Assembly: GCA_000004695.1 (NCBI GenBank)
Contig: CM000152.2
Coordinates: 320,001-384,000 of the forward strand
Direction of reading: 5' to 3'
DNA: 64,000 nt
DNA from: Dictyostelium discoideum
Lineage: Eukaryota
In this document: one piece after another, positions 1 to 64,000 of the stretch
Layout: each line of letters opens with the position of its first letter
Numbering within the stretch: position 1 is the first letter of the stretch
The notes under the pieces: generated by a model
What the model saw: the letters and a program-made list of their open reading frames with translations, nothing else
The model's database searches: none
What the model was told of the DNA's origin: nothing
Made by a program: the position numbers and the translations under genes

Positions 1-11
1 CAAGAAAAGAT

Positions 12-1112
12 ATGAATTTAATTGATTCAAATCAACATGTTTTTAATAAAAATAAAATTAAAGATCAAGAATTTTTAGAAAAATTAAAAAAAGATAAAAC
101 GTTAAATATTTTATTAAATCATTATAAAGAGAATTATAATCAAGACTATAAGAATGGAGTTTTAAATTTAAAAGTTTCACCATTTATGTTTGGTAGTTCA
201 TTTATTTTCGATAATAATAATAATGATAATTTCAATGATTTTAAATCATTATTAATTGAATATGAATTTTGGAGAAAACATTTACTTGGTGAACATGATT
301 ATAAAGGTAAAATTATTAAAGATGGTCCAAGATTATTATCAACTTCACAATTTATTAAAATCTTATCAATAACACCAGAGAATCAAAATTACACTTGTTT
401 AGATTCAATTGAAACTTTAGATTGGTTAATTAAAAATAAACCAGATGATTTAAATAATCAAAGATGTATTACAAATCAGTTATTACTATTCACTCATTCA
501 TATCATAGTGGTACTTTAAAAGAAACCAAAATTGAATTTGAAAGATACCATGGAAATTATTTTTTAAATTTTATTCTTGCAAGTGGTTTATTAGAATCTA
601 TTATCAAAAATGCAGATATAGAATCACTGAATATTATAATCGATATTTTTAATGAAGTAAAATCACCAACATCAATAAAATCGCCAATATCAATATCACT
701 ATCAGTTACAAATTTAGAAAATGGTGAAAAAACTCATTATTATGAAAATGAACAAAATAATCAACTAAAACAAATAATTAAAGATATAAAATTACAAATT
801 TTTAAATTCATTGGTTCATCAAATCGTGCTGATATTTTAGAATATTTAATTACTTGTCATTCAAATTTATTTTCACCAATTTCAAACTACCAATCTCTAT
901 ATCAAACTGGTTTCGATAATTCATTTACTTCAATTTGGTGTAATATTGAAGTATCTGAATATATTTTAAATACTTTAAAATATAATTGTTTTAGTTTGTC
1001 TGACCCCTCAAATATTGAAAGACTTTTTAAAAAATCAAAAAATAATAATTCACCTCCTTTTACTCACATGTATGAAAAATTTAATTCAAAAATTAATTTT
1101 AAAATAATATAA
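12..1112 (+). CDS. hypothetical protein, 366-aa uninterrupted ORF (N/K/I-rich, no recognisable domain); may be the 3' part of a gene whose upstream exons lie left of the window
   Basis: Long open frame in AT-rich DNA with Dictyostelium codon usage; ATG at 12 only 11 nt from the window edge; TAA followed by AT-rich 3' flank. Confidence 0.45.
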   Translation: MNLIDSNQHVFNKNKIKDQEFLEKLKKDKTLNILLNHYKENYNQDYKNGVLNLKVSPFMFGSSFIFDNNNNDNFNDFKSLLIEYEFWRKHLLGEHDYKGKIIKDGPRLLSTSQFIKILSITPENQNYTCLDSIETLDWLIKNKPDDLNNQRCITNQLLLFTHSYHSGTLKETKIEFERYHGNYFLNFILASGLLESIIKNADIESLNIIIDIFNEVKSPTSIKSPISISLSVTNLENGEKTHYYENEQNNQLKQIIKDIKLQIFKFIGSSNRADILEYLITCHSNLFSPISNYQSLYQTGFDNSFTSIWCNIEVSEYILNTLKYNCFSLSDPSNIERLFKKSKNNNSPPFTHMYEKFNSKINFKII

Positions 1113-1234
1113 ATAAATAAATAAAAATAAATAAATAAATACAAACACATATCATTACTTTAAGAATTATTTTTTTTATTTTTTTTTTTTATTATTATTA
1201 TTTTATTTTATTTAAGAATCTATAATAATAAAAA

Positions 1235-3318
1235 TTAATTTATTAAATTAAAAAGTATTAATGCATTTGATTTAAAATCTATTATATCTTTTGAAGAATA
1301 TTGAAAATTATTTGGAATTGGTTGAATTAATTGATCTTGTTGTTGTTGTTCTTGTTGTTGGAAATGATAAATTTCATTATTAAATTGATTTGAAAGATTA
1401 AATAATAATAACCATAAAGAATCAGGATCATTTTTTAATAAAACATCTTTCCAAATATCAATTGTAAAATTTTGAAATTGTTCAGGTTGATTTCTATTTA
1501 AATAGTAAATGGTTGTTTTAGCTATATCTATAATTTGATTTTGTTTAATTCTATTACCAGTAGAACCTTCTAATAAAATTGTTTTTAAAGTTTGTAAACA
1601 TACAAATTGAACCTTAAAAGATGGTGTATACTTTAATTTATCTTTTTTCATTTTAATTTCAATTCCTTCTTCAATAGTTTTAATTGATGAATCTATTTCA
1701 ACTATTAATGGTTTCTTTGATGTTGATGAACTATTATTAATATTTGTAGTAGTAGTATTTGGTTGTTGTTGTTGTTGTTGTTGGTATTGTTGTTTAGTTT
1801 GATTTGATTGTTCATCAATTAAAATTCTTTTAAGTATTGGCCATAATTGATCCCAAAATCTTTGAGAAATGAATTCCAATGAAAGATTTGAAATGGTTTG
1901 AATTACTTCTAATGATTTCTTTGCAATGATTCTATCAGATTCTGAAACTCTTTTAACTAATGAATCCCATACTAAATGAATTAATGGGAATAATGCAACT
2001 TTTTCAATACTTTTATCTGAATTTGTTTTATTTTGTTGTTGTTGTTGTTTTTGTTGTTGTTGTTGTTGTTCATGATCATCTTCATTTATAATTTCTTTTT
2101 GTTCATTATCATCTTCATCTTCAACTCCACCATATTTTCTAGTACCAGTTGCAACAATAACTAAACCCATTTCAATAATATCAATAGTTGTCATTTTAAT
2201 GAATTTATTTTTTGAACTAATGAAATGAATTGATTTTTTAATAATTTCTTGTGCCATTTGTCTTTGAATTTCTGTAGTTTCAATGAAATTTGGTATACCC
2301 AATTGTTGTGGTGTAGTTTCAATTTTCAATAAATCAATAAGTGGTGGTTGTTGTTGTTGTTGTTTCTTTAAATTATTATTTTTAAAATCTAATTGATTCA
2401 ATTGTTCAATTTTATCATCTTTTTTATAATGATGAGATAAGAAAAATTCTTTAATATCTTGAATTGATTGTTTTTCTTTTTCTTCTTCTTCTTCTTCTTT
2501 TTCTTTATTTTCTTCTTCTTTTTCCTCTTTTTGTTGTTGTTGTTGTAATTTTCTTTTTTCTTTAATTTCATTTAATTTTAATAAAATTTGTTGATATTGT
2601 AATTGATGTTTTGAATTATTATATAAAACACAAACTATATTTGAAAGGATAGAAATGAATATTTGAATATTTTTTGAATTTTCAATTGCTAAATCCAATG
2701 AATTTAAAATCATTCTAATTGTATCTGAAAGAAAAGGAAGAAAACCTAAACCTGTAATATTTAAAATACCTTTGAAAATAGTTGGTGTATTTGGGAATGA
2801 ATCTAAATATTTCATATGACTTTCAATTGTATCCAATAAATAATCTGAATTCTTATAAATTATATCTTGAATTGATTCATATTCAAATGAATTTTGAATT
2901 TCATTTAATGTTTTTTTACATTGATTAAAAATTAATCCATTATTATTACCACTACCACTACCACTACCACTACTACTATCTAAACTTGATAAACCAAATT
3001 TCTCTAATAATTGATAAATAATTTTACTTAAAAATATTTGACGATATTTCTTTGTTTGAAAATTAGCAACTATTTTAGTTAAAACACCAATTGATTCTAA
3101 TACTAATGATATTGTAACAGTATTATCGAAATAAATCTCTAACTGATTATCATTATCTTTATTTGAAATTGATAATAATAAAGTATTATCATTATTATTA
3201 TTATTGATTTTATTTGAATAAATTAAATGTTGATCTCTTGAAATTACTAAATTTAATAAATTTGGTGACATAACTTCTTCTAAAATATATTGAACTGTTG
3301 AAAAATCCATTACTGAAC

Positions 3319-3378
<60 letters not shown>

Positions 3379-3606
3379 TACTACCAATTAAAAGATGATT
3401 TAAACAAAACATAATCTCTTTTCTCTTTGGCGAACTTGATAATAAACTATTTGAAATTAAAACATCAATCCATTCTCTAATATCACAAAGTTTACCAATT
3501 AATTCAATAATTTTAATTAAATAATTCTCACTATCTCTACTATAAAAATTTATAAATGGTAATGATAAATTTGAAAAGGATTTAATTGATCTTTTTTGAC
3601 TTTTTT
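1235..3606 (-). CDS. exon 2 of the same gene; joined across a 96-bp intron (3607..3702, GTATGT...TCATTCAG, phase 1) giving a continuous ...DNPF|EKSQKRSIKSF... frame into the 725-aa track ORF
   Basis: Hand translation shows the frame is open from the acceptor at 3606 through the annotated M at 3412 to the stop at 1235; donor, acceptor and phase are all consistent. Confidence 0.6.
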
Positions 3607-3702
3607 CTGAATGATTTTTGTTTTAAATATAAATAAAAAAATAAATGAATTTTAGAATTAAATATTAAATAATTAAAATATTAAATAATGATATATACAT
3701 AC

Positions 3703-5752
<2,050 letters not shown>

Positions 5753-6137
5753 ATTATTAATTGTTGTACATAAACGTTGAGAGCAATGGGAATTAAAAAA
5801 AAAAAAAAAATAAAAAAAAAAAAAATAAAATATTTTTTCATTTTTTTTTTTTTTTAATTTAAATTTTTAAAAAAAATAAGAATTTTGTGTATAAAAATAG
5901 AGCACACATAATGATATAAAATATAAAAAAAAAAAAAATGAATGAAACCATTATGATTTTGAGCTTTTTTTTTTTAAACTGAAGATATAAATGTTTTTAA
6001 AAAATAAAAAATAATAAAAAAAAAAAAGAATTTTTTTTGAAAGTAATAATATATAATTTATTTGTAGTTTTGTAAAAAAGGAATATTGTTTTGGTTTTTT
6101 TTAAAAAAAAGGATAATAAAAAATAAATGAAACTAAG

Positions 6138-6189
<52 letters not shown>

Positions 6190-6426
6190 GGCGGGAATCA
6201 TGGAAAATTATTAAATTAAAAAAAAAAAAAAAAAATAATAATATCAATTAGTTACTTTCTGTTTAAAATGGTGTTGGTTTTGGAGTATGAAGAAAGTAAA
6301 AAAAAAAAGATATTATGTGAAATATAAATATAGATATATAAAAAAAGTAACATTAATCAAAATCAATAAGTAGGGAAAGGGGAAAACTTTGTAATGGAAT
6401 ATATCTGTTGCGGTATTTTTAAGACT

Positions 6427-6761
6427 CTAGAATGTACTGGTTGTTTGAACCAAGATGACCCCTTGAGCTCCACATTTTTGGCATGGATACATTGAATGTG
6501 GTGGCATTGGAATAAAGCCTGTTGATTTGCAAAGTGGACATGGTACTGATACAGTAAGTAATGCTGGGGAAGAAATCTTGCTAATTAATAAGTGTTGATT
6601 GCAAGTGCCTATTTTTAGAGTGAGAGAAAAAAAAAAATTTTTAAAGTTAGAAATGTTTTTTTTTTTTTTTTTTTATTGAAATTTTTTGTCGGGTTTTATT
6701 TATTTTTTTTTGATTACTTACTTGAATTATGACCAGGTTTACGACAACGAGAGCAAGGCAT
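6427..6761 (-). CDS. small 73-aa protein with an N-terminal CCHC zinc knuckle (C-X2-C-X4-H-X4-C). Two exons (6722..6761 and 6427..6608) with intron 6609..6721 (GTAAGT...AAAAATAG, phase 1)
   Basis: The window's least AT-rich stretch (about 55% AT versus about 78% overall) in an AT desert. AAAAATG start context, ATGCCTTGCTCTCGTTGTCGTAAACCTGGTCATAATTCAA|GTAAGT. Exon 2 is the only open frame (60 codons) across the island. Product: MPCSRCRKPGHNSSTCNQHLLISKISSPALLTVSVPCPLCKSTGFIPMPPHSMYPCQKCGAQGVILVQTTSTF. Confidence 0.4.
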
Positions 6762-6934
6762 TTTTAATATAATAATTTAATTTTAATTTTTATTTTTTTA
6801 TTTTTTTGAAAAAGAAATTATTGTTTTTATATATTTAATTATTTATTTATTTAATTAATTATTTTATTTATTTATTTTGAAAACAATATATGATTTTATA
6901 TGAATAATAATTATAAATTTTTAATTTTAATATT

Positions 6935-6990
<56 letters not shown>

Positions 6991-7135
6991 AAAAATGATG
7001 GATCATTATAATCTAAACAAATATAAAAATATCTCTTTTTTAATTGAATAAAAATTTATATAAATTTTTATAAAAAAAAAAAAAAAAAAAGAAAAAATTT
7101 TAGTTTAAATATTTTTTTTTTTTTTATTTTAATTT

Positions 7136-7169
<34 letters not shown>

Positions 7170-7347
7170 CTTTTTAATAAAATTAATTTTTTTTTTTTTT
7201 TTTTACGTTAAAAGTCGGGCATGCGTGTGCCTTTTGATCTGCCACAAAAAGAAGAATTTTTGTTGTCACTTTTTTACTTAAAAAAAATAAAAAAATAAAA
7301 AAATAAAAAAATCTAAAAATAAAAATCTTTTTTTTTTTATTTTTTTT

Positions 7348-9843
7348 TTATTTTTTTAATTTAATTAATTTTTCAGTTTGATGAAGTAATTTAAAATTTA
7401 ATTTAATTAATAAAAGTAATTGAGAGAAACCATTTTGGTTGAAAAATATTTTTGGAGAATTTGAAAATGTATAACGAGAAGCTTCATCTAAAATTTTATC
7501 GGTATAATAGATTGGAATTAAAGGTTTACCTCTATTTTCAGCCAATGAAATTTCATCACGAATTAAAGGTGTAAATGCAACCTCTGATATAATTACCACA
7601 ACTACCCAACTTGAGATAACTTTTTTCTCTCTTGGTACAATTGTGATACCATTCTCTTTAAAGAAATCGAATAATGGTTTAAAAGTTTTTTCACTATTTG
7701 GATCGAATGATATGAAAATTGATTCAGAACCAGAGATTGAATGAGGTATAGTATCAACATCATGTTTATTATCACTATCATCTTCATCCTCATTATCTCC
7801 ATCACCTGATTTTGAACTTTTTGAATCTTTAGTATTTAACATATTATAAACACCTTCTAATAAAACACTGAAAGAGTCATTATAGATTTCATATGATGAG
7901 AAATCGACCAATTGTGAACGGAAAATACAAGATTCCAAAGTTGGGTCGGTGATTTTAGTTTTTTCAGCCCAAATTGAAACCATTGGTAATTTTGAAAGAA
8001 AAGTTAACAATAGATTCACTTGATAGCTGAGGGTTAGGGATTTAGAAGAGACAAAGAATATATAACCATAGCAATTACGATTTTCATTTGATTCTGAACT
8101 AATTAAACAAGCTGTTATTAAATTGTCTTCTAATGAATACTTCAACCTATTGGCCAAGTCTACATATTCACTAGTGTAAACTATACCAATATCATACAAC
8201 TTATTTTGTTTCTTTATTTCAAATGCGACATCCTTATCCAATAAATCAAATGGTCTTTCATCTTGATAGTTTCTTTGTTTATGATTTGCACCTGCTTTAA
8301 TCGCTATCTCAAATTCCTTTATTGATAACTTTTTTGCGAAAAAATGTAAACAATTATCACCTGTTATCTTATTAGTGAAATTAATATCTGATAGTAGATT
8401 AGAAGCAACCGATTTTAAAGGCCATTTTAAGATTTCTGCATTGTAAAAGTATGGTGGTAAATTTTCTTTGTTTAAAGTTTTAAGATTTGGTGCTAAAATT
8501 TCTTCAACATTGAAAAATGTGACATCACGATAACCCAATCGTTTTTTGGCTATAATATGTAGCAAACTATCTCCATTACTATTCCTATAGGTAACTGCTG
8601 ATTTGGTATCACAATGATACCACATGTTTTTATAATGCTCCATTTTACCAGTCCACAATAATTGAGCCAATAACTCTTGTGGATTATCATAAAGTAATGC
8701 ACTATGATAAGAACCTGTTGAAACTTGACTTGGAAAACCAATGATCTCCTTACAATTTGAAATTGGTACAGTATCAGCATAAATCTCCTCCTCTGTCGCA
8801 GATTGACCATATCTATTCCAACCAAATGCAAAAACTTGATTATTTTGACTTCTCGCCAAAACATGTTTACCACAATCTGATGAACAATCAAAATCAATAA
8901 AACCACCACTATTACCATTTGCTGCTGCTGTCGTTGTTGTTGTGGTGGTGGTGGTGGTTGTAGTTGTAGCTTCAACTAAACATTTTGGAACTGATGAAGA
9001 ATATTCGTCAACAAATGTACCCCAACACCAAAAACTACCATTTTCACCAACTGCGCATGTGTAAGTACCACCACATTGAATGGTGGCGAATTTTTGAAAT
9101 GATTTAACTTTAATTGGGATTGGTAGTGATTTGTTGAATGATGAGCCATCGCCTAACTGATACTCTTCGTTCATACCCCATGTGTAGAGCTCGCCTTTTA
9201 GATCGATCGCACCCATGTGTCTATCGCCAATGGCGAGGGTTTTGATACCAATATTATCAAAGAAAACACAACGAAATGGTGTGTATTGGTCAGTTTGGTT
9301 ATTAATCCCCAACTGACCGTACTTGTTGTATCCCCATGTATACAACTTACGCTGAACGGTATCTTTACTAATGGCAGCAGACGACGCACCACCCGCATAC
9401 ACACTTTCAATGTTACTCAAGCCCGGCACGAGTTTGGGCTGATAGATAGCCAGGGTCTTCCCTTGACCCAAACGGCCCAGTGATGAACTGCCCCATGTCA
9501 AAACTTGCGATGAGGAAGTCAACGCTATTGAATGATCATTCCCGCATTGTAAATCTCTAATTGAGTGATTCATCTCCACTAGTGTTGGCTCTGATCTATC
9601 TTCAGTATCGCCTGTACCCAATTTACCAAAACTACCATTACCAAACATATATAAATTGCCTGTTCCAGTAATGAATCCTGTATGTTGCACACCACATGAC
9701 ACCTTTTTAACATTATAATAATTTGGTAATAAAGTTGGTATACCTGTATAATTATCTTGATTATAAATAAACTCTTTATCAATTTCAATACCAATTTGAC
9801 CATGAGAATTCTTACCAAATACAATCAATGCCCCAAATGCCAT
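7348..9843 (-). CDS. 831-aa multidomain protein: N-terminal RCC1-like beta-propeller repeats, two central ankyrin repeats, C-terminal approx. 250 aa with TIR-like motifs (...ESIFISFD..., ...SSWVVVVIISE...RDEISLAE...LIPIYY)
   Basis: Single uninterrupted ORF. Repeated G-x-N-x-x-GQLG / CGxxHT motifs typical of RCC1 blades. GDSLLHIIAKK and GDNCLHFFAKK...AIKAGANHKQRN ankyrin signatures. C-terminal region matches the TIR box1 (F/I-x-I/F-S-F/Y) and the hydrophobic strand-Ser-x-Trp/Glu-...-IPIFY-like pattern. Confidence 0.7.
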   Translation of the reverse strand: MAFGALIVFGKNSHGQIGIEIDKEFIYNQDNYTGIPTLLPNYYNVKKVSCGVQHTGFITGTGNLYMFGNGSFGKLGTGDTEDRSEPTLVEMNHSIRDLQCGNDHSIALTSSSQVLTWGSSSLGRLGQGKTLAIYQPKLVPGLSNIESVYAGGASSAAISKDTVQRKLYTWGYNKYGQLGINNQTDQYTPFRCVFFDNIGIKTLAIGDRHMGAIDLKGELYTWGMNEEYQLGDGSSFNKSLPIPIKVKSFQKFATIQCGGTYTCAVGENGSFWCWGTFVDEYSSSVPKCLVEATTTTTTTTTTTTTAAANGNSGGFIDFDCSSDCGKHVLARSQNNQVFAFGWNRYGQSATEEEIYADTVPISNCKEIIGFPSQVSTGSYHSALLYDNPQELLAQLLWTGKMEHYKNMWYHCDTKSAVTYRNSNGDSLLHIIAKKRLGYRDVTFFNVEEILAPNLKTLNKENLPPYFYNAEILKWPLKSVASNLLSDINFTNKITGDNCLHFFAKKLSIKEFEIAIKAGANHKQRNYQDERPFDLLDKDVAFEIKKQNKLYDIGIVYTSEYVDLANRLKYSLEDNLITACLISSESNENRNCYGYIFFVSSKSLTLSYQVNLLLTFLSKLPMVSIWAEKTKITDPTLESCIFRSQLVDFSSYEIYNDSFSVLLEGVYNMLNTKDSKSSKSGDGDNEDEDDSDNKHDVDTIPHSISGSESIFISFDPNSEKTFKPLFDFFKENGITIVPREKKVISSWVVVVIISEVAFTPLIRDEISLAENRGKPLIPIYYTDKILDEASRYTFSNSPKIFFNQNGFSQLLLLIKLNFKLLHQTEKLIKLKK

Positions 9844-10249
9844 TCTATTCTATTTTATTATTTTTACAACATGTAATTTATTTAATAATTATTATGTATT
9901 ATTATTATTTTGTTTTGAAATATTTTTAAAATAAATAAATAAATAAATAAATAAATAAAGAAATAAAGAAATAAATAAATGAAGATGGGTAGAGATAGAA
10001 AAACAGAGAAATTATATAAAAATAACTTCTTTTTTTTTTTTTGGTTTTGGTTTTTTTTTTTTTTTCAGAAAAAAAATATATTTAAAAGAATGATTTTTTG
10101 GTTTATTTTAAAAATATTATTTTTTTTTTTTTTTTTTTTTTTTTTAGAAAATATCCAGATCTGTTTTTTTTCTCATATAAATTTTTTTTTTTTTTTTTTT
10201 TTAAAATTTTTTTTTTTTCTACACATCAAACAAGTTTGACAAAAAAGAA

Positions 10250-11290
10250 ATGAGCGGGAAAATCACAGATTTCTTTGAGAAAAAGACAACAACAACTATA
10301 GATGAAGCAGAAAATAAAGATAATGATAAAGAATTAACTTCTACCACTACCACCACCACAACAACCTCCACCACCTCAAAAAAAAAAGTAGCTGCAGCAC
10401 CAAAAAAAAAAGCAGCTGTAGCATCTAAAAAAAGAAAACATGAATCGTCAGATGAAGAAACAGATAAAGAAGAACAACAAAACGATGATGATGACGATGG
10501 TGAAGAAAAAGTCGAAAATAATAATAATAATAAAAAATTAAAAAATGAAGAGAAATCTGAAGAAATTAATTCGACAATAACAGATAACAATTATTATGAT
10601 GATATTGAAAATTATTTTACAGATAAACAATGGAAAGAAGCATTGAGTGGTGAATTTGGTAAAGCATATTTTAAGAAAATGATAACACAATTAAATAAAC
10701 GTTATAGTTCAAAAGAGAAACCAATTTATCCACCAAAGAATGAGATTTTCTCTGCATTTAATTACGCACATTTGGAGGATGTCAAGGTGGTTATCATTGG
10801 TCAAGATCCGTACCATGGCAAGGGTCAAGCTCATGGCTTGAGTTTCTCGGTCAAGAAGGGGGTATCACCACCACCATCATTGATTAATATCTACAAAGAG
10901 TTGGAGACTGATATCGAGGGCTTTAAAAGACCTTTGAAAAACGGCTTCTTAGAGCCATGGGCTAGACAGGGTGTGTTCTTACTTAACGCTGTCTTGACAG
11001 TGGAAGAGGCAACACCAAATTCTCACAAAGATTTCGGTTGGGCTGATTTCACTGATGCCGTATTAAAAATACTAAGTAAACAAGATCAACCAATCGTTTT
11101 CATTTTGTGGGGTGGCTTTGCTCAAAAGAAGGAAAAACTATTCACAAATAAAAATCATTTGGTTTTAAAGAGTGGTCATCCTTCACCATTATCAATTAAA
11201 CATTTCATTGGTTGTAAACATTTCTCAAAATCAAATGAATTTTTAAAATCAAAAGGTATTGAAGAAATTGATTGGAAGATTACAGAATAA
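10250..11290 (+). CDS. ung: uracil-DNA glycosylase (family 1 UNG) with an acidic/Lys-rich N-terminal extension
   Basis: Catalytic water-activating loop GQDPYH, Leu-intercalation loop HPSPLS, plus LLLN..L and WGG..A motifs in the correct order; single exon. Confidence 0.9.
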   Translation: MSGKITDFFEKKTTTTIDEAENKDNDKELTSTTTTTTTTSTTSKKKVAAAPKKKAAVASKKRKHESSDEETDKEEQQNDDDDDGEEKVENNNNNKKLKNEEKSEEINSTITDNNYYDDIENYFTDKQWKEALSGEFGKAYFKKMITQLNKRYSSKEKPIYPPKNEIFSAFNYAHLEDVKVVIIGQDPYHGKGQAHGLSFSVKKGVSPPPSLINIYKELETDIEGFKRPLKNGFLEPWARQGVFLLNAVLTVEEATPNSHKDFGWADFTDAVLKILSKQDQPIVFILWGGFAQKKEKLFTNKNHLVLKSGHPSPLSIKHFIGCKHFSKSNEFLKSKGIEEIDWKITE

Positions 11291-11473
11291 AATTAAAAAA
11301 AAAAAAAATAAATAAAAATAAAAATAAAAATATCTCAAAAAATATTTTTGTGTATGTATGTGTATGTGTGTCAATCAAATTCCAAATCTGGATATTTTAC
11401 GGAAAATCTGAAATTTTTTATTTTATATTTTTTTATTTTTTATTTTTTATTTTTATTTACACTTGATTTTGGT

Positions 11474-11505
<32 letters not shown>

Positions 11506-12006
11506 CAAATTTATTAAAATAAAAGAAAAAAAAAAAAAATTACAAATAAAGTAAAATATAAAAAAATAAAAATTAAAATAAAAATAAAATAAAATAAATC
11601 AAAAAAAAAAAAAAAAAATCAAATAATACCCCTTGTAAAAAATTTTAAAATAAAAAAAAAATAAAATATCTTTTTTTTAAAAAGCACCTTTTTTTTCAAA
11701 ATAAAAAAATATCTAAAATTTAATTTTTATTTTATTTTTTTTTTTTATTTTATTTTATTTTATTTTTTTTCTTTTTTTTGAAATTAATGTTGGAACCATC
11801 AAAAAATTCTGTGGATAAGAAAAAAAAAAAAAATTAAAAAATTTAAAGCTCCACTGCTGATTTAAATATTTATTATTATTTTTTATTTGTATTGTGGTGG
11901 GTTTTGTTTTCTTGTAAATTAAAAATAAATAAAAATAAAAACTTTTTTGTACTATTATTATTATTATATAAATTATTTTAAAAATAAAAAAAATAAAAAA
12001 TTAAAA

Positions 12007-12024
12007 ATGTCAAATCCAGTCTGT
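12007..12024 (+). CDS. speculative 6-codon first exon (MSNPVC) of the RasGEF gene, followed by a GTATGT donor; would splice in phase 0 to the acceptor at 12246
   Basis: AAAAATG context, immediate GTATGT, phase compatible with the next exon; however TGTGTATGTGT also occurs as a simple microsatellite at 11350. Confidence 0.2.
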
Positions 12025-12063
12025 GTATGTGTTTTTATTTACAATTTGATAAGGAAAAAAAAA

Positions 12064-12115
<52 letters not shown>

Positions 12116-12145
12116 AATTTTATTTGTAGATATATTGGGAAAAGA

Positions 12146-12197
<52 letters not shown>

Positions 12198-12246
12198 AAT
12201 AAAAAATATAAAAAAAAAAACTAATTTTAAGATTTAATTTTTATAG

Positions 12247-12349
12247 ATAAGTAATAGTACAAACGGAAGTAGTAATAGTTTAAATGGGGAATCAGTATCA
12301 CCAAATAGATTGGGATCATCTCCAGGTTCGCCAATTTCAAAAGCATCAT
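12247..12349 (+). CDS. RasGEF gene internal Ser/Asn-rich exon (ISNSTNGSSNSLNGESVSPNRLGSSPGSPISKAS), bounded by acceptor TTTTATAG and donor GTAATA, phase 0 in / phase 1 out
   Basis: Coding-like composition between splice signals; joins in frame (S codon completed) to the exon starting 12483. Confidence 0.45.
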
Positions 12350-12397
12350 GTAATATATCTTTAAATTTATTTATTTATTTATTTTATTTTTAACTTA

Positions 12398-12447
<50 letters not shown>

Positions 12448-12482
12448 CTCTCTCCTTATTATTAAATAATAATTATTATTAG

Positions 12483-14836
12483 CATTTGATTTAAATGGTA
12501 AAAAACCTACCAAAAGTAATGTTGTAAGATTATTATTAAATAGAACTAATTCTGGAAGCAATTTATTATCAAAAAGAAGAACTTCAGAGACAGGAGATGA
12601 TGATAGTAATTCTAGTGTTGGTTTATTGAATAACAGTACTGGTAGTATAGGTAAAATGAATACACCAGAATCATCACCCAAATCATCATATATTCTAAGT
12701 AGTAGTATTGGTAGTGGTGGTAGTGGTGGTGGAGGTGGTAGTAGTGGTAGTCTTCAAAATTTAGATAGTGCTAGTAATAATAGTAGTGGCCCAAGGAGTA
12801 GAAGTGGTAGTCTTGGTAAAAATAATAGTAGCCAACAAAATAATAATAATTTAATATTAGACCCAAATTTTAATAATATTGATAAATCATTATGGACTGT
12901 TAGATCATTAAAAGAACATTCAAATCTTGTTGATATTATGGAAAGAATTAAACCAGCAAGTAGAGCCATTTCATTTGGTCAAATTTATGCAAGTGAAGAA
13001 ACTCAATTTGAATTTGATCCAGTTATTGGTCGTGATAATATTTTACAATTAATTTTACAACATTTACAATTTGAAGGTTTAATGGACTCTAGAAAAATTT
13101 TAGAAGAGGAAGCTAAAATTCAATATCCAGAATATACATTCAATGAATCAAGATTAGTCACCTTATTACGTGCTGTCATAAAAGATTCTGATAAAGTTTT
13201 CGATCTAACTCTAAATGATAGAGATAAAGATTCTCAACAAAAATTAGAAGAACATTTAGCATTCCTTGGTTTATTCAAAGATGAATCTCAAACTAATATG
13301 GTTGAAGATGTAAATATCTATGATGAACCTGAAAATTCAAATATTATATATGTAGATGAAAAAGATAATGATAAACCTTCAAAAGATTCACCAACAACAG
13401 CAACAACAACAACGACAGCAACAACAATTGCACCAAGTACAAGTATTAATAATTTATCAAGTTTATCAGTTAGTATAAGTTCAAATAATATAAATAATAA
13501 TAATAATAATAATAATAATATAAATAATTTAAATAGTACACAATTAATTAGTAATACACAACAACAACAAGCAACACCAAATACACCACCACAAGGTTTA
13601 AAATCAACACAATCAATTACAGGATCAACTGGTACATTAGGACCACAAGTTAAAGCAGCATCATTAAATAAATTAGTAATTTTATTAACACCAGAGAATA
13701 ATCATGATTTAGAGTATACAAAGACATTTTTATTAATGTATCAATCATTTACAACACCAGAGATATTATTACAGAAATTGATTCAACGTTATCATGTACC
13801 ACAAAAGGCAGGTCAATCAGTTGCAGAATGGAGACAACGTTCAACTCATATTCAACTTCGTGTACTAAATGTATTGAAAACTTGGATCAAAGATTATTTC
13901 TCTGATTTCTCTGAAAAGTTAATACTTGCCATTAAATCATTATTGGAATCAATGAGACAAACTGGTAATATGTCTTATGCAAAGGTGATTTCCGATGCCT
14001 TGAATTCAGGTTTAAAGAAAAGTGGTCGTAATAACACGGTTTTCACAGTTTCAGCACCCGAGCCTAAAGTACCTAAAAACATTTGGTCTCACAATTTAGA
14101 CATTTTCTCTGTGGATGAAGAGGAGATCTCTAGACAATTGACCTTGATGGACTTTGAAATCTTTTCAAATATTAAATCAACTGAACTTTTAAATCAGTGT
14201 TGGAATAAACCAAAACTACGTCACCGTTCTCCAAATGTTTTAGAATTAATTGGTCGTTTCAATGAAATCTCTCAATGGACTGCCACTTCGATTCTCTCAT
14301 GGCCCAAGGTTAAAGACAGAGCTAGAATCATGGGTAAATTCATAAAGATCGCTGAATACTGTATGAAGCATTTAAATAATTTCAATACTTCAATGGCAAT
14401 TCTTTCCGGTTTAAACGCTTCCTCAGTGCACAGATTAAAATTCACAAAAGAGGAATTACCAAGACACACTCAACAAGTTTACACAGAGTTACAATTTCAT
14501 CTAAGTTCAGCCCAAGCTTACAAAGAGTATCGTGCTTTATTAGCCAAGGCTAATCCACCATGTTTACCTTATCTTGGTGTTTATTTAACAGATTTAACAT
14601 TCTTTGAAGAAGGTAATCCCGATTTCATTCAAGGTTTTATCAATTTCGGTAAAAGAAAGTTAATCTATGGTTCAATCTCAAATGTTCAAAGTTTTCAAAA
14701 TACAAAATATAATTTACAACCTGTTTATCAAATTGCAAAATTATTAAAAGGTTTTAAACTTTTAGAAGAAAATGAACTTTATACAAGATCAATGTCTTTT
14801 GAACCAAGAAATAAAGAAAGAAGTGAAATTTTATAA
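12483..14836 (+). CDS. Ras guanine-nucleotide exchange factor main exon: RasGEF N-terminal (REM) domain followed by a CDC25-homology catalytic domain
   Basis: The frame is open upstream of the track M (12626) back to acceptor ATTATTAG at 12481-12482. REM-like region LVILLTPENN...TFLLMYQSFTTPEILLQKLIQRY. CDC25 motifs LTLMDFEIFSNIK...ELLNQCW, ...NPPCLPYLGVYLTDLTFFEEGNPDF. Confidence 0.85.
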
Positions 14837-14995
14837 AATTATAAAAGATTATAATCTTATTATTAATAGAATAAAAATAAATAATAAAAATAATAATAAT
14901 AAAATAATAATAAATAATAATAATTAATTAATGTAACAGTAACAATTTTAAATAAAATAAAAAATTAAATAAAGTAATAAATAATTCAAAGTTTG

Positions 14996-15026
<31 letters not shown>

Positions 15027-15062
15027 TTGAATTATCAAAATAAATTATTTATTTAAATAAAT

Positions 15063-15396
15063 TTATTTTGGACAACATTTTTTGTCACATCCACATGTTT
15101 TGTTACATGTGTTTTCACATGAGCATGAAGAGCATTTACATTCTATTTGTTGTTCTTTTGGACATGAACAACTATCTTTACAACAGTTGCAGTTGTCTTT
15201 AGTTTTGCAGCATTTACAACAGTTTGCCTGAATTGTTTATTTCAATAAAAATAATAATAATAAAAAAAATAAAAGAAAATAATAATATTAAGTATTAGTT
15301 TTAAATATTAATGGTTTAGATAATAATATATATAAAAAAAAAAAAAAAAAAAATAAAAGATAAATTAAATATATAATTTTTATGTGAACATACCAT
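15063..15396 (-). CDS. metallothionein-like 55-aa Cys-rich protein (M|ANCCKCCKTKDNCNCCKDSCSCPKEQQIECKCSSCSCENTCNKTCGCDKKCCPK); exon 1 is just the ATG (15394..15396), intron 15228..15393 (GTATGT...ATTCAG), exon 2 15063..15227
   Basis: AAAATG|GTATGT arrangement typical of Dictyostelium. Exon 2 is an open 55-codon frame with 18 Cys in C-C, C-x-C and C-x-x-C spacings and a TAA stop. Not in the ORF track because it is under 60 aa. Confidence 0.5.
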
Positions 15397-16191
15397 TTTT
15401 TTATTTTTTATTATTATCTGTTTAAAATTTTAATATATTTAAAATGTTTTTTTAAATTTTTTTTTTTCGTTCTTATACTTTTTTTTTTTTCCTTTTTTAT
15501 TAAATGAAAATTTAGTAAAAATTAAAATTAAAATTAAAATTTAATAAAAATCCTTTTTTTGGAAATTTCACCCACATTCTAATATTTTCATAAAAAATAT
15601 TTTCACAATTTAAAAGACACACAAAGAAAGAAACTTTTGGAAATTTGAAAAAAAAAAAAAAAAATAAAAAAAATAAAAAAATAAAAAAAAAATAAAAAAG
15701 TTAATTTTAATATTATAATAAACAATGATACCATATTATTGTAATAATTATAAAATTTGAAATAAATAATATTTTTTTTTAAAATAATATATTATTTTTT
15801 TTTTATTTTAATTTAATATTTTCAGTTTTCTATTTTTATTGTTATTATTATTATTTTTTTTTTTAAAGAAATTTAAAGTTACCAAAATTAGGGAATTTAA
15901 ATTAATCCTGATGAATTGTAAACATTACTTTGATATTAAAATTTTTTTATTATTAACAAAATTGATAAATGAGTGATGGATTATTTTTTATAAGGGAATA
16001 ATTTTTTCATCTTGAATATTAACTGAGAATCTTATTTCTAATTCACCTCTTTCATTCAAAAAATCTTGTAAAACTTTTCTTGATTCTGTAAAACTATTAC
16101 CCAACCCAAATTTCTCGATTCTTCGAAATCTATTAGAAGCAATATTAGTATTAAACATCTTTAAATAAATTTATAATAAAGAGAATATACG

Positions 16192-17273
16192 CTATTTACC
16201 TTGATGATATGGTCCAAATGATATCACAGTGGCAGTTGAATCATCTGGTGGAATTAAAGAAAATGAAAACATATATTTTAAGAGTATATCGGATCTTGTT
16301 TTTCTCATTAAATATATACCAAGCTTTCCTTTATTTCCGGTATTGCCTTTTGGATAAATCCTAATATTAAATTTGTGAGATCCCACTTTAAAAACATTTG
16401 ATTCTTTATATTTTTCATGGGTATATAATGCACTAACACTTCTATAGTCAGGAATAATCCATTTGTTACTGTATTCCATCTCTTTAAAACCATTCTGTTT
16501 CAAAACATTTATTTCCTTTTTCAATTGAGTATAATCACAAAGGAGGATGTTAAGTTTTTGATTAATTTCTTCCATTTTTTTTTCTTGATTTAAAAAACTT
16601 TGATTATCTTTTTTTATTATTTCATTTTGATTCATTAGTTTTGTGACTGAATGTTCTAAAGAGTGAATTTTCATTTTTGATCTAGGAAAAAGTTTTCCAC
16701 ATAAAAATTCTTGACAAATAATATTAATATCAGACAATCATCATTTATATGTTTAGTTTTTGTATCTCTTTTAATCATAATTTTACAATGAGAGCATTCT
16801 ATTAAATATTTTGTGCAATGTGTTTTATGATGATCAGATAATGACGATCTTTGAATATTACTATTACAATATACACATTTTGAATATACTTTTGAACATT
16901 CATTTTGATGTTTGTCTGAATCCTTACTAAAAAACTTAATTAAACATAAATCACATTGCAATATTCTTGATTCACAAACTTTATAATGATTCTCTAATTC
17001 ACTAAATTTCATTACACCATGATTACATAGATCTTGATGTAATGTTTGATTGCTATTATTAATAGCAGGTAAACCCAACATGTTGAGTCTAAATACATTT
17101 TCGTTTGAATTTGGACAAAAAACCAATCTGTCTTTTAACCAATTAGAATATTCATTTTCCAAAAATCTATTTCTTGATAATTCTGAAATAGAAGAAATTG
17201 GTGTTTTACAAGTCATACACTTTTTATTTGTACTTAAATATCTTTCCCAACAACTTCTACAAGCTAAATGACC
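16192..17273 (-). CDS. TRAF-family paralog A, exon 2 (rest of RING, three TRAF-type zinc fingers, coiled coil, C-terminal MATH domain). A 1-bp deletion relative to copy B near 16735-16745 splits the frame, so this may be a pseudogene or a sequence error
   Basis: Acceptor AAAAAG|GGTCAT at 17274-17275. Track ORFs 16671..17216 and 16192..16737 are the two halves in different frames. Alignment to copy B shows 38 nt versus 39 nt between identical flanks. Confidence 0.55.
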
Positions 17274-17348
17274 CTTTTTCCAAAATTATAAATATTATAT
17301 GGTTAGAATAAATAATGTTAGATTATTAATAATATAATTTATATTTAC

Positions 17349-17549
17349 TTCTTTGCATTGAAGAGCTTTTGGTTCACTTCCAATAAATAATTCTAAACTA
17401 CAAATAATACATTCATATTTTTCTTCATCTGAATCAAATAAAATATCTTTTATTTCATATTTAATTGGAATTGCTGTTTGTGTAATTCTTGTTGGAGATG
17501 TTGCGTTGTTTACATGATTTAAAATACCGAACATTTTTTTTAAAGACAT
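17349..17549 (-). CDS. TRAF-family paralog A, exon 1 (N-terminal half of a C3HC4 RING finger: ...YECIICSLELFIGSEPKALQCKE|)
   Basis: ATG at 17549; GTAAAT donor at 17348; phase 0; near-identical to copy B exon 1. Confidence 0.6.
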
Positions 17550-17837
17550 TAAAAGAACAAATATAATAAAAAAGAAAATTCTAAGACATTAAAAGAACAA
17601 AAATAAAAAAAAAAGAAAAAAAAGAAATATAATAGGAAATGGCAGTTTGTGTTTTTTAAAAAATTTTTTTTTTTAATTACGAAAATAAATTTGATATTTG
17701 ATTTATTTATTATTGATTATCTTGATCAAAATTAAATTAACAAATAATAAATCTTTAAAAATTTAATTGATTAGACCATGTAAAAAAATTAGTATAATAA
17801 AAAAAAAATTAAGATAAAATATTATATTTAATTTTTT

Positions 17838-17860
17838 ATGTGAACATACCATTTTTTTTT
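17838..17860. other. orphan second copy of the metallothionein-like gene 5' end (AAAATG|GTATGTTCACATAAAAA on the minus strand) with no Cys-rich exon downstream; marks the duplication junction
   Basis: Identical 22-nt motif at 15381-15402 where it is the real start codon and donor; region 17550-17830 contains no Cys-rich frame. Confidence 0.5.
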
Positions 17861-18476
17861 TTTAATTTTTTTTATTATCTTTTGTAATATCTTTTAATTG
17901 TTTTTAAAAAATTTTTTTATTCTACTTGAAGTATACTTTTTTTAATTTTTTTATTCCACTTGAAGTATACTTTTTTTAATTTTTTTTTTTTTTTATGAAG
18001 TTTGATATAATATTATAATAAACAAAGATTATTGTAATATTATAAAATTTGAAATAAATAATTTTTTTTTTTTTAAATCAATATATTGTTTTTTATTTTA
18101 ATTTAATATATTTCATTTTATTTTTATTACTATTATTTTTTTCAATCAAATTTAAAGTTACCAAGATAGAGAGTTCGAATTAATCCTGATGAATTATAAA
18201 CATTAGTTTTATATTAAATTTTTTTTATTATTAACAAGACTAATATATGAGCGATCTATTAATTTTTATAAGGGAATAATTTTTTCATCTTGAATAGTAA
18301 TTGAGAAACTTATTTCTAATTCACCTTTTTCATTCAAAAAATCTTTTAAAACCTTTCTTGAATCTGTAAATACATTAGTACCACAACTCAAACTTCTAGA
18401 TTCTTCGAAATCTATTAGAAGCAATATTAGTACTTATTAACTTCTTTAAATAAATTTAAAATAAAGAGAATATAAA

Positions 18477-19556
18477 CTATTTACCTCTATGGATTGGTCC
18501 TAATGATACTTTTGTAGCAGTTGAATCTTCTGGTGGAAGTAAAGAAAATGAAAACATATATTTTAAGAGTATACCATATCTTGGTTTCCTTTCTAAAAAT
18601 ACACCAAACTTTCCTTGTTTTCCGGCTTGACCATTTGGATAAATCTTAATATAAAATGTGTGGGATCCCACTTGAAAATCATTTGAATTTTTACTCTTTT
18701 TATGAGTATATAAAGCATTAAAACTTCTATATTCAGGAATAATCCATTTGTTACTGTATACCATCTCTTTAAAACTGTTCTGTTTCAAAACAGCTATTTC
18801 ATTTTTCAATTGAATATAATTATTAAGGAGGTTGTTAAGTTTTAGTTTAATTTCTTCGATTTTTTTTTCTTGATCCAAATTTTGATTATCTTTTTTTATT
18901 ATTTCATTTTGATTCATTAGTTTTGTGACTGAATGTTCTAAAGAATGAATTTGCATTTTTGATCTAGTAAAACGTTTGCCACATAAATATTCCGAACAAG
19001 TAATCATAATTTCTTCACAATCATCATTTATATGTTTTGTTATTGTATCTCTTTTAATCATAATTTTACAATGAGGGCATTCTATTAAATATTTTGTGCA
19101 ATGTGTTTTATGATGATCAGATAATGATGATCTTAGAATATTACTATTACAAAATTCACATTTTGAATATACTTTTGAACATTCATTTTGATGTTTGTCT
19201 GAATCCTTACTACAAAATTTAATTAAACATAAATTACATTGTAATATTCTTGATTCACAAGCTTTATAATGATTCTGTAATTCACTAAATTTCATTGCAC
19301 CATGATTACATAGATCTTGATGTAATGTTTGATTGCTATTATTAATAGCAGGTAAACCCGACATATTGAGTCTAAATACATTTTCGTTTGAATTTGGACA
19401 AAAAACTAGTCTATCGTTTAACCAATTAGAATATTCTTTTTCCAAGTATCTATTTCTTGATAATTCTGAAATTGAAGAAATTGGTGTTTTACAAGTCATA
19501 CACTGTTTATTTGTGCTTAGATATCTTTCCCAACAACGTCTACAAGCTAAATGACC
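18477..19556 (-). CDS. TRAF-family paralog B, exon 2 (intact). Product of about 424 aa with RING (C3HC4, split by the intron), TRAF zinc fingers, coiled coil and MATH/TRAF-C domain
   Basis: GHLACRRCWERYLSTNKQCMTC completes the RING. Repeated C-x-C...H...C zinc-finger units. C-terminal YSNKWIIPEYRSF...FYIKIYPNG...FGVFLE MATH-like strands. Acceptor TAAAG|GGTCAT. Confidence 0.75.
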   Translation of the reverse strand, partial: GHLACRRCWERYLSTNKQCMTCKTPISSISELSRNRYLEKEYSNWLNDRLVFCPNSNENVFRLNMSGLPAINNSNQTLHQDLCNHGAMKFSELQNHYKACESRILQCNLCLIKFCSKDSDKHQNECSKVYSKCEFCNSNILRSSLSDHHKTHCTKYLIECPHCKIMIKRDTITKHINDDCEEIMITCSEYLCGKRFTRSKMQIHSLEHSVTKLMNQNEIIKKDNQNLDQEKKIEEIKLKLNNLLNNYIQLKNEIAVLKQNSFKEMVYSNKWIIPEYRSFNALYTHKKSKNSNDFQVGSHTFYIKIYPNGQAGKQGKFGVFLERKPRYGILLKYMFSFSLLPPEDSTATKVSLGPIHRGK

Positions 19557-19635
19557 CTTTATTTAAATGATTTTAATTAAATTATATGGTTAGAATAAAT
19601 ATTGTGATATAATTGATAATTTAATTAATATTTAC

Positions 19636-19827
19636 TTCTTTGCATTGAAGAGCTTTTGGTTCACTTTCAATAAATAATTCTAAAGTACAAATATCACATT
19701 CATACTTTTCTTCATCTGAATCAACTAATATATCTTTTATTTCATATTTAATTGGGATTACTTTTGGTGTAATTTTTGTTGGAGATGTTGGGTTGTTTAT
19801 GTTGTTAATTAGATTTATAAAATCAAG

Positions 19828-19830
<3 letters not shown>
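19636..19830 (-). CDS. TRAF-family paralog B, exon 1 (RING N-half, CDIC...C)
   Basis: ATG 19830; donor GTAAAT at 19635; intron 19557..19635. Confidence 0.7.
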
Positions 19831-19860
<30 letters not shown>

Positions 19861-20519
19861 CTAATAATGAGTATGAACAAAAATTAAAAAATAAAAGAAA
19901 AAAAGAAGAATAATTGGAAATTATGGTGAGTGTTACTGTTTGGAGGATGTTAAAAAAAAAAAAAAAAAAAAAAAAATAAATCAAAAATTAATCGTAATTT
20001 ATTTTAAAAAAAAAAAAAAAAATTTTTTTTCAATTTTGATTTTTGATTTATTATCTAGATTTAAAGCACAATGAAGCAGTTAGGGAATTAATTTTTTTTT
20101 TTTTGGGATATTTTTTTCTTTTTTTGGTGTCACGAAATCAGGAAAATAAAAAAAAATTAAAAATTAAAAATATATATTAATTATTTTTTTTTTTTTTAAT
20201 TTTACATTTTTATATTTTATTTATTTTTATATTTTTATTGTTTTTTTCAATGAAATTTAAAATTTCCAAAAATAGAGCAATTGATAATTTTTTATAATGG
20301 AACAGTTTCTTCACCTTTAATATTAATTGTGAAATATAATTCTAGTTCACCCCTTTCATTCAAATAATTTTTTAAAACATTTGTTGAATCTGTAAATTCA
20401 CTAGTACCCCAAAAGAAATTTTTAGATTCATGAAAATCTAATAGAAGCAAAATTAGTATTTTTTTTTTTCATCTTTAAATAAATTAATAAAAATGAGAAT
20501 AAACAGTATTTACCTATAT

Positions 20520-21780
20520 AGCATGGTTTCGATTTAATAATTTTTTTAAAATTTGAATCATTTGGTGGATTTTTAAAAAATAAAATATCATGTGTGCCAT
20601 ATATTGGCTCTCTAACTAATAATACAGCAAACTTTCCATGTTTTTTGGCCCTGCATTTGGATAAATCCTAAGATTAAATTTGTGAGAGCCCACTTTTAAA
20701 AACATTTGAATCTAAGTGCTTTTAATAATTCACTAACCTTTTAATAGTCATGAATAACCCATTTGTTTGTATGTCCTATTTCTTTTAAAACCATTATCTT
20801 TTGTATTAGTTAACCCATTTTGATTCATTAATTTGGCTACTGAATGTTCTAAAGAATGGATTTGTCTTTTTGTTCTCTTAAAACTTTTGCCACATAAATA
20901 TTCTGGACAAAAATCATTATTTCTTCACAATCATCATTTAAATGTTTTGTTTTTGTATCTCTTTCACTCACCATTTTACAATAAGTACATTCTATTGTAG
21001 ATCATCATTATCTGATCATCATAAAACTTATTGTAAAAAAAATTTTTTACAATAAGTTTTATGATGATCAGATAATGATGATCTTATGATATCAGTATTA
21101 CAAAATTCACATTTTAAAAATACTTTTGGACATTCATTTTGATGTTTTTCAGAGTCCATACCAAAAAACTTAACTAAACATAAATTACATTGTAATATTT
21201 CTAGATTCACAATTTTGAATATGTTTCTCTAATTCACTGAATTTCATTACTCCACGAATACACAAATCTTAATGTAATTTTTGATCAATGCTATTATTTT
21301 CATTATTAATAGCAGGAGAACCTAACATGTTGATTCTATATAAATTTTCAATGGAATATGGACAAACAACTAATCTATTTGATAGTCAATCAGAATATTC
21401 ATTTTCAAAAATTCTATTTCTTGATAATTCTGAAATTGGCATTTTACAAATCATACAATCTTTTTTTGTTCTTAAATGACTTTCCCAACAATTTGAACAA
21501 ACTAAATGACCCTTTTTAAAATATATATTTGGTTAGAATAAATGATGTGTTATATTAAATAAAAAAATTGTATATTTACTTCTTTGCATTGAAGAGCACT
21601 TGCATGATTTCCAATAGAATATTCTGAATAATAATTACATTCATATTTTTCTGCATCTGAATCAACTAAAATATCTTTTGTTTCATATTCAATTGAGACT
21701 GTTATTGGTGTAATTTTTGTTGAAGATGTTGTGTTGTTCAAATGATTAAAAATACCAAACATTTTGTTTTTTCCAACCAA
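20520..21780 (-). pseudogene. TRAF-family paralog C, shattered pseudogene: recognisable exon-1 and zinc-finger pieces, internal deletions (coiled coil/MATH mostly gone) and an inverted duplication at 21001-21082
   Basis: Track fragments 21550..21780 (MVGKNKMFGIFNHLNN...YECNYYS...) and 21028..21210 (ILQCNLCLVKFFGMDSEKHQNECPKVFLKCEFCNTDI) align to copies A/B but are in different frames with stops. Confidence 0.6.
21001..21082. repeat. near-perfect palindrome, two 40-bp inverted arms (atcatcattatctgatcatcataaaacttattgtaaaaaa / reverse complement) centred on an A8T6 run, inside TRAF pseudogene C
   Basis: The right arm is the native TRAF zinc-finger coding sequence (same as 19105-19140 in copy B); the left arm is its inverted copy. 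Confidence 0.7.
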
Positions 21781-21839
21781 AATAAAAAAAAAATAAAAAT
21801 AAAAATAAAAAAGTTCTAGTTCGGAGGAGGAAAAAAAAA

Positions 21840-22200
21840 AAAAAAGAAATCAAAGGAACTTGTTTTTAGTGTGATGGTTTTGAGGATGTTAAAAAAAGAA
21901 ATAAAGTAACTGGTAGTGAGTATTATGGTTTTAAGGGTGTAAAAAATTAAAAAAATAGAAATAAAAGAAATGTTGGTGATTATATAGTTTTAAACTATAT
22001 GGTTTGTAGGATGTGAAAAAAAGAAATAAAAAAAAAGAAATCAAAGAACCGTTGGTGATTTTATAGTTTTATTGTTTTAAGGATTTTAAAAAAAGAAATA
22101 AAATATCTGGTGGTAAATATTATGGTTTTGAGGATGTAAAAAAAAAAAAAAAAAAAGAAATCGAAGGATTTTATAGTTTGCATGAAGTTAAAAAAAAAAA
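21840..22200. repeat. minisatellite of about six 55-70 bp units (gaaat...ggtggtga.tattatggttttgaggatgt.aaaaaaa) in the 5' flank of TRAF copy C; single copies of the same element lie upstream of copy B (19900-19950) and copy A (17610-17660)
   Basis: Direct visual periodicity: the ggttttgaggatgt / ggtttgtaggatgt / ttttaagggtgt cores recur 6 times separated by poly-A. Confidence 0.6.
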
Positions 22201-22259
22201 TTTAAAAAATAAATAAAATTTTTCTCAACTTAATTTTAATTATACAAAATATATTCAAC

Positions 22260-22760
22260 TTATTTTTTAACACTATTGATTAATGGTAAACCCATATTGA
22301 GTCCAAATGTATTTAATTTGGAATATGGACAAACAACTAATCTATTATTTAACCAATTAAAATATTCATTTTCTAAATATCTACTTCTTGATAACATTAA
22401 AATTGATGGAATTGGAGTTCTGCAAATCATACACTCTTTTCTTAAAACTAAACATTTTTCCCAACAACTTTTACAAGCAAAATGACCCTATTTTTTTTTA
22501 AATTATATAAATAAATAATGTAGTGAGTATAATTATTATATTTTAATTATTAGATATGTATGTATTTATTTATTTACTTCTTTGCATTGAAGAGCTTCTG
22601 GTTTTTTCTCATTAATTAACTCTGAATTACAAATATCGCATTCATATTTTATTTCACTTGAATCAACTAATATATCTTTTATTTCATATCTAATTTGGGC
22701 TGGTATTGTTTCAATTTTTGTTGGACCTCTTCTATCCATTAGAGATACGACCCTAATCAT
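22260..22760 (-). pseudogene. TRAF-family paralog D, truncated. Exon 1 (22578..22760) plus a shortened exon 2 (22260..22487) give an intact 140-aa RING-only ORF; zinc-finger, coiled-coil and MATH parts are absent. Either a remnant or a RING-only neo-gene
   Basis: Same exon-1/intron/acceptor architecture as A/B (GTAAAT donor 22577, acceptor AATAG|GGTCAT). The frame runs ...[30 protein letters not shown]... to TAA at 22260. Confidence 0.45.
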
Positions 22761-22895
22761 TTTTTTTTAAATCCAAAATTGTGTAATTTAAAAATTTAAT
22801 GGCAACTATCAAAAAAAAAAAAAAAAAAAAAAATTAATTTATTTTCGTTCTTCAATATTTAAATTAAAATTGTGTTAAAAGTTAATATATGCTGA

Positions 22896-22926
<31 letters not shown>

Positions 22927-23306
22927 AGATCTTTTAACAAATTCTAAAATCCAATTCTTTAAATCCAGTAAATTTTAACTTTATTCAAGCAAAAAAAAAA
23001 AAAAAAAAAAAAAAACTCTATATCGGGTATTTTAATTTTTTTTTTTAAAAAAAAACCATTAATTTTATTTTTAATTTGTTAATTAAAAGGAATTTTTTGT
23101 TTTATAATTGATTGTTATAATATAAACACAAAAATAAATTAATATCAATTTTTATTTTTTGAATTAAAATTATCATCCATTCAATAATTAATTGGTACTG
23201 TTGTTGTCTAGAGAGTATGAAAAAAACCATTGTGGTTTTTATTTTAATCATTTTTTTTAAATCTTTATATAAAAATATATTTACAAAAATGTAAATACCA
23301 TTTTTC

Positions 23307-23337
<31 letters not shown>

Positions 23338-23454
23338 TAATAATATTTTAAAACACATTATTTATTTTATTATTTTTTATTTTTTTACAACTTTTTTATT
23401 ATTTAAAATAATTTTTTTATTCTTTGAGCCTTTTAAGTACTTTTTTAATTATTT

Positions 23455-23491
<37 letters not shown>

Positions 23492-23670
23492 CTGATTACA
23501 CCCCATTTTATTAAATATAATATTTTGGGTTGACTTCCAATTATGATTTTGATAATTTTAAAACATTTGATATGTACATATATATATTTTGTTTTAATTT
23601 TAATTTATTTAAATTTATTTTATTTTATTTTATTTTTATTAATTATTTTATTTTATTTTTATTTTTATTT

Positions 23671-26448
23671 TTAATTTAAAATACCTCTACCAAAATATTC
23701 AGAAACAGTAGTGAAACCATCAGGAGAACTTCTTAATAATTTAAAGAATTGATCATGTTGATTGGCGGAATCAGCTTGTGATCTTTTAATCTCTTGAATT
23801 CTTTTATTAGCACCAGCACAAGAAGGACATTCTCTTTCATTCTCACCGAGACATCTTTGATGGAAAGAATGTTGACATAAAAAGTGAACACTTGGTAAAT
23901 CCAAAGCCAATAGACAAGCGATACATTTAGTTTGTTGGAAAATTTTAGAATTTGTACGAAGTTCGTTGATTTCATGTCTCATCTTTTCAGTCTCATCGGC
24001 GTATTGTCTGATTTGAGTGTAATCCTTATCGATTTGTTGAGTTTCTTGAGACAATCTTCTAGAGATATAATCTTTGATGACGGCCAAAGTGGTATTCTTA
24101 TTTTGTGATAGGATTTGTATTACCAAGAGTGGTGGAATGAGATTCTCCTTATCGATGTTGGTCAACACCTCGATGATCTCATCTTGACAATCCTGTTTAT
24201 TGGTTGAAAAGAATGACAATGCTCTCACCCAAAGGTTTGGATCTTTTACACCATATCTCTTGCAAGCTTTGATCAAGCCATCGTAATCATTATTCTCCAT
24301 ATGGTACTCGATGATCTCATTGAATAACTCTAACTTTTCATATAAATACAATACACCCTCCTTCCAATTATGAACTTGTACTAAAATCAATGCATGATCT
24401 TGATCAAATTTTGATTTTGGATTCGTTAAAAATTCATATGCTTTCGCTTTTCTCTTTATTCTCTCATCATCAGTTTGATTGACATCATCTCTCAAATATA
24501 ACTCTAACAATGTATTATAAATTAATGATGATTCATTATTACCTTGTTGTACCATATATTCTAAAAATTTAACTAACCAATCTGCTTGTGATACAAAAAT
24601 ATGAATAAATTCTTCTGGTGCTGATTTTTGTTTAAATCCAATATTATTATTATTATTATTATTATTATTTTGATTATTATTATTACTATTATTATTTTGA
24701 TTATTATTATTTGTTACATTTGTTACAGTTGTTGTTGTTGTTGTTTGATTACTAATTGTTAAACCATTTAAATTTAAAGCTGTTAAAGAATCAAAAGCTT
24801 GAACTGGTTGATAATTTGTACATAATTTCATTAAGACACCAGTAGTTTCTTCAGGAATTTCAGAGACTAATTGTTTACCATATTTTTTAAGATTTTTATC
24901 AGCTTCTTCCCAATCAAGTGTTTGAATGTAATCTAAAGCTTTTCTATATTCATTGAGATCCTCCAAGAGAATTTTAAGATACCAATCGTGACGACTATGT
25001 TTTGATGCTAAAAAGAGTGCACGATCGAAATAACCACCTTGACGACAAACTTTAATTGCTGTCTCGACATCGAATGTACCATTGTCTGTCATAATGAAAT
25101 GATCGAGTTTCTTTACATCCTTTAATTTGGTATAACAATTCAAGAGTAGTGTAGTGTGGTTGGCTGTGGCTAAATTCTTCTCATGCAATGCTTGAATGTA
25201 TGATGTAAGATTATGAATTCTTTGAGCGTCCAAGAACTTTCTAATGACATAAGATGGCTCCAACTGACCAATCGTGCAAAGGTATTGGGTGATGGCGCCG
25301 TCGTAGTCGCCCTTGGCATACAACCTGTCGCCATACTCCCTATAGACGTCTGCAATGGCACTATTGTCATAATGCTGTGACTTTGCTAAATCGATAGCCA
25401 CTTGATATGAATGCTTCTTAAACAAGGTTTCCAACTTGGTTTGTGTGTCTTTCTCCTCCAATTGAAACACCTTACCATCGGCACCAAATATGAAAATTGA
25501 GCCCCACTCACTGCAAATATGAGACACTGTATCGAACTTCTCTGTGAAACCAATATATTTATTCTTTAAATCATAGATATTCAATACATTGTTTTTCGTG
25601 TTTTGCACCATAACCGATGGCGACCCAATACTACCTGTCTGACTACCCAACCCACCTATGCTATTCTGTCCGCCTACCACAGCACCTGGGAACAAGGCAT
25701 TGGTGTTGTTAGTGTCATATCCAATCACTACCAAATAGGAACGGAACCACAGCACTTTGGTCTTCACACCTGTGAAACCAAAACACGGTCCTCTTCCATC
25801 CACATTATAGAAATAAATTGCATCTGATCTTGCTATAATTGGCGACCCATCGTCACTCATTAAAAACGAGCCGATGTCACCCCCCTCATCGTCTATTATC
25901 GTCTCTTGATCTTTATGTGCTGTATGATAGGTTATAACATGTGTTGTTGTCACTACAAACAACACTGCACCCGCACTCGCACTCTGTTGACTCTTTGTTG
26001 GGAAAAACCCTAACCCTGTAATTGGCGAATCGTTTGGTACTTTGATAATCTTTTGTTTAATAACTTTATCTCTAAATATATCTGCTCTAATTATAATGAT
26101 TTCACCATTTGCTAAACCAACGATAATCTGTGACAAATCTTCCAACAATGTGAAACATGTTACTGTAACTGATTTCTCTAATTTAATAGATCTAACACAA
26201 ATTGGTTGTTCATTCTTATCAGTTTTATCAAGATTCCAAATTTTTAAGATTGCTGCACCACCAATATCATCATGACCAACTGAAGAAAGGAAATTTCTCT
26301 CCTTTAATTGATAAATTAATGATACTGATTGTTGATATGCTTGAAATGATGATATTCCAAATTCTCTATCTACAAAATTAATAAAACCTTCTGCATCACC
26401 AATAATTAAACTACCACGACCACTAGTTGTACATGTAATTGATAATTT
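23671..26448 (-). CDS. vps11: Vps11 (HOPS/CORVET core subunit) exon 2: beta-propeller, clathrin-heavy-chain-like repeats, C-terminal RING-H2
   Basis: C-terminus CIACLLALDLPSVHFLCQHSFHQRCL...CPSC...FTTVSEYFGRGILN closely parallels human VPS11 (LPSVHFLCGHSFHQHCF...CPTC...FSVIADYFGRGVFN). Also YVIRKFLDAQRIHNLTSYIQALH and TTLLLNCYTKLKD match. Confidence 0.85.
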   Translation of the reverse strand, partial: KLSITCTTSGRGSLIIGDAEGFINFVDREFGISSFQAYQQSVSLIYQLKERNFLSSVGHDDIGGAAILKIWNLDKTDKNEQPICVRSIKLEKSVTVTCFTLLEDLSQIIVGLANGEIIIIRADIFRDKVIKQKIIKVPNDSPITGLGFFPTKSQQSASAGAVLFVVTTTHVITYHTAHKDQETIIDDEGGDIGSFLMSDDGSPIIARSDAIYFYNVDGRGPCFGFTGVKTKVLWFRSYLVVIGYDTNNTNALFPGAVVGGQNSIGGLGSQTGSIGSPSVMVQNTKNNVLNIYDLKNKYIGFTEKFDTVSHICSEWGSIFIFGADGKVFQLEEKDTQTKLETLFKKHSYQVAIDLAKSQHYDNSAIADVYREYGDRLYAKGDYDGAITQYLCTIGQLEPSYVIRKFLDAQRIHNLTSYIQALHEKNLATANHTTLLLNCYTKLKDVKKLDHFIMTDNGTFDVETAIKVCRQGGYFDRALFLASKHSRHDWYLKILLEDLNEYRKALDYIQTLDWEEADKNLKKYGKQLVSEIPEETTGVLMKLCTNYQPVQAFDSLTALNLNGLTISNQTTTTTTVTNVTNNNNQNNNSNNNNQNNNNNNNNNIGFKQKSAPEEFIHIFVSQADWLVKFLEYMVQQGNNESSLIYNTLLELYLRDDVNQTDDERIKRKAKAYEFLTNPKSKFDQDHALILVQVHNWKEGVLYLYEKLELFNEIIEYHMENNDYDGLIKACKRYGVKDPNLWVRALSFFSTNKQDCQDEIIEVLTNIDKENLIPPLLVIQILSQNKNTTLAVIKDYISRRLSQETQQIDKDYTQIRQYADETEKMRHEINELRTNSKIFQQTKCIACLLALDLPSVHFLCQHSFHQRCLGENERECPSCAGANKRIQEIKRSQADSANQHDQFFKLLRSSPDGFTTVSEYFGRGILN

Positions 26449-26534
26449 CTTTTTTTTTTTCAATAATAATAATAATAGTAAAAAATAAATTAGTATTAAA
26501 TTCTTATTAATATTATTTTTTTGTGAATACATAC

Positions 26535-26615
26535 TTGTAACGAAGATCCATCTTCTTTTTCAACCTGTTTTACAGTCTCAATATCAAAGAATGTGAATCT
26601 CTTCCAATTATTCAT
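26535..26615 (-). CDS. vps11: Vps11 exon 1 (MNNWKRFTFFDIETVKQVEKEDGSSLQ), phase 0; intron 26449..26534 (GTATGT...AAAAAG)
   Basis: Matches the VPS11 N-terminus (WRRFVFFDKELVKE). The track ORF N-terminal MYSQKNN...LLLLKKKKK is intron read-through. The upstream in-frame MIFLIFFFFFF is a poly-T 5'UTR. Confidence 0.65.
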
Positions 26616-26767
26616 TCTTTTTGTATTCTTTAATAAAATGAAATTGTAATTTTGGCGAAAAAAAAAAAAAAAAAAAATCAAAAAAATCAAAAAAAAAAAA
26701 ATTAAAAAAAAAAAATTAAAAAAAAATTAAAAGAAAAATAAAAATAAAAAAATAATTAAAAAAAAAT

Positions 26768-26802
<35 letters not shown>

Positions 26803-27067
26803 TAGAGAAAATAATTTGACCTTTAACCTTTATTTGAAGCAAAATATCCTTAAGGATACTTAATTTTTTTTTTTTTTTTTTATTTTTTTAATTTTTTTTT
26901 ATTTTTTTTTTTTCTTAAACAACAAAGAGGTGCGCTTTGTGACCAGTGTATGGCGAGGGTTGTTATCTAATACCTAAAAACTTTTTAATTTTTTAAATTA
27001 ATTTTTATTTTATTTTTTTTAAATTTTATTTTATTTTTTGTTTTTTTTTTTTTTTTCAAAAATAAAA

Positions 27068-27108
<41 letters not shown>

Positions 27109-27204
27109 TATATTTTTTTTTTTTAATTTTTATTTTTTTTTTTTCTTTTTTTCTTCAAAAACATTTTAAAAATCAATACTTTGCGGTTGCTTTATGACGC
27201 TTCC

Positions 27205-29089
<1,885 letters not shown>

Positions 29090-29184
29090 GTAAGTAAAAA
29101 AATAAAAAATAAAAATAAAAAATAAATAAAAAATAAAGATAAAAAAATTAATTATAATTATAATTATAATTATTATTATTATAG

Positions 29185-32100
29185 TTAGCATTAGATTCAC
29201 AAGGTTTATATGTTGGAGATCAAAATGCAATGAAAGCAGCAGGACATGAATTAAAAGGTTTAATGAGTTATTATAATTGTAGAGTTGAAGGTTTACATCA
29301 TCCATTAATGGCATTAATTGATTATAGAGGATATCGTTTAGTTGCAATGTCACTATTACCAATTAATTCAGATACGATTGTTTATGGAAGTAGTGATGGT
29401 GGTATATCAGTTCATAACTCTGATGAGGATTTCAATCAAAAGATGATAGAATCTGCGAAAATATTGAATATTAAAGGTCATATGGTAGGAAAAGATGAGC
29501 AGAAACTTTTGTATTCATGTGGTGACATTGAGGGACATATCGGATCCGATAGTAAGAGGTATCTATTGGATTTCGCTAGAGTGTTCCCACCACAGATGAA
29601 ACTATTCGATAAAGGACCACCAACTCATCTATTCGAACTCATTAGACCCGAACTTGTAAAATCAAACTCTGTACCATTATCATCGGATGCTTTAACGGGT
29701 TGGGGTAAATTCGACTCGCTGGCATTGGAGCATAATAATCAAGTGAAGGAAGCATCGTTCAGATTGTTTCTAAAGGTTATACCAGAGCTTGCACATTATT
29801 TGAATAATTTGGATAAGAGAGAGATTCATCTAACACAGGAACTTCACAGGGTCGGTGTAAATTGTAGACATATGGGTTTGGTTAGAAGATATGTAAAGAA
29901 TAAATATGTAAGAAAGATACTGTTGGATGAGATTATGGCAAGAACTATGAAATCAGAGATGATGCAATTGTTTAGAAGTAAGATGAAGACTGCGGACACT
30001 CCATCTGAAGAGCCTTTCAAAGAGGTGGTGGTACAATATTTGAATGCTCTCTTCAAGTATGAGGATTCTGTCACTACACCAGGTTGTAAAGTTTGGCCAC
30101 GTTCCCTAAGAAAATCAATTGAAAAGAAATTCTTTGGAACTTTTCAAATGAATGATACCAACTCTAGTGTGATCACTTTTGAGAAGATTCAAGGCAAACG
30201 TTTTGATGAGGATGCCATAAAGAGATTTATAAAGGGTGCAAGTTTCACCATTCAAGAGGAGATGTTTGTAGATAGTGTAGATATACCAAATGTAATGAAA
30301 CGTTTCAATCAATTGACTGGTGTCGGGTTAACTAGTAGAGCATTGAGAGAGATCACCAAACATGATGGTGTTAGATTGGTACAATCCGATGTAAAGAGAA
30401 TGAAAGCCAAAGTTAAGGCACATCATTTGGTGGAGTTTGCCGAAGGTATGGTTCTTTGGGATGAAGCAAAGAAGGAGAAATCAAGAGAAAAGATAGAGGG
30501 TGCTTTCTGTCCTTGTCCAGTGACATTGATCAATGGTGATGCTGCCGATAAAATCACAGATCGTCTCTTTGGCTTGGCAGATGACCATTTTCGTAGCGCA
30601 TTATCAGTTTCACCGCATTCAGCAGAGGTCACTGCAAATTGGGCAATGATGTTGATGGAAAGAGCAAGAATGTCAAGAGAATGTGTGCCACAAGAGGCGG
30701 ATCTCTATTATAATGCCGCCGAGGAAAAGGTTAGATCATGTTTGGCCGATGGTGGTAAACCAAAGATTGCATTGGAGAATGTATTATTAGAGTATTCGGA
30801 ATTCCTTTGTATTTGGGGTACTACCACCGACCAAATCTTGGATCTCAATGAAGCCAATGGGCTAAAGAGTAAAGTATTTAGTAGAGCAAGTAAAAAGTTG
30901 AATGAATGTGTCAAATTGAATCCATCAAAGTTTGCATTGGTTTTACAAAAATCGAAAATCATCGATAACCTATTTCATCAATCATCATTCTTTAAACAAT
31001 CTGCAGCAGTCTATGCAGCGGTTTGTACCATTTGCGATTGTTTGATACAATCATTCCTAAATATACCTCCACAATATTATAGAGAGATTGCAGAGGTGAT
31101 CATTCAAAATCTCAATCCAATGGATTTAATGAAATCGGATCCAGAGGCAATAGGTAATCCAACGATCAATGGTGAGAATATGTTTGATAAAATTAAAGCC
31201 GTCAATGATATACCATTGAAAAATGTACTCTCCACTAGAAAGGATGAGAATGAAATCAATTACCTCTTGGAACATAATCCATTAGAAATATTGAAAGCGG
31301 AAATGGGTGTAATGTATCTACGTTATGGTTACACCTCTCATGTCTATGGTATTCAATGTTCAAAGAGACAACACACCAAAATGGCATCAATAAAGTTATT
31401 CAATAAAACAGGCGGACTCTTTCAACGTGGTATCGATATGGATTCCTATAATAAGGATTTCATGTTGGATCATATTAAAAAGTTTACCTCGTCAAGTCAG
31501 TTTGTTGAATTCTATCAATCAATCATTGGTTGTCCTTGTATTATGGAATTTGTAAAGGATAGACTATCGAGAATCGCTCATATGTCTCTAAAAGATTGTA
31601 ATCATCTCTCTATAGAATTTGTTGAGGGTGTAATTGAACTATCACATCGTGTTAGAATGTTGGTATTGGATGGTTGTACTCAGATCACCAATGATACCAT
31701 CAAATTAATCATTAGAAAGTTACCACATTTAGAAACACTATCTTTAGCTGGTTGTCAAAATATTTCAACCATTATACCCAATTCAATGTTGAAAGAGTTT
31801 CAACAAGATAAACAAAAACAACAACAACAACATTTACAACAACAACAACAGCAACAACAACAAGATCAAAAAGAAAATAAAATTTGTTCATTATTTGATA
31901 AAAATTGTCATTCAAGTAGTAGTAGTGGTAATAGTAGCAGTACAAGTATTAATAGTAGTACAAATATTGGTGGTAATCAATTTGGTGGTGGTCTTACAAC
32001 TAGTGGTGGTACTTTAGGTGGTGGTGGTGGTAGTAGTGGTAGTTTATCAAATTCAAGTTCACCTTCAAATTCATTTTTATCAACTTCAAATTCTTCAAAT

Positions 32101-33709
32101 TCATCATTCTCTTCAGAGAAAACAACTTCAGTTAATCATAGACATAGTATTTCTGCAACATTAAATGTACCATTTGTTAGTTCAAATTCATTAGCACAAT
32201 CATCACCTGGTAGTCCAATTTCACCAAGAATAAATAATAGTAATCCATCACCATCACCATCATCAACTTTACCACAACATAATTCAACATCAAGTTTAAT
32301 ATCACCATTATCATCATCATCATCATCATCTCAATCATCATCTCAATCATCATCAAATGTTAATACAACTGTATCAATGTCAACAACATCATCATTGGAA
32401 TCATTTGTATATGTTAAACCATTTATAAATTTACAAAATTTAAATTTAAATGATTGTAAATCAATTAATGATCATCAATTAATTAATATAGCTCTAATGC
32501 AATTACCATTGGTAAATGTTTATTTGAAAAGATGTAATGTTTCAGATTTATCAGTGGTTCAATTGGTTCAAAATTGTCCAAGATTATCAACTTTGGAACT
32601 CTCTTATACAACCATTACAGATCAATCAGTGTTGGCAATCTCAAGTGGTTGTTTATCTTTGAAAGAATTACATTTGGATGGATGTTTAGCGGTTGGTTGG
32701 TTATCAATTGAAAAGTTGGTTAGAACGATTCACGATATACGTTTACTATCATTGGCTGAATGTCCTGGTGCTGCCAATGATAATACTTTACGTTTGATTG
32801 GAAAGTATTGTACCAATATGCATTTCTTAACATTGTCTTCAAATACTACAATAACCGATTCCGGTATGATTAGCATGTGTAAACATACAACTTAACCTAT
32901 TGGATTTGAATATCAATTTTTGTGGAAATCTAACCGATGCCTCTATCAATCAAATCGCCGTTAGTTGTGTCAAACTTCGTACTTTGAAAATGATTGGTCT
33001 TAATCATGTCACCTCTTTGAAATCAATTGGTACTCATTCTTTGGATTTGGTTTATTTGGACATTAGTGAGTGTCATAAGATCTCTCAGGGTTTGGGCGCA
33101 ATTGCAAAGGGTTGTTCGAAATTGACAACTTTTAAACTCAAGAGATGCTATGGCTTCAAGGATGCTTCATTAATCTCTGACGATGGCGATCTTCATCTAA
33201 TGCAACGTTTAACCATTTTAAATTGGAGTTATGTAAACATTGAATTCAATGCCATTCACTCCATATCTCATAGTTGTCAATACCTAACCAGTTTAAATAT
33301 CTCCTATTGTAAGAGTTTAAATGATAATGCCCTCGAAAGAATTGCAAACTCTTTGACAAATATAAAGAAATTGAAATTTGATGGAATTATCAATATCACC
33401 GATGATGGTATTAAATCGCTAAGTGATGGTCCAATCTTTAGTGCAGTCGAAGTTTTGTCAATGGTAGGTTGTAGAAAGATCTCTGATGTTTCTGCTCATC
33501 ATATCCTAAGATTTAATAATTTGAGAAAGTTATCAATTGGTGGTTCATTAATGACAACAAATGGTGTAGATATTATTGCTTCAAGTTCATTTGAATTGAT
33601 TAAAATTCATGTTAGAAATTGTTTAAATATTAATCCAACAAGTTTAAAAGAAAATCATCCTCATATATTTATAGATACAACTCAAAAAGATTATAATGTA
33701 TTTATTTAG
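29185..33709 (+). CDS. same gene, exon 2: rest of the CLU domain (LALDSQGLYVGD...LMALIDYRGYRLVAMSLLPINSD...KRYLLDFARVFPPQ), long linker, then at least 10 cysteine-containing leucine-rich repeats (LDGCTQITNDTI..., LSLAGCQNIS, LNLNDCKSINDHQL...). Apparent +1 frameshift at the TT of 32892-32893
   Basis: Acceptor TTATTATAG|TTAGCA (29183-29184). Track ORFs 29230..32895 and 32900..33709 (TTG pseudo-start) are adjacent frames. Deleting one T gives ...CKHTTNLLDLNINFCGNLTD, restoring LRR periodicity. Confidence 0.65.
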
Positions 33710-33733
33710 AAATAAATAAATATAAAAAATGTA

Positions 33734-33776
<43 letters not shown>

Positions 33777-34072
33777 AATTTTAACTATTTTTTTTGTTTT
33801 TTTTGTTTTGGAATTTAAAAATGGTTTTTTTTTTTTCAAAAAAAATGTAATTAATTAATTTAATATCTATTGATATTTTGGATTTTAGATATTTTTTTTG
33901 AAAAAAAAAAAAAAAATTTTACATGGAAAATTCCGAAACCTGACAGTTATGAAAAAAAATAAAATTGAACTGATATGACTTTAACTAAGCCAAAAAATTA
34001 ACATAAAAAAATAAACATAAAAAAATAAACATAAAAAAAATAAACATAAAATAAAAAATATTAAAATATAAC

Positions 34073-34114
<42 letters not shown>

Positions 34115-34339
34115 AAAAGTATCGATCCCAAATCATTTATTTTAATATTTTTTTTTTTTTATTTGAAAAAATCTTTTTTTTTTTTTTTTTTGATTTTTTT
34201 TTTTTCATTTTTTTTTTTTTTTTTATTTTTTTTTATTTTTTTATTTTTTTTATTCACTTTTTTTTTCTAAAAAAAAAAAAAAAAAAAATTAAAAAAATTA
34301 AAAAATAAAAAAATAAAAAAATTAAATTAATCATTTTAA

Positions 34340-34377
<38 letters not shown>

Positions 34378-34429
34378 CTTCTTTGTATTTTTTTTTCTAT
34401 TTATATTTATATATTTAATATTTATATTT

Positions 34430-34465
<36 letters not shown>

Positions 34466-34756
34466 TATATTTATTTATTTATTTATTATTGTTGTATTCA
34501 AATTATCCCCTTTTATATTTTTATTTTATTTTTTTTGTTGAATATTTATTTTTGTCCAATAGACATATCAATCAAAAATCCAACCAACTCAACAACCAAT
34601 TAGATTTAATCTTATAAAAAAAAAAATTTTTTTTGAAAAAAATCATCAACTCCCACACACAATCTCAACTACACAACTCCCACTCCCCAAAAAAAAAAAA
34701 TAATAAAAAAATAAAAAAATAATAAAAAAAATTCAAAAATTCAAAAAACAAAAAAC

Positions 34757-34770
34757 CACCCACACACACT
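34757..34770 (+). promoter_or_regulatory. CA/C-rich G-box-like element (CCACCCACACACAC; two further boxes at 34650-34663 CTCCCACACACAAT and 34677-34688) in a G/T-depleted promoter 45-160 bp upstream of the RhoGEF ATG
   Basis: The sequence resembles the CA-rich / G-box half sites bound by the Dictyostelium G-box binding factor in post-aggregative promoters. Region 34560-34800 is almost exclusively A and C on the plus strand. Confidence 0.3.
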
Positions 34771-34813
34771 TATAGATACAAATAAAATCAAATAAAATCA
34801 AACAAAACAAAAA

Positions 34814-37711
34814 ATGAGTAATTCAATTAGCAAAGGGTTAAAATCAACATTCTTTAAAAAAGAAACATCATCTCTAAAAGAAAAAGAAAAAGAAAAAGAA
34901 AAAGAAAAAGAAAAAGAGAAAGGGAAAGAAAAAGAAAAAGAAAAAGATAAAATAAAAGAGAAAGAGAAAGAGAAAGATAAAGATAAAATAAAAGAAAAAG
35001 AGAAAGAAAAAGATGTAAAAAAATCAGAACCAATATCGACACCAACCAATACAAGTCCAACCAATTCAACATTATTCTCATCACTCGATACCTCTGATGC
35101 ACATTTATTAAGTACACCCACCACTGGTGGATCAAGGTTATCTGTTAGTTCAGTAGCAAAACAGTTAAAAGATAAACAAAATGTAAATAGTACCCAACCA
35201 AATAATAATAATAATAATAATTCACCACCTTTATCAAGTACACCACCAACTACAACCAGTACACCAAGTGCTGTAAAATCAATGCCATATAGACCAATAC
35301 GTTCAGCAACAACAAATTTACCAAACACAACACCAACACCAACCACAACCACAACAGAAAAAGTTGAAGGATCTGTATTTTTTAATAAGAAACCTTTAAA
35401 TAGTACCAATAATAATAATAATAATAATACCCATGCTGTAATGTCATCATCAACACCAACATTGCCATCAGTTACATTAAATCGATTTAAAAATGCAGCT
35501 CAACCAAATTCAACAAATTCACCAAATACGACATCACAACCATCATTTATTAAAAAATCACCAACATTCACTTCTTCAACATCACCAACTTTATTATCAT
35601 CATCAACTGGAGATTTATCATCAACTTCATCATCATTGTCATCAACAACAGGTAGAAAATTACCAACACTACCAAGTCAAAGTAGATTCATTTTATCACC
35701 AACTGAATCATCATATGATACAAGTAGTTTTTGTGGAAGTAGTAATAATAGTTCAACATGTAGTAGTTTAGCTTCATCAACATCTTCATTACCAAGTTTT
35801 TCACCTTCAAATGGTAATGGTTTTGCATCTGTGAAACCAGTTGTAGAAAAGACAACAAACACAAATACCACACCACCAACATTATCAAGACAAAATACAC
35901 CACCAAACGTTTCAACATTTTCATCAAATCAAACCACACCATCAACACACTCATCAGCACCAACAACACCATTATCAACATCTGCAACTAATTCACCAAC
36001 GATTACATCACAACAATCATCAATTATGAAATCAAAAAGACCAGCATTACCACCAAGAAATGAACTACAATCAAATGCTGGTGTTATGGTTGTACCAAAA
36101 TTAAAACCAACTCAAACTAATCAACATAAACCACCACTTTCACCAACTAATGAAGCTCAAAGATTATTTTTAAAGAAAGCAATTAATGTTGATGATGAAG
36201 AAAAATCAAATTCAAGTGATGATGAAAATTCACCAAGAAATTCAACTTCAACAACTACAACTACAACAACTACAACTACAAAACCAACCACAAAACCCAC
36301 AACAACAACAACAAATAGTAATAATAATAATTCAAATACTACATCACAAACAAAATCAAGTACATCATCAGAAACAACAACAACAACAACAACAACAGAA
36401 TCAAAAATTGAATCACCAATAATAAATAAAAAGAAATCAGATCCAAAATCAGATTTAATTCAAAGAAATTATTTAGTACAAGAATTATTATCAACTGAAA
36501 AGAAATATGTAAATAATTTAAATAGAATTATAACAATATTTTTAATGCCATTAAGAAATAAGATACAATCAAAGGATAAAATATTGAATATGGAAGAGAT
36601 TAATCAAATCTTTTCAAATATTGAAACCATTTTTAATATTCATAAAACGTTTTTAGTCGATTTTGAAAGTCGAATTGAAAATTGGACAGAGACGAGTAAA
36701 TTGGGTGACGTTTTTAGAAAGATGAAACCATACTTAAACTCTTATAAAATCTACTCCAACGCTTACAATGGCAGTATGTTAACCATTAGAAGTTTAATGA
36801 AATCCTCACCATCATTTGCAAATTTTCTACAGAAATGTTTGGAGAAACCAGCTTCAAAAGGTTTGAATTTATCCAGTTATTTAATTATGCCAATCCAACG
36901 TATACCTCGTTATCGTTTGCTATTGGAGTCCATTATAAAGTACACTCCAACCACTCATGAGGATTACCAGGATTTGGTGTTGGGCAATCAGGAGATCTCC
37001 TTGTCCGCTATGGAAATCGATGAGAAGCTAGCACAGTACCAAATCGCTCACAAGGTATTGGATATTCAAAATAGTTTGAATGGCTTGGAAGAGGATATTG
37101 TCACGCCAACTCGTGTGTTCCTAAAGGAGGGTGACTTGAAGAAGATCTCGGATCGTGTTGTAAATACTCGTCATTTCTTTCTGTTTAATGATTTATTGAT
37201 TTATTGTAAAAAGGAGAGAAAGAATACCTATCGTTTCAAAGCTTCTTTTCCTCTATTGACCTGTTGGGTTAAAGATATACCCGATACTCAAAGATTCAAT
37301 AATCTCTTTCAAATCATTTCAACAAAGAAAACTTATTTCCTTAGTGCTCCATCAAGTGAAGAGAAACATTCTTGGATGAAACTTTTAAATGAAGTCATTG
37401 ATAAAATGGTTCAACAAAATCCTGAATGTTTATCACAACGTCAAACTATTTATGAAAGACGTGGTTCAATGTCTCCAACTGAACTATTCAATAGTTTAGA
37501 GAAATCAATTCCAATTGGTTTTGAAAATGGTGGTGGTGCTATAAATTATAATAGTACAAATAGTATTGGTGGTGGTATTATTGATAATTTAAATATTAAT
37601 ACAGATAATGCAACCAATAGTAATGGAGGCGGTAGTAGTTTAAATGTTTCTTATAATGGTATTTCAAATGGTCATGGTAGTGTTGGTCCAATTAATCATT
37701 CAAACAGTAAC

Positions 37712-37746
<35 letters not shown>

Positions 37747-37894
37747 TAGTAGTAGCAATAATAATAATAATAGTATAACAAATAGTAATAGTACCAGTAG
37801 TGGAGATTTAAATACGAAGTCAATTTGGTTAAAAGATCAAATGACAAAAGCTTGTATGTTATGTACTTCAAGTTTTACAATGACAAGAAGAAGA
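34814..37894 (+). CDS. FGD-like RhoGEF exon 1: KEKEKE-repeat and Ser/Thr/Pro-rich N-terminus, Dbl-homology (DH) domain, PH domain, first half of a FYVE finger
   Basis: DH motifs LIQRNYLVQELLSTEKKYVNNL..., NIETIFNIHKTFL, LIMPIQRIPRYRLLLESIIKYTP. PH-like VFLKEGDLKKI...RHFFLFNDLLIYCKK...SWMKLLNEV. FYVE WxxD...CxxC..RRR then GTATGT donor at 37895. Confidence 0.85.
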
Positions 37895-37948
37895 GTATGT
37901 TTTTTTATTTTATTTTAAAACCTATTTAAAAAATTAGTATCTAATACT

Positions 37949-37989
<41 letters not shown>

Positions 37990-37995
37990 CTAAAG

Positions 37996-38184
37996 CATCA
38001 TTGTAGAAAATGTGGTAAAATATTTTGTAATGATTGTTGTCCAGTTCAAGATTTATCTCAATATCTTCAAGGTAAAAAAGTTAGAGTTTGTAAAACTTGC
38101 TTTGAAGAGATTGAGGTTCAACTCATGGTAATGAGTAATATGGAAGAAATTAGAATCGAAGAAGAATCAAACAGTTTTAAATAA
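37996..38184 (+). CDS. FGD-like RhoGEF exon 2: completes the FYVE zinc finger (RRR|HHCRKCGKIFCNDCC...RVCKTCF)
   Basis: Acceptor CTAAAG at 37994-37995 after a T-rich tract. The R(R/K)HHCR-x-CG FYVE signature is reconstituted only after splicing; TAA at 38182. Confidence 0.7.
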   Translation, partial: HHCRKCGKIFCNDCCPVQDLSQYLQGKKVRVCKTCFEEIEVQLMVMSNMEEIRIEEESNSFK

Positions 38185-38497
38185 ATTAATAATTGTATTT
38201 GATTGGGAGTGTATAAATAAAAGTAAAATATAAATAAAAAAAAAAAAAAAAAAAAAGATAAAATAAAATAATTAATTCCATTAAAAAATGGATAGATAGA
38301 ATTGGCATTTAAATAAAAATTATTATTTTTTTATTTTTAATAAACTTTTATTATTAACATTTATATTTTGTTAATAATAAATTTTCCAATTATTAAAATA
38401 TATATATACAGTAAAGTTAACTTTTTAAAAGGGTTCAAAAGTGGGGATTTAATTTTATTTTAATTTTTTTTTTTTTTTTTGTTAAATAATATTACAT

Positions 38498-51716: not shown

Positions 51717-52027
51717 TTAATAATAATATTAATAATAATATTAATATTAATAATAATAATAACAACAACAACGACAACAACAATAATGAAAATACTGCTT
51801 TTAATAGTAGTGATTTAGAAGATTTGGATAATGAAAATATAAATGAAGATGATGAAAGTGATGAAGAAGGAGCTGAATTTCAAGCCGAAATTGACGAAAG
51901 TGAAAATAGCTTTCAATTTAATCAAGATGAAGATGAAAATGAAGATGAAGATGATCATCATTATGGTGAAGAGAGTGATGACGATGAATACAGGGAATTA
52001 AGAATGGAATTTGAAGAGAGTGATATT
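51416..52027 (+). CDS. probable continuation of the RING-protein gene in the same frame after the microsatellite: His11 run, Pro/Gln-rich segment, poly-N, strongly acidic C-terminal region; ends at a GTAAGT donor (52028)
   Basis: The frame is open from 51416 (HFHHHHHHHHHHHPPMLPSF...) to ...EFEESDI|GTAAGT. Composition too C-rich for a Dictyostelium promoter, so most likely coding and part of the upstream gene. Confidence 0.45.
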
Positions 52028-52256
52028 GTAAGTAGCAATGTCTGGCCATGAAAATTCCTAATTTTGGCTTTGGATAAAATGTCATCATATCCCAAAGTTC
52101 ATTTAATCCTTTTTCACCAAATGAAATATATTACAACTTATTAAGAAATCAATCAAATATATAATAATAATAATGATGATAATAATAACAATAATAATAT
52201 TGATAATATTAATAATAATAATAATAAAAAATGTTTTTTTTTTTTTTTTTTTTCAG

Positions 52257-52298
52257 TACTATGCCACAATTAGACTAGGAGTTTCTTTGATAAAATAA
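52257..52298 (+). CDS. short terminal exon (YYATIRLGVSLIK*) after a 229-bp intron (52028..52256, GTAAGT...T17CAG)
   Basis: Strong polypyrimidine-like T run plus CAG acceptor; phase 0 continuity; TAA at 52296. Confidence 0.45.
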   Translation, partial: YYATIRLGVSLIK

Positions 52299-52443
52299 AT
52301 AAATCAAAATAAAAAAAAAATAGAAATTTAATTTTCTTTTAACCACAAAAATATTGAAAAAAATTTAGAATTTTCTTAATTTATCTTGTTCATTTTTAGT
52401 TTATTATAATTTGTTATTTTATTTTTAATTATTTTTTTTTTAA

Positions 52444-52474
<31 letters not shown>

Positions 52475-52487
52475 GAAAAAGAAACTA

Positions 52488-53942
52488 TTATGAAAGTGGT
52501 TTTTGACCAACCATAATAATACGAGCACCTTGTTGATTAGTTTTTCCACCATCTTCCAAGAATGAATCAAAATTCCAATAAGAGCTTGATTTTATATTGA
52601 TAAAACCAGAAGAAATGAAGAGTAGTTGAAGTTCTGATTTTGAAATGATTGCAAAAGTTAATTCTTCGACCATTAAATGACCATTACTATAGTGAACACT
52701 ATCATCTTCCAATTGTATTTTGGTTTGATTGGCGTTACCACCACCGCCATTTGTATTTGTACCACCACCATAAAAAGAGGATTCATTGCCAATGGAATAA
52801 AAGATATCATCAACACACCAAAGACCATTGAAAGTATCGGTGTGAACAGTACTAGTTCTAACTACTTGACTACCATTGATTAACATTTTCTGTTGTTTAC
52901 TATTCATTATATTTGAAAGACCACACATGAAATTTGAGATATCAATCAATACGATGCCACCAGGTTTACAAGCATCATAAAGTTTTTTCATGGCCATAAT
53001 TCTGTCATCCAATTTGTTTAGGTATTGTAATGGGCCATGAATACTAATGATCATATCATAACGTTCGGTTATGTTCATATCCAAGAAACCAACTCTATAG
53101 ACATCGACACGGTCGCAAGTATTTTTTGAATAGTCGTATGCAAAGTTATAATAATCTTCGTCAGGCTCGAACGCTTCAATGATTTCAAATTTCGACCGGT
53201 CGTATTCGGAAAACATTCTTCCCAAACCGCAGCCGATATCCAACATTGCGCCATAGGACAATCGATAGTATAAACAAATGTTTTCAATAAACTCCCAAAT
53301 CAAAGGCACTTCGTTATCTCTTTGAATGAAACAATAGTATAGAATATCTCTTTTCTTCCAATTGGTAGCAGGATCTTTGAAACTCTCTTTAAACTCTGCC
53401 AACTTTTCCATTTCACGTTGTGATTCTGGTGATTGTCTTGCTCTTAACTTTGCAGTTTCACAATAACATGCAATAAATTTACTATCACAATTACAAAATT
53501 TCTTTTCACAAATTTCTTTAAAATTTTTATTTATCTTTGATTTAATACCTTCTAAATTCTTTTTAAAATATTTATCATTATTTATAAAATTATTATTATT
53601 ATTATTTATTATATTTGTAGTTGTAGTTGTTGTAGTTGTTGTAGTATTTGTATTTGTATTTGTATTTGTAGTTGTAGTTGTTGTTATATTATTACAATTG
53701 TTATTATTATTATTTTTGGTATTATTATTATTATTACGATAAATTTCTTTTAATGTTGGAAATTCTGTATAAAAGTTTTCATAAGTTTTTTTTATTTGTA
53801 AATCTCTTTCATTTTCTTCTGGTTGAATTGTCAATTTACTTGAAGTTGGTGTTGAAGTTAAAAGAGAATTTGTTGTAGTGGTATTATTTGGTGACCTTTT
53901 TTTTTTATTTTTTTTACTGGGTATATATGGATTTATAAGCAT
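52488..53942 (-). CDS. class I SAM-dependent methyltransferase-domain protein (484 aa) with a Thr/Asn-rich N-terminal region
   Basis: Motif I MLDIGCGLGRMF, acidic end of beta-2 (EAFEPDED), motif post-II/III ...KPGGIVLIDISNF; single exon. Confidence 0.75.
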   Translation of the reverse strand: MLINPYIPSKKNKKKRSPNNTTTTNSLLTSTPTSSKLTIQPEENERDLQIKKTYENFYTEFPTLKEIYRNNNNNTKNNNNNNCNNITTTTTTNTNTNTNTTTTTTTTTTNIINNNNNNFINNDKYFKKNLEGIKSKINKNFKEICEKKFCNCDSKFIACYCETAKLRARQSPESQREMEKLAEFKESFKDPATNWKKRDILYYCFIQRDNEVPLIWEFIENICLYYRLSYGAMLDIGCGLGRMFSEYDRSKFEIIEAFEPDEDYYNFAYDYSKNTCDRVDVYRVGFLDMNITERYDMIISIHGPLQYLNKLDDRIMAMKKLYDACKPGGIVLIDISNFMCGLSNIMNSKQQKMLINGSQVVRTSTVHTDTFNGLWCVDDIFYSIGNESSFYGGGTNTNGGGGNANQTKIQLEDDSVHYSNGHLMVEELTFAIISKSELQLLFISSGFINIKSSSYWNFDSFLEDGGKTNQQGARIIMVGQKPLS

Positions 53943-54229
53943 TTAATATTTTTTTTTTTTTTCTTTTTTTAGTTTTTTTTTTTTTTTTAGTTTTAAATTA
54001 GGATGTTTATAGTTTTAGTTTTAATTTTAGTTTTAGTTATAGTTTTTTTTTTTTTTTTAATATTGTGAAAGTATTAAAAAAAAAATTTTTAATTAAAAAA
54101 AACAAAAAAAAAAAATTTAATATTATTTTTTTGTTTTTTTTAAAAAAATAAAAAAAACAAAAAAACGAAACGGGGAAAAATGGAAGAAAGTGTGTGAAAG
54201 AATGAAATTTAAGAAAAAAAAAAAAAAAA

Positions 54230-54261
<32 letters not shown>

Positions 54262-54401
54262 GACAAGATTTATTATTAATTGGATTCAAAGTTTTTTTTT
54301 TTTTTTTTTTTTTTTTTTGATGAGATTTATTATTAATTAAAATTTTAATTTTATAAAAAAAAATAAAATAAAATAAAAAAAAAAGAGAAATTAATTAATT
54401 T

Positions 54402-55185
54402 TTATATTAAAGAAGATGGTTTTTGATAAGTTATTCTTTTTGATTGTTTTGAATTTGATAAATTTGATTTAATTGGTTTTGGTTTTATATTACTTGTGTT
54501 ATTATTATTATTATTATTATTTTTATTAATTTGATTAAAATCAAAAGAAGTTTTCTTTTTAATATTATCTAAAAATCTATCTTCAATATTTGTCATTAAC
54601 GAATCATAACGAATCATTTCAATATTTTCTTTTTCAGATGCGTAAATTTTATGAATTGGAGTTTGTTGAGTTGGTGGACCAGGTTCAATTGATGATTGAA
54701 GGAGTTGAGAATCTGCTGAAACCATATTTTCACCTAAAAGAATTGCATTGATACCTTCAGAACCAAACCAACATAAAAAGTACCAACTTAATGAACTTAC
54801 ATATGATACATCCAATGAACCCATTTCAATACCTCTTTGAAGAAAGGTTTTGAAACGAATTGTCAATGGAAAGAATGGTAGCTTACAAGCTACAAATCCA
54901 CTAAAGAAATGATTTACCCAACTCATCATTGTTACTTGTGGTATCAAATGCATTATATTACCCTTTAACATATCGGTTATACCCGATGGATCTGTAAACA
55001 TTGAATTTGCAAACATCATATTCATTGGATTTGAATCTTCTTGTGTTGGTGCTATTGAACTTAATATACCTTTATTTGTCTTTGATCCTGTTGTACCACA
55101 TAAATATGCTTTTCTAATAAAAAATGATTTTTGAGGTATTCTATTATAAAATGATACTAATCTTCTAACTCTATTAATTGTTTGC
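54402..55185 (-). CDS. emc3: ER membrane protein complex subunit 3 (EMC3/TMEM111) exon 2
   Basis: LTIRFKTFLQRGIEMGSLDVSYVSSLSWYFL and MMSWVNHFFSGFVACKLPFFPL match the EMC3/DUF106 core (LTLRFKQMLQQGIEL..LDASWVSSASWYFL). Acceptor TATTATAG|G at 55186-55187. Confidence 0.8.
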
Positions 55186-55289
55186 CTATAATAATAATAA
55201 TAATAATAATAATAAATTGAAATTAAAATTAAATTTAAATTTTATTAAATGATTTATTACTATTATTTATTATTATAATTATTCCATAC

Positions 55290-55450
55290 ATTTGCATTGT
55301 TTTTTCGACATCTTGTGGTTTACCTGAATTAATTTGCATAATTCTTGAAATATTTAATTTTAATGCACTAACAATAAATAATACAATTAAAATCGGTATA
55401 ACTACCCAATTTCTAATTTCGACATCTAACACAATTGGTGATTCTGTCAT
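55290..55450 (-). CDS. emc3: EMC3 exon 1 (MTESPIVLDVEIRNWVVIPILIVLFIVSALKLNISRIMQINSGKPQDVEKTMQ), phase 2; intron 55186..55289 (GTATGG...TATAG)
   Basis: RNWVVIPI TM1 matches EMC3 (LRDWVLIPIV). The track ORF tail MYGIIIIINNSNKSFNKI is intron read-through. Confidence 0.65.
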
Positions 55451-55928
55451 TGTTTATCATATATATATATAAGATTAGTTTATACAATTTTTGTGAACAG
55501 AAAAAAAAAATTAAAAATTAAAAAAAATTAAAAAATTGAAAAATTAAAAAAAAAAATAAAAAAAAAATAAAAAAAAATAAAAAAAAATATAATTTTTTTT
55601 TTTTTTTTTTTTTTTTTTTGTTTATATTTTTGACAAATTAGGATGAAACTCTCTTTATAAGTAAACAGGTTAACTAAAGTCCAAAAATATTAATTTTACA
55701 AAAAAAAATATAAATTCTTGTAACAAAATAGACTATTTGATTACATCATTATCCTTTTTAAAAATTTGGATTATTTCTTTTTTATTTTTTTGATTTGGAC
55801 TTTTCAAAATGTTTTTATCCAAAAATATCTTATTTATTTTTTATTTTATTTTTATTTTTATTTTTTTTTTTTTATCTTTTTCAAAAGGAACAAGCTTCCA
55901 TTATAATTATCAATATCAGATCCATTTT

Positions 55929-55992
<64 letters not shown>

Positions 55993-56077
55993 GTTTTTTT
56001 TTTTTTATAAAAAAATTTTAATTTAATATTTATCCTCCCCCAAATTTGTACATATAAAACAAATAAATAAATAAATA

Positions 56078-56115
<38 letters not shown>

Positions 56116-56117
<2 letters not shown>

Positions 56118-56289
56118 GACTGAAAATAAAACTGTATTATATTCATATTGGAGATCATCATGTTCATGGAGAGTCAGAGTAGCACTTGCTTATAAGAAAA
56201 TCAAATATGAATATAAAGCAATTCATTTACTTAAAGATGGTGGTCAACAAAAATCAGACGAATATTCAAAATTAAATCCAATGAAAGCA
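56116..56289 (+). CDS. mai: maleylacetoacetate isomerase / glutathione S-transferase zeta exon 1
   Basis: GST-zeta signature [14 protein letters not shown]; exon ends NPMKA|GTATGT. Confidence 0.8.
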
Positions 56290-56392
56290 GTATGTTCTTA
56301 AACATTTTTATCTTTTTCCCTCTTTTTTTTATTAATATTTATTAATAAATTTTTTAAAATAAATAATTAATTAAATAAATAAAATAAAATAG

Positions 56393-56878
56393 ATTCCAAC
56401 ATTAGAAATTGATGGACATATAATTGGACAATCATTAGCAATTTTAGAATATTTAGAGGAAACACACCCAGAGAATCCACTTATGCCAAAGGGATCATAT
56501 GAACGTGCAATTGCAAGACAAATGATGCAAATTATTGGATCAGATATTCAACCACTTCAAAATTTAAAGGTCTTAGGATTAATTGCTCAATATAGTGGTG
56601 ACGATTCTAAAAAATCTGAATGGGCACGTACTGTAATTACAAATGGTTTCAATGGTTTAGAGAAATTATTAGAAAAACATAGTGGCAAATTTTGTGTTGG
56701 TGATAGTGTTAGCTTTGCTGATCTCTGTTTACCTGCTCAAGTTTACAATGCTAATAGATTCAACGTTGATATGACACCATATCCAAATATTACTCGTGTA
56801 AATCAACACCTTTTAACTATTCCTGAATTCATCGAAGCCTTACCACAAAATCAACCAGATGCAGAACCACAATGTTAA
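56393..56878 (+). CDS. mai: maleylacetoacetate isomerase / GST-zeta exon 2 (total 219 aa)
   Basis: Acceptor AAAATAG at 56391-56392, phase 0. IPTLEIDGHIIGQSLAILEYLEETHP...ERA..RQ...I.S.IQPLQN typical of GSTZ. Confidence 0.85.
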   Translation: MPTLEIDGHIIGQSLAILEYLEETHPENPLMPKGSYERAIARQMMQIIGSDIQPLQNLKVLGLIAQYSGDDSKKSEWARTVITNGFNGLEKLLEKHSGKFCVGDSVSFADLCLPAQVYNANRFNVDMTPYPNITRVNQHLLTIPEFIEALPQNQPDAEPQC

Positions 56879-57174
56879 TAAATTAAAAAATAATAAAATG
56901 AAAATTAAAATATCTTTTTTTATACATAAGCATCACTTTATTTATTTTATTTTATTTTTTTTTATTTAAAACAATAAATGTTTTATTTTATTTTTTAATT
57001 TTAATTTTTTTTTTTTTTTTATTTTTATTTTATTTTTTTTTTTTTTTTTTTTCAATTTTTTTTCATTTTTTTTTAATTTTTTTTTTTTAATTTTTTTTTA
57101 TTTTTTTTTTTTTTATTTTATTTTATTATTTCATTTGTCATTCACACACATACAAATTTTTTAATTATTTAAGA

Positions 57175-57604
57175 ATGATTAGAGCTGGCAAAATTTTACA
57201 ACCATCAGTTTTATCACCATTTGTAAATGGTTTTTTACCAAAATCAGCATTGGTATCAAATAAAGGTTTAAGTCTTAATAGCAATAAATCTTTAACTTTT
57301 ACTTTTGACAGTGCAAGCATTTTCTCAGCTAGTTCATATTCAACAACTAGTCAACAACAACAACAACAAAAACATTTAACAGCAAGAGATAAATTACCAG
57401 ATAATGCAAAGGCAATTTTGAATTATAAAGTATTCCATTACAGTACAATTATTGTTGCTGTCAGTATCTTACCAACAATCTTTGCTCAAGGTACAAATTT
57501 AGCATTAGTCTCTGATATTGCCCTTGGTATTAGTCTTCCAGCTCATCTTTATTTAGGTATGGAAGCTGTTATCAATGATTACATTTATAGACCAGCTTTA
57601 AGAA
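57175..57604 (+). CDS. sdhD: succinate dehydrogenase membrane-anchor subunit D (CybS/SDHD) exon 1 with an N-terminal mitochondrial presequence
   Basis: HLYLGMEAVINDYIY matches the SDHD heme-His / quinone-Tyr motif (HGHWGLGQVVTDYVHG). Basic, hydroxylated, non-acidic N-terminus. Donor GTAAGT at 57605, phase 1. Confidence 0.65.
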
Positions 57605-57725
57605 GTAAGTTTTTTTAAAAAATAAACAAAAAATAAACAATTAAATATCCAATGGTTTTTAGTATATAATATATCTACATATATATATATATATACTAAT
57701 ATTTAATAATTTTTAAATAAAATAG

Positions 57726-57835
57726 CAACTAGTAAAATTTTAGTTGGTGGTGCTGCCATTATCGTTTGTGCTGGTCTTATTACTCTTTCACTTAGAGATG
57801 GTATTGGTAGTGTTGTTAGTGCTTTATGGAAATAA
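57726..57835 (+). CDS. sdhD: SDHD exon 2 (TTSKILVGGAAIIVCAGLITLSLRDGIGSVVSALWK), last TM helix
   Basis: Acceptor AAATAG (57724-57725). C-terminus resembles SDHD ...KAVAMLWKL. Confidence 0.6.
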
Positions 57836-58104
57836 TTACTTTTTATTGGAAAATCAATGTAAAAATTCAAAAAAATTAAAAAAAAAAAAAACAAAGAAAA
57901 AAACATATACATATAAATATTTAAAAAATAAAAAAATAAAAAAAAGAAAAAGAAAAGGCAATAACTTATAATAAACATTATTGTTGCATTCATTTTTTAA
58001 AAAATAAATAAAAAAAAAAAAAAAACAAAGAAAAAAAAAAACAAACTTTTAATTTTAAATCATTCTTTATTTAAATTTTTTTTTTTTTTTTTTTTCAAAT
58101 TTTA

Positions 58105-58140
<36 letters not shown>

Positions 58141-58149
58141 TAATGTGTG

Positions 58150-58378
58150 TTAACAGGATTTTACTTTTGGTTGAGTTTTAATGAATTTTTGATAAATAGT
58201 GAAATAGAAAACGGAACCAATTGTAAATATTGAAGTACCAATGATCCATGGATATTTAACTTCTGGTGGTGTTGGAATTTGCCAAAACATAGCACCACCA
58301 TATTTAACACAGATTAAAACTTCAATGAAAACATTTGCAATACAAATCCATGCCATTGCACCCAACTTTTTAGTTTTA
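58150..58378 (-). CDS. phosphatidylserine synthase exon 4 (C-terminal TM segments); total about 487 aa
   Basis: Acceptor TTATTTAG (58379-58380) with phase 2 completion to GGT; stop at 58150. Confidence 0.75.
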
Positions 58379-58415
58379 CTAAATAAATAAATAAATAAAT
58401 AAAATTTATAATTAG

Positions 58416-58471
<56 letters not shown>

Positions 58472-58507
58472 GATGTATTATATAAATAGATTAAGATAAT
58501 AAATTAC

Positions 58508-58902
58508 CCATCAGTTGCAAATTGATAATATTCACGTAAACCTGGAGTACCAATTAAACACCATAATAATAAACGATAAACATTGATTGGATTTGGTGGT
58601 GGTATCCATAATAAAGTTTTCAAAAAGAAAGCATTTAATTCAACGATTGAAATTAAAACAACCAATAGAATAACACCAAGATATCTCTTCCATGATGATA
58701 AAATCTCCCAATTGTATGTATCTAAAGTTTGTGGAGTGAATTGTTTTAATAAAGTGATTGGATTATACCATGATTTCTTTCTCTCTTCTGATTTTGGTTG
58801 TTCAACACCTGCCCAATTATATTCCTTCATATGTAAATATCTAATTGTTAATAAACCCATCAAAATTCCTAATGCATTACATACTAAAATATCTAAAATA
58901 AT
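58508..58902 (-). CDS. phosphatidylserine synthase exon 3 (|IILDILVCNALGILMG...)
   Basis: ILDIL.CN.LGI motif directly follows WWDH after splicing. Acceptor ATATATAG (58903-58904). Donor GTAATT at 58507 (phase 2). Confidence 0.8.
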
Positions 58903-58936
58903 CTATATATATATATCGATATTTTGGTTAGTATAT

Positions 58937-58985
<49 letters not shown>

Positions 58986-59003
58986 ATTATTTTTATACTT
59001 TAC

Positions 59004-59457
59004 ATGATCCCACCAACATTCATGAAAATTTGGTAAAAGATGAGCAAATGTTAATTCTAAAATTTCAAATGAAATTGATAAAACCCAACAAAGACGATAG
59101 TCACGTAAGAGTAAAGTTTTACCCCACCAACCTAAGAAATGTGCCCAAATGAATTCATCGTTTACAGTGTGTTTTAAATTTGCAAAATTTGATTCTGGAT
59201 TGTCTGGTGTATAAAGGTCACAATTATCAGCATATGATCTCTCTGGTAATGGTTCACCTAATTTGGAATCGATATGTTTCATAATTATACGTGCATCATC
59301 AGCTGATTGAAATAACATAAATACTAATGCACATAAATATAATACACCAACTCCCATCACTACTCTCCAAAATGCTGGATGTGGTCTAATAAATAAACCA
59401 TCTCTCATTTGTAACATTGAAAATAATAAAAATGCTGCACATGATGCTAAAATACCA
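59004..59457 (-). CDS. phosphatidylserine synthase exon 2 (...NFHECWWDH|)
   Basis: PSS family motif HECWWD; acceptor T12AG; donor GTAAAG at 59003 (phase 0). Confidence 0.8.
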
Positions 59458-59488
59458 CTAAAAAAAAAAAAGAGATAAATAAGAATTG

Positions 59489-59524
<36 letters not shown>

Positions 59525-59591
59525 TAATTATTTATTTATTTATTTATTTTTTTTTTTATTTATTATTTATTTAATAAAATAAAATAATTAC

Positions 59592-59977
59592 GTTTTAACA
59601 CTGTTAACTTGTGATTGTTCTTTTGTGAATGCGAAATAAATTGTAACAATACCTGCTATTATTAATGCAAGAATTGTATGTGGTTTATAAAAAAAATTTA
59701 ATGTATCTTGTTCTTTTTTAGTTTGTTCGGTTGTATGGTTTGCAACAGCCGTTGATCCTCTATTCGAATTGCTATTCGCCATATTATTATATATATTATT
59801 ATTATTATTTATTTTATTATTATTATTATTATCACTATTATTATTATTATTTATTTGTTTATTATTATTATTATTATTATTATTACTTTTATTATTATTG
59901 ATATTATTATTATTATTATTGATATTGATATTATTACTTGAGTTATTTATTTCTGTATTATTCCGAATGTTTTGCAT
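59592..59977 (-). CDS. phosphatidylserine synthase (base-exchange, PTDSS-type) exon 1, N-rich N-terminus then first TM
   Basis: ATG 59977; donor GTAATT at 59591 (phase 2); intron 59458..59591. Confidence 0.7.
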
Positions 59978-60240
59978 TTATGATTTTTTGACTATTTGAA
60001 TAAAAAAAAAATAAAAAAAAAAAAAAAATCGTTTTGGTTTTAAATTTTAAATAATCGTTTATTTTTTTTAATTTTTAATTTTTTAATTTTTTTTTTTTTG
60101 ATTTTTTTTTTTTTTTTATTATTATTTTTTTTTTTTTTTTTTTTTTATAATGAGGGAATTTTGGGAAAACTAAAAACCATAAAAATATTTTCAAAACTTA
60201 ATCTTCAAAACGATTAACGATACCATTTTTGGATTCGAGG

Positions 60241-60280
<40 letters not shown>

Positions 60281-61606
60281 ATAATTCAAAATAAATAAAA
60301 AAAAAAAAAAAAAAAACAAAAAAAAACAAAAAAAAACCAACAGTATTGCAAATTAATTTATTAAAAACAAACACAACTTATTTAATAAAAAAAAAAAAAA
60401 AAAAAAGATAAAAAAAGTAAAAAATAAAACAATGGGAATATCAAAAAAAAACAAAATATTTTTTTTGGACCATGTTTTTTTTTTTTTTTTATTTTTTGCA
60501 ATATAAATCTTGATTATTTCAAATGTAATGTTGTTGCGATTGATTGTAAAATTTTAAAGAAAATATATAATTATAATGTAAAAAATAAAAATAAAAAAAT
60601 AATAAAAATAAAAATAATAATTTAATTTAATTTTATATTAAAATTTTAATTTAACTGATCAAAAATACAAGTAAATTTATTGGAAAGGACTTACAAATCA
60701 AACAAATAAATAATTGTTTTTTTTTTTTTTCATATTTTTTTATATTTTTTTTTTTTAATTTTTTAAAAAAAAATTTAATTAAAATTTATTTTTATTTTTT
60801 ATTTTTTTTTATTTTTTTTTTTTATTTTTTTTATTTTTTTTATTTTTTTTTTTTCAAATTTCGTTATTTGGCCCAATTTAATATTATTTATTTATAATTT
60901 AATTCCATTCATAATTGGAATAAAGAATAAAAAAATATATTTTTTTATAATTTTTATTTTTTTATTTTATTTTATATTTATTTTATTTTTTTAAAAAAAA
61001 AAAGATTAATATAGTTCATTAAATTCAGTTTCAGAATAGAATTTACTCACATTCACGAGAACCAGAAAGAAAAAAAAAAAAAATAAAAAAAAAAAATAAA
61101 AAAAAAAAAATTTTAAAAATAAAAAAAAAAATACACATCCACACGCAATAAATAAAAAAATAAAAATAAAAAAAAAAATAAAAAAATAAAAAGTAGACAT
61201 AATTAAAGGTACTGTCACATCACATCCATCAGTAACTTGTGTTCAATAATAATAATAGTAATAATAATAATAATAATAGTAGTAATAAAATAATAATAAT
61301 AATTGTGTAATAATATTTCTTTTTTCATTTTTGGGGATATATTATTATTATTGGATTATTACTATATTAAATTTTTTTTTTTTAAAAAAAAAAAAAACAA
61401 AAATATTAAAGCTACACATAACTTTATTCCTTATTGTTGGAATAATTTCATTATCAATAACGAAAATAGATTATTTTTCAAAGATTTTTAAATCAGGTCA
61501 CGGTACGCACAATACCGTAACCAATACAACTACTACTACTACTACTACCACAACCAACACCAACACTAATAATATCAATACCAACACCATAACTAACATT
61601 AATAAC

Positions 61607-61702
61607 ATGGATGAATCATTTGATGCTTTTGAAATAAAACCAAATAGCAGTATTATTGAACATTTTAATAATCACCCAACTTGTATAGATAAAGAATTTA
61701 AT
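61607..61702 (+). CDS. ptpB: protein tyrosine phosphatase gene, first coding exon (MDESFDAFEIKPNSSIIEHFNNHPTCIDKEFN|). Alternatively the exon begins at an acceptor near 61470 and includes an in-frame Thr-rich stretch
   Basis: ATG in frame with the downstream exons; donor GTAACT at 61703. Total length from this ATG is 377 aa, which fits the size I recall for Dictyostelium PTP2. Confidence 0.5.
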
Positions 61703-61972
61703 GTAACTATCTTTTTTTTTTTTTTTTTTTCTCTTTTCAAAAATAAAAATCATATACATTTTTTCTATATATGATATTTTAATGGATATTTTATTAACTA
61801 TCGTTATATTCCATTTTCGGAAATAAAATAAAAAAAAAAAAAAAAAAAAAAAACAAAACAAACAAATTTATCATATCTACCCTCTTCTTCTTCTTCCTCT
61901 TCTTCTTCCTCTTTTCCTTCTCCTTCTCCTTCTCCCTCCTCCTTCTTTTCATATCAATTTCCTCTTCTTTAG

Positions 61973-62078
61973 TTTATTTTACAAAAAACTGAATTAAGAG
62001 CACTTGAAACAGATAAATTTAGATCAGCACTTGAGGCGAAAAATAAACTAAAAAATAGATATTCTAATGTTCTACCCT
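61973..62078 (+). CDS. ptpB: PTP exon 2 (...KNKLKNRYSNVLP), phase 1 out
   Basis: Conserved PTP N-R-Y-x-x-(I/V)-L-P motif; acceptor TCTTTAG; donor GTAAGT at 62079. Confidence 0.6.
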
Positions 62079-62172
62079 GTAAGTAGCTTTTTTTTTTTTT
62101 TTTTTTTATACCAAAAGACATTTTTCATTACTAATTTTTTTATTTTTATTTTTTTTATTATTATTTAAATAG

Positions 62173-62251
62173 TTGAAGAAACAAGAGTTAAAATAAATAT
62201 AGATGATGATGATGATGATGAGGATGATAATGAGGATGATATAATAGTAAG

Positions 62252-62282
<31 letters not shown>

Positions 62283-62420
62283 AAAAGAATTAAAAGAAAT
62301 AGTATAGGAAGTTCAGGTCAAAGTGATGTAATGAGTAATTCAAGTGATGAGGAGGATCATGGTGGAAGTGGTGATGAAGGTACCACTTTATCTGATTATA
62401 TTAATGCTAGTTTTATAAAT
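62173..62420 (+). CDS. ptpB: PTP exon 3 (FEETRVKI..., long acidic/poly-N/Ser insertion, ...TLSDYINASFIN|)
   Basis: (F/Y)xxxRV(K)L and DYINAS motifs flank an approx. 55-aa D/E/N-rich insertion; donor GTAAGT at 62421. Confidence 0.7.
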
Positions 62421-62521
62421 GTAAGTTATAAAAATCTCCGAATGAAACTATATTTTTAAAAATAATTATTAACTTTTTATTTTTATTATTTTTATTATTT
62501 TTTTTAAAAATCTATTTTTAG

Positions 62522-62773
62522 AATGGAACTTATATATGTACACAAGGACCTTTACTTAATACAATTGTTGATTTTTGGAAAATGATTTGGGAACAAAATA
62601 GCAATATAATTGTAATGTTAACTAGGGAAGAAGAAAATTTTAAAACGAAATGTGATAAATATTGGCCTGATAAAGATGAAGAAAGATATGGAAATTTTAT
62701 AGTTAAATTTGATAATAATATAACAATACCCGATATTTTAATTAGAAGAGAATTTACGTTAGAAAATTTAAAG
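62522..62773 (+). CDS. ptpB: PTP exon 4 ([11 protein letters not shown]...KCDKYWP...)
   Basis: TQGPL and KC.(Q/K)YWP motifs; acceptor TTTTTAG; donor GTATTT at 62774. Confidence 0.85.
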
Positions 62774-62886
62774 GTATTTATCCATCCTTCTTTTTTTATA
62801 TAAAATTTACCTTTGAAAATTTTAAAGAATATTAATAGATTTTTTTATTTTTTTATTTTATTTTATTTCTATTTTTTTTTTCTTAG

Positions 62887-63318
62887 GATAATAAAACTAG
62901 AAAGATTTATCATTTTCAATATACTACATGGCCAGATCATGGTACACCAGTTTCAACAACTGGATTTTTAAAGTTTGTTAGTTTTGTAGATCATGAAAAG
63001 AGAAGTGGACCAATTGTTGTTCATTGTAGCGCAGGTATTGGTAGATCAGGTACATTTGTAGCCATTCATAGTATTGTTGCTAAATTTGCAAAACATTATG
63101 ATGAAAAGAAACAAGCACCATCAATAAATTTACCAAAGTTGGTTGTAGAGATGAGAAATGAAAGACCAGGTATGGTTCAAACCAGAGATCAATATAGATT
63201 TTGTTATCTTGCTATCTCTGAAGCTATGAATACTGTATTAAAGAAAGAACAAAAGAAACGTAAAGGTTTATCATATTCTTATTCAAGTATTCCACTTACT
63301 GGTCCGGAACATGATTAA
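62887..63318 (+). CDS. ptpB: PTP exon 5: WPD loop (WPDHGTP), catalytic P-loop VHCSAGIGRSGTF, Q-loop QTRDQYRF; stop TAA 63316
   Basis: Complete classical PTP catalytic signature HC(X5)R with general-acid WPD; acceptor TTCTTAG. Confidence 0.9.
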   Translation, partial: DNKTRKIYHFQYTTWPDHGTPVSTTGFLKFVSFVDHEKRSGPIVVHCSAGIGRSGTFVAIHSIVAKFAKHYDEKKQAPSINLPKLVVEMRNERPGMVQTRDQYRFCYLAISEAMNTVLKKEQKKRKGLSYSYSSIPLTGPEHD

Positions 63319-63339
63319 ATCAAAATAATAATAAATAAA

Positions 63340-63395
<56 letters not shown>

Positions 63396-63701
63396 AAAAT
63401 AATCAAAAACATTAAATAGTAATAATAAAATAGTAAAATAATTAAAAAATAAATTTTATTTAAATCAAAATAAAATAATAATAATTAAACAAATAAAAAA
63501 AAAAAAAAAATAAAAAAAAAAAAAATAATAAAATAAAGAAAAAAAAATAAAAAAATAAAAAACAATAAAAAAAAAAATAAAATAAAAAAAATAATAATAA
63601 AAAACAATAAATAAAATAAAACAATGTAAAAAAAAAAAAAAAATAATAAAATAAAATAATTAAAAAAAACACTTTTCTTTTTATCTTTGTTTAAATATTG
63701 G

Positions 63702-63769
<68 letters not shown>

Positions 63770-64000
63770 TAATGACTGGTGATTAAAGAAATTGTGGTAA
63801 CAAAACAACACCAAAAGAAAAGTTAGTCAACTAAAGTTGAACAAAATCTTTAACAATAAATTCATAGGGATTGGTAGTTTGAAAAACTTATTTTTTTTTT
63901 TAAGATATTTCAAAAGTTTGCAGTGCTTTCAGTGAAATTATAATAACAAATTTGATTTGGTAATCAAAAAATCAAAAAAAAAAAAAAAGGAAAAAAAAAA

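Follow-up and report, generated by a model that had tools for sequence, protein, structure and literature searches.

Zinc-binding modules of only a few dozen residues are found in several well-described protein families. In the retroviral-type CCHC knuckles of nucleocapsid proteins and of CNBP, the second Cys is followed by a Gly, and the residues next to the first Cys and to the His on their C-terminal side, which are aromatic or hydrophobic, contact or stack on bases. DnaJ proteins have four CxxCxGxG motifs that make up two zinc centres, and anti-TRAP, a TRAP inhibitor of Bacillus-type bacteria, is about 53 aa long. A further arrangement is that of Nanos, with two CCHC units spaced CX2CX12HX10C and CX2CX7HX4C.

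Here we analyse a small minus-strand gene in a 64,000-nt stretch of the Dictyostelium discoideum genome (hereafter the window), whose product shares features with more than one of these systems. Its N-terminus resembles the CCHC knuckles of EIAV p11 and CNBP/Gis2 in its CX2CX4HX4C spacing, KPGH core, basic context and small size, but it has a single knuckle that is fused to an unrelated Cys4 hairpin. The best explanation overall, to which we assign a probability of roughly 0.55, is that a single-copy annotated gene encodes a small basic protein with two zinc modules, and that this protein would bind or chaperone single-stranded nucleic acid.

The DDB_G0278123 locus and its expression

Splicing the two exons by script, from the ATG at position 6761, gave a product of 73 residues, MPCSRCRKPGHNSSTCNQHLLISKISSPALLTVSVPCPLCKSTGFIPMPPHSMYPCQKCGAQGVILVQTTSTF (Table 1). 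The ATG lies in the context AAAATG, and in six of seven genomes checked it is preceded by in-frame stop codons at a distance of no more than 60 nt. An exact-sequence look-up found the protein to be identical to the D. discoideum AX4 protein DDB_G0278123 (EAL68234.1, XP_642147.1, UniProt Q54YQ5), which is described as hypothetical and carries the UniProt entry name "CCHC-type domain-containing protein". The stretch is a genuine protein-coding gene that had been annotated before as DDB_G0278123; it is uncharacterised but not new. This identity means that the initial annotation, which had proposed a two-exon minus-strand model for 73 aa, rediscovered the curated model, with the same product and the same exon borders to the base. 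The phase-1 intron falls within the codon for Ser14 and so splits the knuckle between H11 and C16. Both additional Cys pairs that had been placed after the knuckle are there too, as C37/C40 and C56/C59.

The gene is present as a single copy in the window and stands alone in an intergenic gap of 1595 nt (5753..7347). The gap holds no other ORF of note, a tRNA scan detected no tRNA in it, and a scan of positions 5700-7400 on both strands against Rfam in E-value mode returned no match, which agrees with its earlier description as an otherwise empty stretch of about 1.6 kb. The RCC1-like protein encoded upstream has RCC1 repeats in roughly the first 380 of its 831 residues. The remaining ~450 residues have no Pfam match at E <= 0.01, yet they are conserved across Dictyostelia, where orthologues cover about 100% of the query. 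Downstream synteny varies between species. The TTI1-like TPR gene that follows in AX4 has the same orientation, as does the large gene (about 1400 aa) that D. citrinum and D. dimigraforme have in this place, and the next called gene in D. firmibasis encodes a 182-aa LIM-domain protein on the opposite strand (locus L001, 11018-11851).

Table 1. Positions of the gene, its parts, flanking features and orthologous copies. Coordinates are those of the window unless a locus handle is given.
Feature	Coordinates	Strand	Description
Exon 1	6722..6761	-	40 nt; encodes MPCSRCRKPGHNS and the first base of Ser14; holds ligands C3, C6 and H11
Intron, phase 1	6609..6721	-	113 nt, 84% AT, GTAAGTAATC...AAATAG; GTAAGT donor
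Exon 2	6427..6608	-	182 nt including the TAG stop codon; residues 14-73
Coding span of the CX2CX4HX4C knuckle	6601..6755 (6755..6722 + 6608..6601)	-	residues 3-16, CSRCRKPGHNSSTC; intron between the two parts
Coding span of the Cys4 hairpin	6460..6540	-	residues 37-63, CPLCKSTGFIPMPPHSMYPCQKCGAQG; two CxxCxxxG motifs 15 residues apart
Conserved upstream block	6985..7054	-	includes TTATAATGxTxCATCATTTTTTATAAT; 225-290 nt 5' of the ATG; kept in four species
Conserved downstream segment	6403..6426	-	24 nt, AGTCTTAAAAATACCGCAACAGAT; directly past the stop codon; four-species and pairwise alignments
RCC1-like neighbour	7348..9843	-	831 aa; upstream of the gene
Neighbour with TTI1-type TPR domain	3665..5752	-	next gene downstream
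D. citrinum orthologue	L002 9025-9368		intact, unannotated
D. dimigraforme orthologue	L003 9284-9748		intact, unannotated
D. cf. discoideum orthologue	L008 5983-6337		intact, unannotated
Orthologue in second "D. discoideum" assembly	L009 6008-6364		intact, unannotated
D. purpureum copy	L004 13577-13788		MPCSKCRRRGHNSSTCTQNSFLLPLK...; exon 1, 133-nt intron and first 39 nt of exon 2

Two conserved segments flank the coding region. The upstream block contains a TATA-like element and a T6 run, from which we infer a candidate core promoter; alternatively, it could be part of the 3' end of the upstream RCC1-like gene. Across four species the downstream segment hardly varies, less than many codons do. 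It is presumably the start of the 3' UTR and may be a regulatory element of that UTR. An (ATA)n microsatellite of about 50 nt (~6937-6989) lies directly 3' of the upstream block and is longer in AX4 than in D. citrinum, D. dimigraforme and D. firmibasis. Some 80-140 nt past the stop codon of the RCC1-like gene there is also a G+C-richer island on the minus strand (~7205-7270), TGGCAGATCAAAAGGCACACGCATGCCCGACTTTTAACG, which is conserved no further than the closest relatives and is without a match in Rfam.

Base composition was less extreme than first described. The span 6427-6761 had been given as the least AT-rich stretch, with about 55% AT against about 78% overall, but we measured 67.8% AT for the span and 59.5% for the exons alone, against 76% for the window. 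In 21% of all 335-nt windows in the 64 kb, AT content is lower than in this span, and the minimum (52.5%, starting at 9163) lies inside the RCC1-like gene. The proposal that the coding sequence explains the local rise in G+C is nevertheless supported. Over the first two codon positions the G+C content reaches 0.48, more than in any other long ORF of the window, and GC3, at 0.26, lies near the upper end of local values (0.06-0.27). Most of the rise therefore comes from a protein composition that is rich in Cys, Pro, Gly and Ala and low in Asn and Lys.

A literature search with the identifiers DDB_G0278123, Q54YQ5 and XP_642147 found no paper text that names or studies the protein. The gene is, however, listed in the hourly RNA-seq study of development by Rosengarten et al. 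2015 (PMC4403905). In Additional file 7 (two of the three occurrences of the identifier in this file were located), the sheet filter_DOWN assigns it to DOWN_Hr11_gradual and DOWN_Hr12_gradual for filter development. Down-regulated calls in that study were made with baySeq (FDR <= 0.01) over the 1-4 h that follow a reference time. The listing at Hr11 and Hr12 therefore indicates that the mRNA persists until the tight-aggregate/mound stage, after which it declines significantly over the next hours. DDB_G0278123 is thus transcribed, by RNA-seq evidence at the level of the gene rather than of junctions or strand. The complete lack of transcription that had been named as an outcome against the gene is not what the data show, as it is listed as differentially expressed. 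The identifier did not occur in the portions of supplementary text seen for PMC6198379, PMC12821622 and PMC8386026 (a life-cycle proteome, a cell-type RNA-seq study and a REMI-seq mutant resource), in which the long files may be incomplete. Within the same limits, the supplementary text of the life-cycle proteome yielded no peptide from the protein, for which ISSPALLTVSVPCPLCK is an example of a tryptic peptide.

Two putative zinc modules

The protein has a mass of 7.8 kDa and a pI of about 9.2. It contains 7 Cys, 3 His, 9 Pro and 6 Lys or Arg, with no Asp or Glu, for a net charge of +6; acidic residues are likewise absent from the D. firmibasis protein and from the D. purpureum fragment. A filter-free profile search with HMMER, run over 1.84 billion representative proteins at E <= 0.001, returned the D. 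firmibasis orthologue and nine other proteins. All nine are repetitive and none is an orthologue; two have DnaJ-like CxxCxGxG repeats (P0007 and P0008) and three have repeated CCHC knuckles (P0009-P0011). An AlphaFold2 model built from a two-sequence alignment (mean pLDDT 48, pTM 0.19) was unusable and lends no structural support.

The C-terminal half of the protein had been given no interpretation in the initial annotation. Residues 34-69 contain two CxxCxxxG-hydrophobic motifs, with the pairs C37/C40 and C56/C59. The top-scoring curated models for the protein are those of anti-TRAP and DnaJ, all of them below their cut-offs: Pfam Anti-TRAP (PF15777) scored 20.9 bits over residues 34-69 (cut-off 32), NCBIfam RtpA (NF058604) 24.7 bits over residues 34-66 (cut-off 65), and Pfam DnaJ_CXXCXGXG (PF00684) 15.6 bits (cut-off 32.7). 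Full-length DnaJ models reached 11-16 bits against cut-offs of 377-556, and some of them align residues 2-66. Among solved structures, the hairpin matched anti-TRAP (2bx9, E = 0.69) and the zinc ribbons of L37Ae and TFIIB, with E values of 0.2-0.7. As in anti-TRAP and DnaJ, two CxxC pairs are each followed by a Gly and a hydrophobic residue, with a short loop between them and a GVIL end; the counterpart in 2bx9 reads CPKCERAGEI...CPACSGKGVILT. DnaJ-like repeat proteins such as P0007, which carries CNFCKGSGFQPGTPSYEYKPCQTCGGCG units, have the same motif layout.

The differences from both families are also clear. The motifs read CxxCxxxG rather than the CxxCxGxG of DnaJ, the first Gly being replaced by S42 and A61, and there is no J domain. 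Where DnaJ has four motifs, this protein has two (three if the start of the knuckle is counted), separated by a 15-residue loop. Unlike anti-TRAP, it is the product of a eukaryotic gene with a spliceosomal intron, it lacks a C-terminal helix of the anti-TRAP type, and its homologues were found here only in Dictyostelium.

The hairpin raises the possibility of a protein-protein route, in which it would dock, perhaps together with the N-terminal CxxCxxxG, in the manner of a DnaJ zinc centre or of anti-TRAP, and so modulate a partner, for which Hsp70-type chaperones, unfolded clients and RNA-binding proteins are candidates. Besides the identity of the best curated models, this route can draw on the residues that are invariant among orthologues (46-70), which fall inside the hairpin module, and on P0007 and P0008, which are among the few matches of the profile search. 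However, every score that points to it is below cut-off, the Gly that is diagnostic of CxxCxGxG has been lost from both motifs, neither the J domain nor the anti-TRAP helix is present, and the total absence of acidic residues fits a polyanion binder better. We consider such docking unlikely as the main activity of the protein.

The second-best Pfam score was for the Nanos zinc finger (PF05741; 18.4 bits over residues 3-44, cut-off 27). The stretches C3-x2-C6-x12-H19 and H51-x4-C56 resemble portions of the two CCHC units of Nanos, but the spacing fails: there is no Cys 10 residues past H19, the distance from C40 to H51 is 10 residues rather than 7, and H19 is replaced by Asn in D. purpureum. 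A metallothionein-like reading was also rejected as unlikely, since the Cys residues, about 10% of the protein, appear in fixed zinc-finger spacings. With all family scores below threshold, the protein belongs in none of these families.

The N-terminal module, CSRCRKPGHNSSTC, had been called a textbook retroviral-type knuckle. Its spacing deserves the name, being exactly CX2CX4HX4C, and none of the ligands C3, C6, H11 and C16 varies among seven genomes, that of D. purpureum being one of them. Its profile score does not, as Pfam zf-CCHC (PF00098) gave 7.4 bits (E = 6.8), below the gathering threshold of 20.8. The positions that carry the Gly and the base-contacting residues in nucleocapsid and CNBP knuckles are here S4, R7 and N12, so that the usual Gly and aromatics are absent. 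In the PDB the knuckle matches EIAV nucleocapsid p11 best, sharing 9 of its 14 residues with it (E = 0.041). The wording CSxCxxPGHNxxTC recurs in the multi-knuckle proteins P0009-P0011, where individual knuckles are near-identical (for example CSRCHKPGHNVRTC in P0011), but these are long proteins with numerous knuckles and nothing in common with residues 17-73, related by motif and not by orthology. Plant MYB-related factors have a similar N-terminal knuckle, CSHCxxxGHNSRTC, which is a lead only.

The exact retroviral spacing and the match to EIAV p11 are what recommend an origin as a domesticated Gag or nucleocapsid fragment of the Skipper, DIRS or TRE type, an idea raised in the initial annotation. 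The likeness is restricted to 14 residues, however, and 57 of the 73 residues are without a retroelement counterpart. None of the nine non-orthologous HMMER matches is Gag-like, so that in a library-wide profile search the idea found no support past the motif itself. The knuckle is also split by an intron, the gene occurs once in the window, and it is syntenic in seven genomes and flanked here by two cellular genes, RCC1-like and TTI1-like. A Gag origin is thus very improbable.

Conservation and purifying selection in group-4 Dictyostelium

Using the RCC1-like neighbour as an anchor, we fetched the corresponding loci from other genomes and recovered the gene copies by tblastn and manual splicing. 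D. firmibasis has an annotated 73-aa orthologue, 85% identical, just downstream of its RCC1-like orthologue. Intact 73-codon orthologues without annotation were found in D. citrinum, D. dimigraforme, D. cf. discoideum and a second "D. discoideum" assembly, and the D. purpureum copy ends with its scaffold (GL871353.1) at the contig end. Synteny beside the RCC1-like neighbour is kept in all seven genomes, and in all seven exon 1 is 40 nt long and is followed by a GTAAGT intron at the same phase-1 site, with intron lengths of 113, 133, 135, 122, 243, 130 and 133 nt. The D. purpureum sequence is strongly diverged from that of D. discoideum directly after the knuckle (TQNSFLLPLK vs NQHLLISKIS).

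Identity to AX4 is 84-99% in the exons and 35-81% in the intron, and intron identity drops as low as 35-51% where the exons remain at 84-92%. Pairwise dN/dS is 0.03-0.18, and the variable sites are distributed 9/10/32 over codon positions 1/2/3. The proposed frame is the only one of the six that is free of stop codons in all six complete copies, while each opposite-strand frame has 1-8 stops. The codons for C3, C6, P9 and H11 show synonymous changes, and Cys codons show changes between TGT and TGC. All 7 Cys and H11, that is the eight putative zinc ligands, are invariant in the six complete copies. Replacements among these copies fall at position 5, in the linker (27-35), in the first hairpin loop (38, 41-43 and 45) and at position 71, and nowhere else; residues 46-70 and, apart from position 5, the knuckle do not vary. 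These comparisons show that the gene is under purifying selection in group-4 Dictyostelium, and the claim of a small intron-containing gene is borne out by the retention of ORF, intron site and ligands in the six complete copies.

The plus strand carries GTAAGT at 6554 and TTTTTAG at 6612 with no open frame, as had been pointed out in describing a "mirror" pair of splice motifs. The motifs and the closed frames are real, but the pair has no significance. It is the reverse complement of Leu-Leu-Thr codons and of the A-rich tail of the intron, and in D. firmibasis the L31H codon change has turned GTAAGT into GTATGT, while the tail of the intron is different too; the pair therefore arose by chance and is without meaning. 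A locus without a protein, be it a chance ORF or a non-coding and possibly plus-strand RNA, could cite this pair and the peptide that was not found in the proteome text seen, but it is effectively refuted by the comparative data, as the codon-position bias, the low dN/dS and the single conserved open frame exclude both forms of it, the plus-strand motifs are not conserved and Rfam gives no match.

The reach of the family appears to be narrow. A word-indexed homology search found the D. firmibasis orthologue only. Residues 33-73 used alone as a query returned nothing, a search that missed even the known orthologue with which they share a 25-residue identical run. No copy was detectable within 10 kb on each side of the RCC1-like orthologue in Polysphondylium violaceum, Acytostelium subglobosum or Cavenderia fasciculata, and the metagenome contigs with another RCC1 orthologue were too short to judge the presence of the gene. 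The gene is provisionally confined to group-4 Dictyostelium (discoideum, citrinum, dimigraforme, firmibasis and purpureum); this restriction is provisional because the outgroups were examined at the RCC1-like locus alone.

A proposed role in growth and early development

In our preferred explanation, a basic protein with two zinc modules, the N-terminal module would be a knuckle of the retroviral type that holds zinc through C3, C6, H11 and C16, and the C-terminal module would be a Cys4 beta-hairpin that holds zinc through C37, C40, C56 and C59, like one zinc centre of DnaJ or anti-TRAP. From the motif spacing and the invariance of the ligands we infer that the protein binds two zinc ions in tetrahedral sites. 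The knuckle, the charge of +6 and the lack of acidic residues suggest a small protein that binds or chaperones single-stranded nucleic acid, probably RNA, an activity that is possible but to which we would give somewhat less than even odds. The hairpin would then provide a second contact surface, or else a surface for oligomerisation or partner binding, and the protein would act in growth and early development, before the fall of its mRNA after the mound stage.

The practical value of these results is modest. The correct two-exon model of a 73-codon gene was recovered from raw sequence, and the annotations of four recent Dictyostelium assemblies lack the gene, an example of how small genes with introns continue to be under-called. 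What had been a hypothetical protein can now be described more sharply, by two putative zinc modules, a lack of acidic residues and a restriction to group 4. A bolder proposal, which we regard as rather doubtful, is that it represents a new family of miniature two-zinc proteins, in which a CCHC knuckle is joined to an anti-TRAP/DnaJ-style Cys4 hairpin and acidic residues are absent, and that this family arose within or just before group 4 and provides a stage-specific regulator of RNA or of chaperone clients, switched off at the mound-to-slug transition. If true, such a lineage-restricted RNA or chaperone regulator of early development would be of interest to Dictyostelium biologists.

Follow-up and report, generated by a model that had tools for sequence, protein, structure and literature searches.

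A Dictyostelium discoideum protein, almost certainly TirE, predicted to join an RCC1-like propeller and degenerate ankyrin repeats to two highly diverged TIR domains

Overview

The window, the whole stretch of 64,000 nucleotides of Dictyostelium discoideum DNA that was analysed, contains an 831-amino acid open reading frame (ORF) which very probably specifies a four-part RCC1-like/ankyrin/TIR1/TIR2 protein, almost certainly TirE, of a vertically inherited pan-amoebozoan family; the propeller and ankyrin repeats would serve as platform and the TIR pair as output. The features of the gene, with the basis for each, are as follows.

7348–9843, minus strand: complete coding sequence, single exon, 831 amino acids, ATG start; stop codon at 7348–7350
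8677–9843, minus strand: RCC1-like beta-propeller, residues 1–389 (Pfam WD40_RLD, RCC1 and RCC1_2)
8896–8976, minus strand: low-complexity insert in the propeller, residues 290–316 (twelve Thr at 293–304, then AAANGNSGG)
8203–8676, minus strand: degenerate ankyrin-repeat region, residues 390–547 (alignment to canonical ankyrin repeats and family profile)
7828–8202, minus strand: predicted TIR domain 1 (TIR1), residues 548–672 (TIR_2 matches of relatives, profile, model and Foldseek)
8014–8016, minus strand: codon for Asn610 of TIR1, which falls by alignment in the catalytic-Glu column of NADase TIRs
7726–7827, minus strand: acidic, Ser-rich linker between TIR1 and TIR2, residues 673–706 (model tail and orthologue identity)
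7351–7725, minus strand: predicted TIR domain 2 (TIR2), residues 707–831
7552–7554, minus strand: codon for Glu764 of TIR2, in the alignment column that holds the catalytic Glu in Cat1 and RPP1
7537–7542, minus strand: codons for Ala768-Glu769 in alphaC of TIR2, without variation across the 26 family members aligned

The gene and its setting

The single ORF of the original prediction was confirmed, and both of its termini agree with those of the orthologues in the alignment. An identical single-exon 831-amino acid gene is called in the public chromosome-scale assembly GCA_054883475.1 (6.43-Mb record), the locus of which shares 99.6% identity with the window across 21 kb. AT-rich non-coding DNA flanks the ORF on its 3' side, and the GC content of the window, approximately 20–25%, is normal for Dictyostelium. 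Neither Rfam families at the gathering threshold nor tRNAs were detected anywhere in the window. A GC-richer island 3' of the ORF (7195–7275) likewise gave no Rfam match, and its folding was at the level of shuffled sequence (z=0.3). The neighbouring genes code for TTI1, uracil-DNA glycosylase and a RasGEF, and provide no functional clue.

Identity with TirE

A preprint of May 2026 (bioRxiv 10.64898/2026.04.30.722052; PMC13142454) describes D. discoideum TirE (DDB_G0278125) as possessing RCC1 repeats and a tandem pair of diverged TIR domains which Pfam overlooks. Since this description (RCC1 plus two diverged TIRs below the Pfam threshold) uniquely fits the ORF, its product is almost certainly TirE, matched by description. 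The identity is indirectly backed by the exact ORF on the chromosome-scale record and by the single orthologue in each dictyostelid species looked up, the nearest being that of D. purpureum. The architecture, initially taken to be undescribed, is therefore no longer so. Public records label the orthologues merely "RCC1-like" or "hypothetical".

According to the preprint, Dictyostelium has five TIR proteins in all, the others in D. discoideum being TirA and TirB/C/D. It traces TirBCD, which have no RCC1 or ankyrin domains, to bacteria through a recent transfer related to TIR-STING (PMC13142454). TirA is reported to be tied to antibacterial defence and TirC to be a potent NADase. The sentinel-cell or immune connection first proposed for the ORF protein would be one of analogy with TirA only. 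In its main text the preprint covers amoebozoan history for TirBCD only, nowhere uses the term "ankyrin" and presents no TirE assay. The present analysis adds the ankyrin module and the pan-amoebozoan ancestry; it would also add the loss of the BB loops and the asymmetric catalytic residues.

RCC1-like propeller

The expected RCC1-type propeller was found directly with Pfam, residues 1–389 matching WD40_RLD (3.5e-65, 221 bits against a cutoff of 150), RCC1 (1.6e-57, 192 bits, six stretches) and RCC1_2 (2e-31, 107 bits). Seven blade motifs of the G-x-x-G-Q/K/R-L-G type can be read by eye in the sequence. Among solved structures in the PDB its nearest relatives are UVR8 (2e-58), HERC1/2 (1e-43 to 6e-38) and RPGR (5e-38), all of which outrank RCC1 (2.6e-25) and SRM1; by closest relative, the propeller thus falls outside the class of RCC1 proper, the Ran GEF. 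The low-complexity insert is missing from all orthologues, and identity to the seven orthologues over this segment is 0–4%.

Relatives of the C-terminal region

A word-indexed homologue search with residues 390–831 returned nothing, close orthologues included, and for this reason exhaustive HMMER searching was used, which revealed 53 relatives. The TirE family goes far back in the Amoebozoa (Dictyostelia, Soliformovum, Balamuthia and Pelomyxa) and has been passed on vertically there, in contrast to the recent bacterial origin given for TirBCD in the preprint. The proteins of Soliformovum irregulare (EP01119_P020010), Balamuthia mandrillaris (KAL6079294) and Pelomyxa schiedti (KAH3732658 and KAH3756238) have the same domain order as the ORF and align with it from the last ankyrin repeats (about residues 490–510) through the C-terminus, with phmmer E-values from 2e-20 (Soliformovum) to 1e-5. 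Their ankyrin repeats score above the Pfam thresholds, and Pfam TIR_2 matches lie at the positions aligned with the ORF, with two stretches above threshold in Soliformovum and Pelomyxa, whereas these modules are degenerate in dictyostelids. The Soliformovum protein also carries a coiled-coil extension after TIR2 that is absent from dictyostelid proteins.

Beyond the Amoebozoa, oomycete Ank-TIR proteins (the Aphanomyces euteiches KAF0745439 family, Plasmopara halstedii XP_024583368 and Lagenidium giganteum DAZ99117) possess ankyrin repeats followed by TIR modules akin to TIR1 and TIR2, and have the motif RDQLAFAE(D/N) in common with the ORF family. The Aphanomyces member, which was the one scanned individually, has no RCC1 propeller, and the oomycete proteins are often far richer in ankyrin repeats.

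Ankyrin region

Residues 390–547 contain about three degenerate ankyrin repeats, with cores GDSLLHIIAKK (from residue 424) and GDNCLHFFAKK (from residue 495), followed by IKAGANHKQRNYQDERPFDLL. Pfam ankyrin families gave no match to the ORF sequence itself at E<=10, and the repeats that had been proposed were established through the relatives and profiles. This region aligns with the Pfam-positive ankyrin repeats of relatives P0008 and P0009. A single-sequence search of the PDB produced weak matches (E 0.07–2), every one an ankyrin protein and none a TIR, and the exhaustive single-sequence search matched multi-ankyrin proteins at 8e-13 to 1e-9. The family profile, which includes P0008 and P0009 with their canonical repeats, matched 444 PDB sequences at E<=0.1 (best 8.8e-43), all 60 of the matches listed being ankyrin-repeat proteins.

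TIR modules

As judged by sequence profiles and predicted structures, both C-terminal modules are very diverged TIR domains. The significant Pfam TIR match that the original prediction had put forward as a check was not obtained: no Pfam TIR family matched the whole protein at E<=10, neither the C-terminal 284 residues nor module 1, when scanned directly, matched a TIR family, and the last 128 residues scanned alone reached TIR_2 with E=0.015 and 16.2 bits, below the cutoff of 28. In this case standard Pfam annotation overlooks the ankyrin module as well as the TIR modules. The TIR assignment is made because relatives of the same layout reach the TIR_2 threshold, profiles match solved TIRs and confident models match TIR structures. 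TIR_2 was matched by 35 of 44 relatives in Pfam; TIR_2 was matched twice in P0008 and P0009, which share the layout (71 and 56 bits), by stretches that align with modules 1 and 2, and the P0008 match aligned with module 1 is full-length. When the family profiles were compared with the PDB, nearly all matches were TIR chains for module 2 (best 5e-6) and TIR domains for module 1 (best 4e-4). The best PDB sequence matches were Cat1, RPP1 and MyD88 for TIR2 and BtTir/AbTir for TIR1. The two modules are homologous to one another (hhalign E 1e-16, probability 98.8%).

The structure prediction that had been called for gave confident models, with AlphaFold pLDDT values of 88.6 for TIR1 and 91 for TIR2, each module being modelled separately. 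The TIR1 model has five strands and five helices in TIR order, and the modules display an alternating beta/alpha flavodoxin-like fold which superposes best on solved TIRs. In Foldseek the best nine matches of TIR1 were all TIR domains, with that of SARM1 among the top five, and the SARM1 TIR ranked first for TIR2; the structural matches include the TIR domains of TLR15, MAL, SARM1, Cat1 and RPS4, at moderate TM-scores of 0.55–0.63. The TIR-like features are not due to chance, since the profiles of the family, the models and the fold searches agree on TIR.

The strands of TIR1 are betaA (DIGIVY, residues 551–556), betaC (YIFFVS), betaD (VSIW) and betaE (QLVDFS), and residues W625, E637, Q644 and D647 are invariant across the family. 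The stretch around YIFFVSS (approximately residues 593–600), which had been suspected of being a second, weaker TIR-like segment, is real and belongs to this module. TIR2 comprises betaA (SIFISF, residues 708–713), betaC (WVVVVII, within WVVVVIIS at 746–753), alphaC (PLIRDEISLAEN), betaD (LIPIYY) and a long C-terminal alphaE helix (residues 803–830). All of the motifs originally quoted are thus present, but IPIYY (residues 776–780) is not terminal as stated; it lies 51 residues short of the C-terminus, in betaD. The linker between the modules is probably disordered, to judge from pLDDT values below 50 in the model tail, and its identity to orthologues is just 18–35%. Among dictyostelids, conservation of the protein is highest in the TIR modules, above the propeller, TIR2 being 76% identical to that of the D. 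purpureum protein.

Catalytic residues and BB loop

NADase sites form at TIR-TIR interfaces, and in known NADase TIRs the BB loop serves both assembly and gating of the active site. The search for a catalytic Glu, suggested at the outset, gave a divided answer: TIR2 has one in Glu764, at the start of alphaC, and TIR1 has Asn610 in its place. Glu764 shares an alignment column with the Glu in Cat1 (WCWDEL) and RPP1 (WCLDEL), and its spacing to betaD also fits E642 of SARM1. Each of the six dictyostelid orthologues in which TIR2 is intact has Glu here, and most distant relatives have Gln; of 26 family members, 9 carry E and 14 carry Q. The corresponding column of TIR1 is occupied by N, A, D or S among orthologues. 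At the Trp position of the WxxxE motif TIR2 has Leu760, and the family has L, V, Q, K or R. In both modules the betaB-alphaB segment of dictyostelid orthologues is 10–19 residues shorter than that of distant relatives, the amoebozoan ones having a full-length BB-loop segment; in both models the BB-loop site is reduced to a connection of 2–3 residues with a vestigial alphaB. Among the hallmarks of NADase TIRs, the Glu is therefore found in TIR2 only, and the Trp and a BB loop of normal length are absent.

Like SARM1, the animal ARM-SAM-TIR NAD+ hydrolase, the ORF protein has an N-terminal repeat region followed by a C-terminal TIR. It differs in having no SAM oligomerisation domains, two TIRs rather than one, Leu in place of the Trp at four positions ahead of the Glu, and almost no BB loop.

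Possible function

The propeller and ankyrin repeats would form a platform which binds a partner or ligand, or which localises the protein, and the tandem TIR pair would act as the output module, signalling by TIR-TIR assembly. We lean slightly towards a TIR pair that is chiefly non-enzymatic and adaptor-like, since Gln is present at the catalytic position in most family members, there is no Trp of the WxxxE motif, and little is left of either BB loop in alignment and model alike. The strict retention of Glu764 in the dictyostelid orthologues with an intact TIR2 argues for catalysis in this lineage, and it is possible, if doubtful, that TIR2 is an active NAD+-cleaving effector of the SARM1/TirC kind, restrained by the propeller and ankyrin repeats and released on a signal, with the dead TIR1 completing a composite active site in the same chain. 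The position of Glu764 in the column of the Cat1 and RPP1 catalytic Glu, the high identity of TIR2 to its D. purpureum counterpart and the first rank of the SARM1 TIR in Foldseek are consistent with such an effector, and one dead and one Glu-bearing TIR would fit an asymmetric pair. Weighing against it are Leu760, the near absence of the loop with which known NADase TIRs gate their active site, and the prevalence of Gln in the 764 column of the family while Ala768-Glu769 is invariant. In addition, the preprint gives only a weak predicted dimerisation of TirE with the TIR domains of TirBCD, its main text containing no TirE assay (PMC13142454).

The propeller might instead make the protein mainly a regulator of the Ran pathway (GEF or Ran-binding), the TIR-like modules being structural or oligomerising only. 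Clustering of dictyostelid transcriptomes placed DDB_G0278125 in a group of six co-expressed genes that includes RanA, RanB and RanBP1, and the study proposed it as a candidate Ran GEF (PMC8923023). A canonical Ran GEF was down-weighted, much nearer relatives of the propeller being UVR8, HERC1/2 and RPGR (2e-58 to 6e-38, against about 1e-25 for RCC1/SRM1). Most RCC1-like domains outside RCC1 proper are interaction platforms, not Ran GEFs. Taken with the greater conservation of the TIR modules than of the propeller, and with the Aphanomyces relative that retains Ank-TIR without RCC1, this makes a primary Ran function improbable. Still harder to credit is another flavodoxin-like fold for the C-terminal modules (nucleoside 2'-deoxyribosyltransferase/DNPH1-like or receiver-like) with a superficial likeness to TIR. 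The direct TIR_2 score is below threshold, the nucleoside 2'-deoxyribosyltransferase, DNPH1 and MilB folds are interleaved with TIRs for TIR2 and score about level with them, and REC/FleQ domains appear further down the TIR1 list; however, the sequence profiles match nearly only TIR domains, and these folds were rejected, the family profiles coming close to refuting them.

Significance

The TIR domain is a core immune module common to bacteria, plants and animals. Alone among the five Dictyostelium TIR proteins, TirE did not arrive by recent import from bacteria, and because its family is old in the Amoebozoa and has oomycete relatives, it could show what roles TIRs had in early eukaryotic phagocytes. 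A dead and a Glu-bearing TIR, both without a BB loop, offer a natural test of which features serve assembly and which serve catalysis. A bolder idea, to which we give a slim chance, is that TirE is an ancient amoebozoan TIR signalling protein of vertical descent whose built-in asymmetric pair of dead TIR1 and Glu-bearing TIR2 forms a BB-loop-free NAD+-processing or nucleotide-signal unit, switched on by an RCC1-like/ankyrin sensor tied to Ran or to bacteria-containing vacuoles. If true, such a single-chain TIR pair would represent a mode of activation unlike that of the oligomerisation-driven SARM1, plant TNLs and bacterial TIRs.

Gene model and genomic neighborhood

The predicted 831 amino acid ORF (7348–9843, minus strand) was recovered with an ATG start as a single-exon gene, called identically in the public chromosome-scale assembly GCA_054883475.1. 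Both its N- and C-termini match in the orthologue alignment, and the DNA 3' of it is non-coding and AT-rich. The window itself is AT-rich (about 16–38% GC), in keeping with Dictyostelium. The 3' intergenic stretch consists of A and T alone except for a short, GC-richer island (7195–7275, minus strand; GTGACAAC...GGCACACGCATGCCCGAC), which had no Rfam match and a predicted fold no better than that of shuffled sequence (z=0.3). The neighboring genes are:

1235–3412 and 3665–5752, minus strand: C-terminal and N-terminal halves, respectively, of a TTI1 (TELO2-interacting protein 1) homolog
10250–11290, plus strand: uracil-DNA glycosylase, extended N-terminally by a long low-complexity region, divergent from the TIR gene and 406 bp from it
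12626–14836, plus strand: RasGEF gene downstream of the glycosylase, 824 amino acids in the public assembly
about 16.2–19.8 kb, minus strand: small cluster of MATH/TRAF-type zinc-finger genes, about 6–10 kb from the TIR gene (15882–19520 in the public locus L001)

Since the public assembly joins the two TTI1 ORFs into one gene of 1473 amino acids, the 252-bp gap between them (3413–3664) probably contains an intron; the RasGEF ORF starts at TTG, which implies an upstream exon. Dictyostelium has a great many TRAF-like genes, and animal TRAFs act downstream of TIR signaling; the proximity of the cluster to the TIR gene is probably coincidence. Three stretches of higher GC content (24001–26000, 30001–32000 and 46001–48000; 0.35–0.38 versus about 0.16–0.30 elsewhere) are presumably long coding exons. 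A simple-repeat-like segment in the TTI1 region (L001 3835–4009) matches 27367–27811 and 51623–51765 of the window at 91–97% identity in many shifted registers, a pattern pointing to trinucleotide or low-complexity repeats in coding sequence common to these places.

Domain architecture

Pfam analysis of the whole protein bore out the RCC1-like propeller (WD40_RLD, 3.5e-65; RCC1, 1.6e-57 in six stretches; RCC1_2, 2e-31) but matched neither a TIR family nor, even at E≤10, an ankyrin family. The last 128 residues alone reached TIR_2 at E=0.015 (16.2 bits, below the cutoff of 28), module 1 (residues 548–672) alone matched no TIR family, and a single-sequence PDB search with residues 390–831 gave only weak matches (E 0.07–2), to ankyrin proteins in every case. 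The Pfam scan proposed for checking the TIR assignment was thus sub-threshold on the ORF itself, and taking "no significant TIR HMM hit" as decisive would have wrongly rejected the TIR idea. The assignment needed deeper evidence.

Such evidence came from family profiles. At E≤1 the profile of module 2 (residues 707–831) matched only TIR chains in the PDB, including Cat1 (5e-6), RPP1 (about 6e-4), MyD88 (about 2e-3), SARM1/TIR-1, AbTIR, TLRs and plant TNLs. That of module 1 matched BtTir (4e-4), followed by AbTir-type TIRs, TLR6, TRR-2 and MyD88, with two non-TIR chains only, both near E=1. The two profiles also match each other (98.8% probability, E 1.2e-16, 124 columns), so that the two modules are homologous and the suspicion of a second TIR module is borne out. 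The ankyrin-region profile, which includes the canonical repeats of two distant members, matched 444 PDB sequences at E≤0.1 (best 8.8e-43), and all of the 60 listed are ankyrin-repeat proteins; apart from the profile, a single-sequence search of the whole library matched multi-ankyrin proteins (8e-13 to 1e-9). The predicted ankyrin repeats, which have no direct Pfam match, are upheld by this profile and by those canonical repeats.

The modules were modeled separately, and with confidence, with AlphaFold2 from family alignments (module 1: pLDDT 88.6, pTM 0.81; module 2: pLDDT 90.9, pTM 0.84). The module 1 model arranges five strands and five helices as betaA-alphaA to betaE-alphaE, and its nine best Foldseek matches in the PDB are all TIR domains (TLR15, BtpA, MAL, SARM1, MyD88, RPS4). 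For module 2 the best match was the SARM1 TIR; B. cereus TIR, MAL, TIR-STING, Cat1 and MyD88 came next, with nucleoside 2'-deoxyribosyltransferase (NDT), DNPH1 and MilB structures interleaved. NDT-like folds are known to be structurally related to TIR domains. A non-TIR fold, to which this interleaving might point, is essentially excluded, since neither module's sequence profile matched NDT-like folds in the PDB. Both modules are therefore assigned as TIR domains (TIR1 and TIR2) from profiles and models, in agreement with the TIR-like C-terminus originally predicted. The quoted motifs were all found (DIGIVY, 551–556; SIFISF, 708–713; RDEISLAEN, 762–770; IPIYY, 776–780), with the correction that the "terminal" IPIYY is an internal strand.

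Homologs and family distribution

A word-indexed search returned no relatives, and the collection it covered lacks the exact ORF; an exhaustive HMMER search with residues 390–831 returned 53. The seven best are about 800 residues long with the layout of the ORF, one carrying a long N-terminal extension. Five orthologues were looked up, none of which carries an annotation beyond "RCC1-like" or "hypothetical": those of D. purpureum (63% identity over residues 390–831), Polysphondylium violaceum, Tieghemostelium lacteum, Heterostelium album and Cavenderia fasciculata. The Cavenderia protein (XP_004359795) diverges at residues about 690–736 and stops soon after the start of TIR2, reflecting either a wrong gene model or loss of the second TIR in that lineage.

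In more distant relatives the layout persists: it occurs in Soliformovum irregulare, Balamuthia mandrillaris, Pelomyxa schiedti and MMETSP transcriptomes. Related Ank-TIR proteins are present in oomycetes (Aphanomyces, Plasmopara, Lagenidium); the Aphanomyces member scanned lacks an RCC1 domain. Among 44 relatives scanned, 35 matched TIR_2 (best 2.8e-53), 28 Ank and 18 RCC1. The Soliformovum protein (P0008) and a second distant relative (P0009) match TIR_2 above threshold (71 and 56 bits), each in two stretches, and have canonical Ank repeats. By phmmer, residues 550–688 of the ORF align to P0008 429–572, spanning its full-length TIR_2 match (431–551), and the second module aligns to 616–712. 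We take the four-part architecture and its age as established.

Conserved residues and possible function

The TIR modules are the best-conserved parts among dictyostelids and are under purifying selection: 22% of TIR1 columns are invariant, compared with 6% in the ankyrin region and 14–18% in the propeller, and TIR2 shares 76% identity with its D. purpureum counterpart. The propeller is closer to the RCC1-like domains of UVR8, HERC1/2 and RPGR than to RCC1 itself. It contains an insert (residues 290–316; 8896–8976, minus strand) of a Thr12 tract followed by AAANGNSGG, found in none of seven dictyostelid orthologues and hence a low-complexity expansion specific to this species within a folded domain.

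A search for the catalytic Glu succeeded in TIR2 and failed in TIR1. In TIR1 the catalytic-Glu column of AbTir/BtTir-type TIRs holds Asn610; dictyostelid orthologues have N, A, D or S there, and just two of 21 aligned family members have Glu. By the usual criterion, this makes TIR1 a catalytically dead domain. Its betaD-alphaD-betaE block (IW-EK...LES-IYR-QLVDFS) is near-invariant, with W625, E637, Q644 and D647 invariant. Glu764 of TIR2 falls in the column occupied by the Glu in Cat1 (WCWDEL) and RPP1 (WCLDEL), and A768-E769 is invariant in the aligned family. The betaB-alphaB segment of both modules is 10–19 residues shorter in dictyostelid proteins than in distant relatives, leaving a BB loop of only 2–3 residues in both models. 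TIR2 ends in a long modeled helix (803–830), which in the distant relatives extends as a coiled-coil-like tail.

We suggest that binding of a partner or ligand, or localization of the protein, would fall to the propeller and ankyrin repeats, and that the tandem TIR pair would be the output. Judged from sequence and models, a role for the pair in assembly or as an adaptor, mainly without enzymatic activity, is slightly favored, because the catalytic Glu is not among the family's conserved residues (position 764 is Gln in 14 of 26 members), Leu760 replaces the Trp of WxxxE four residues upstream, and both BB loops are almost lost. The same features weigh against the main alternative, NADase activity of TIR2 partnered by a catalytically dead TIR1 in the same chain, which we regard as distinctly less probable; consistent with it are the strict retention of Glu764 in all dictyostelid orthologues with an intact TIR2 and the ranking of SARM1 as the top structural match of TIR2. 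A role centered on Ran GEF activity is improbable: DDB_G0278125 was listed as an uncharacterized RCC1 protein and proposed as a candidate Ran GEF from its co-expression with RanA, RanB and RanBP1 (PMC8923023), a proposal weakened by the UVR8/HERC-like nature of the propeller.

Relationship to TirE

The exact ORF lies in GCA_054883475.1 with identical neighboring genes, and the two loci are collinear with 99.6% identity over 21 kb (4 substitutions and 12 indels), indicating the same species in another strain or assembly. Indirect evidence makes it very probable that the ORF is tirE (DDB_G0278125), one of five D. discoideum TIR proteins described in a May 2026 preprint (10.64898/2026.04.30.722052; PMC13142454). 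In the available passages, that source gives little on TirE past AlphaFold dimerization scores, reports no assay of it in the main text and does not use the word "ankyrin" there. It does report the RCC1 and two-TIR make-up, and strict novelty is accordingly low; the original prediction had not recognized a TIR–RCC1 fusion from described amoebozoan TIR proteins. The protein remains functionally uncharacterized so far. Beyond those passages, the present analysis adds a degenerate ankyrin module, the disappearance of the BB loop from both dictyostelid TIRs, the asymmetric catalytic residues N610 (TIR1) and E764 (TIR2) with the invariant A768-E769 pair, and a pan-amoebozoan vertical ancestry in which other lineages have canonical domains.

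Follow-up and report, generated by a model that had tools for sequence, protein, structure and literature searches.

The AX4 chromosome 3 locus is a small tandem cluster of TRAF-like ubiquitin-ligase genes, already annotated in AX4, in which one copy is intact, one frameshifted, one wrecked and one truncated. The most probable reading (roughly 60%) is that these TRAF-like RING E3 ligase genes form a tandem cluster that is young and lineage-specific and turns over by ordinary birth-and-death, with weak constraint.

The cluster comprises four paralogous three-exon genes on the minus strand of D. discoideum chromosome 3, flanked by a RasGEF gene and vps11. Within the 64-kb window (the whole stretch of DNA analysed), tblastn and ORF analysis return exactly four TRAF-like copies, all on this strand and spanning 15988-22760 (Table 1). 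Copies A to D have the same three-exon structure with conserved splice sites and are mutually alignable. Self-blastn pairs A with B at 88% over 1820 nt (15708-17512 versus 18008-19799, E = 0), A or B with C at 73-76%, and A or B with D at 76-77%, a similarity far above chance. A first-pass annotation had described four same-strand paralogs in four states of decay, and this description is borne out. Its “clean about 2.45-kb” duplication holds for the A/B period (2455 bp, 15341 versus 17796) but not for the adjective: the two units are 84% identical over their whole length (2260 aligned nt, 417 gap columns) and 88% in the genic part. The TIR-like gene that it placed 7 kb away is not one. A Pfam search of all large ORFs between 1235 and 37918 yields no TIR domain even at E ≤ 5, with none within ~12 kb of the cluster, and the gene ~7 kb off encodes a CLU and LRR protein; the domains found in these ORFs are TTI1, RCC1, UDG, RasGEF, vps11, CLU+LRR, and RhoGEF. 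The identifiers of the cluster genes were not found in the searchable literature.

Table 1. Features of the TRAF-like cluster and its flanks (positions in the window; ~, approximate).
Feature	Positions	Strand	Details
RasGEF gene	12626-14836	+	flanking gene, synteny anchor
Tandem unit A	15341-17795	-	2455 bp; putative pseudogene A and its flanks
Copy A, DDB_G0278131	15988-17549	-	exons 17549 (or ATG 17534)-17349, 17273-16200, 16129-15988
Copy A, frameshift 2	16095-16110	-	exon 3, ~16101; alignment with L002 A ortholog and B
Copy A, frameshift 1	16725-16740	-	1-bp deletion ~16733, just past DDC codons
Tandem unit B	17796-20277	-	self-blastn, unit alignment
Copy B, DDB_G0278133, UniProt Q54YP8	18266-19830	-	exons 19830-19636, 19556-18485, 18411-18266
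Copy C	20292-21762	-	alignment with B
Near-perfect palindrome in C	20999-21084	.	86 nt; self-blastn 97.7%, inverted-repeat listing (I16, I19)
C-D spacer	21833-22203	-	5-6 degenerate copies of a ~51-nt unit; repeat families D9, D20
Copy D, DDB_G0278139 (Q54YP5)	22260-22760	-	exons 22760-22578, 22487-22260
vps11 gene, DDB_G0278141-type, Q54YP4	23671-26532	-	flanking gene, synteny anchor

Copy B is an uninterrupted three-exon ORF of 470 amino acids, identical to the AX2 annotation; the AX4 model is 477 residues long because it uses a different intron-2 acceptor. The copy is thus intact as first proposed, but longer than the 424 or so residues then given. UniProt names the product “TNF receptor-associated factor family protein” or “TRAF family protein”. 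Dictyostelium is not known to have a TNF-receptor pathway. The protein is formed by a RING (~43-90), TRAF zinc fingers (~150-280), a coiled coil (~263-325), and a MATH domain (~330-467). Both the D. discoideum origin and the RING/TRAF zinc finger/MATH architecture, initially proposed from the letters alone, are upheld by Pfam, by profile searches against the PDB, and by AlphaFold/Foldseek. The C3HC4 RING possesses all its zinc ligands (CxxC...CxH..CxxC...CxxC, residues 45-87), which are invariant in 16 relatives; Pfam RING models score below cutoff on B (20.3 bits versus 27.3), and the family profile aligns with the RING of TRAF6, RNF4, and SIAH1. The zf-TRAF model (PF02176) reaches 33.3 bits in B (cutoff 27) and matches 16 of 16 family members, and the RING-zinc finger part as a whole matches mammalian TRAF6 in profile (residues 81-159, E = 3.8e-14) and in fold. 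Two long helices, 263-284 and 294-325, are predicted for the coiled coil in the AlphaFold model (pLDDT 78). MATH_2 (PF22486) scores 29.5 bits with B alone, just below the cutoff of 32, and matches all 16 relatives (best E 2e-19). The family profile aligns with the SPOP MATH domain (E = 2.7e-12), and Foldseek superimposes the C-terminal domain of B on it with a TM score of 0.81 and an rmsd of 2.9 Å, with TRAF4 and TRAF6 also among the matches. In AX4/AX2, B harbors a Cys where the family “WG” motif, the counterpart of DWGF in the SPOP alignment, has its Trp.

By their domain make-up, the intact copies are putative TRAF-like RING E3 ligases, an activity predicted from homology with TRAF6 and TrafE. 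The RING would recruit an E2, as in TRAF/TrafE-type ligases, oligomerisation would depend on the zinc fingers and coiled coil, and substrates or adaptors may be bound by the MATH domain at the C terminus. TrafE acts in the response to endolysosomal damage as an E3 ligase that requires its RING (PMC10181826).

The three other copies are damaged in different ways. Copy A, annotated only as a 262-residue RING and zinc-finger ORF whose product is identical to that of AX4 DDB_G0278131, is to all appearances a recent pseudogene. The 1-bp deletion already reported for it is confirmed by alignment with the L002 ortholog and five intact relatives, and leads to a stop 20 codons downstream. It is not the sole lesion: a second frameshift in exon 3 amounts to +2 nt relative to the L002 ortholog and -4 nt relative to B. 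When both lesions are padded, 467 codons are read with zero stops, and the L002 ortholog is intact, with 469 residues and 94% nucleotide identity. Copy C, judged by its alignment with B, appears to be an old, shattered pseudogene. Seven indels break its frame (~21203, 21037, 20911, 20790, 20726, 20697, and 20654), two codons have become nonsense (TGG>TGA, CAA>TAA), the first CxxC of the RING is lost (CDIC to CNYY), and a net loss of 104 nt (+1/-105) deletes the coiled coil. Its palindrome arose from a 41-nt inverted duplication of the adjoining zinc-finger coding sequence, which the alignment with B scores as an insertion of 41 nt; the shattering and the inverted duplication noticed at first sight are both real. 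The AX2 annotation splits this copy into three ORFs of 102, 101, and 111 residues. Copy D is a truncated, RING-only ORF, as first described, although of 136 residues and not 140. Its homology with full-length D genes stops at 22269, two codons ahead of the stop, and full-length orthologs of 455-458 residues are found in L002, L003, and L004.

The syntenic interval was compared in four other genomes of the D. discoideum complex (L002-L005), in D. citrinum, and in D. firmibasis. Both flanks stay entirely collinear from genome to genome, with neither inversions nor large unalignable swaps at the locus. Differing copies are intact or dead in the five D. discoideum-complex genomes, which supports the birth-and-death reading already put forward for the array. 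In AX4/AX2, D is truncated, C shattered, B intact, and A frameshifted; in L002, D, B, and A are intact and C is absent; L003 has intact D and B, the last exon only of C, and a truncated A; L004 has an intact D, one intact A/B-type copy, and fragments; in L005, D and one A/B-type copy are dead and a second A/B-type copy is intact. A and D, lost in the AX lineage, thus persist intact in other strains, C is dead or absent everywhere (5/5), and no genome lacks an intact A/B-type copy (5/5). Across D. discoideum strains, the A lineage and the B lineage each form a clade (bootstrap 100% and 99.5%), while the two A/B-type copies of L005 group together (96%), and therefore gene conversion or independent duplication complicates a simple birth-and-death. 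Short tracts in which A and B of the same genome are closer to each other than to their orthologs are suggestive only. Outside the complex, D. citrinum has a single D-like gene between vps11 and RasGEF, which is intact and groups as sister to the D clade (96% support), and in D. firmibasis this interval is a spacer of less than 1 kb with neither gene nor remnant.

These observations suggest the following history. A D-type founder gene would have occupied the site, as in D. citrinum, and the C and A/B lineages would have been added by tandem duplication in the D. discoideum complex. A may then have been knocked out by the 1-bp deletion and the small indel, C by a fold-back inverted duplication, small indels, a 105-bp deletion, and nonsense mutations, and D by the loss of more than 1 kb, comprising all that followed the RING. 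The dead copies vary by strain, with every genome keeping at least one intact A/B-type gene, and the loss of a single copy would be tolerated because its paralogs are redundant.

Rapid evolution, claimed from the outset, is confirmed by the rates: dN/dS is 0.55-0.75 in the A/B clade and 0.38-0.45 among D orthologs, as compared to 0.04-0.11 for vps11 and 0.11-0.24 for RasGEF at comparable dS. It nevertheless stays below 1 across independent pairs (p = 0.009). Invariant columns are more frequent at Cys/His positions (31/34) than at others (122/204, p = 2e-4), and a neutral simulation leaves at most 2.4% of the ORFs open when divergence is 3%, and 0.15% when it is 5%. The intact copies are still constrained, because their zinc ligands are conserved and their frames kept open. 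For AX4 B versus the CR116C-type allele, dN/dS is 0.76, not significantly below 1 (p = 0.14), and therefore the “intact” AX copy could be near neutral.

Adaptive diversification is an unlikely alternative, albeit the likeliest of those considered. The locus would serve immunity or recognition, with the substrate-binding coiled coil and MATH domain engaged, as part of a cell-autonomous immunity, in an arms race whose other side is pathogens, symbionts, or other amoebae, and the presence/absence polymorphism would be selected instead of drifting. Protein evolution is indeed ~5-10 times that of the neighboring genes at similar dS, and the coiled coil and MATH domain are the fastest-changing parts (pN/pS 1.18 and 0.77, versus 0.48-0.52 for the RING and zinc fingers; a Nei-Gojobori count over six sequences that leaves room for some adaptive change), and constraint is strongest in the RING of every copy. 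An indel hotspot falls exactly at the loop aligning with the substrate-contact DWGF motif of SPOP, and the constant retention of an A/B-type copy also fits selection. There is a precedent in the family, TrafE being involved in anti-mycobacterial defence (PMC10181826), and nematode and plant ubiquitin-ligase adaptor families combine birth-and-death with positive selection (cited in PMC1866355; PMC12951971). Against this, none of the tests for dN/dS above 1, overall or per domain, is significant (coiled coil, p = 0.23), nor is the difference between the C- and N-terminal halves (p = 0.09); overall omega is below 1, and the losses resemble random lesions. A more specific proposal makes the cluster a polymorphic locus that sets specificity in amoebal cell-autonomous immunity or in strain/species incompatibility, with coiled-coil and MATH surfaces that diversify under selection; it is quite improbable. 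If true, the set of live copies in a strain would decide which intracellular bacteria or symbionts it resists or, alternatively, would be one reason why D. discoideum mates less with its cryptic sister species.

It is at least as doubtful that the shortened products of A and D are neo-functionalised, expressed as decoys or dominant-negative regulators of full-length TRAF-like ligases and not pseudogenes. In AX4 as in AX2, both copies carry a protein-coding annotation. Each has kept its start codon, an undamaged first intron, and the full set of RING zinc ligands, and A has no further stop beyond its two frameshifts. The retained part of D shows a dN/dS of 0.20 against full-length orthologs, but this low value can predate the truncation in a domain as constrained as the RING. 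Decay is not accelerated in the downstream part of A that is no longer translated, an observation equally compatible with recency, and the truncations are limited to single lineages. An artefactual origin of the lesions, by sequencing or assembly errors that would mask several intact genes in an AT-rich, repeat-rich region, is hardly credible and largely refuted already: Dictyostelium DNA is 78% A+T with many homopolymers, and the window and the independent Nanopore and Illumina AX2-214 assembly (PMC12745789) differ at 15 positions in 8.6 kb, among them homopolymer lengths and one base inside C (21200), but the two agree on both frameshifts of A, the palindrome of C, and the breakpoint of D, as they do on the A and C lesions altogether save for that base, none of the differences falls in A, neither A lesion lies within a long homopolymer, and differing lesions occur at the same locus in other strains.

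The TRAF-like E3 ligases of Dictyostelium (DdTRAFa-p; TrafA-E, especially TrafE, DDB_G0290971) are the nearest known system and display the same architecture of RING, zinc fingers, coiled coil, and MATH domain, and elsewhere they too occur in tandem pairs, such as the D. citrinum pair in L006. The cluster genes are absent from the 16 full-architecture TRAFs of PMC5758549. Their closest named paralogs, DDB_G0272340 (TRAFg) and DDB_G0277243 (TRAFf), are only 31-35% identical to them and each at least 90% conserved across five species, whereas B alleles differ by 18% at the protein level within D. discoideum; the cluster's subfamily is therefore the unusually fast one. No orthology of Dictyostelium TRAFs to mammalian ones can be assigned (PMC5758549), and the cluster MATH domain, despite matching the fold of the TRAF4 TRAF domain, is nearer to SPOP-type MATH than to mammalian TRAF-C in sequence and structure. 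Nematode and plant F-box and MATH-BTB families likewise exhibit, according to the literature in PMC1866355 and PMC12951971, lineage-specific tandem expansion, frequent pseudogenes, presence/absence between close relatives, and a substrate-binding domain that evolves fastest; they comprise hundreds of copies of cullin adaptors, in contrast to four copies of single-chain RING ligases here. In the same set of genomes, tandem genes are also gained, lost, and fragmented from strain to strain at the hypermutable allorecognition locus tgrB1/tgrC1, likewise on chromosome 3 (PMC12745789). It is a different locus encoding surface receptors, whereas the cluster between RasGEF and vps11 encodes predicted cytosolic ligases.

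To note, the degenerate unit repeated in the C-D spacer has the sense-strand core ACATCCTCAAAACC, with 5 matches in the window versus 0.64 expected, and one copy of the unit is also found at 19937-19950, ~100 nt upstream of where B starts.

The four minus-strand TRAF-like paralogs A, B, C and D, located between a RasGEF gene and vps11, are best explained as a young TRAF-like E3-ligase subfamily, partly redundant, whose history is one of ordinary birth and death. Genes A, B and D had previously been annotated in AX4; the history of the locus is what is added. The vps11-to-RasGEF interval was examined in four further D. discoideum-complex genomes and in D. citrinum, D. firmibasis and D. purpureum, and copy states were scored by projecting the B exon structure onto every copy. 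Loci L002 and L003 belong to D. discoideum, while L004 and L005 are from "D. cf. discoideum", possible cryptic species M4B and S6B. Different copies are intact or lost in different strains, in agreement with the birth-and-death reading proposed in the first-pass annotation.

States of the array copies in five genomes of the D. discoideum complex
Genome	D	C	A/B-type genes
AX4/AX2	truncated	shattered	B intact; A two frameshifts
L002	intact (458 aa)	absent	B intact (472 aa); A intact (469 aa)
L003	intact (455 aa)	last exon only	B intact; A truncated and frameshifted
L004	intact (457 aa)	degenerate copy and MATH fragment	one intact gene (466 aa)
L005	pseudogene	none found	one pseudogene; one intact gene (465 aa)

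In a neighbour-joining tree, D forms an old clade apart from C and from the A and B lineages, and across D. discoideum strains A and B are each monophyletic (100% and 99.5%). The two A/B-type copies of L005 cluster together (96%), a grouping indicative of conversion or of an independent duplication. In D. citrinum, the interval contains one intact gene, which is D-like, falls as sister to the D clade (96%) and is only 57% identical to the D orthologs. This gene (D. citrinum locus L008, 13578-15700) keeps an open frame of 585 aa despite two very long poly-Asn tracts, one in the linker and one between the coiled coil and the MATH domain. The closest D. citrinum TRAF-like proteins, P0021 and P0023, were rejected as markers of a syntenic array, both being encoded at an unrelated locus. 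In D. firmibasis, the spacer is shorter than 1 kb and holds no detectable remnant of an array gene; in D. purpureum, there is no synteny around vps11. The locus originated once D. firmibasis had split off, and it expanded within the D. discoideum complex, different copies then being lost in a strain-specific manner. Under weak purifying selection, random mutational accidents would eliminate single copies.

The description of the array as rapidly evolving holds: the surviving proteins evolve about 10 times faster than their neighbours. With Nei-Gojobori estimates, dN/dS is 0.55-0.75 in the A/B clade and 0.38-0.45 among D orthologs, whereas in the same genome pairs vps11 has 0.04-0.11 and the RasGEF gene 0.11-0.24. 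The dS of AX4 B versus its orthologs (0.12-0.13) overlaps the range of the flanking genes versus the window (0.04-0.22; 0.05-0.14 with L002), and within the window A and B differ by a dS of 0.17 and a dN of 0.10. The intact genes remain constrained, and purifying selection is weak but real: dN/dS is below 1 for intact genes (p = 0.009 over independent pairs); Cys/His columns are invariant in 31 of 34 cases versus 122 of 204 for other columns (p = 2e-4); under simulated neutral substitution, 3% divergence leaves only 2.4% of ORFs open, and 5% divergence 0.15%. An arms race driving the diversification of the array is possible but unproven. By domain, pN/pS reaches 1.18 in the coiled coil and 0.77 in MATH, as compared to 0.48 in the RING and 0.52 in the zinc fingers, but no Nei-Gojobori signal of positive selection is significant, either in the coiled coil (p = 0.23) or between the C- and N-terminal halves (p = 0.09). 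North American D. discoideum isolates are usually quoted as having low diversity; for both flanking genes, vps11 and RasGEF, L002 and L003 lie far above it in their dS versus the AX lineage (~0.04-0.14). This divergence fits the deep structure reported in PMC12745789.

Within the 64 kb (A+T 78%), tblastn with B and full-length D-type queries returned exactly four copies, all on the same strand as had been noted. Each is built of three exons, and the splice sites (GTAAAT donors, AG acceptors) are conserved among them. The tandem duplication of about 2.45 kb that comprises A and B is clear, but it is not the clean repeat first described: of 2260 aligned nt, 84% are identical between the units, and the alignment contains 417 gap columns. 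The genic part reaches 88% identity, the zinc-finger region 93-96%. Over one stretch of 150 columns (A ~17100-16950, B 19385-19235), the two copies of this same genome are 97% identical, while each is only 93-94% identical to its L002 ortholog; this hints at a short gene-conversion tract, the counts being too small for significance.

Features of the array and its surroundings (window coordinates unless a locus is named)
Feature	Position	Strand	Description
All four copies	15988-22760	-	
Tandem unit A	15341-17795		period 2455 bp
Tandem unit B	17796-20277		period 2455 bp
A			DDB_G0278131; 262-aa AX4 model (exact-sequence look-up)
B			DDB_G0278133, UniProt Q54YP8, "TNF receptor-associated factor family protein"; 477-aa AX4 model (exact-sequence look-up)
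B exons	19830-19636, 19556-18485, 18411-18266	-	open 470-codon frame
Palindrome in C	20999-21084		86 nt, 97.7% self-complementary
D			DDB_G0278139, Q54YP5; 136 aa (exact-sequence look-up)
vps11			Q54YP4; neighbour of the array
~51-nt unit, C-D spacer	21833-22203		5-6 copies
~51-nt unit, upstream of B	19937-19950		one copy, ~100 nt from the start codon
~51-nt unit, L004	4756-4947		directly upstream of the C-type copy
~51-nt unit, L003	14180		fused with the remnant of the C last exon
CLU, eIF3-p135 and C-terminal LRR gene	27181-33709	+	2135 aa in the AX2 annotation

B is intact, with a longer frame than the roughly 424 aa initially proposed. Its 470-aa model agrees exactly with the AX2 annotation; in AX4, the use of an acceptor 21 nt upstream makes the model 7 residues longer. 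A TACTAAT motif resembling the yeast branch-point consensus is found in every copy 14 nt upstream of the intron-2 acceptor (18430-18412 in B), which speaks for the 470-aa model against the 477-aa model of AX4. The lesions of A were called against the intact 469-aa ortholog of another strain and five other intact relatives. Besides the 1-bp deletion already recognized (~16733, directly after the DDC codons), a second frame-breaking indel is present at the start of exon 3 (~16101; +2 nt versus the ortholog, -4 nt versus B). With both lesions padded, the 467 remaining codons contain no stop; the inactivation of A is therefore recent. Rescue by splicing was rejected: for exon 3, reasoning from the sequence, the alternative AG leads to an immediate stop, and every plausible intron bypassing the first frameshift deletes zinc-finger cysteines. 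The second frameshift falls in the loop that aligns with the "DWGF" of the SPOP MATH domain, a hotspot of indels and substitutions in the family (18411-18370 at the start of B exon 3; 16129-16095 in A). In the same loop, 6 nt are deleted from the intact A ortholog, and in AX4/AX2 B a Cys replaces the Trp conserved in other alleles ("SLSCGT" versus "SWG").

C is indeed shattered and contains an inverted duplication: it exhibits seven frame-breaking indels and two nonsense codons, its first RING CxxC is destroyed, and its coiled coil has been removed by a 105-nt deletion. A 41-nt insertion repeats the zinc-finger sequence before it in reverse-complement orientation; the palindrome that results is a lesion typical of fold-back or template switching. 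D is RING-only as stated, although with 136 rather than 140 residues: it consists of the RING and a linker, and homology to full-length D genes ends at 22269, two codons before the stop. As to the D-C spacer, nothing in the window corresponds to L002 6037-9556, a segment that takes in the 3' part of D, and no ORF of at least 60 aa is found in L002 7088-9557. That RING-only stubs are functional is a minor rival to the birth-and-death reading.

That the lesions are sequencing or assembly artefacts is essentially excluded, because an independent assembly shows the same lesions. This assembly, GCA_054883475.1 (CM142509.1, 6.43 Mb), carries the locus-tag prefix ACTFIT of the AX2-214 genome (Holland et al. 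2025, PMC12745789) and, over the 15 kb of 12001-27000, differs by 2 mismatches and 69 gap positions. Only 15 differences fall in 15001-23600, 11 of them in homopolymer length. The others are two substitutions flanking the D start region, at 22802 and 22698 (C to A), the latter within the D first exon, a single T at 22156, and an extra A at 21200 in the window. This extra A adds one further frameshift to pseudogene C and is either a true AX4/AX2 difference or a sequencing error.

Pfam recognizes zf-TRAF in B above the cutoff and MATH_2 just below it; both match 16/16 aligned relatives (best E 1e-22 and 2e-19). A profile search was needed since single-sequence comparison of B with PDB sequences gave marginal matches only (TRAF6, E = 0.009). 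Among solved structures, the family profile matches the TRAF6 RING-zinc-finger region (3.8e-14) and SPOP MATH (2.7e-12), as well as SIAH1, TRAF4 and USP7. An AlphaFold model of B from a 6-sequence alignment was discarded (pLDDT 52); the model from 16 sequences (pLDDT 78) comprises a RING, four beta-beta-alpha zinc fingers, a ~60-residue helix and an eight-stranded C-terminal sandwich. With Foldseek, the sandwich resembles SPOP MATH (TM 0.81, rmsd 2.9 Å) and TRAF4, and the N-terminus TRAF6. Together, these results establish a RING / TRAF-ZnF / coiled coil / MATH architecture. By analogy with TRAF6 and Dictyostelium TrafE (PMC10181826), the family would possess ubiquitin-ligase activity.

As word-indexed homology searches returned proteins of the array locus only, the family context was taken from an exhaustive HMMER search. 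It yielded 561 relatives at E <= 1e-3 and 10 at E <= 1e-30, the latter being array-locus members or fragments and a few Dictyostelium TRAF-like proteins. Outside the array, the closest genes are DDB_G0272340 (DdTRAFg, 35%) and DDB_G0277243 (DdTRAFf, 31%). Each forms one 90%-identity cluster across five species (D. discoideum, the cryptic sister species, D. citrinum, D. firmibasis and D. dimigraforme), whereas B alleles share only 82% protein identity among D. discoideum strains. The searchable literature makes no mention of DDB_G0278129 to DDB_G0278135.

The array marks a fast-evolving, strain-variable TRAF subfamily distinct from the conserved TrafA-E-type genes. B is the only intact member in AX2 and AX4, and is therefore a clean target for single-gene knockout; findings made in laboratory strains might not hold for those wild strains that have three copies intact. 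The array opens no new biological question; it is a compact, fully resolved textbook case of tandem birth-and-death, including a fold-back inverted duplication inside a pseudogene.

The TIR-like gene formerly placed 7 kb away was not recovered: Pfam, checked twice, detects no TIR in the large ORFs of 1235-37918 even at E <= 5. Their matches are TTI1, an RCC1-repeat protein, UDG, RasGEF, vps11, a CLU/eIF3-p135/LRR protein and RhoGEF. The gene ~7 kb beyond the array encodes the CLU and LRR protein, whose C-terminal LRRs weakly resemble plant RPS2-type LRRs; it is probably what had been taken for an immune-type neighbour. A ~51-nt unit (sense core ACATCCTCAAAACC) recurs in the C-D spacer, upstream of B and in L004 and L003, and may represent a C/B-lineage promoter or 5'-UTR element that has been amplified. 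In the cryptic sister species, a 336-aa gene with no recorded domain lies between D and C (L004 2978-4152), and a thioredoxin-domain gene lies between vps11 and D (L005 4605-5317).

Follow-up and report, generated by a model that had tools for sequence, protein, structure and literature searches.

The window, by which we mean the whole 64-kb stretch of Dictyostelium discoideum DNA that was analysed, is 99.6% identical to chromosome CM142509.1 of the D. discoideum assembly GCA_054883475.1. On its minus strand we identified what is almost certainly a real, spliced and selected protein-coding gene, termed the micro-gene below, whose reading frame is assembled from a start codon and a second exon on either side of an intron (Table 1). 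The micro-gene and gefI are convergent, with 226 nt between their stop codons. Upstream of the micro-gene, TRAF/MATH-domain genes lie on the same strand, and beyond them vps11 is located at 23671-26532. A sequence-only reading of this DNA had placed the locus next to a Ca2+-responsive region of the genome, with patA about 30 kb away. A P-type ATPase ORF does lie at such a distance, but its link to a Ca2+-responsive region is without evidential value, and the idea of a patA/Ca2+ neighbourhood was dropped because 30 kb corresponds to roughly a dozen genes. The neighbours that the micro-gene has kept are gefI and, in D. firmibasis, also vps11.

Table 1. Features of the micro-gene, its upstream region and its surroundings in the window, and positions of the orthologs in their own loci (L002, L003 and L011).
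Feature	Position	Strand	Remarks
Uracil-DNA glycosylase (P53766)	10250-11290	+	
gefI, RasGEF I (Q8IS15)	ends 14836	+	
AATAAA polyadenylation-type signal	15062..15067	-	overlaps stop codon; second copy at 15048-15053
Exon 2, 165 nt	15063..15227	-	54 codons and TAA (15065-15063); dN/dS 0.03-0.07
Intron, 166 nt, GT...AG	15228..15393	-	donor GTATGT from 15393; acceptor end ...AATTCAG
Exon 1, coding part	15394..15396	-	ATG start codon alone; ATG and adjoining GTATGTTCA same in four species
Putative 5′UTR block AAACAGATAATAA	15411..15423	-	followed by A-run before ATG; from four-species comparison
TATA-like element (GTATAAG)	15472..15477	-	81 nt upstream of ATG; TATAA kept in four species
Conserved block TGTGGGTGAAATTTCC(A)6-7GGATTTT	15547..15576	-	G-box-like element, second AAATTTCCAAAA copy, CC(A)nGG stretch
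Conserved block TGTGTCTTT	15613..15621	-	G/T-rich, TGTGTGT in D. discoideum; invariant columns in four-species alignment
Conserved block CAAATTTCCAAAAGTT	15632..15647	-	holds first AAATTTCCAAAA copy; near-invariant in four species
EGF-repeat genes	39718-41472		within window
P-type ATPase ORF	45072-48104		ORF in window
D. cf. discoideum ortholog	L011, exon 2 at 21437-21601		K55R vs D. discoideum; intron 166 nt
D. citrinum ortholog	L002, exon 2 at 13171-13335		D19E and S22T vs D. discoideum; intron 118 nt
D. firmibasis ortholog	L003, 12892-13128		5 conservative changes vs D. discoideum; intron 69 nt

The coordinates and sequence claims of the earlier reading were all re-read from the bases of the minus strand and are correct to the single base. 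Its model of a spliced micro-gene whose intron follows immediately on the ATG and whose product has 55 aa with 33% Cys was confirmed, with coordinates, orthologs and dN/dS in agreement. The frame of exon 2 contains no Met and is interrupted by a TAA three codons upstream of the acceptor. This frame can therefore be translated only when spliced to an upstream ATG, and because of its dependence on splicing the micro-gene is absent from the ORF list even at a cut-off of 20 aa. Between the TATA-like element (15477-15472) and position 15396 there is no second ATG, and an A-run directly precedes the start codon. The GC content is 33% in exon 2, 9% in the intron and 7–11% in the flanks, which carry stops in all frames; an exon versus non-coding contrast of that size is normal for the D. 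discoideum genome. With the base composition of the window (24% GC), a stretch of 54 codons would contain about 1.2 Cys codons on average, and the chance of at least 18 is about 1e-16. The exon is also the sole Cys-dense frame in the 64 kb that is neither a simple repeat nor the antisense of one. All five Asn codons of the exon are AAC, compared with 9.8% AAC in the long ORFs of the window (P = 9e-6, for a small sample). Sharp and Devine reportedly found in 1989 that highly expressed Dictyostelium genes are biased toward C-ending codons, and the AAC usage of the micro-gene fits such a bias. The AATAAA that overlaps the stop codon would be used as the polyadenylation signal, and CCAAAATAAATT, at this AATAAA/stop region, is kept in D. 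citrinum and D. firmibasis. From the sequence we infer that the micro-gene is transcribed and spliced in D. discoideum. An Rfam scan of 14800-16200 returned no match to an RNA family.

A comparison across dictyostelids allowed us to follow the micro-gene through evolution, with the orthologs of gefI and vps11 as anchors for locating the syntenic loci. Orthologs of the micro-gene were found in three more species, namely D. cf. discoideum, D. citrinum and D. firmibasis, at the same site 3′ of gefI and with unchanged orientation. In each of the four, the start ATG directly adjoins GTATGTTCA, and the intron-final AG abuts GCAAACTG. Exon 2 is 88–98% identical between species; for D. discoideum versus D. 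firmibasis, identity amounts to 90% in exon 2 and to 35% in the intron. Moreover, the intron varies in length among the species while the frame and the splice sites stay, and the peptides that unspliced read-through into the intron would give are short and show no conservation. Within exon 2, the substitutions fall mostly on third codon positions (11/12, 13/16 and 17/19 in the three comparisons), with dN/dS values of 0.027, 0.070 and 0.039 (Nei-Gojobori) and an excess of synonymous changes at Fisher P values of 1e-7, 6e-6 and 1e-9. All 18 Cys are invariant in the four species, and the linker between the two Cys-rich halves is invariant or conservatively changed. Substitutions of this kind are what strong purifying selection on a translated exon produces, and we therefore ruled out a chance ORF as well as a conserved non-coding element.

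Beyond these species, no ortholog was found within about 20 kb of gefI or vps11 in D. purpureum (loci L004 and L009) and P. violaceum (loci L006 and L010), nor, for T. lacteum (locus L007), within the same distance of gefI. Synteny is broken at the loci of all three species. In D. purpureum, a match at 1179-1247 of L009 was rejected as an ortholog, being antisense to a Gln/Pro-rich gene. Since these syntenic neighbourhoods hold no ortholog, the micro-gene may be young and confined to one lineage. The range demonstrated here is that of the D. discoideum/D. cf. discoideum/D. citrinum/D. firmibasis clade only, which the gene spans at least. Metagenome scans with peptide patterns and with a degenerate DNA pattern gave no match. 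Within the 64-kb window we found no paralogs, the only matches being antisense frames of simple repeats and EGF repeats. The window contains several Cys-rich frames that are the antisense of simple repeats, and AT-rich genomes generate such frames.

The sequence-only reading had described the micro-gene as unlisted, which is accurate in part. No gene is called at the locus in the annotations of GCA_054883475.1 (D. discoideum) and GCA_054859205.1 (D. cf. discoideum), and the gene-position index has no entry with exactly the D. discoideum product. However, the GenBank annotation of D. firmibasis (GCA_036169595.1) includes a 55-residue gene at 12892..13128, exactly from the ATG to the TAA of our model, and this ortholog is already known in the sense that it is deposited as a hypothetical protein. 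The D. firmibasis annotation was produced by MAKER with genome-guided Trinity transcripts and the D. discoideum UniProt proteome as the only evidence, followed by manual checks (PMC11193728). Given this evidence base, the D. firmibasis model implies either a spliced D. firmibasis transcript or a D. discoideum protein that is already in UniProt, and the micro-gene may already be present in dictyBase. In the D. citrinum annotation, a 590-aa model (L002 13251..15864) overlaps exon 2; it is an evident mis-call, as its terminal TAG lies within exon 2 but out of frame. A word-indexed homolog search and a phmmer search over 1.84 billion representatives revealed no match to the peptide. The same collection also lacks the D. 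firmibasis protein, and as the libraries are without even this annotated 55-aa protein, their silence carries no information.

The spliced product, MANCCKCCKTKDNCNCCKDSCSCPKEQQIECKCSSCSCENTCNKTCGCDKKCCPK, is a peptide of 55 aa and 6.02 kDa with 18 Cys (32.7%), arranged in four CC, six CxC, one CxxC and four CxxxC motifs. It contains 10 Lys (18%) and a single Gly but no F, W, Y or H, and Lys, Ser, Asn and Thr serve as fillers. The Cys residues are divided into two halves of nine each, one spanning residues 4-23 (Cys at 4, 5, 7, 8, 14, 16, 17, 21 and 23) and the other residues 31-53 (Cys at 31, 33, 36, 38, 42, 46, 48, 52 and 53). Between them lies the linker PKEQQIE (residues 24-30), the longest Cys-free stretch of the peptide. 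Such a 9 + 9 layout makes the formation of metal-thiolate clusters plausible. Besides Cys, the only hydrophobic residues are M1, A2 and I29, as read from the composition. With no hydrophobic N-terminal segment, the peptide would be without a signal peptide and is expected to be cytosolic. The operational definition of metallothioneins by Kagi and Binz is one of chemistry and not of descent, and comprises a mass under about 10 kDa and a Cys content of about 15–35%. It also includes the binding of several d10 metal ions in metal-thiolate clusters with their characteristic spectroscopy and, usually though not necessarily, induction by metals. The low mass, the Cys content and arrays, the absence of aromatic residues and His and the predicted lack of a secretory signal are all in line with it. 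The metallothionein-like hallmarks that the earlier reading had seen in the peptide are thus borne out for every sequence-level property in this definition.

Searches for known families were negative. Pfam gave no family for the D. discoideum peptide at E <= 10 or for the D. firmibasis peptide at E <= 1, and the positive controls human MT2A and CUP1 were assigned to PF00131 at 5.6e-23 and to PF11403 at 2.9e-25, respectively. Lobster MT-1, a metallothionein of solved structure, is likewise without a Pfam match, so that a Pfam miss does not exclude membership in the metallothionein class. PDB sequence and profile searches with the peptide gave no match at E <= 10; the PDB includes the metallothionein entries 1J5L, 1J5M, 1DMC and 1DME. 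AlphaFold, run on the single sequence, predicted almost no secondary structure (pLDDT 57, pTM 0.26). For an apo-thionein no confident fold would be expected, and the prediction is compatible with a peptide that needs metal to fold, with the weight of weak evidence that a single-sequence run carries. Without metal, the peptide is probably unstructured. Taken by its sequence, the micro-gene product is the best candidate for a D. discoideum metallothionein.

Among characterized metallothioneins, those of crustaceans (lobster Homarus americanus MT-1, 1J5M/1J5L; crab Callinectes sapidus, 1DMC/1DME) resemble the micro-gene peptide in having 18 Cys in a 9 + 9 division. The crab chains carry the PDB name Cd6 metallothionein-1, and the sequence of lobster MT-1 was confirmed against both of its PDB entries. 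With 58 aa, lobster MT-1 is slightly longer than the Dictyostelium peptide of 55 aa, and it has nine Cys by position 27 and nine from position 30. The two have in common the absence of aromatic residues and His, an N-terminal CC and a C-terminal CCP(K/T), and the crustacean proteins share with the Dictyostelium peptide many CxC pairs with Lys beside Cys. However, the Cys spacing differs, with four CC pairs in the Dictyostelium peptide and two in lobster MT-1, and HMMER detected no homology between the Dictyostelium peptide and the crustacean metallothioneins in the PDB. In global alignment with lobster MT-1, the Dictyostelium peptide reached z = 3.0, a score attained by 0.85% of composition-preserving shuffles, uncorrected for six comparisons; in local alignment z was 1.9, with 5.1% of shuffles reaching the score. 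A control alignment of lobster MT-1 with human MT2A gave z = 3.3 in global mode (0.25% of shuffles), and the Dictyostelium peptide against human MT2A or yeast CUP1 gave z = 0.4–1.2 in either mode (14–31% of shuffles). The resemblance to lobster MT-1 is probably a weak likeness of pattern that arose by convergence and not homology, as the organisms are unrelated. The vertebrate (PF00131) and yeast CUP1 (PF11403) metallothioneins would belong to the same class by their mass below 7 kDa, a Cys content of about one third, CxC and CC motifs, richness in Lys and cytosolic location, but their profiles do not match the Dictyostelium peptide, and the alignments are no better than those of shuffled sequences.

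The structure of the micro-gene also invites a comparison with genes of D. discoideum itself. Of the 96 small-protein genes in the SigN/HssA family, 89 have an exon-1 reading frame of 13 nt that a single short intron separates from a single coding exon (PMC2257962). As exon-1 frames are thus very short in these genes, a first coding exon reduced to the ATG is not exotic in Dictyostelium. The SigN/HssA/2C/7E genes resemble the micro-gene in their minimal exon-1 frame, short intron, product of less than 100 aa and G-box-like promoter elements (PMC2257962). The proteins themselves are different. SigN proteins are 87–89 aa long (with a family range up to 120), rich in Ser, Gly and Cys and poor in Lys, with four conserved Cys and a predicted transmembrane segment (PMC2257962), whereas the micro-gene has a 3-nt exon-1 frame and encodes a product with 18 Cys, 10 Lys and 1 Gly that lacks a hydrophobic segment and does not resemble SigN in sequence. 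Judged by these properties, the micro-gene product is not a member of the SigN/HssA family. A further parallel in exon structure was observed in the neighbouring gene, as intron 1 of gefI has a GTATGT donor identical to that of the micro-gene.

The region upstream of the micro-gene is conserved as well, with 72–92% identity between species over 300 nt despite a GC content of only about 11–16%, and it holds several conserved blocks (Table 1). In CAAATTTCCAAAAGTT, position 13/16 is C instead of A in D. firmibasis, and the 12-mer AAATTTCCAAAA is exact in three species. This 12-mer occurs three times in the 64 kb versus 0.68 expected, and two of the copies lie upstream of the micro-gene, 78 nt apart. 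AACAGATAAT was found in 4/4 species, although the four-species alignment holds only three of them in register, with D. firmibasis shifted. The G-box-like element is conserved and fits the GBF consensus, and the block that contains it (15547..15576) may have a regulatory function. GBF drives post-aggregative genes, and the conserved element could hint, speculatively, at developmental (post-aggregative) expression of the micro-gene. No metal-response element was recognisable among the conserved promoter blocks; to our knowledge, no such element has been defined for Dictyostelium. The CC(A)6-7GG stretch was considered as an SRF-type CArG box, but it is a weak candidate, with both the length of the A-run and the first C varying between species.

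The presence of metallothioneins in Dictyostelium has been addressed previously. Burlando et al. 2002 detected no metallothionein in D. discoideum by a chemical assay, as the work is cited in PMC3777012 and in bioRxiv 10.1101/356949. Mainly developmental expression could, as a speculation, reconcile the micro-gene with this negative result, on the assumption that the assay used growing amoebae. Our literature search found no named Dictyostelium metallothionein and no metal-stress transcriptome, and the earlier suggestion that no canonical metallothionein had been described for D. discoideum stands to this extent. It needs qualification, however, as a single gene, DDB_G0288281, is annotated as a putative metallothionein, with its function considered open (Bozzaro et al. 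2013, PMC3777012). The literature search revealed no further paper that mentions DDB_G0288281. What this gene shares with the micro-gene is the organism and the proposed function. The dictyBase identifiers near our locus (gefI, patA and vps11) are about DDB_G02778xx-02781xx, which we take to be chromosome 3, and DDB_G0288281 presumably belongs to chromosome 5. As these identifiers point to different chromosomes, DDB_G0288281 is probably distinct from the micro-gene.

Regarding the function of the peptide, we lean towards a role as a metallothionein. Transcription would begin downstream of the TATA-like box that precedes the ATG by about 80 nt, and the first coding exon would contribute the ATG alone, with the short AT-rich intron (GTATGT...AG) being spliced out and the 165-nt exon providing the other 54 residues of a 6.0-kDa, Cys- and Lys-rich peptide. 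Each of the two 9-Cys halves (4-23 and 31-53), joined by PKEQQIE, could enclose a metal-thiolate cluster. If the crustacean proteins with their 18 Cys are taken as a guide, the load might be about three Zn or Cd per half, or more Cu(I), and the peptide might act in the cytosolic buffering or detoxification of Zn, Cu or Cd. The main rival is an expressed micro-protein that is not a metal buffer but, for example, an S-acylated cysteine-string peptide associated with membranes, a thiol buffer or redox scavenger, or a developmental cross-linking or structural peptide. We consider this a serious possibility, albeit one that we hold to be the less probable. It fits the evidence for a real gene equally well, and the N-terminal CCKCCK beside lysines could equally be an S-acylation motif; CC pairs with Lys on either side are reminiscent of palmitoylation sites. 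Moreover, the conserved GBF-type G-box-like element suggests developmental over metal control, no metallothionein family matches the peptide, and the chemical assay was negative for metallothionein in D. discoideum cells according to its citation in PMC3777012. On the other hand, the Cys extend over the whole peptide, and thiolate clusters typically show CxC and CC motifs with a 9 + 9 split. The peptide, without a hydrophobic segment or signal peptide, is unlikely to play a structural role outside the cell, and its composition is unlike that of the Ser/Gly-rich, Lys-poor SigN/HssA proteins with their four Cys.

It appears very unlikely that the locus contains no gene, in which case the Cys-rich string would be the fortuitous translation of a chance open frame or of a conserved non-coding element. 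Two large protein libraries are without such a protein, two annotations from the D. discoideum clade call nothing, and AT-rich genomes yield Cys-rich frames antisense to simple repeats. However, the same libraries lack the D. firmibasis protein, which makes their silence uninformative, and the invariance of 18 Cys in a sequence that is not a simple repeat, the bias of substitutions to third positions with dN/dS of 0.03–0.07 and the shifts in intron length with frame and splice sites held are all at odds with this explanation. Even less probable, to a degree that we regard as negligible, is that exon 2 is a fragment of a larger gene, either an EGF-type exon or the 3′ end of an upstream TRAF/MATH gene. 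Such a fragment might be suspected from the 590-aa model of D. citrinum, which overlaps exon 2, and from the EGF-repeat genes elsewhere in the window. But the D. citrinum model stops at an out-of-frame TAG, and the D. firmibasis ortholog is a separate gene, flanked by gefI and vps11 and with no TRAF/MATH gene in its vicinity. In D. discoideum the frame is closed by the TAA three codons upstream of the acceptor and by its terminal TAA, amid flanks of 7–11% GC with stops in all frames, and the peptide has neither an EGF or other Pfam match nor a signal peptide. A larger EGF-type exon, which the sequence-only reading had named as the finding that would speak against its proposal, is excluded by the closing stops, the lack of a Pfam EGF match and the lack of a signal peptide.

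With a metallothionein as the preferred function, the micro-gene would on present evidence be a lineage-restricted addition to a known protein class and not a new kind of system. A more far-reaching version, which we put forward tentatively and regard as rather unlikely in its entirety, is that it represents the founder of a metallothionein family restricted to group-4 Dictyostelium, unrelated by descent to the catalogued ones and converged on the crustacean 9 + 9 design. Such a family might contribute to the unusually high Cu and Zn tolerance of the amoeba and to cytosolic Zn buffering during the killing of bacteria. Chemical assays would have missed it because the peptide is small, absent from the D. 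discoideum annotations checked and perhaps, by way of the conserved G-box, mainly post-aggregative in its expression.

First exons that consist of the ATG only escape ORF-based screening, and the micro-gene is indeed absent from two GenBank annotations and wrongly modelled in another. The tolerance of Dictyostelium to Zn and Cu has been credited to transporters and the contractile vacuole (bioRxiv 10.1101/356949, PMC3777012), and work on metal homeostasis and on the metal poisoning of bacteria in this organism assumes that there is no classical metallothionein (PMC3777012, bioRxiv 10.1101/356949). For this field, the conserved, predicted cytosolic peptide with its 18 Cys represents a concrete target.

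The 12-mer AAATTTCCAAAA occurs three times in the 64-kb window, against 0.68 occurrences expected, and two of these, spaced 78 nt apart, belong to the promoter of the micro-gene, which encodes the candidate metallothionein. The proximal copy is exact in three species and differs by a single base in D. firmibasis (AAATTTCTAAAA), where the distal copy also shows a one-base difference. The third copy is found close to the TRAF/MATH genes.

Coordinates of features in the window and at the loci of related species
Feature	Location	Strand	Remarks
AAATTTCCAAAA, proximal promoter copy	window 15557-15568		
AAATTTCCAAAA, distal promoter copy	window 15635-15646		
AAATTTCCAAAA, third copy	window 20260-20271		
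Tandem duplication	window 15735-17512 and 18028-19799		~1.8 kb; 88.6% identity between copies; carries TRAF/MATH-domain genes
P-type cation ATPase ORF	window 45072-48104	+	1010 aa
EGF-like repeats	window 39718-41472 and 38708-39772	-	
590-aa GenBank gene model	D. citrinum locus L002, 13251-15864	-	ends at TAG 13253-13251
(ATT)n microsatellite	D. citrinum locus L002, ~12890-13060		>170 nt
Cation ATPase	P. violaceum locus L006, 2793-6224		
Thioredoxin gene	D. cf. discoideum locus L011, 13715-14427		102 aa; equivalent window region ~22000-23000

Further, weaker copies of the tandem duplication extend to ~22700 in the window. In D. firmibasis the entire TRAF/MATH cluster is missing and the micro-gene is located directly between gefI and vps11; it follows that the D. 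discoideum lineage has undergone an insertion or expansion of the cluster. At the D. cf. discoideum locus, a thioredoxin gene is located between vps11 and the TRAF genes. Its distance of a few kb to the micro-gene with its Cys-rich product is probably coincidental.

The annotated 55-aa D. firmibasis protein was found in the gene-position index and is missing from both the 15-billion-protein collection and its representative library. Therefore, negative homology searches in these libraries are uninformative for such short Cys-rich peptides. The GenBank model in D. citrinum ends at a TAG which is out of frame within exon 2 of the micro-gene. This model is probably a misprediction or a fusion, by which the micro-gene is concealed in the D. 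citrinum annotation. Between the 3′ end of the micro-gene and gefI, D. citrinum carries a microsatellite that neither D. discoideum nor D. firmibasis has at the corresponding position.

Weak tblastn matches to the Cys-rich query led to a long run of calcium-binding-EGF-like repeats (e.g. DIDECAKGTSGCAQGC...SCSCxxGY), which represents a genuine EGF-type Cys-rich gene without relation to the micro-gene. The patA gene, placed 30 kb from the micro-gene by the sequence-only reading, corresponds to the ORF whose product has all the domains of a P-type cation ATPase (E1-E2_ATPase, Cation_ATPase, Hydrolase, Cation_ATPase_C). In P. violaceum, a cation ATPase is likewise encoded close to gefI.

Follow-up and report, generated by a model that had tools for sequence, protein, structure and literature searches.

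A tandem array in front of a decayed TRAF-like gene copy of Dictyostelium discoideum is probably a promoter-derived minisatellite

In front of a decayed TRAF-like gene copy of Dictyostelium discoideum, we have identified an array of head-to-tail repeats that is likely a minisatellite derived from a promoter of the surrounding gene cluster, the amplification of which would have been neutral and most likely without a selected function. The array is located in a window of 64,000 nucleotides (the whole stretch of DNA that was analysed), which contains about 20% GC, is rich in homopolymers and encompasses a Vps11 gene, an array of TRAF-like genes and a RasGEF gene (DDB_G0278131 region of this organism). 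The TRAF-like genes reside on the minus strand and are flanked by the genes coding for Vps11 (23671-26532) and RasGEF (12626-14836), so that 'upstream' refers to higher window coordinates and the repeat is read as reverse complement. The window contains four TRAF-like copies instead of the three that were previously assumed:

15988-17534, minus strand: copy A, TRAF-like, frameshifted after ...INDDC, ATG at 17534
18266-19830, minus strand: copy B, intact, three exons, 470 amino acids in the spliced translation, ATG at 19830
20295-21762, minus strand: copy C, TRAF-like pseudogene with multiple stops and frameshifts, directly downstream of the array
22269-22760, minus strand: copy D, 5' fragment of a TRAF-like gene that reaches through exon 1 and the intron into the start of exon 2, its promoter without the element described below

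For comparison, we have used five further haplotypes of the Vps11/TRAF/RasGEF region and three unlinked loci, which together with the window amount to 236 kb. Among these haplotypes, L001 hardly differs from the window, L002 and L005 are from other assemblies of D. discoideum, and L003 and L004 come from D. cf. discoideum.

Copy B (DDB_G0278133) encodes a protein with RING, zf-TRAF and MATH_2 domains (Pfam), which matches a D. discoideum protein at 100% identity, and the adjacent fragment corresponds to DDB_G0278131 of strain AX4. Our search of the literature on DDB_G0278133 and DDB_G0278131 found no entries. In D. discoideum, the TRAF-like family comprises more than 40 members (PMC5758549), and the nearest relatives outside D. 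discoideum and D. cf. discoideum score far lower, with 201 and 161 bits compared to 926 bits for self, and 25-34% identity in the alignment. Copies A and B are homologous throughout the gene and the intergenic region with a period of 2283 bp, and the gene copies generally share 2.0-2.3 kb of continuous homology. The original prediction singled out copy C as the dead copy of the cluster, which is justified by its many stops, but copy A is frameshifted and copy D truncated as well. The frameshift in copy A is located at 16730-16740 and results in two reading frames, which are annotated in an AX4-type assembly as split products (DDB_G0278131 with 262 amino acids and a MATH fragment with 127). Since its orthologue in L002 is an intact gene of 469 amino acids, copy A is probably also a pseudogene in the AX4-type strain. 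The orthologues of copy D are equally intact in L002 and L005 (455-458 amino acids), and a deletion has reduced copy D to the fragment found in AX4. Further upstream of the start of copy A, we find two tandem duplications, one with a 40-bp unit in 1.9 copies with 91% identity that duplicates the start-codon context (TTGTTCTTTTAATGTCTT..., 17543-17619) and one with a 34-bp unit in 2.3 copies with 97% identity about 400 bp upstream (17910-17986), which show that duplications of promoter regions are frequent in the TRAF-like cluster.

The array in front of copy C, for which about six tandem units had been anticipated, indeed consists of six in-register head-to-tail units. They occupy 21831-22190, are read on the gene-sense (minus) strand and measure 50-75 bp each, so that the unit length falls into the range of 10-100 bp that defines a minisatellite. 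When cut after each core, the units have the following coordinates:

21831-21890, minus strand: unit U1
21891-21941, minus strand: unit U2
21942-22016, minus strand: unit U3
22017-22088, minus strand: unit U4
22089-22138, minus strand: unit U5
22139-22190, minus strand: unit U6
21813-21830, minus strand: candidate decayed seventh unit U0, CCTCCTCCGAACTAGAAC, most proximal, about -68 to -51 from the ATG of copy C
22191-22268, minus strand: distal flank of the array (AAAAAATAAGTTGAA...TAAGTTGAGAA...), homologous to L003 4552-4626

All six units are recovered by an nhmmer profile at E-values of 1e-12 to 4e-5. A repeat alignment places six copies of the core with its A-run at 21874-22204, with spacings of 51, 74, 72, 51 and 51 bp, and assigns one further copy, at 19935-19966 upstream of copy B, to the same repeat family. 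The 14-mer GGTTTTGAGGATGT is found as exact match at 21876 and 22124; if up to three mismatches are tolerated, it occurs 17 times in the window compared to 6.7 ± 2.7 expected occurrences, a number that is reached in 0 of 100 shuffles, and six of these 17 matches are sites in the array and at copy B. Tandem Repeats Finder (TRF), which had been suggested for the definition of exact unit boundaries, reports just 2.1 copies with a period of 51 at 21839-21946, because the units are only 73-91% alike, with indels, and variable in length. The units belong to two types, with U1, U4 and U6 being 88-91% alike and U2 and U5 86%, and a two-unit block of 93 nt recurs at a distance of 197 bp with 84% identity. 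Both features indicate that the array would have been amplified in several rounds, one of which was a three-unit step. Finally, U0, which was initially spotted by eye, shows a weak similarity to the element consensus in a local alignment (z=2.7, 14 of 500 shuffles) and occupies a place equivalent to that of the proximal unit in the L003 array (-80 to -35). It is probably a decayed seventh unit.

The composition of the array sets it apart from other repeats of the region. Its sense strand (about 364 bp, 23% GC) contains 74 C compared to 10 G and eight T-tracts of at least 6 nt compared to zero such A-tracts. TRF lists 648 rows in the window. Among the non-coding tandem repeats in the entire 236 kb with a period of at least 40 and at least about three copies, all others contain no more than 3% GC, and the GC-containing long-period repeats besides the array are exclusively coding. 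The array is found in the same genomic setting as the A/T-only simple and long-period repeats that constitute a large part of the D. discoideum genome and probably shares their slippage-prone mechanism, but differs from them by its 23% GC, its strong strand bias of C over G and its complex unit; it is atypical in composition while being ordinary in kind, as a promoter minisatellite. At another place of the window (40131-41251), a 123-bp tandem repeat with about six copies and a further 1.8, 36% GC and C-rich on the plus strand, is probably a repetitive coding region that is unrelated to the array.

In gene sense, each unit begins with a C-rich box (ACATCCTCMAAACC), continues with a TATA-like stretch and a CACC box and closes with a T-tract. 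Its 5' part reads [A/T]ACATCCTCAAAACC, also written ACATCCTC(A/C)AAACC, its middle ATAATA or TATAAAAT followed by CAC(C/T)ACCAGTT(C/A)CTTT(G)ATTTC, and its 3' end consists of T7 to T19 after ...GATTTC. The 13-mer half-motifs, if searched alone with up to two mismatches, are nonspecific, with 8 of 22 and 13 of 19 matches being located elsewhere, some of them in coding sequence. Specificity consequently resides in the composite element only. Related elements are found in the promoters of copies B and A:

19893-19951, minus strand: single element in the promoter of copy B at -121 to -63 relative to the ATG, AACATCCTCCAAACAGTAACACTCACCATAATTTCCAATTATTCTTC and then a T-rich tract, profile E=3.4e-10
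17623-17654, minus strand: degenerate remnant of the element in the promoter of copy A, AAACACAAACTGCCATTTCCTATTATATTTCT, -120 to -89 from the ATG

A single element had been predicted 60-120 bp upstream of the start codons of both copies. This was confirmed for copy B, where the 27-mer GGTGAGTGTTACTGTTTGGAGGATGTT is unique and located at 19925-19951, 95-121 bp upstream of the ATG at 19830. The T-rich tract following the element ends near -40, from which a short A-rich leader would be predicted. In case of copy A, neither of the two originally quoted cores is present. The positional homologue at 17599-17674 is 62% identical over 76 nt, and the remnant within this region has kept the 3' half of the element (CCATTTCCTATTATATTTC) and lost the 5' C-rich box. 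It is detected at E=0.0047 with a profile whose training included the sequence of copy A and escapes detection by an independent profile built from the window units and the copy B element.

The architecture of the units is reminiscent of Pol II promoters in Dictyostelium (Kimmel and Firtel 1983; Chang et al. 2012, PMC3371697), where poly-T tracts on the sense strand end about 2 bp before the transcription start, the sequence TATAAA(A/T)(A/T) is located about 29 bp upstream of the start, embedded in poly-T tracts, and further T/A tracts keep the promoter free of nucleosomes (PMC3371697). The resemblance concerns the sense-strand poly-T of 7-19 nt that ends each unit, the TATAAAAT in two of the units and the copy B element, which is found at the position expected for a core or proximal promoter. 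Differences concern the absence of a consensus TATA box in most units, as none was found in the other four or in the elements of copies A and B, and the spacing in the two units that contain it: in both U4 and U6, TATAAAAT lies 34 bp ahead of the end of the T-tract, which is about 7 bp longer than implied by the published geometry. The TATA consensus has a background rate of 1.2 per kb. On the basis of position and architecture, the single element is probably a proximal or core promoter. In intact genes, it would combine a transcription-factor site with a T-tract that excludes nucleosomes and defines the start site.

The same boxes could be read differently, with the units representing small non-coding RNA genes or their promoters, such as those of Class I RNA with a DUSE, or fragments of mobile elements, which we regard as extremely improbable. 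The C-rich box of U2, ACACCCTTAA, is one base off the DUSE consensus [AT]CCCA[CT]AA, and the T-run at the end of each unit could serve as a Pol III terminator. Conversely, the 11-nt Class I motif occurs at chance level (9 matches compared to 9.9 expected), and a search of the array against Rfam remained negative even with a threshold of E<=1. The group 4 DUSE is characterized by three consecutive Cs about 60 nt upstream of the RNA, often accompanied by an AAATGTG box (PMC7919456), whereas only one of the six units contains CCC and none a TGTG box. Class I RNA, DUSE and any Rfam family were rejected on these grounds. With respect to mobile elements, no dispersed copies were found in the 236 kb, which include loci with integrase-bearing elements. 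A further candidate, the origin of the unit from the coding sequence of exon 1, where AACATCTCCAACAAAAATTACACC looks alike by eye, was rejected since the observed scores are reached by 86, 15 and 211 of 500 shuffles and since a profile finds no match in any exon 1. Pairwise Smith-Waterman comparison is underpowered for these sequences, as even a true unit pair is reached by 21 of 500 shuffles, and we have thus relied on profile E-values.

In all six haplotypes, an element in the same orientation is located 50-140 bp upstream of every copy of the A/B/C type. With a first profile that was trained solely on the six units of the window and the element of copy B, single copies upstream of A/B-type starts were detected in L002 (E=9e-6 and 0.014), L003 (8e-5), L004 (0.002 and 0.24) and L005 (4.5e-8), and all matches of this profile are on the gene-sense strand. 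Every intact A/B-type gene contains exactly one element. D-type promoters are devoid of it in each haplotype, and a refined profile found no match at E<=1 elsewhere in the 236 kb, including the remainder of the 64-kb window. For the wider family, word-indexed protein searches with copy B or the cluster alignment retrieved this cluster only, and unlinked paralogues were reached only when HMMER was run exhaustively and the index was searched a third time. The resulting sample of 11 unlinked TRAF-family genes encompasses seven genes or fragments of a large cluster (L006), two genes in L008 and two from D. citrinum (L007), and the refined profile, searched on both strands at E<=1, has zero matches upstream of any of them. 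The element is specific to the A/B/C sub-cluster and not to the TRAF family. The proposal of a family-specific cis-regulatory module is consequently retained in part: the element is promoter-proximal, fixed in its orientation and present at all A, B and C copies, which makes a regulatory role plausible, but its absence from D-type copies, from the 11 unlinked genes and from the rest of the 236 kb contradicts family-specificity, and neither the enrichment at other TRAF promoters nor a family-wide TRAF motif withstood the comparison with the unlinked genes. Copies A, B and C have the element because they inherited it as part of the duplicated gene unit of 2.0-2.3 kb, which includes the whole promoter. 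Between AX4 and L002, the identity of the element of about 87% (counted from the sequences) compares to 88.4% across the 4.7-kb B-A block, and hence does not reveal conservation above the background of the locus and does not demonstrate purifying selection.

The number of array units varies between haplotypes, with 6-7 units in the window and L001, five in L003, two in L005 and zero in L002 and L004. The five units in L003 (4627-5029) are located upstream of a C-like gene. In L005, two units at 14121-14220 (E=4e-7 and 3e-9) are directly joined to a remnant that is 96% identical to the end of exon 2 of AX4 copy C, from which it follows that most of copy C was deleted in this haplotype, and both ends of this two-unit remnant are cut inside units. 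L002 contains neither the array nor copy C. At the distal end of the array, the homology of AX4 to intact D genes ends at 22269, and the 78 bp of the distal flank match the flank of the L003 array with a score of 66 (z=5.9, 0 of 500 shuffles). No other place in L003 matches better, and the matching segment adjoins the array there, where the first unit in turn resembles U6 (z=4.1). The array, or at least its distal border, is therefore older than the separation of D. discoideum from D. cf. discoideum. Between D and B, L005 (11766-13909) and L002 (7341-9489) contain an AT-rich segment of 2.1 kb (19% GC) that is apparently non-coding. AX4 lacks this segment common to L002 and L005 together with the 3' part of D, and the two losses together mark a deletion that removed about 3 kb from the AX4-type haplotype.

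This variability bears on the suggestion that the element is prone to recombination and mediates the unequal exchanges and deletions that shape the gene array, a role of a hotspot that we consider quite unlikely. The first part of the suggestion agrees with the instability of the minisatellite (7, 5, 2, 0 and 0 units), which occupies the most rearranged interval of the cluster. Large deletions with one end in or close to the array distinguish three D. discoideum haplotypes, and the L005 remnant has truncated units at both of its ends. The second part is not supported, since the 2.0-2.3 kb of homology between gene copies is by itself sufficient for unequal exchange and since the deletion that truncates copy D in AX4 ends about 80 bp distal to the array, in unique flank. 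Moreover, the interval holds pseudogenes, where deletions would be tolerated in any case, and the independent events are very few.

A selected regulatory device, consisting either of a homotypic cluster of transcription-factor sites or of reiterated core promoters, would offer another explanation for the persistence of the array, although an unlikely one. Such a device could boost or tune the downstream copy or its neighbours, and changes in its copy number could provide evolvability as in promoter repeats of yeast. Multi-unit arrays with a common distal border have been kept in AX4 (6-7 units) and in L003 of D. cf. discoideum (five units), and their retention in two long-split lineages could reflect selection rather than drift. 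In addition, the units retain their G/C-containing boxes and T-tracts, and the gene downstream of the array in L003 is still called, as a product of 289 amino acids with RING and zf-TRAF domains. Against this stand the stops that fill copy C downstream of the array in AX4, the fusion of the L005 units to a gene remnant and the divergence of the units (73-91%, with indels), which is as expected in the absence of constraint. Equally, intact genes always carry exactly one element, and L002 and L004 have intact A/B-type genes without an array. Where present, the array always precedes a dead or truncated copy. We judge its amplification as neutral because decayed genes are the only ones that it precedes and because two haplotypes with intact genes do without it.

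The decayed copies contain a second unusual feature, which in the window is found inside copy C:

20999-21040 and 21043-21084 (L001 8747-8832), no strand assigned: perfect palindrome inside copy C, 42-nt arms, 2-nt spacer

It arose when the coding sequence just before it was inserted a second time in inverted orientation, and it is present in both AX4-type assemblies and absent in L003. As RNA, it is predicted to fold with -58.5 kcal/mol (z=-13.9), and one of its arms contains an exact 29-nt word of the intact copy B and 23 nt of copy A. Rfam provides sub-threshold miRNA-like matches on both strands, and in the literature we found no published small RNA that matches the arms. That copy C would be a hairpin small-RNA locus, which silences its own gene family in trans and is driven by the reiterated promoter modules, is in our view very improbable. 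A different perfect palindrome with 49-nt arms and a 22-nt spacer is found in L003 (6439-6558) at the 3' end of a C-like TRAF gene. Palindromes in decayed copies of two lineages may point to a recurrent template-switch mechanism or may be artefacts of assembly.

For the promoter-derived minisatellite, which remains the preferred explanation of the array, we envisage the following history. The unit would have its source in a proximal promoter segment of about 50 bp of the A/B/C lineage, in a young TRAF-like cluster. Since each unit is bracketed by homopolymer T-runs, it would be prone to replication slippage or unequal sister-chromatid exchange between these runs, which may have led to the initial duplication. 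Later unequal exchanges among units, suggested by the alternating unit types and the three-unit higher-order repeat of 197 bp, would have expanded and contracted the array. Amplification would have started before D. discoideum and D. cf. discoideum diverged, followed by drift to 7, 5, 2 or 0 units.

Comparable arrays are known from other organisms. Unstable promoter repeats have reportedly been found in yeast (Vinces et al. 2009), and variable-number tandem repeats are located upstream of human genes such as INS and MAOA. With these, the array shares the head-to-tail organization, a repeat length of tens of bp, the position directly before a gene, the copy number that varies between strains, the origin by slippage or unequal exchange and the capacity to contain regulatory sequence, but it differs in that its unit is the proximal promoter module of the gene itself and in that it stands in front of a pseudogene. 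The cluster as a whole resembles tandem clusters of fast-evolving immune-type genes that undergo birth and death, with intact, frameshifted, truncated and deleted copies varying between strains, with the difference that the element occurs in just one sub-lineage (A/B/C) of a single cluster. No novel type of regulation or recombination emerges from the array. It is usable as a strain marker that varies in copy number, and ACATCCTCCAAAC...CACCnCCAnTTCCTATT followed by a T-tract provides a candidate element for the expression of the young TRAF-like sub-cluster. If the proposed origin is true, the array would be a clear and datable case of a core or proximal promoter module that becomes a minisatellite after the constraint on its gene is lost, in a genome where homopolymer tracts bracket promoters.
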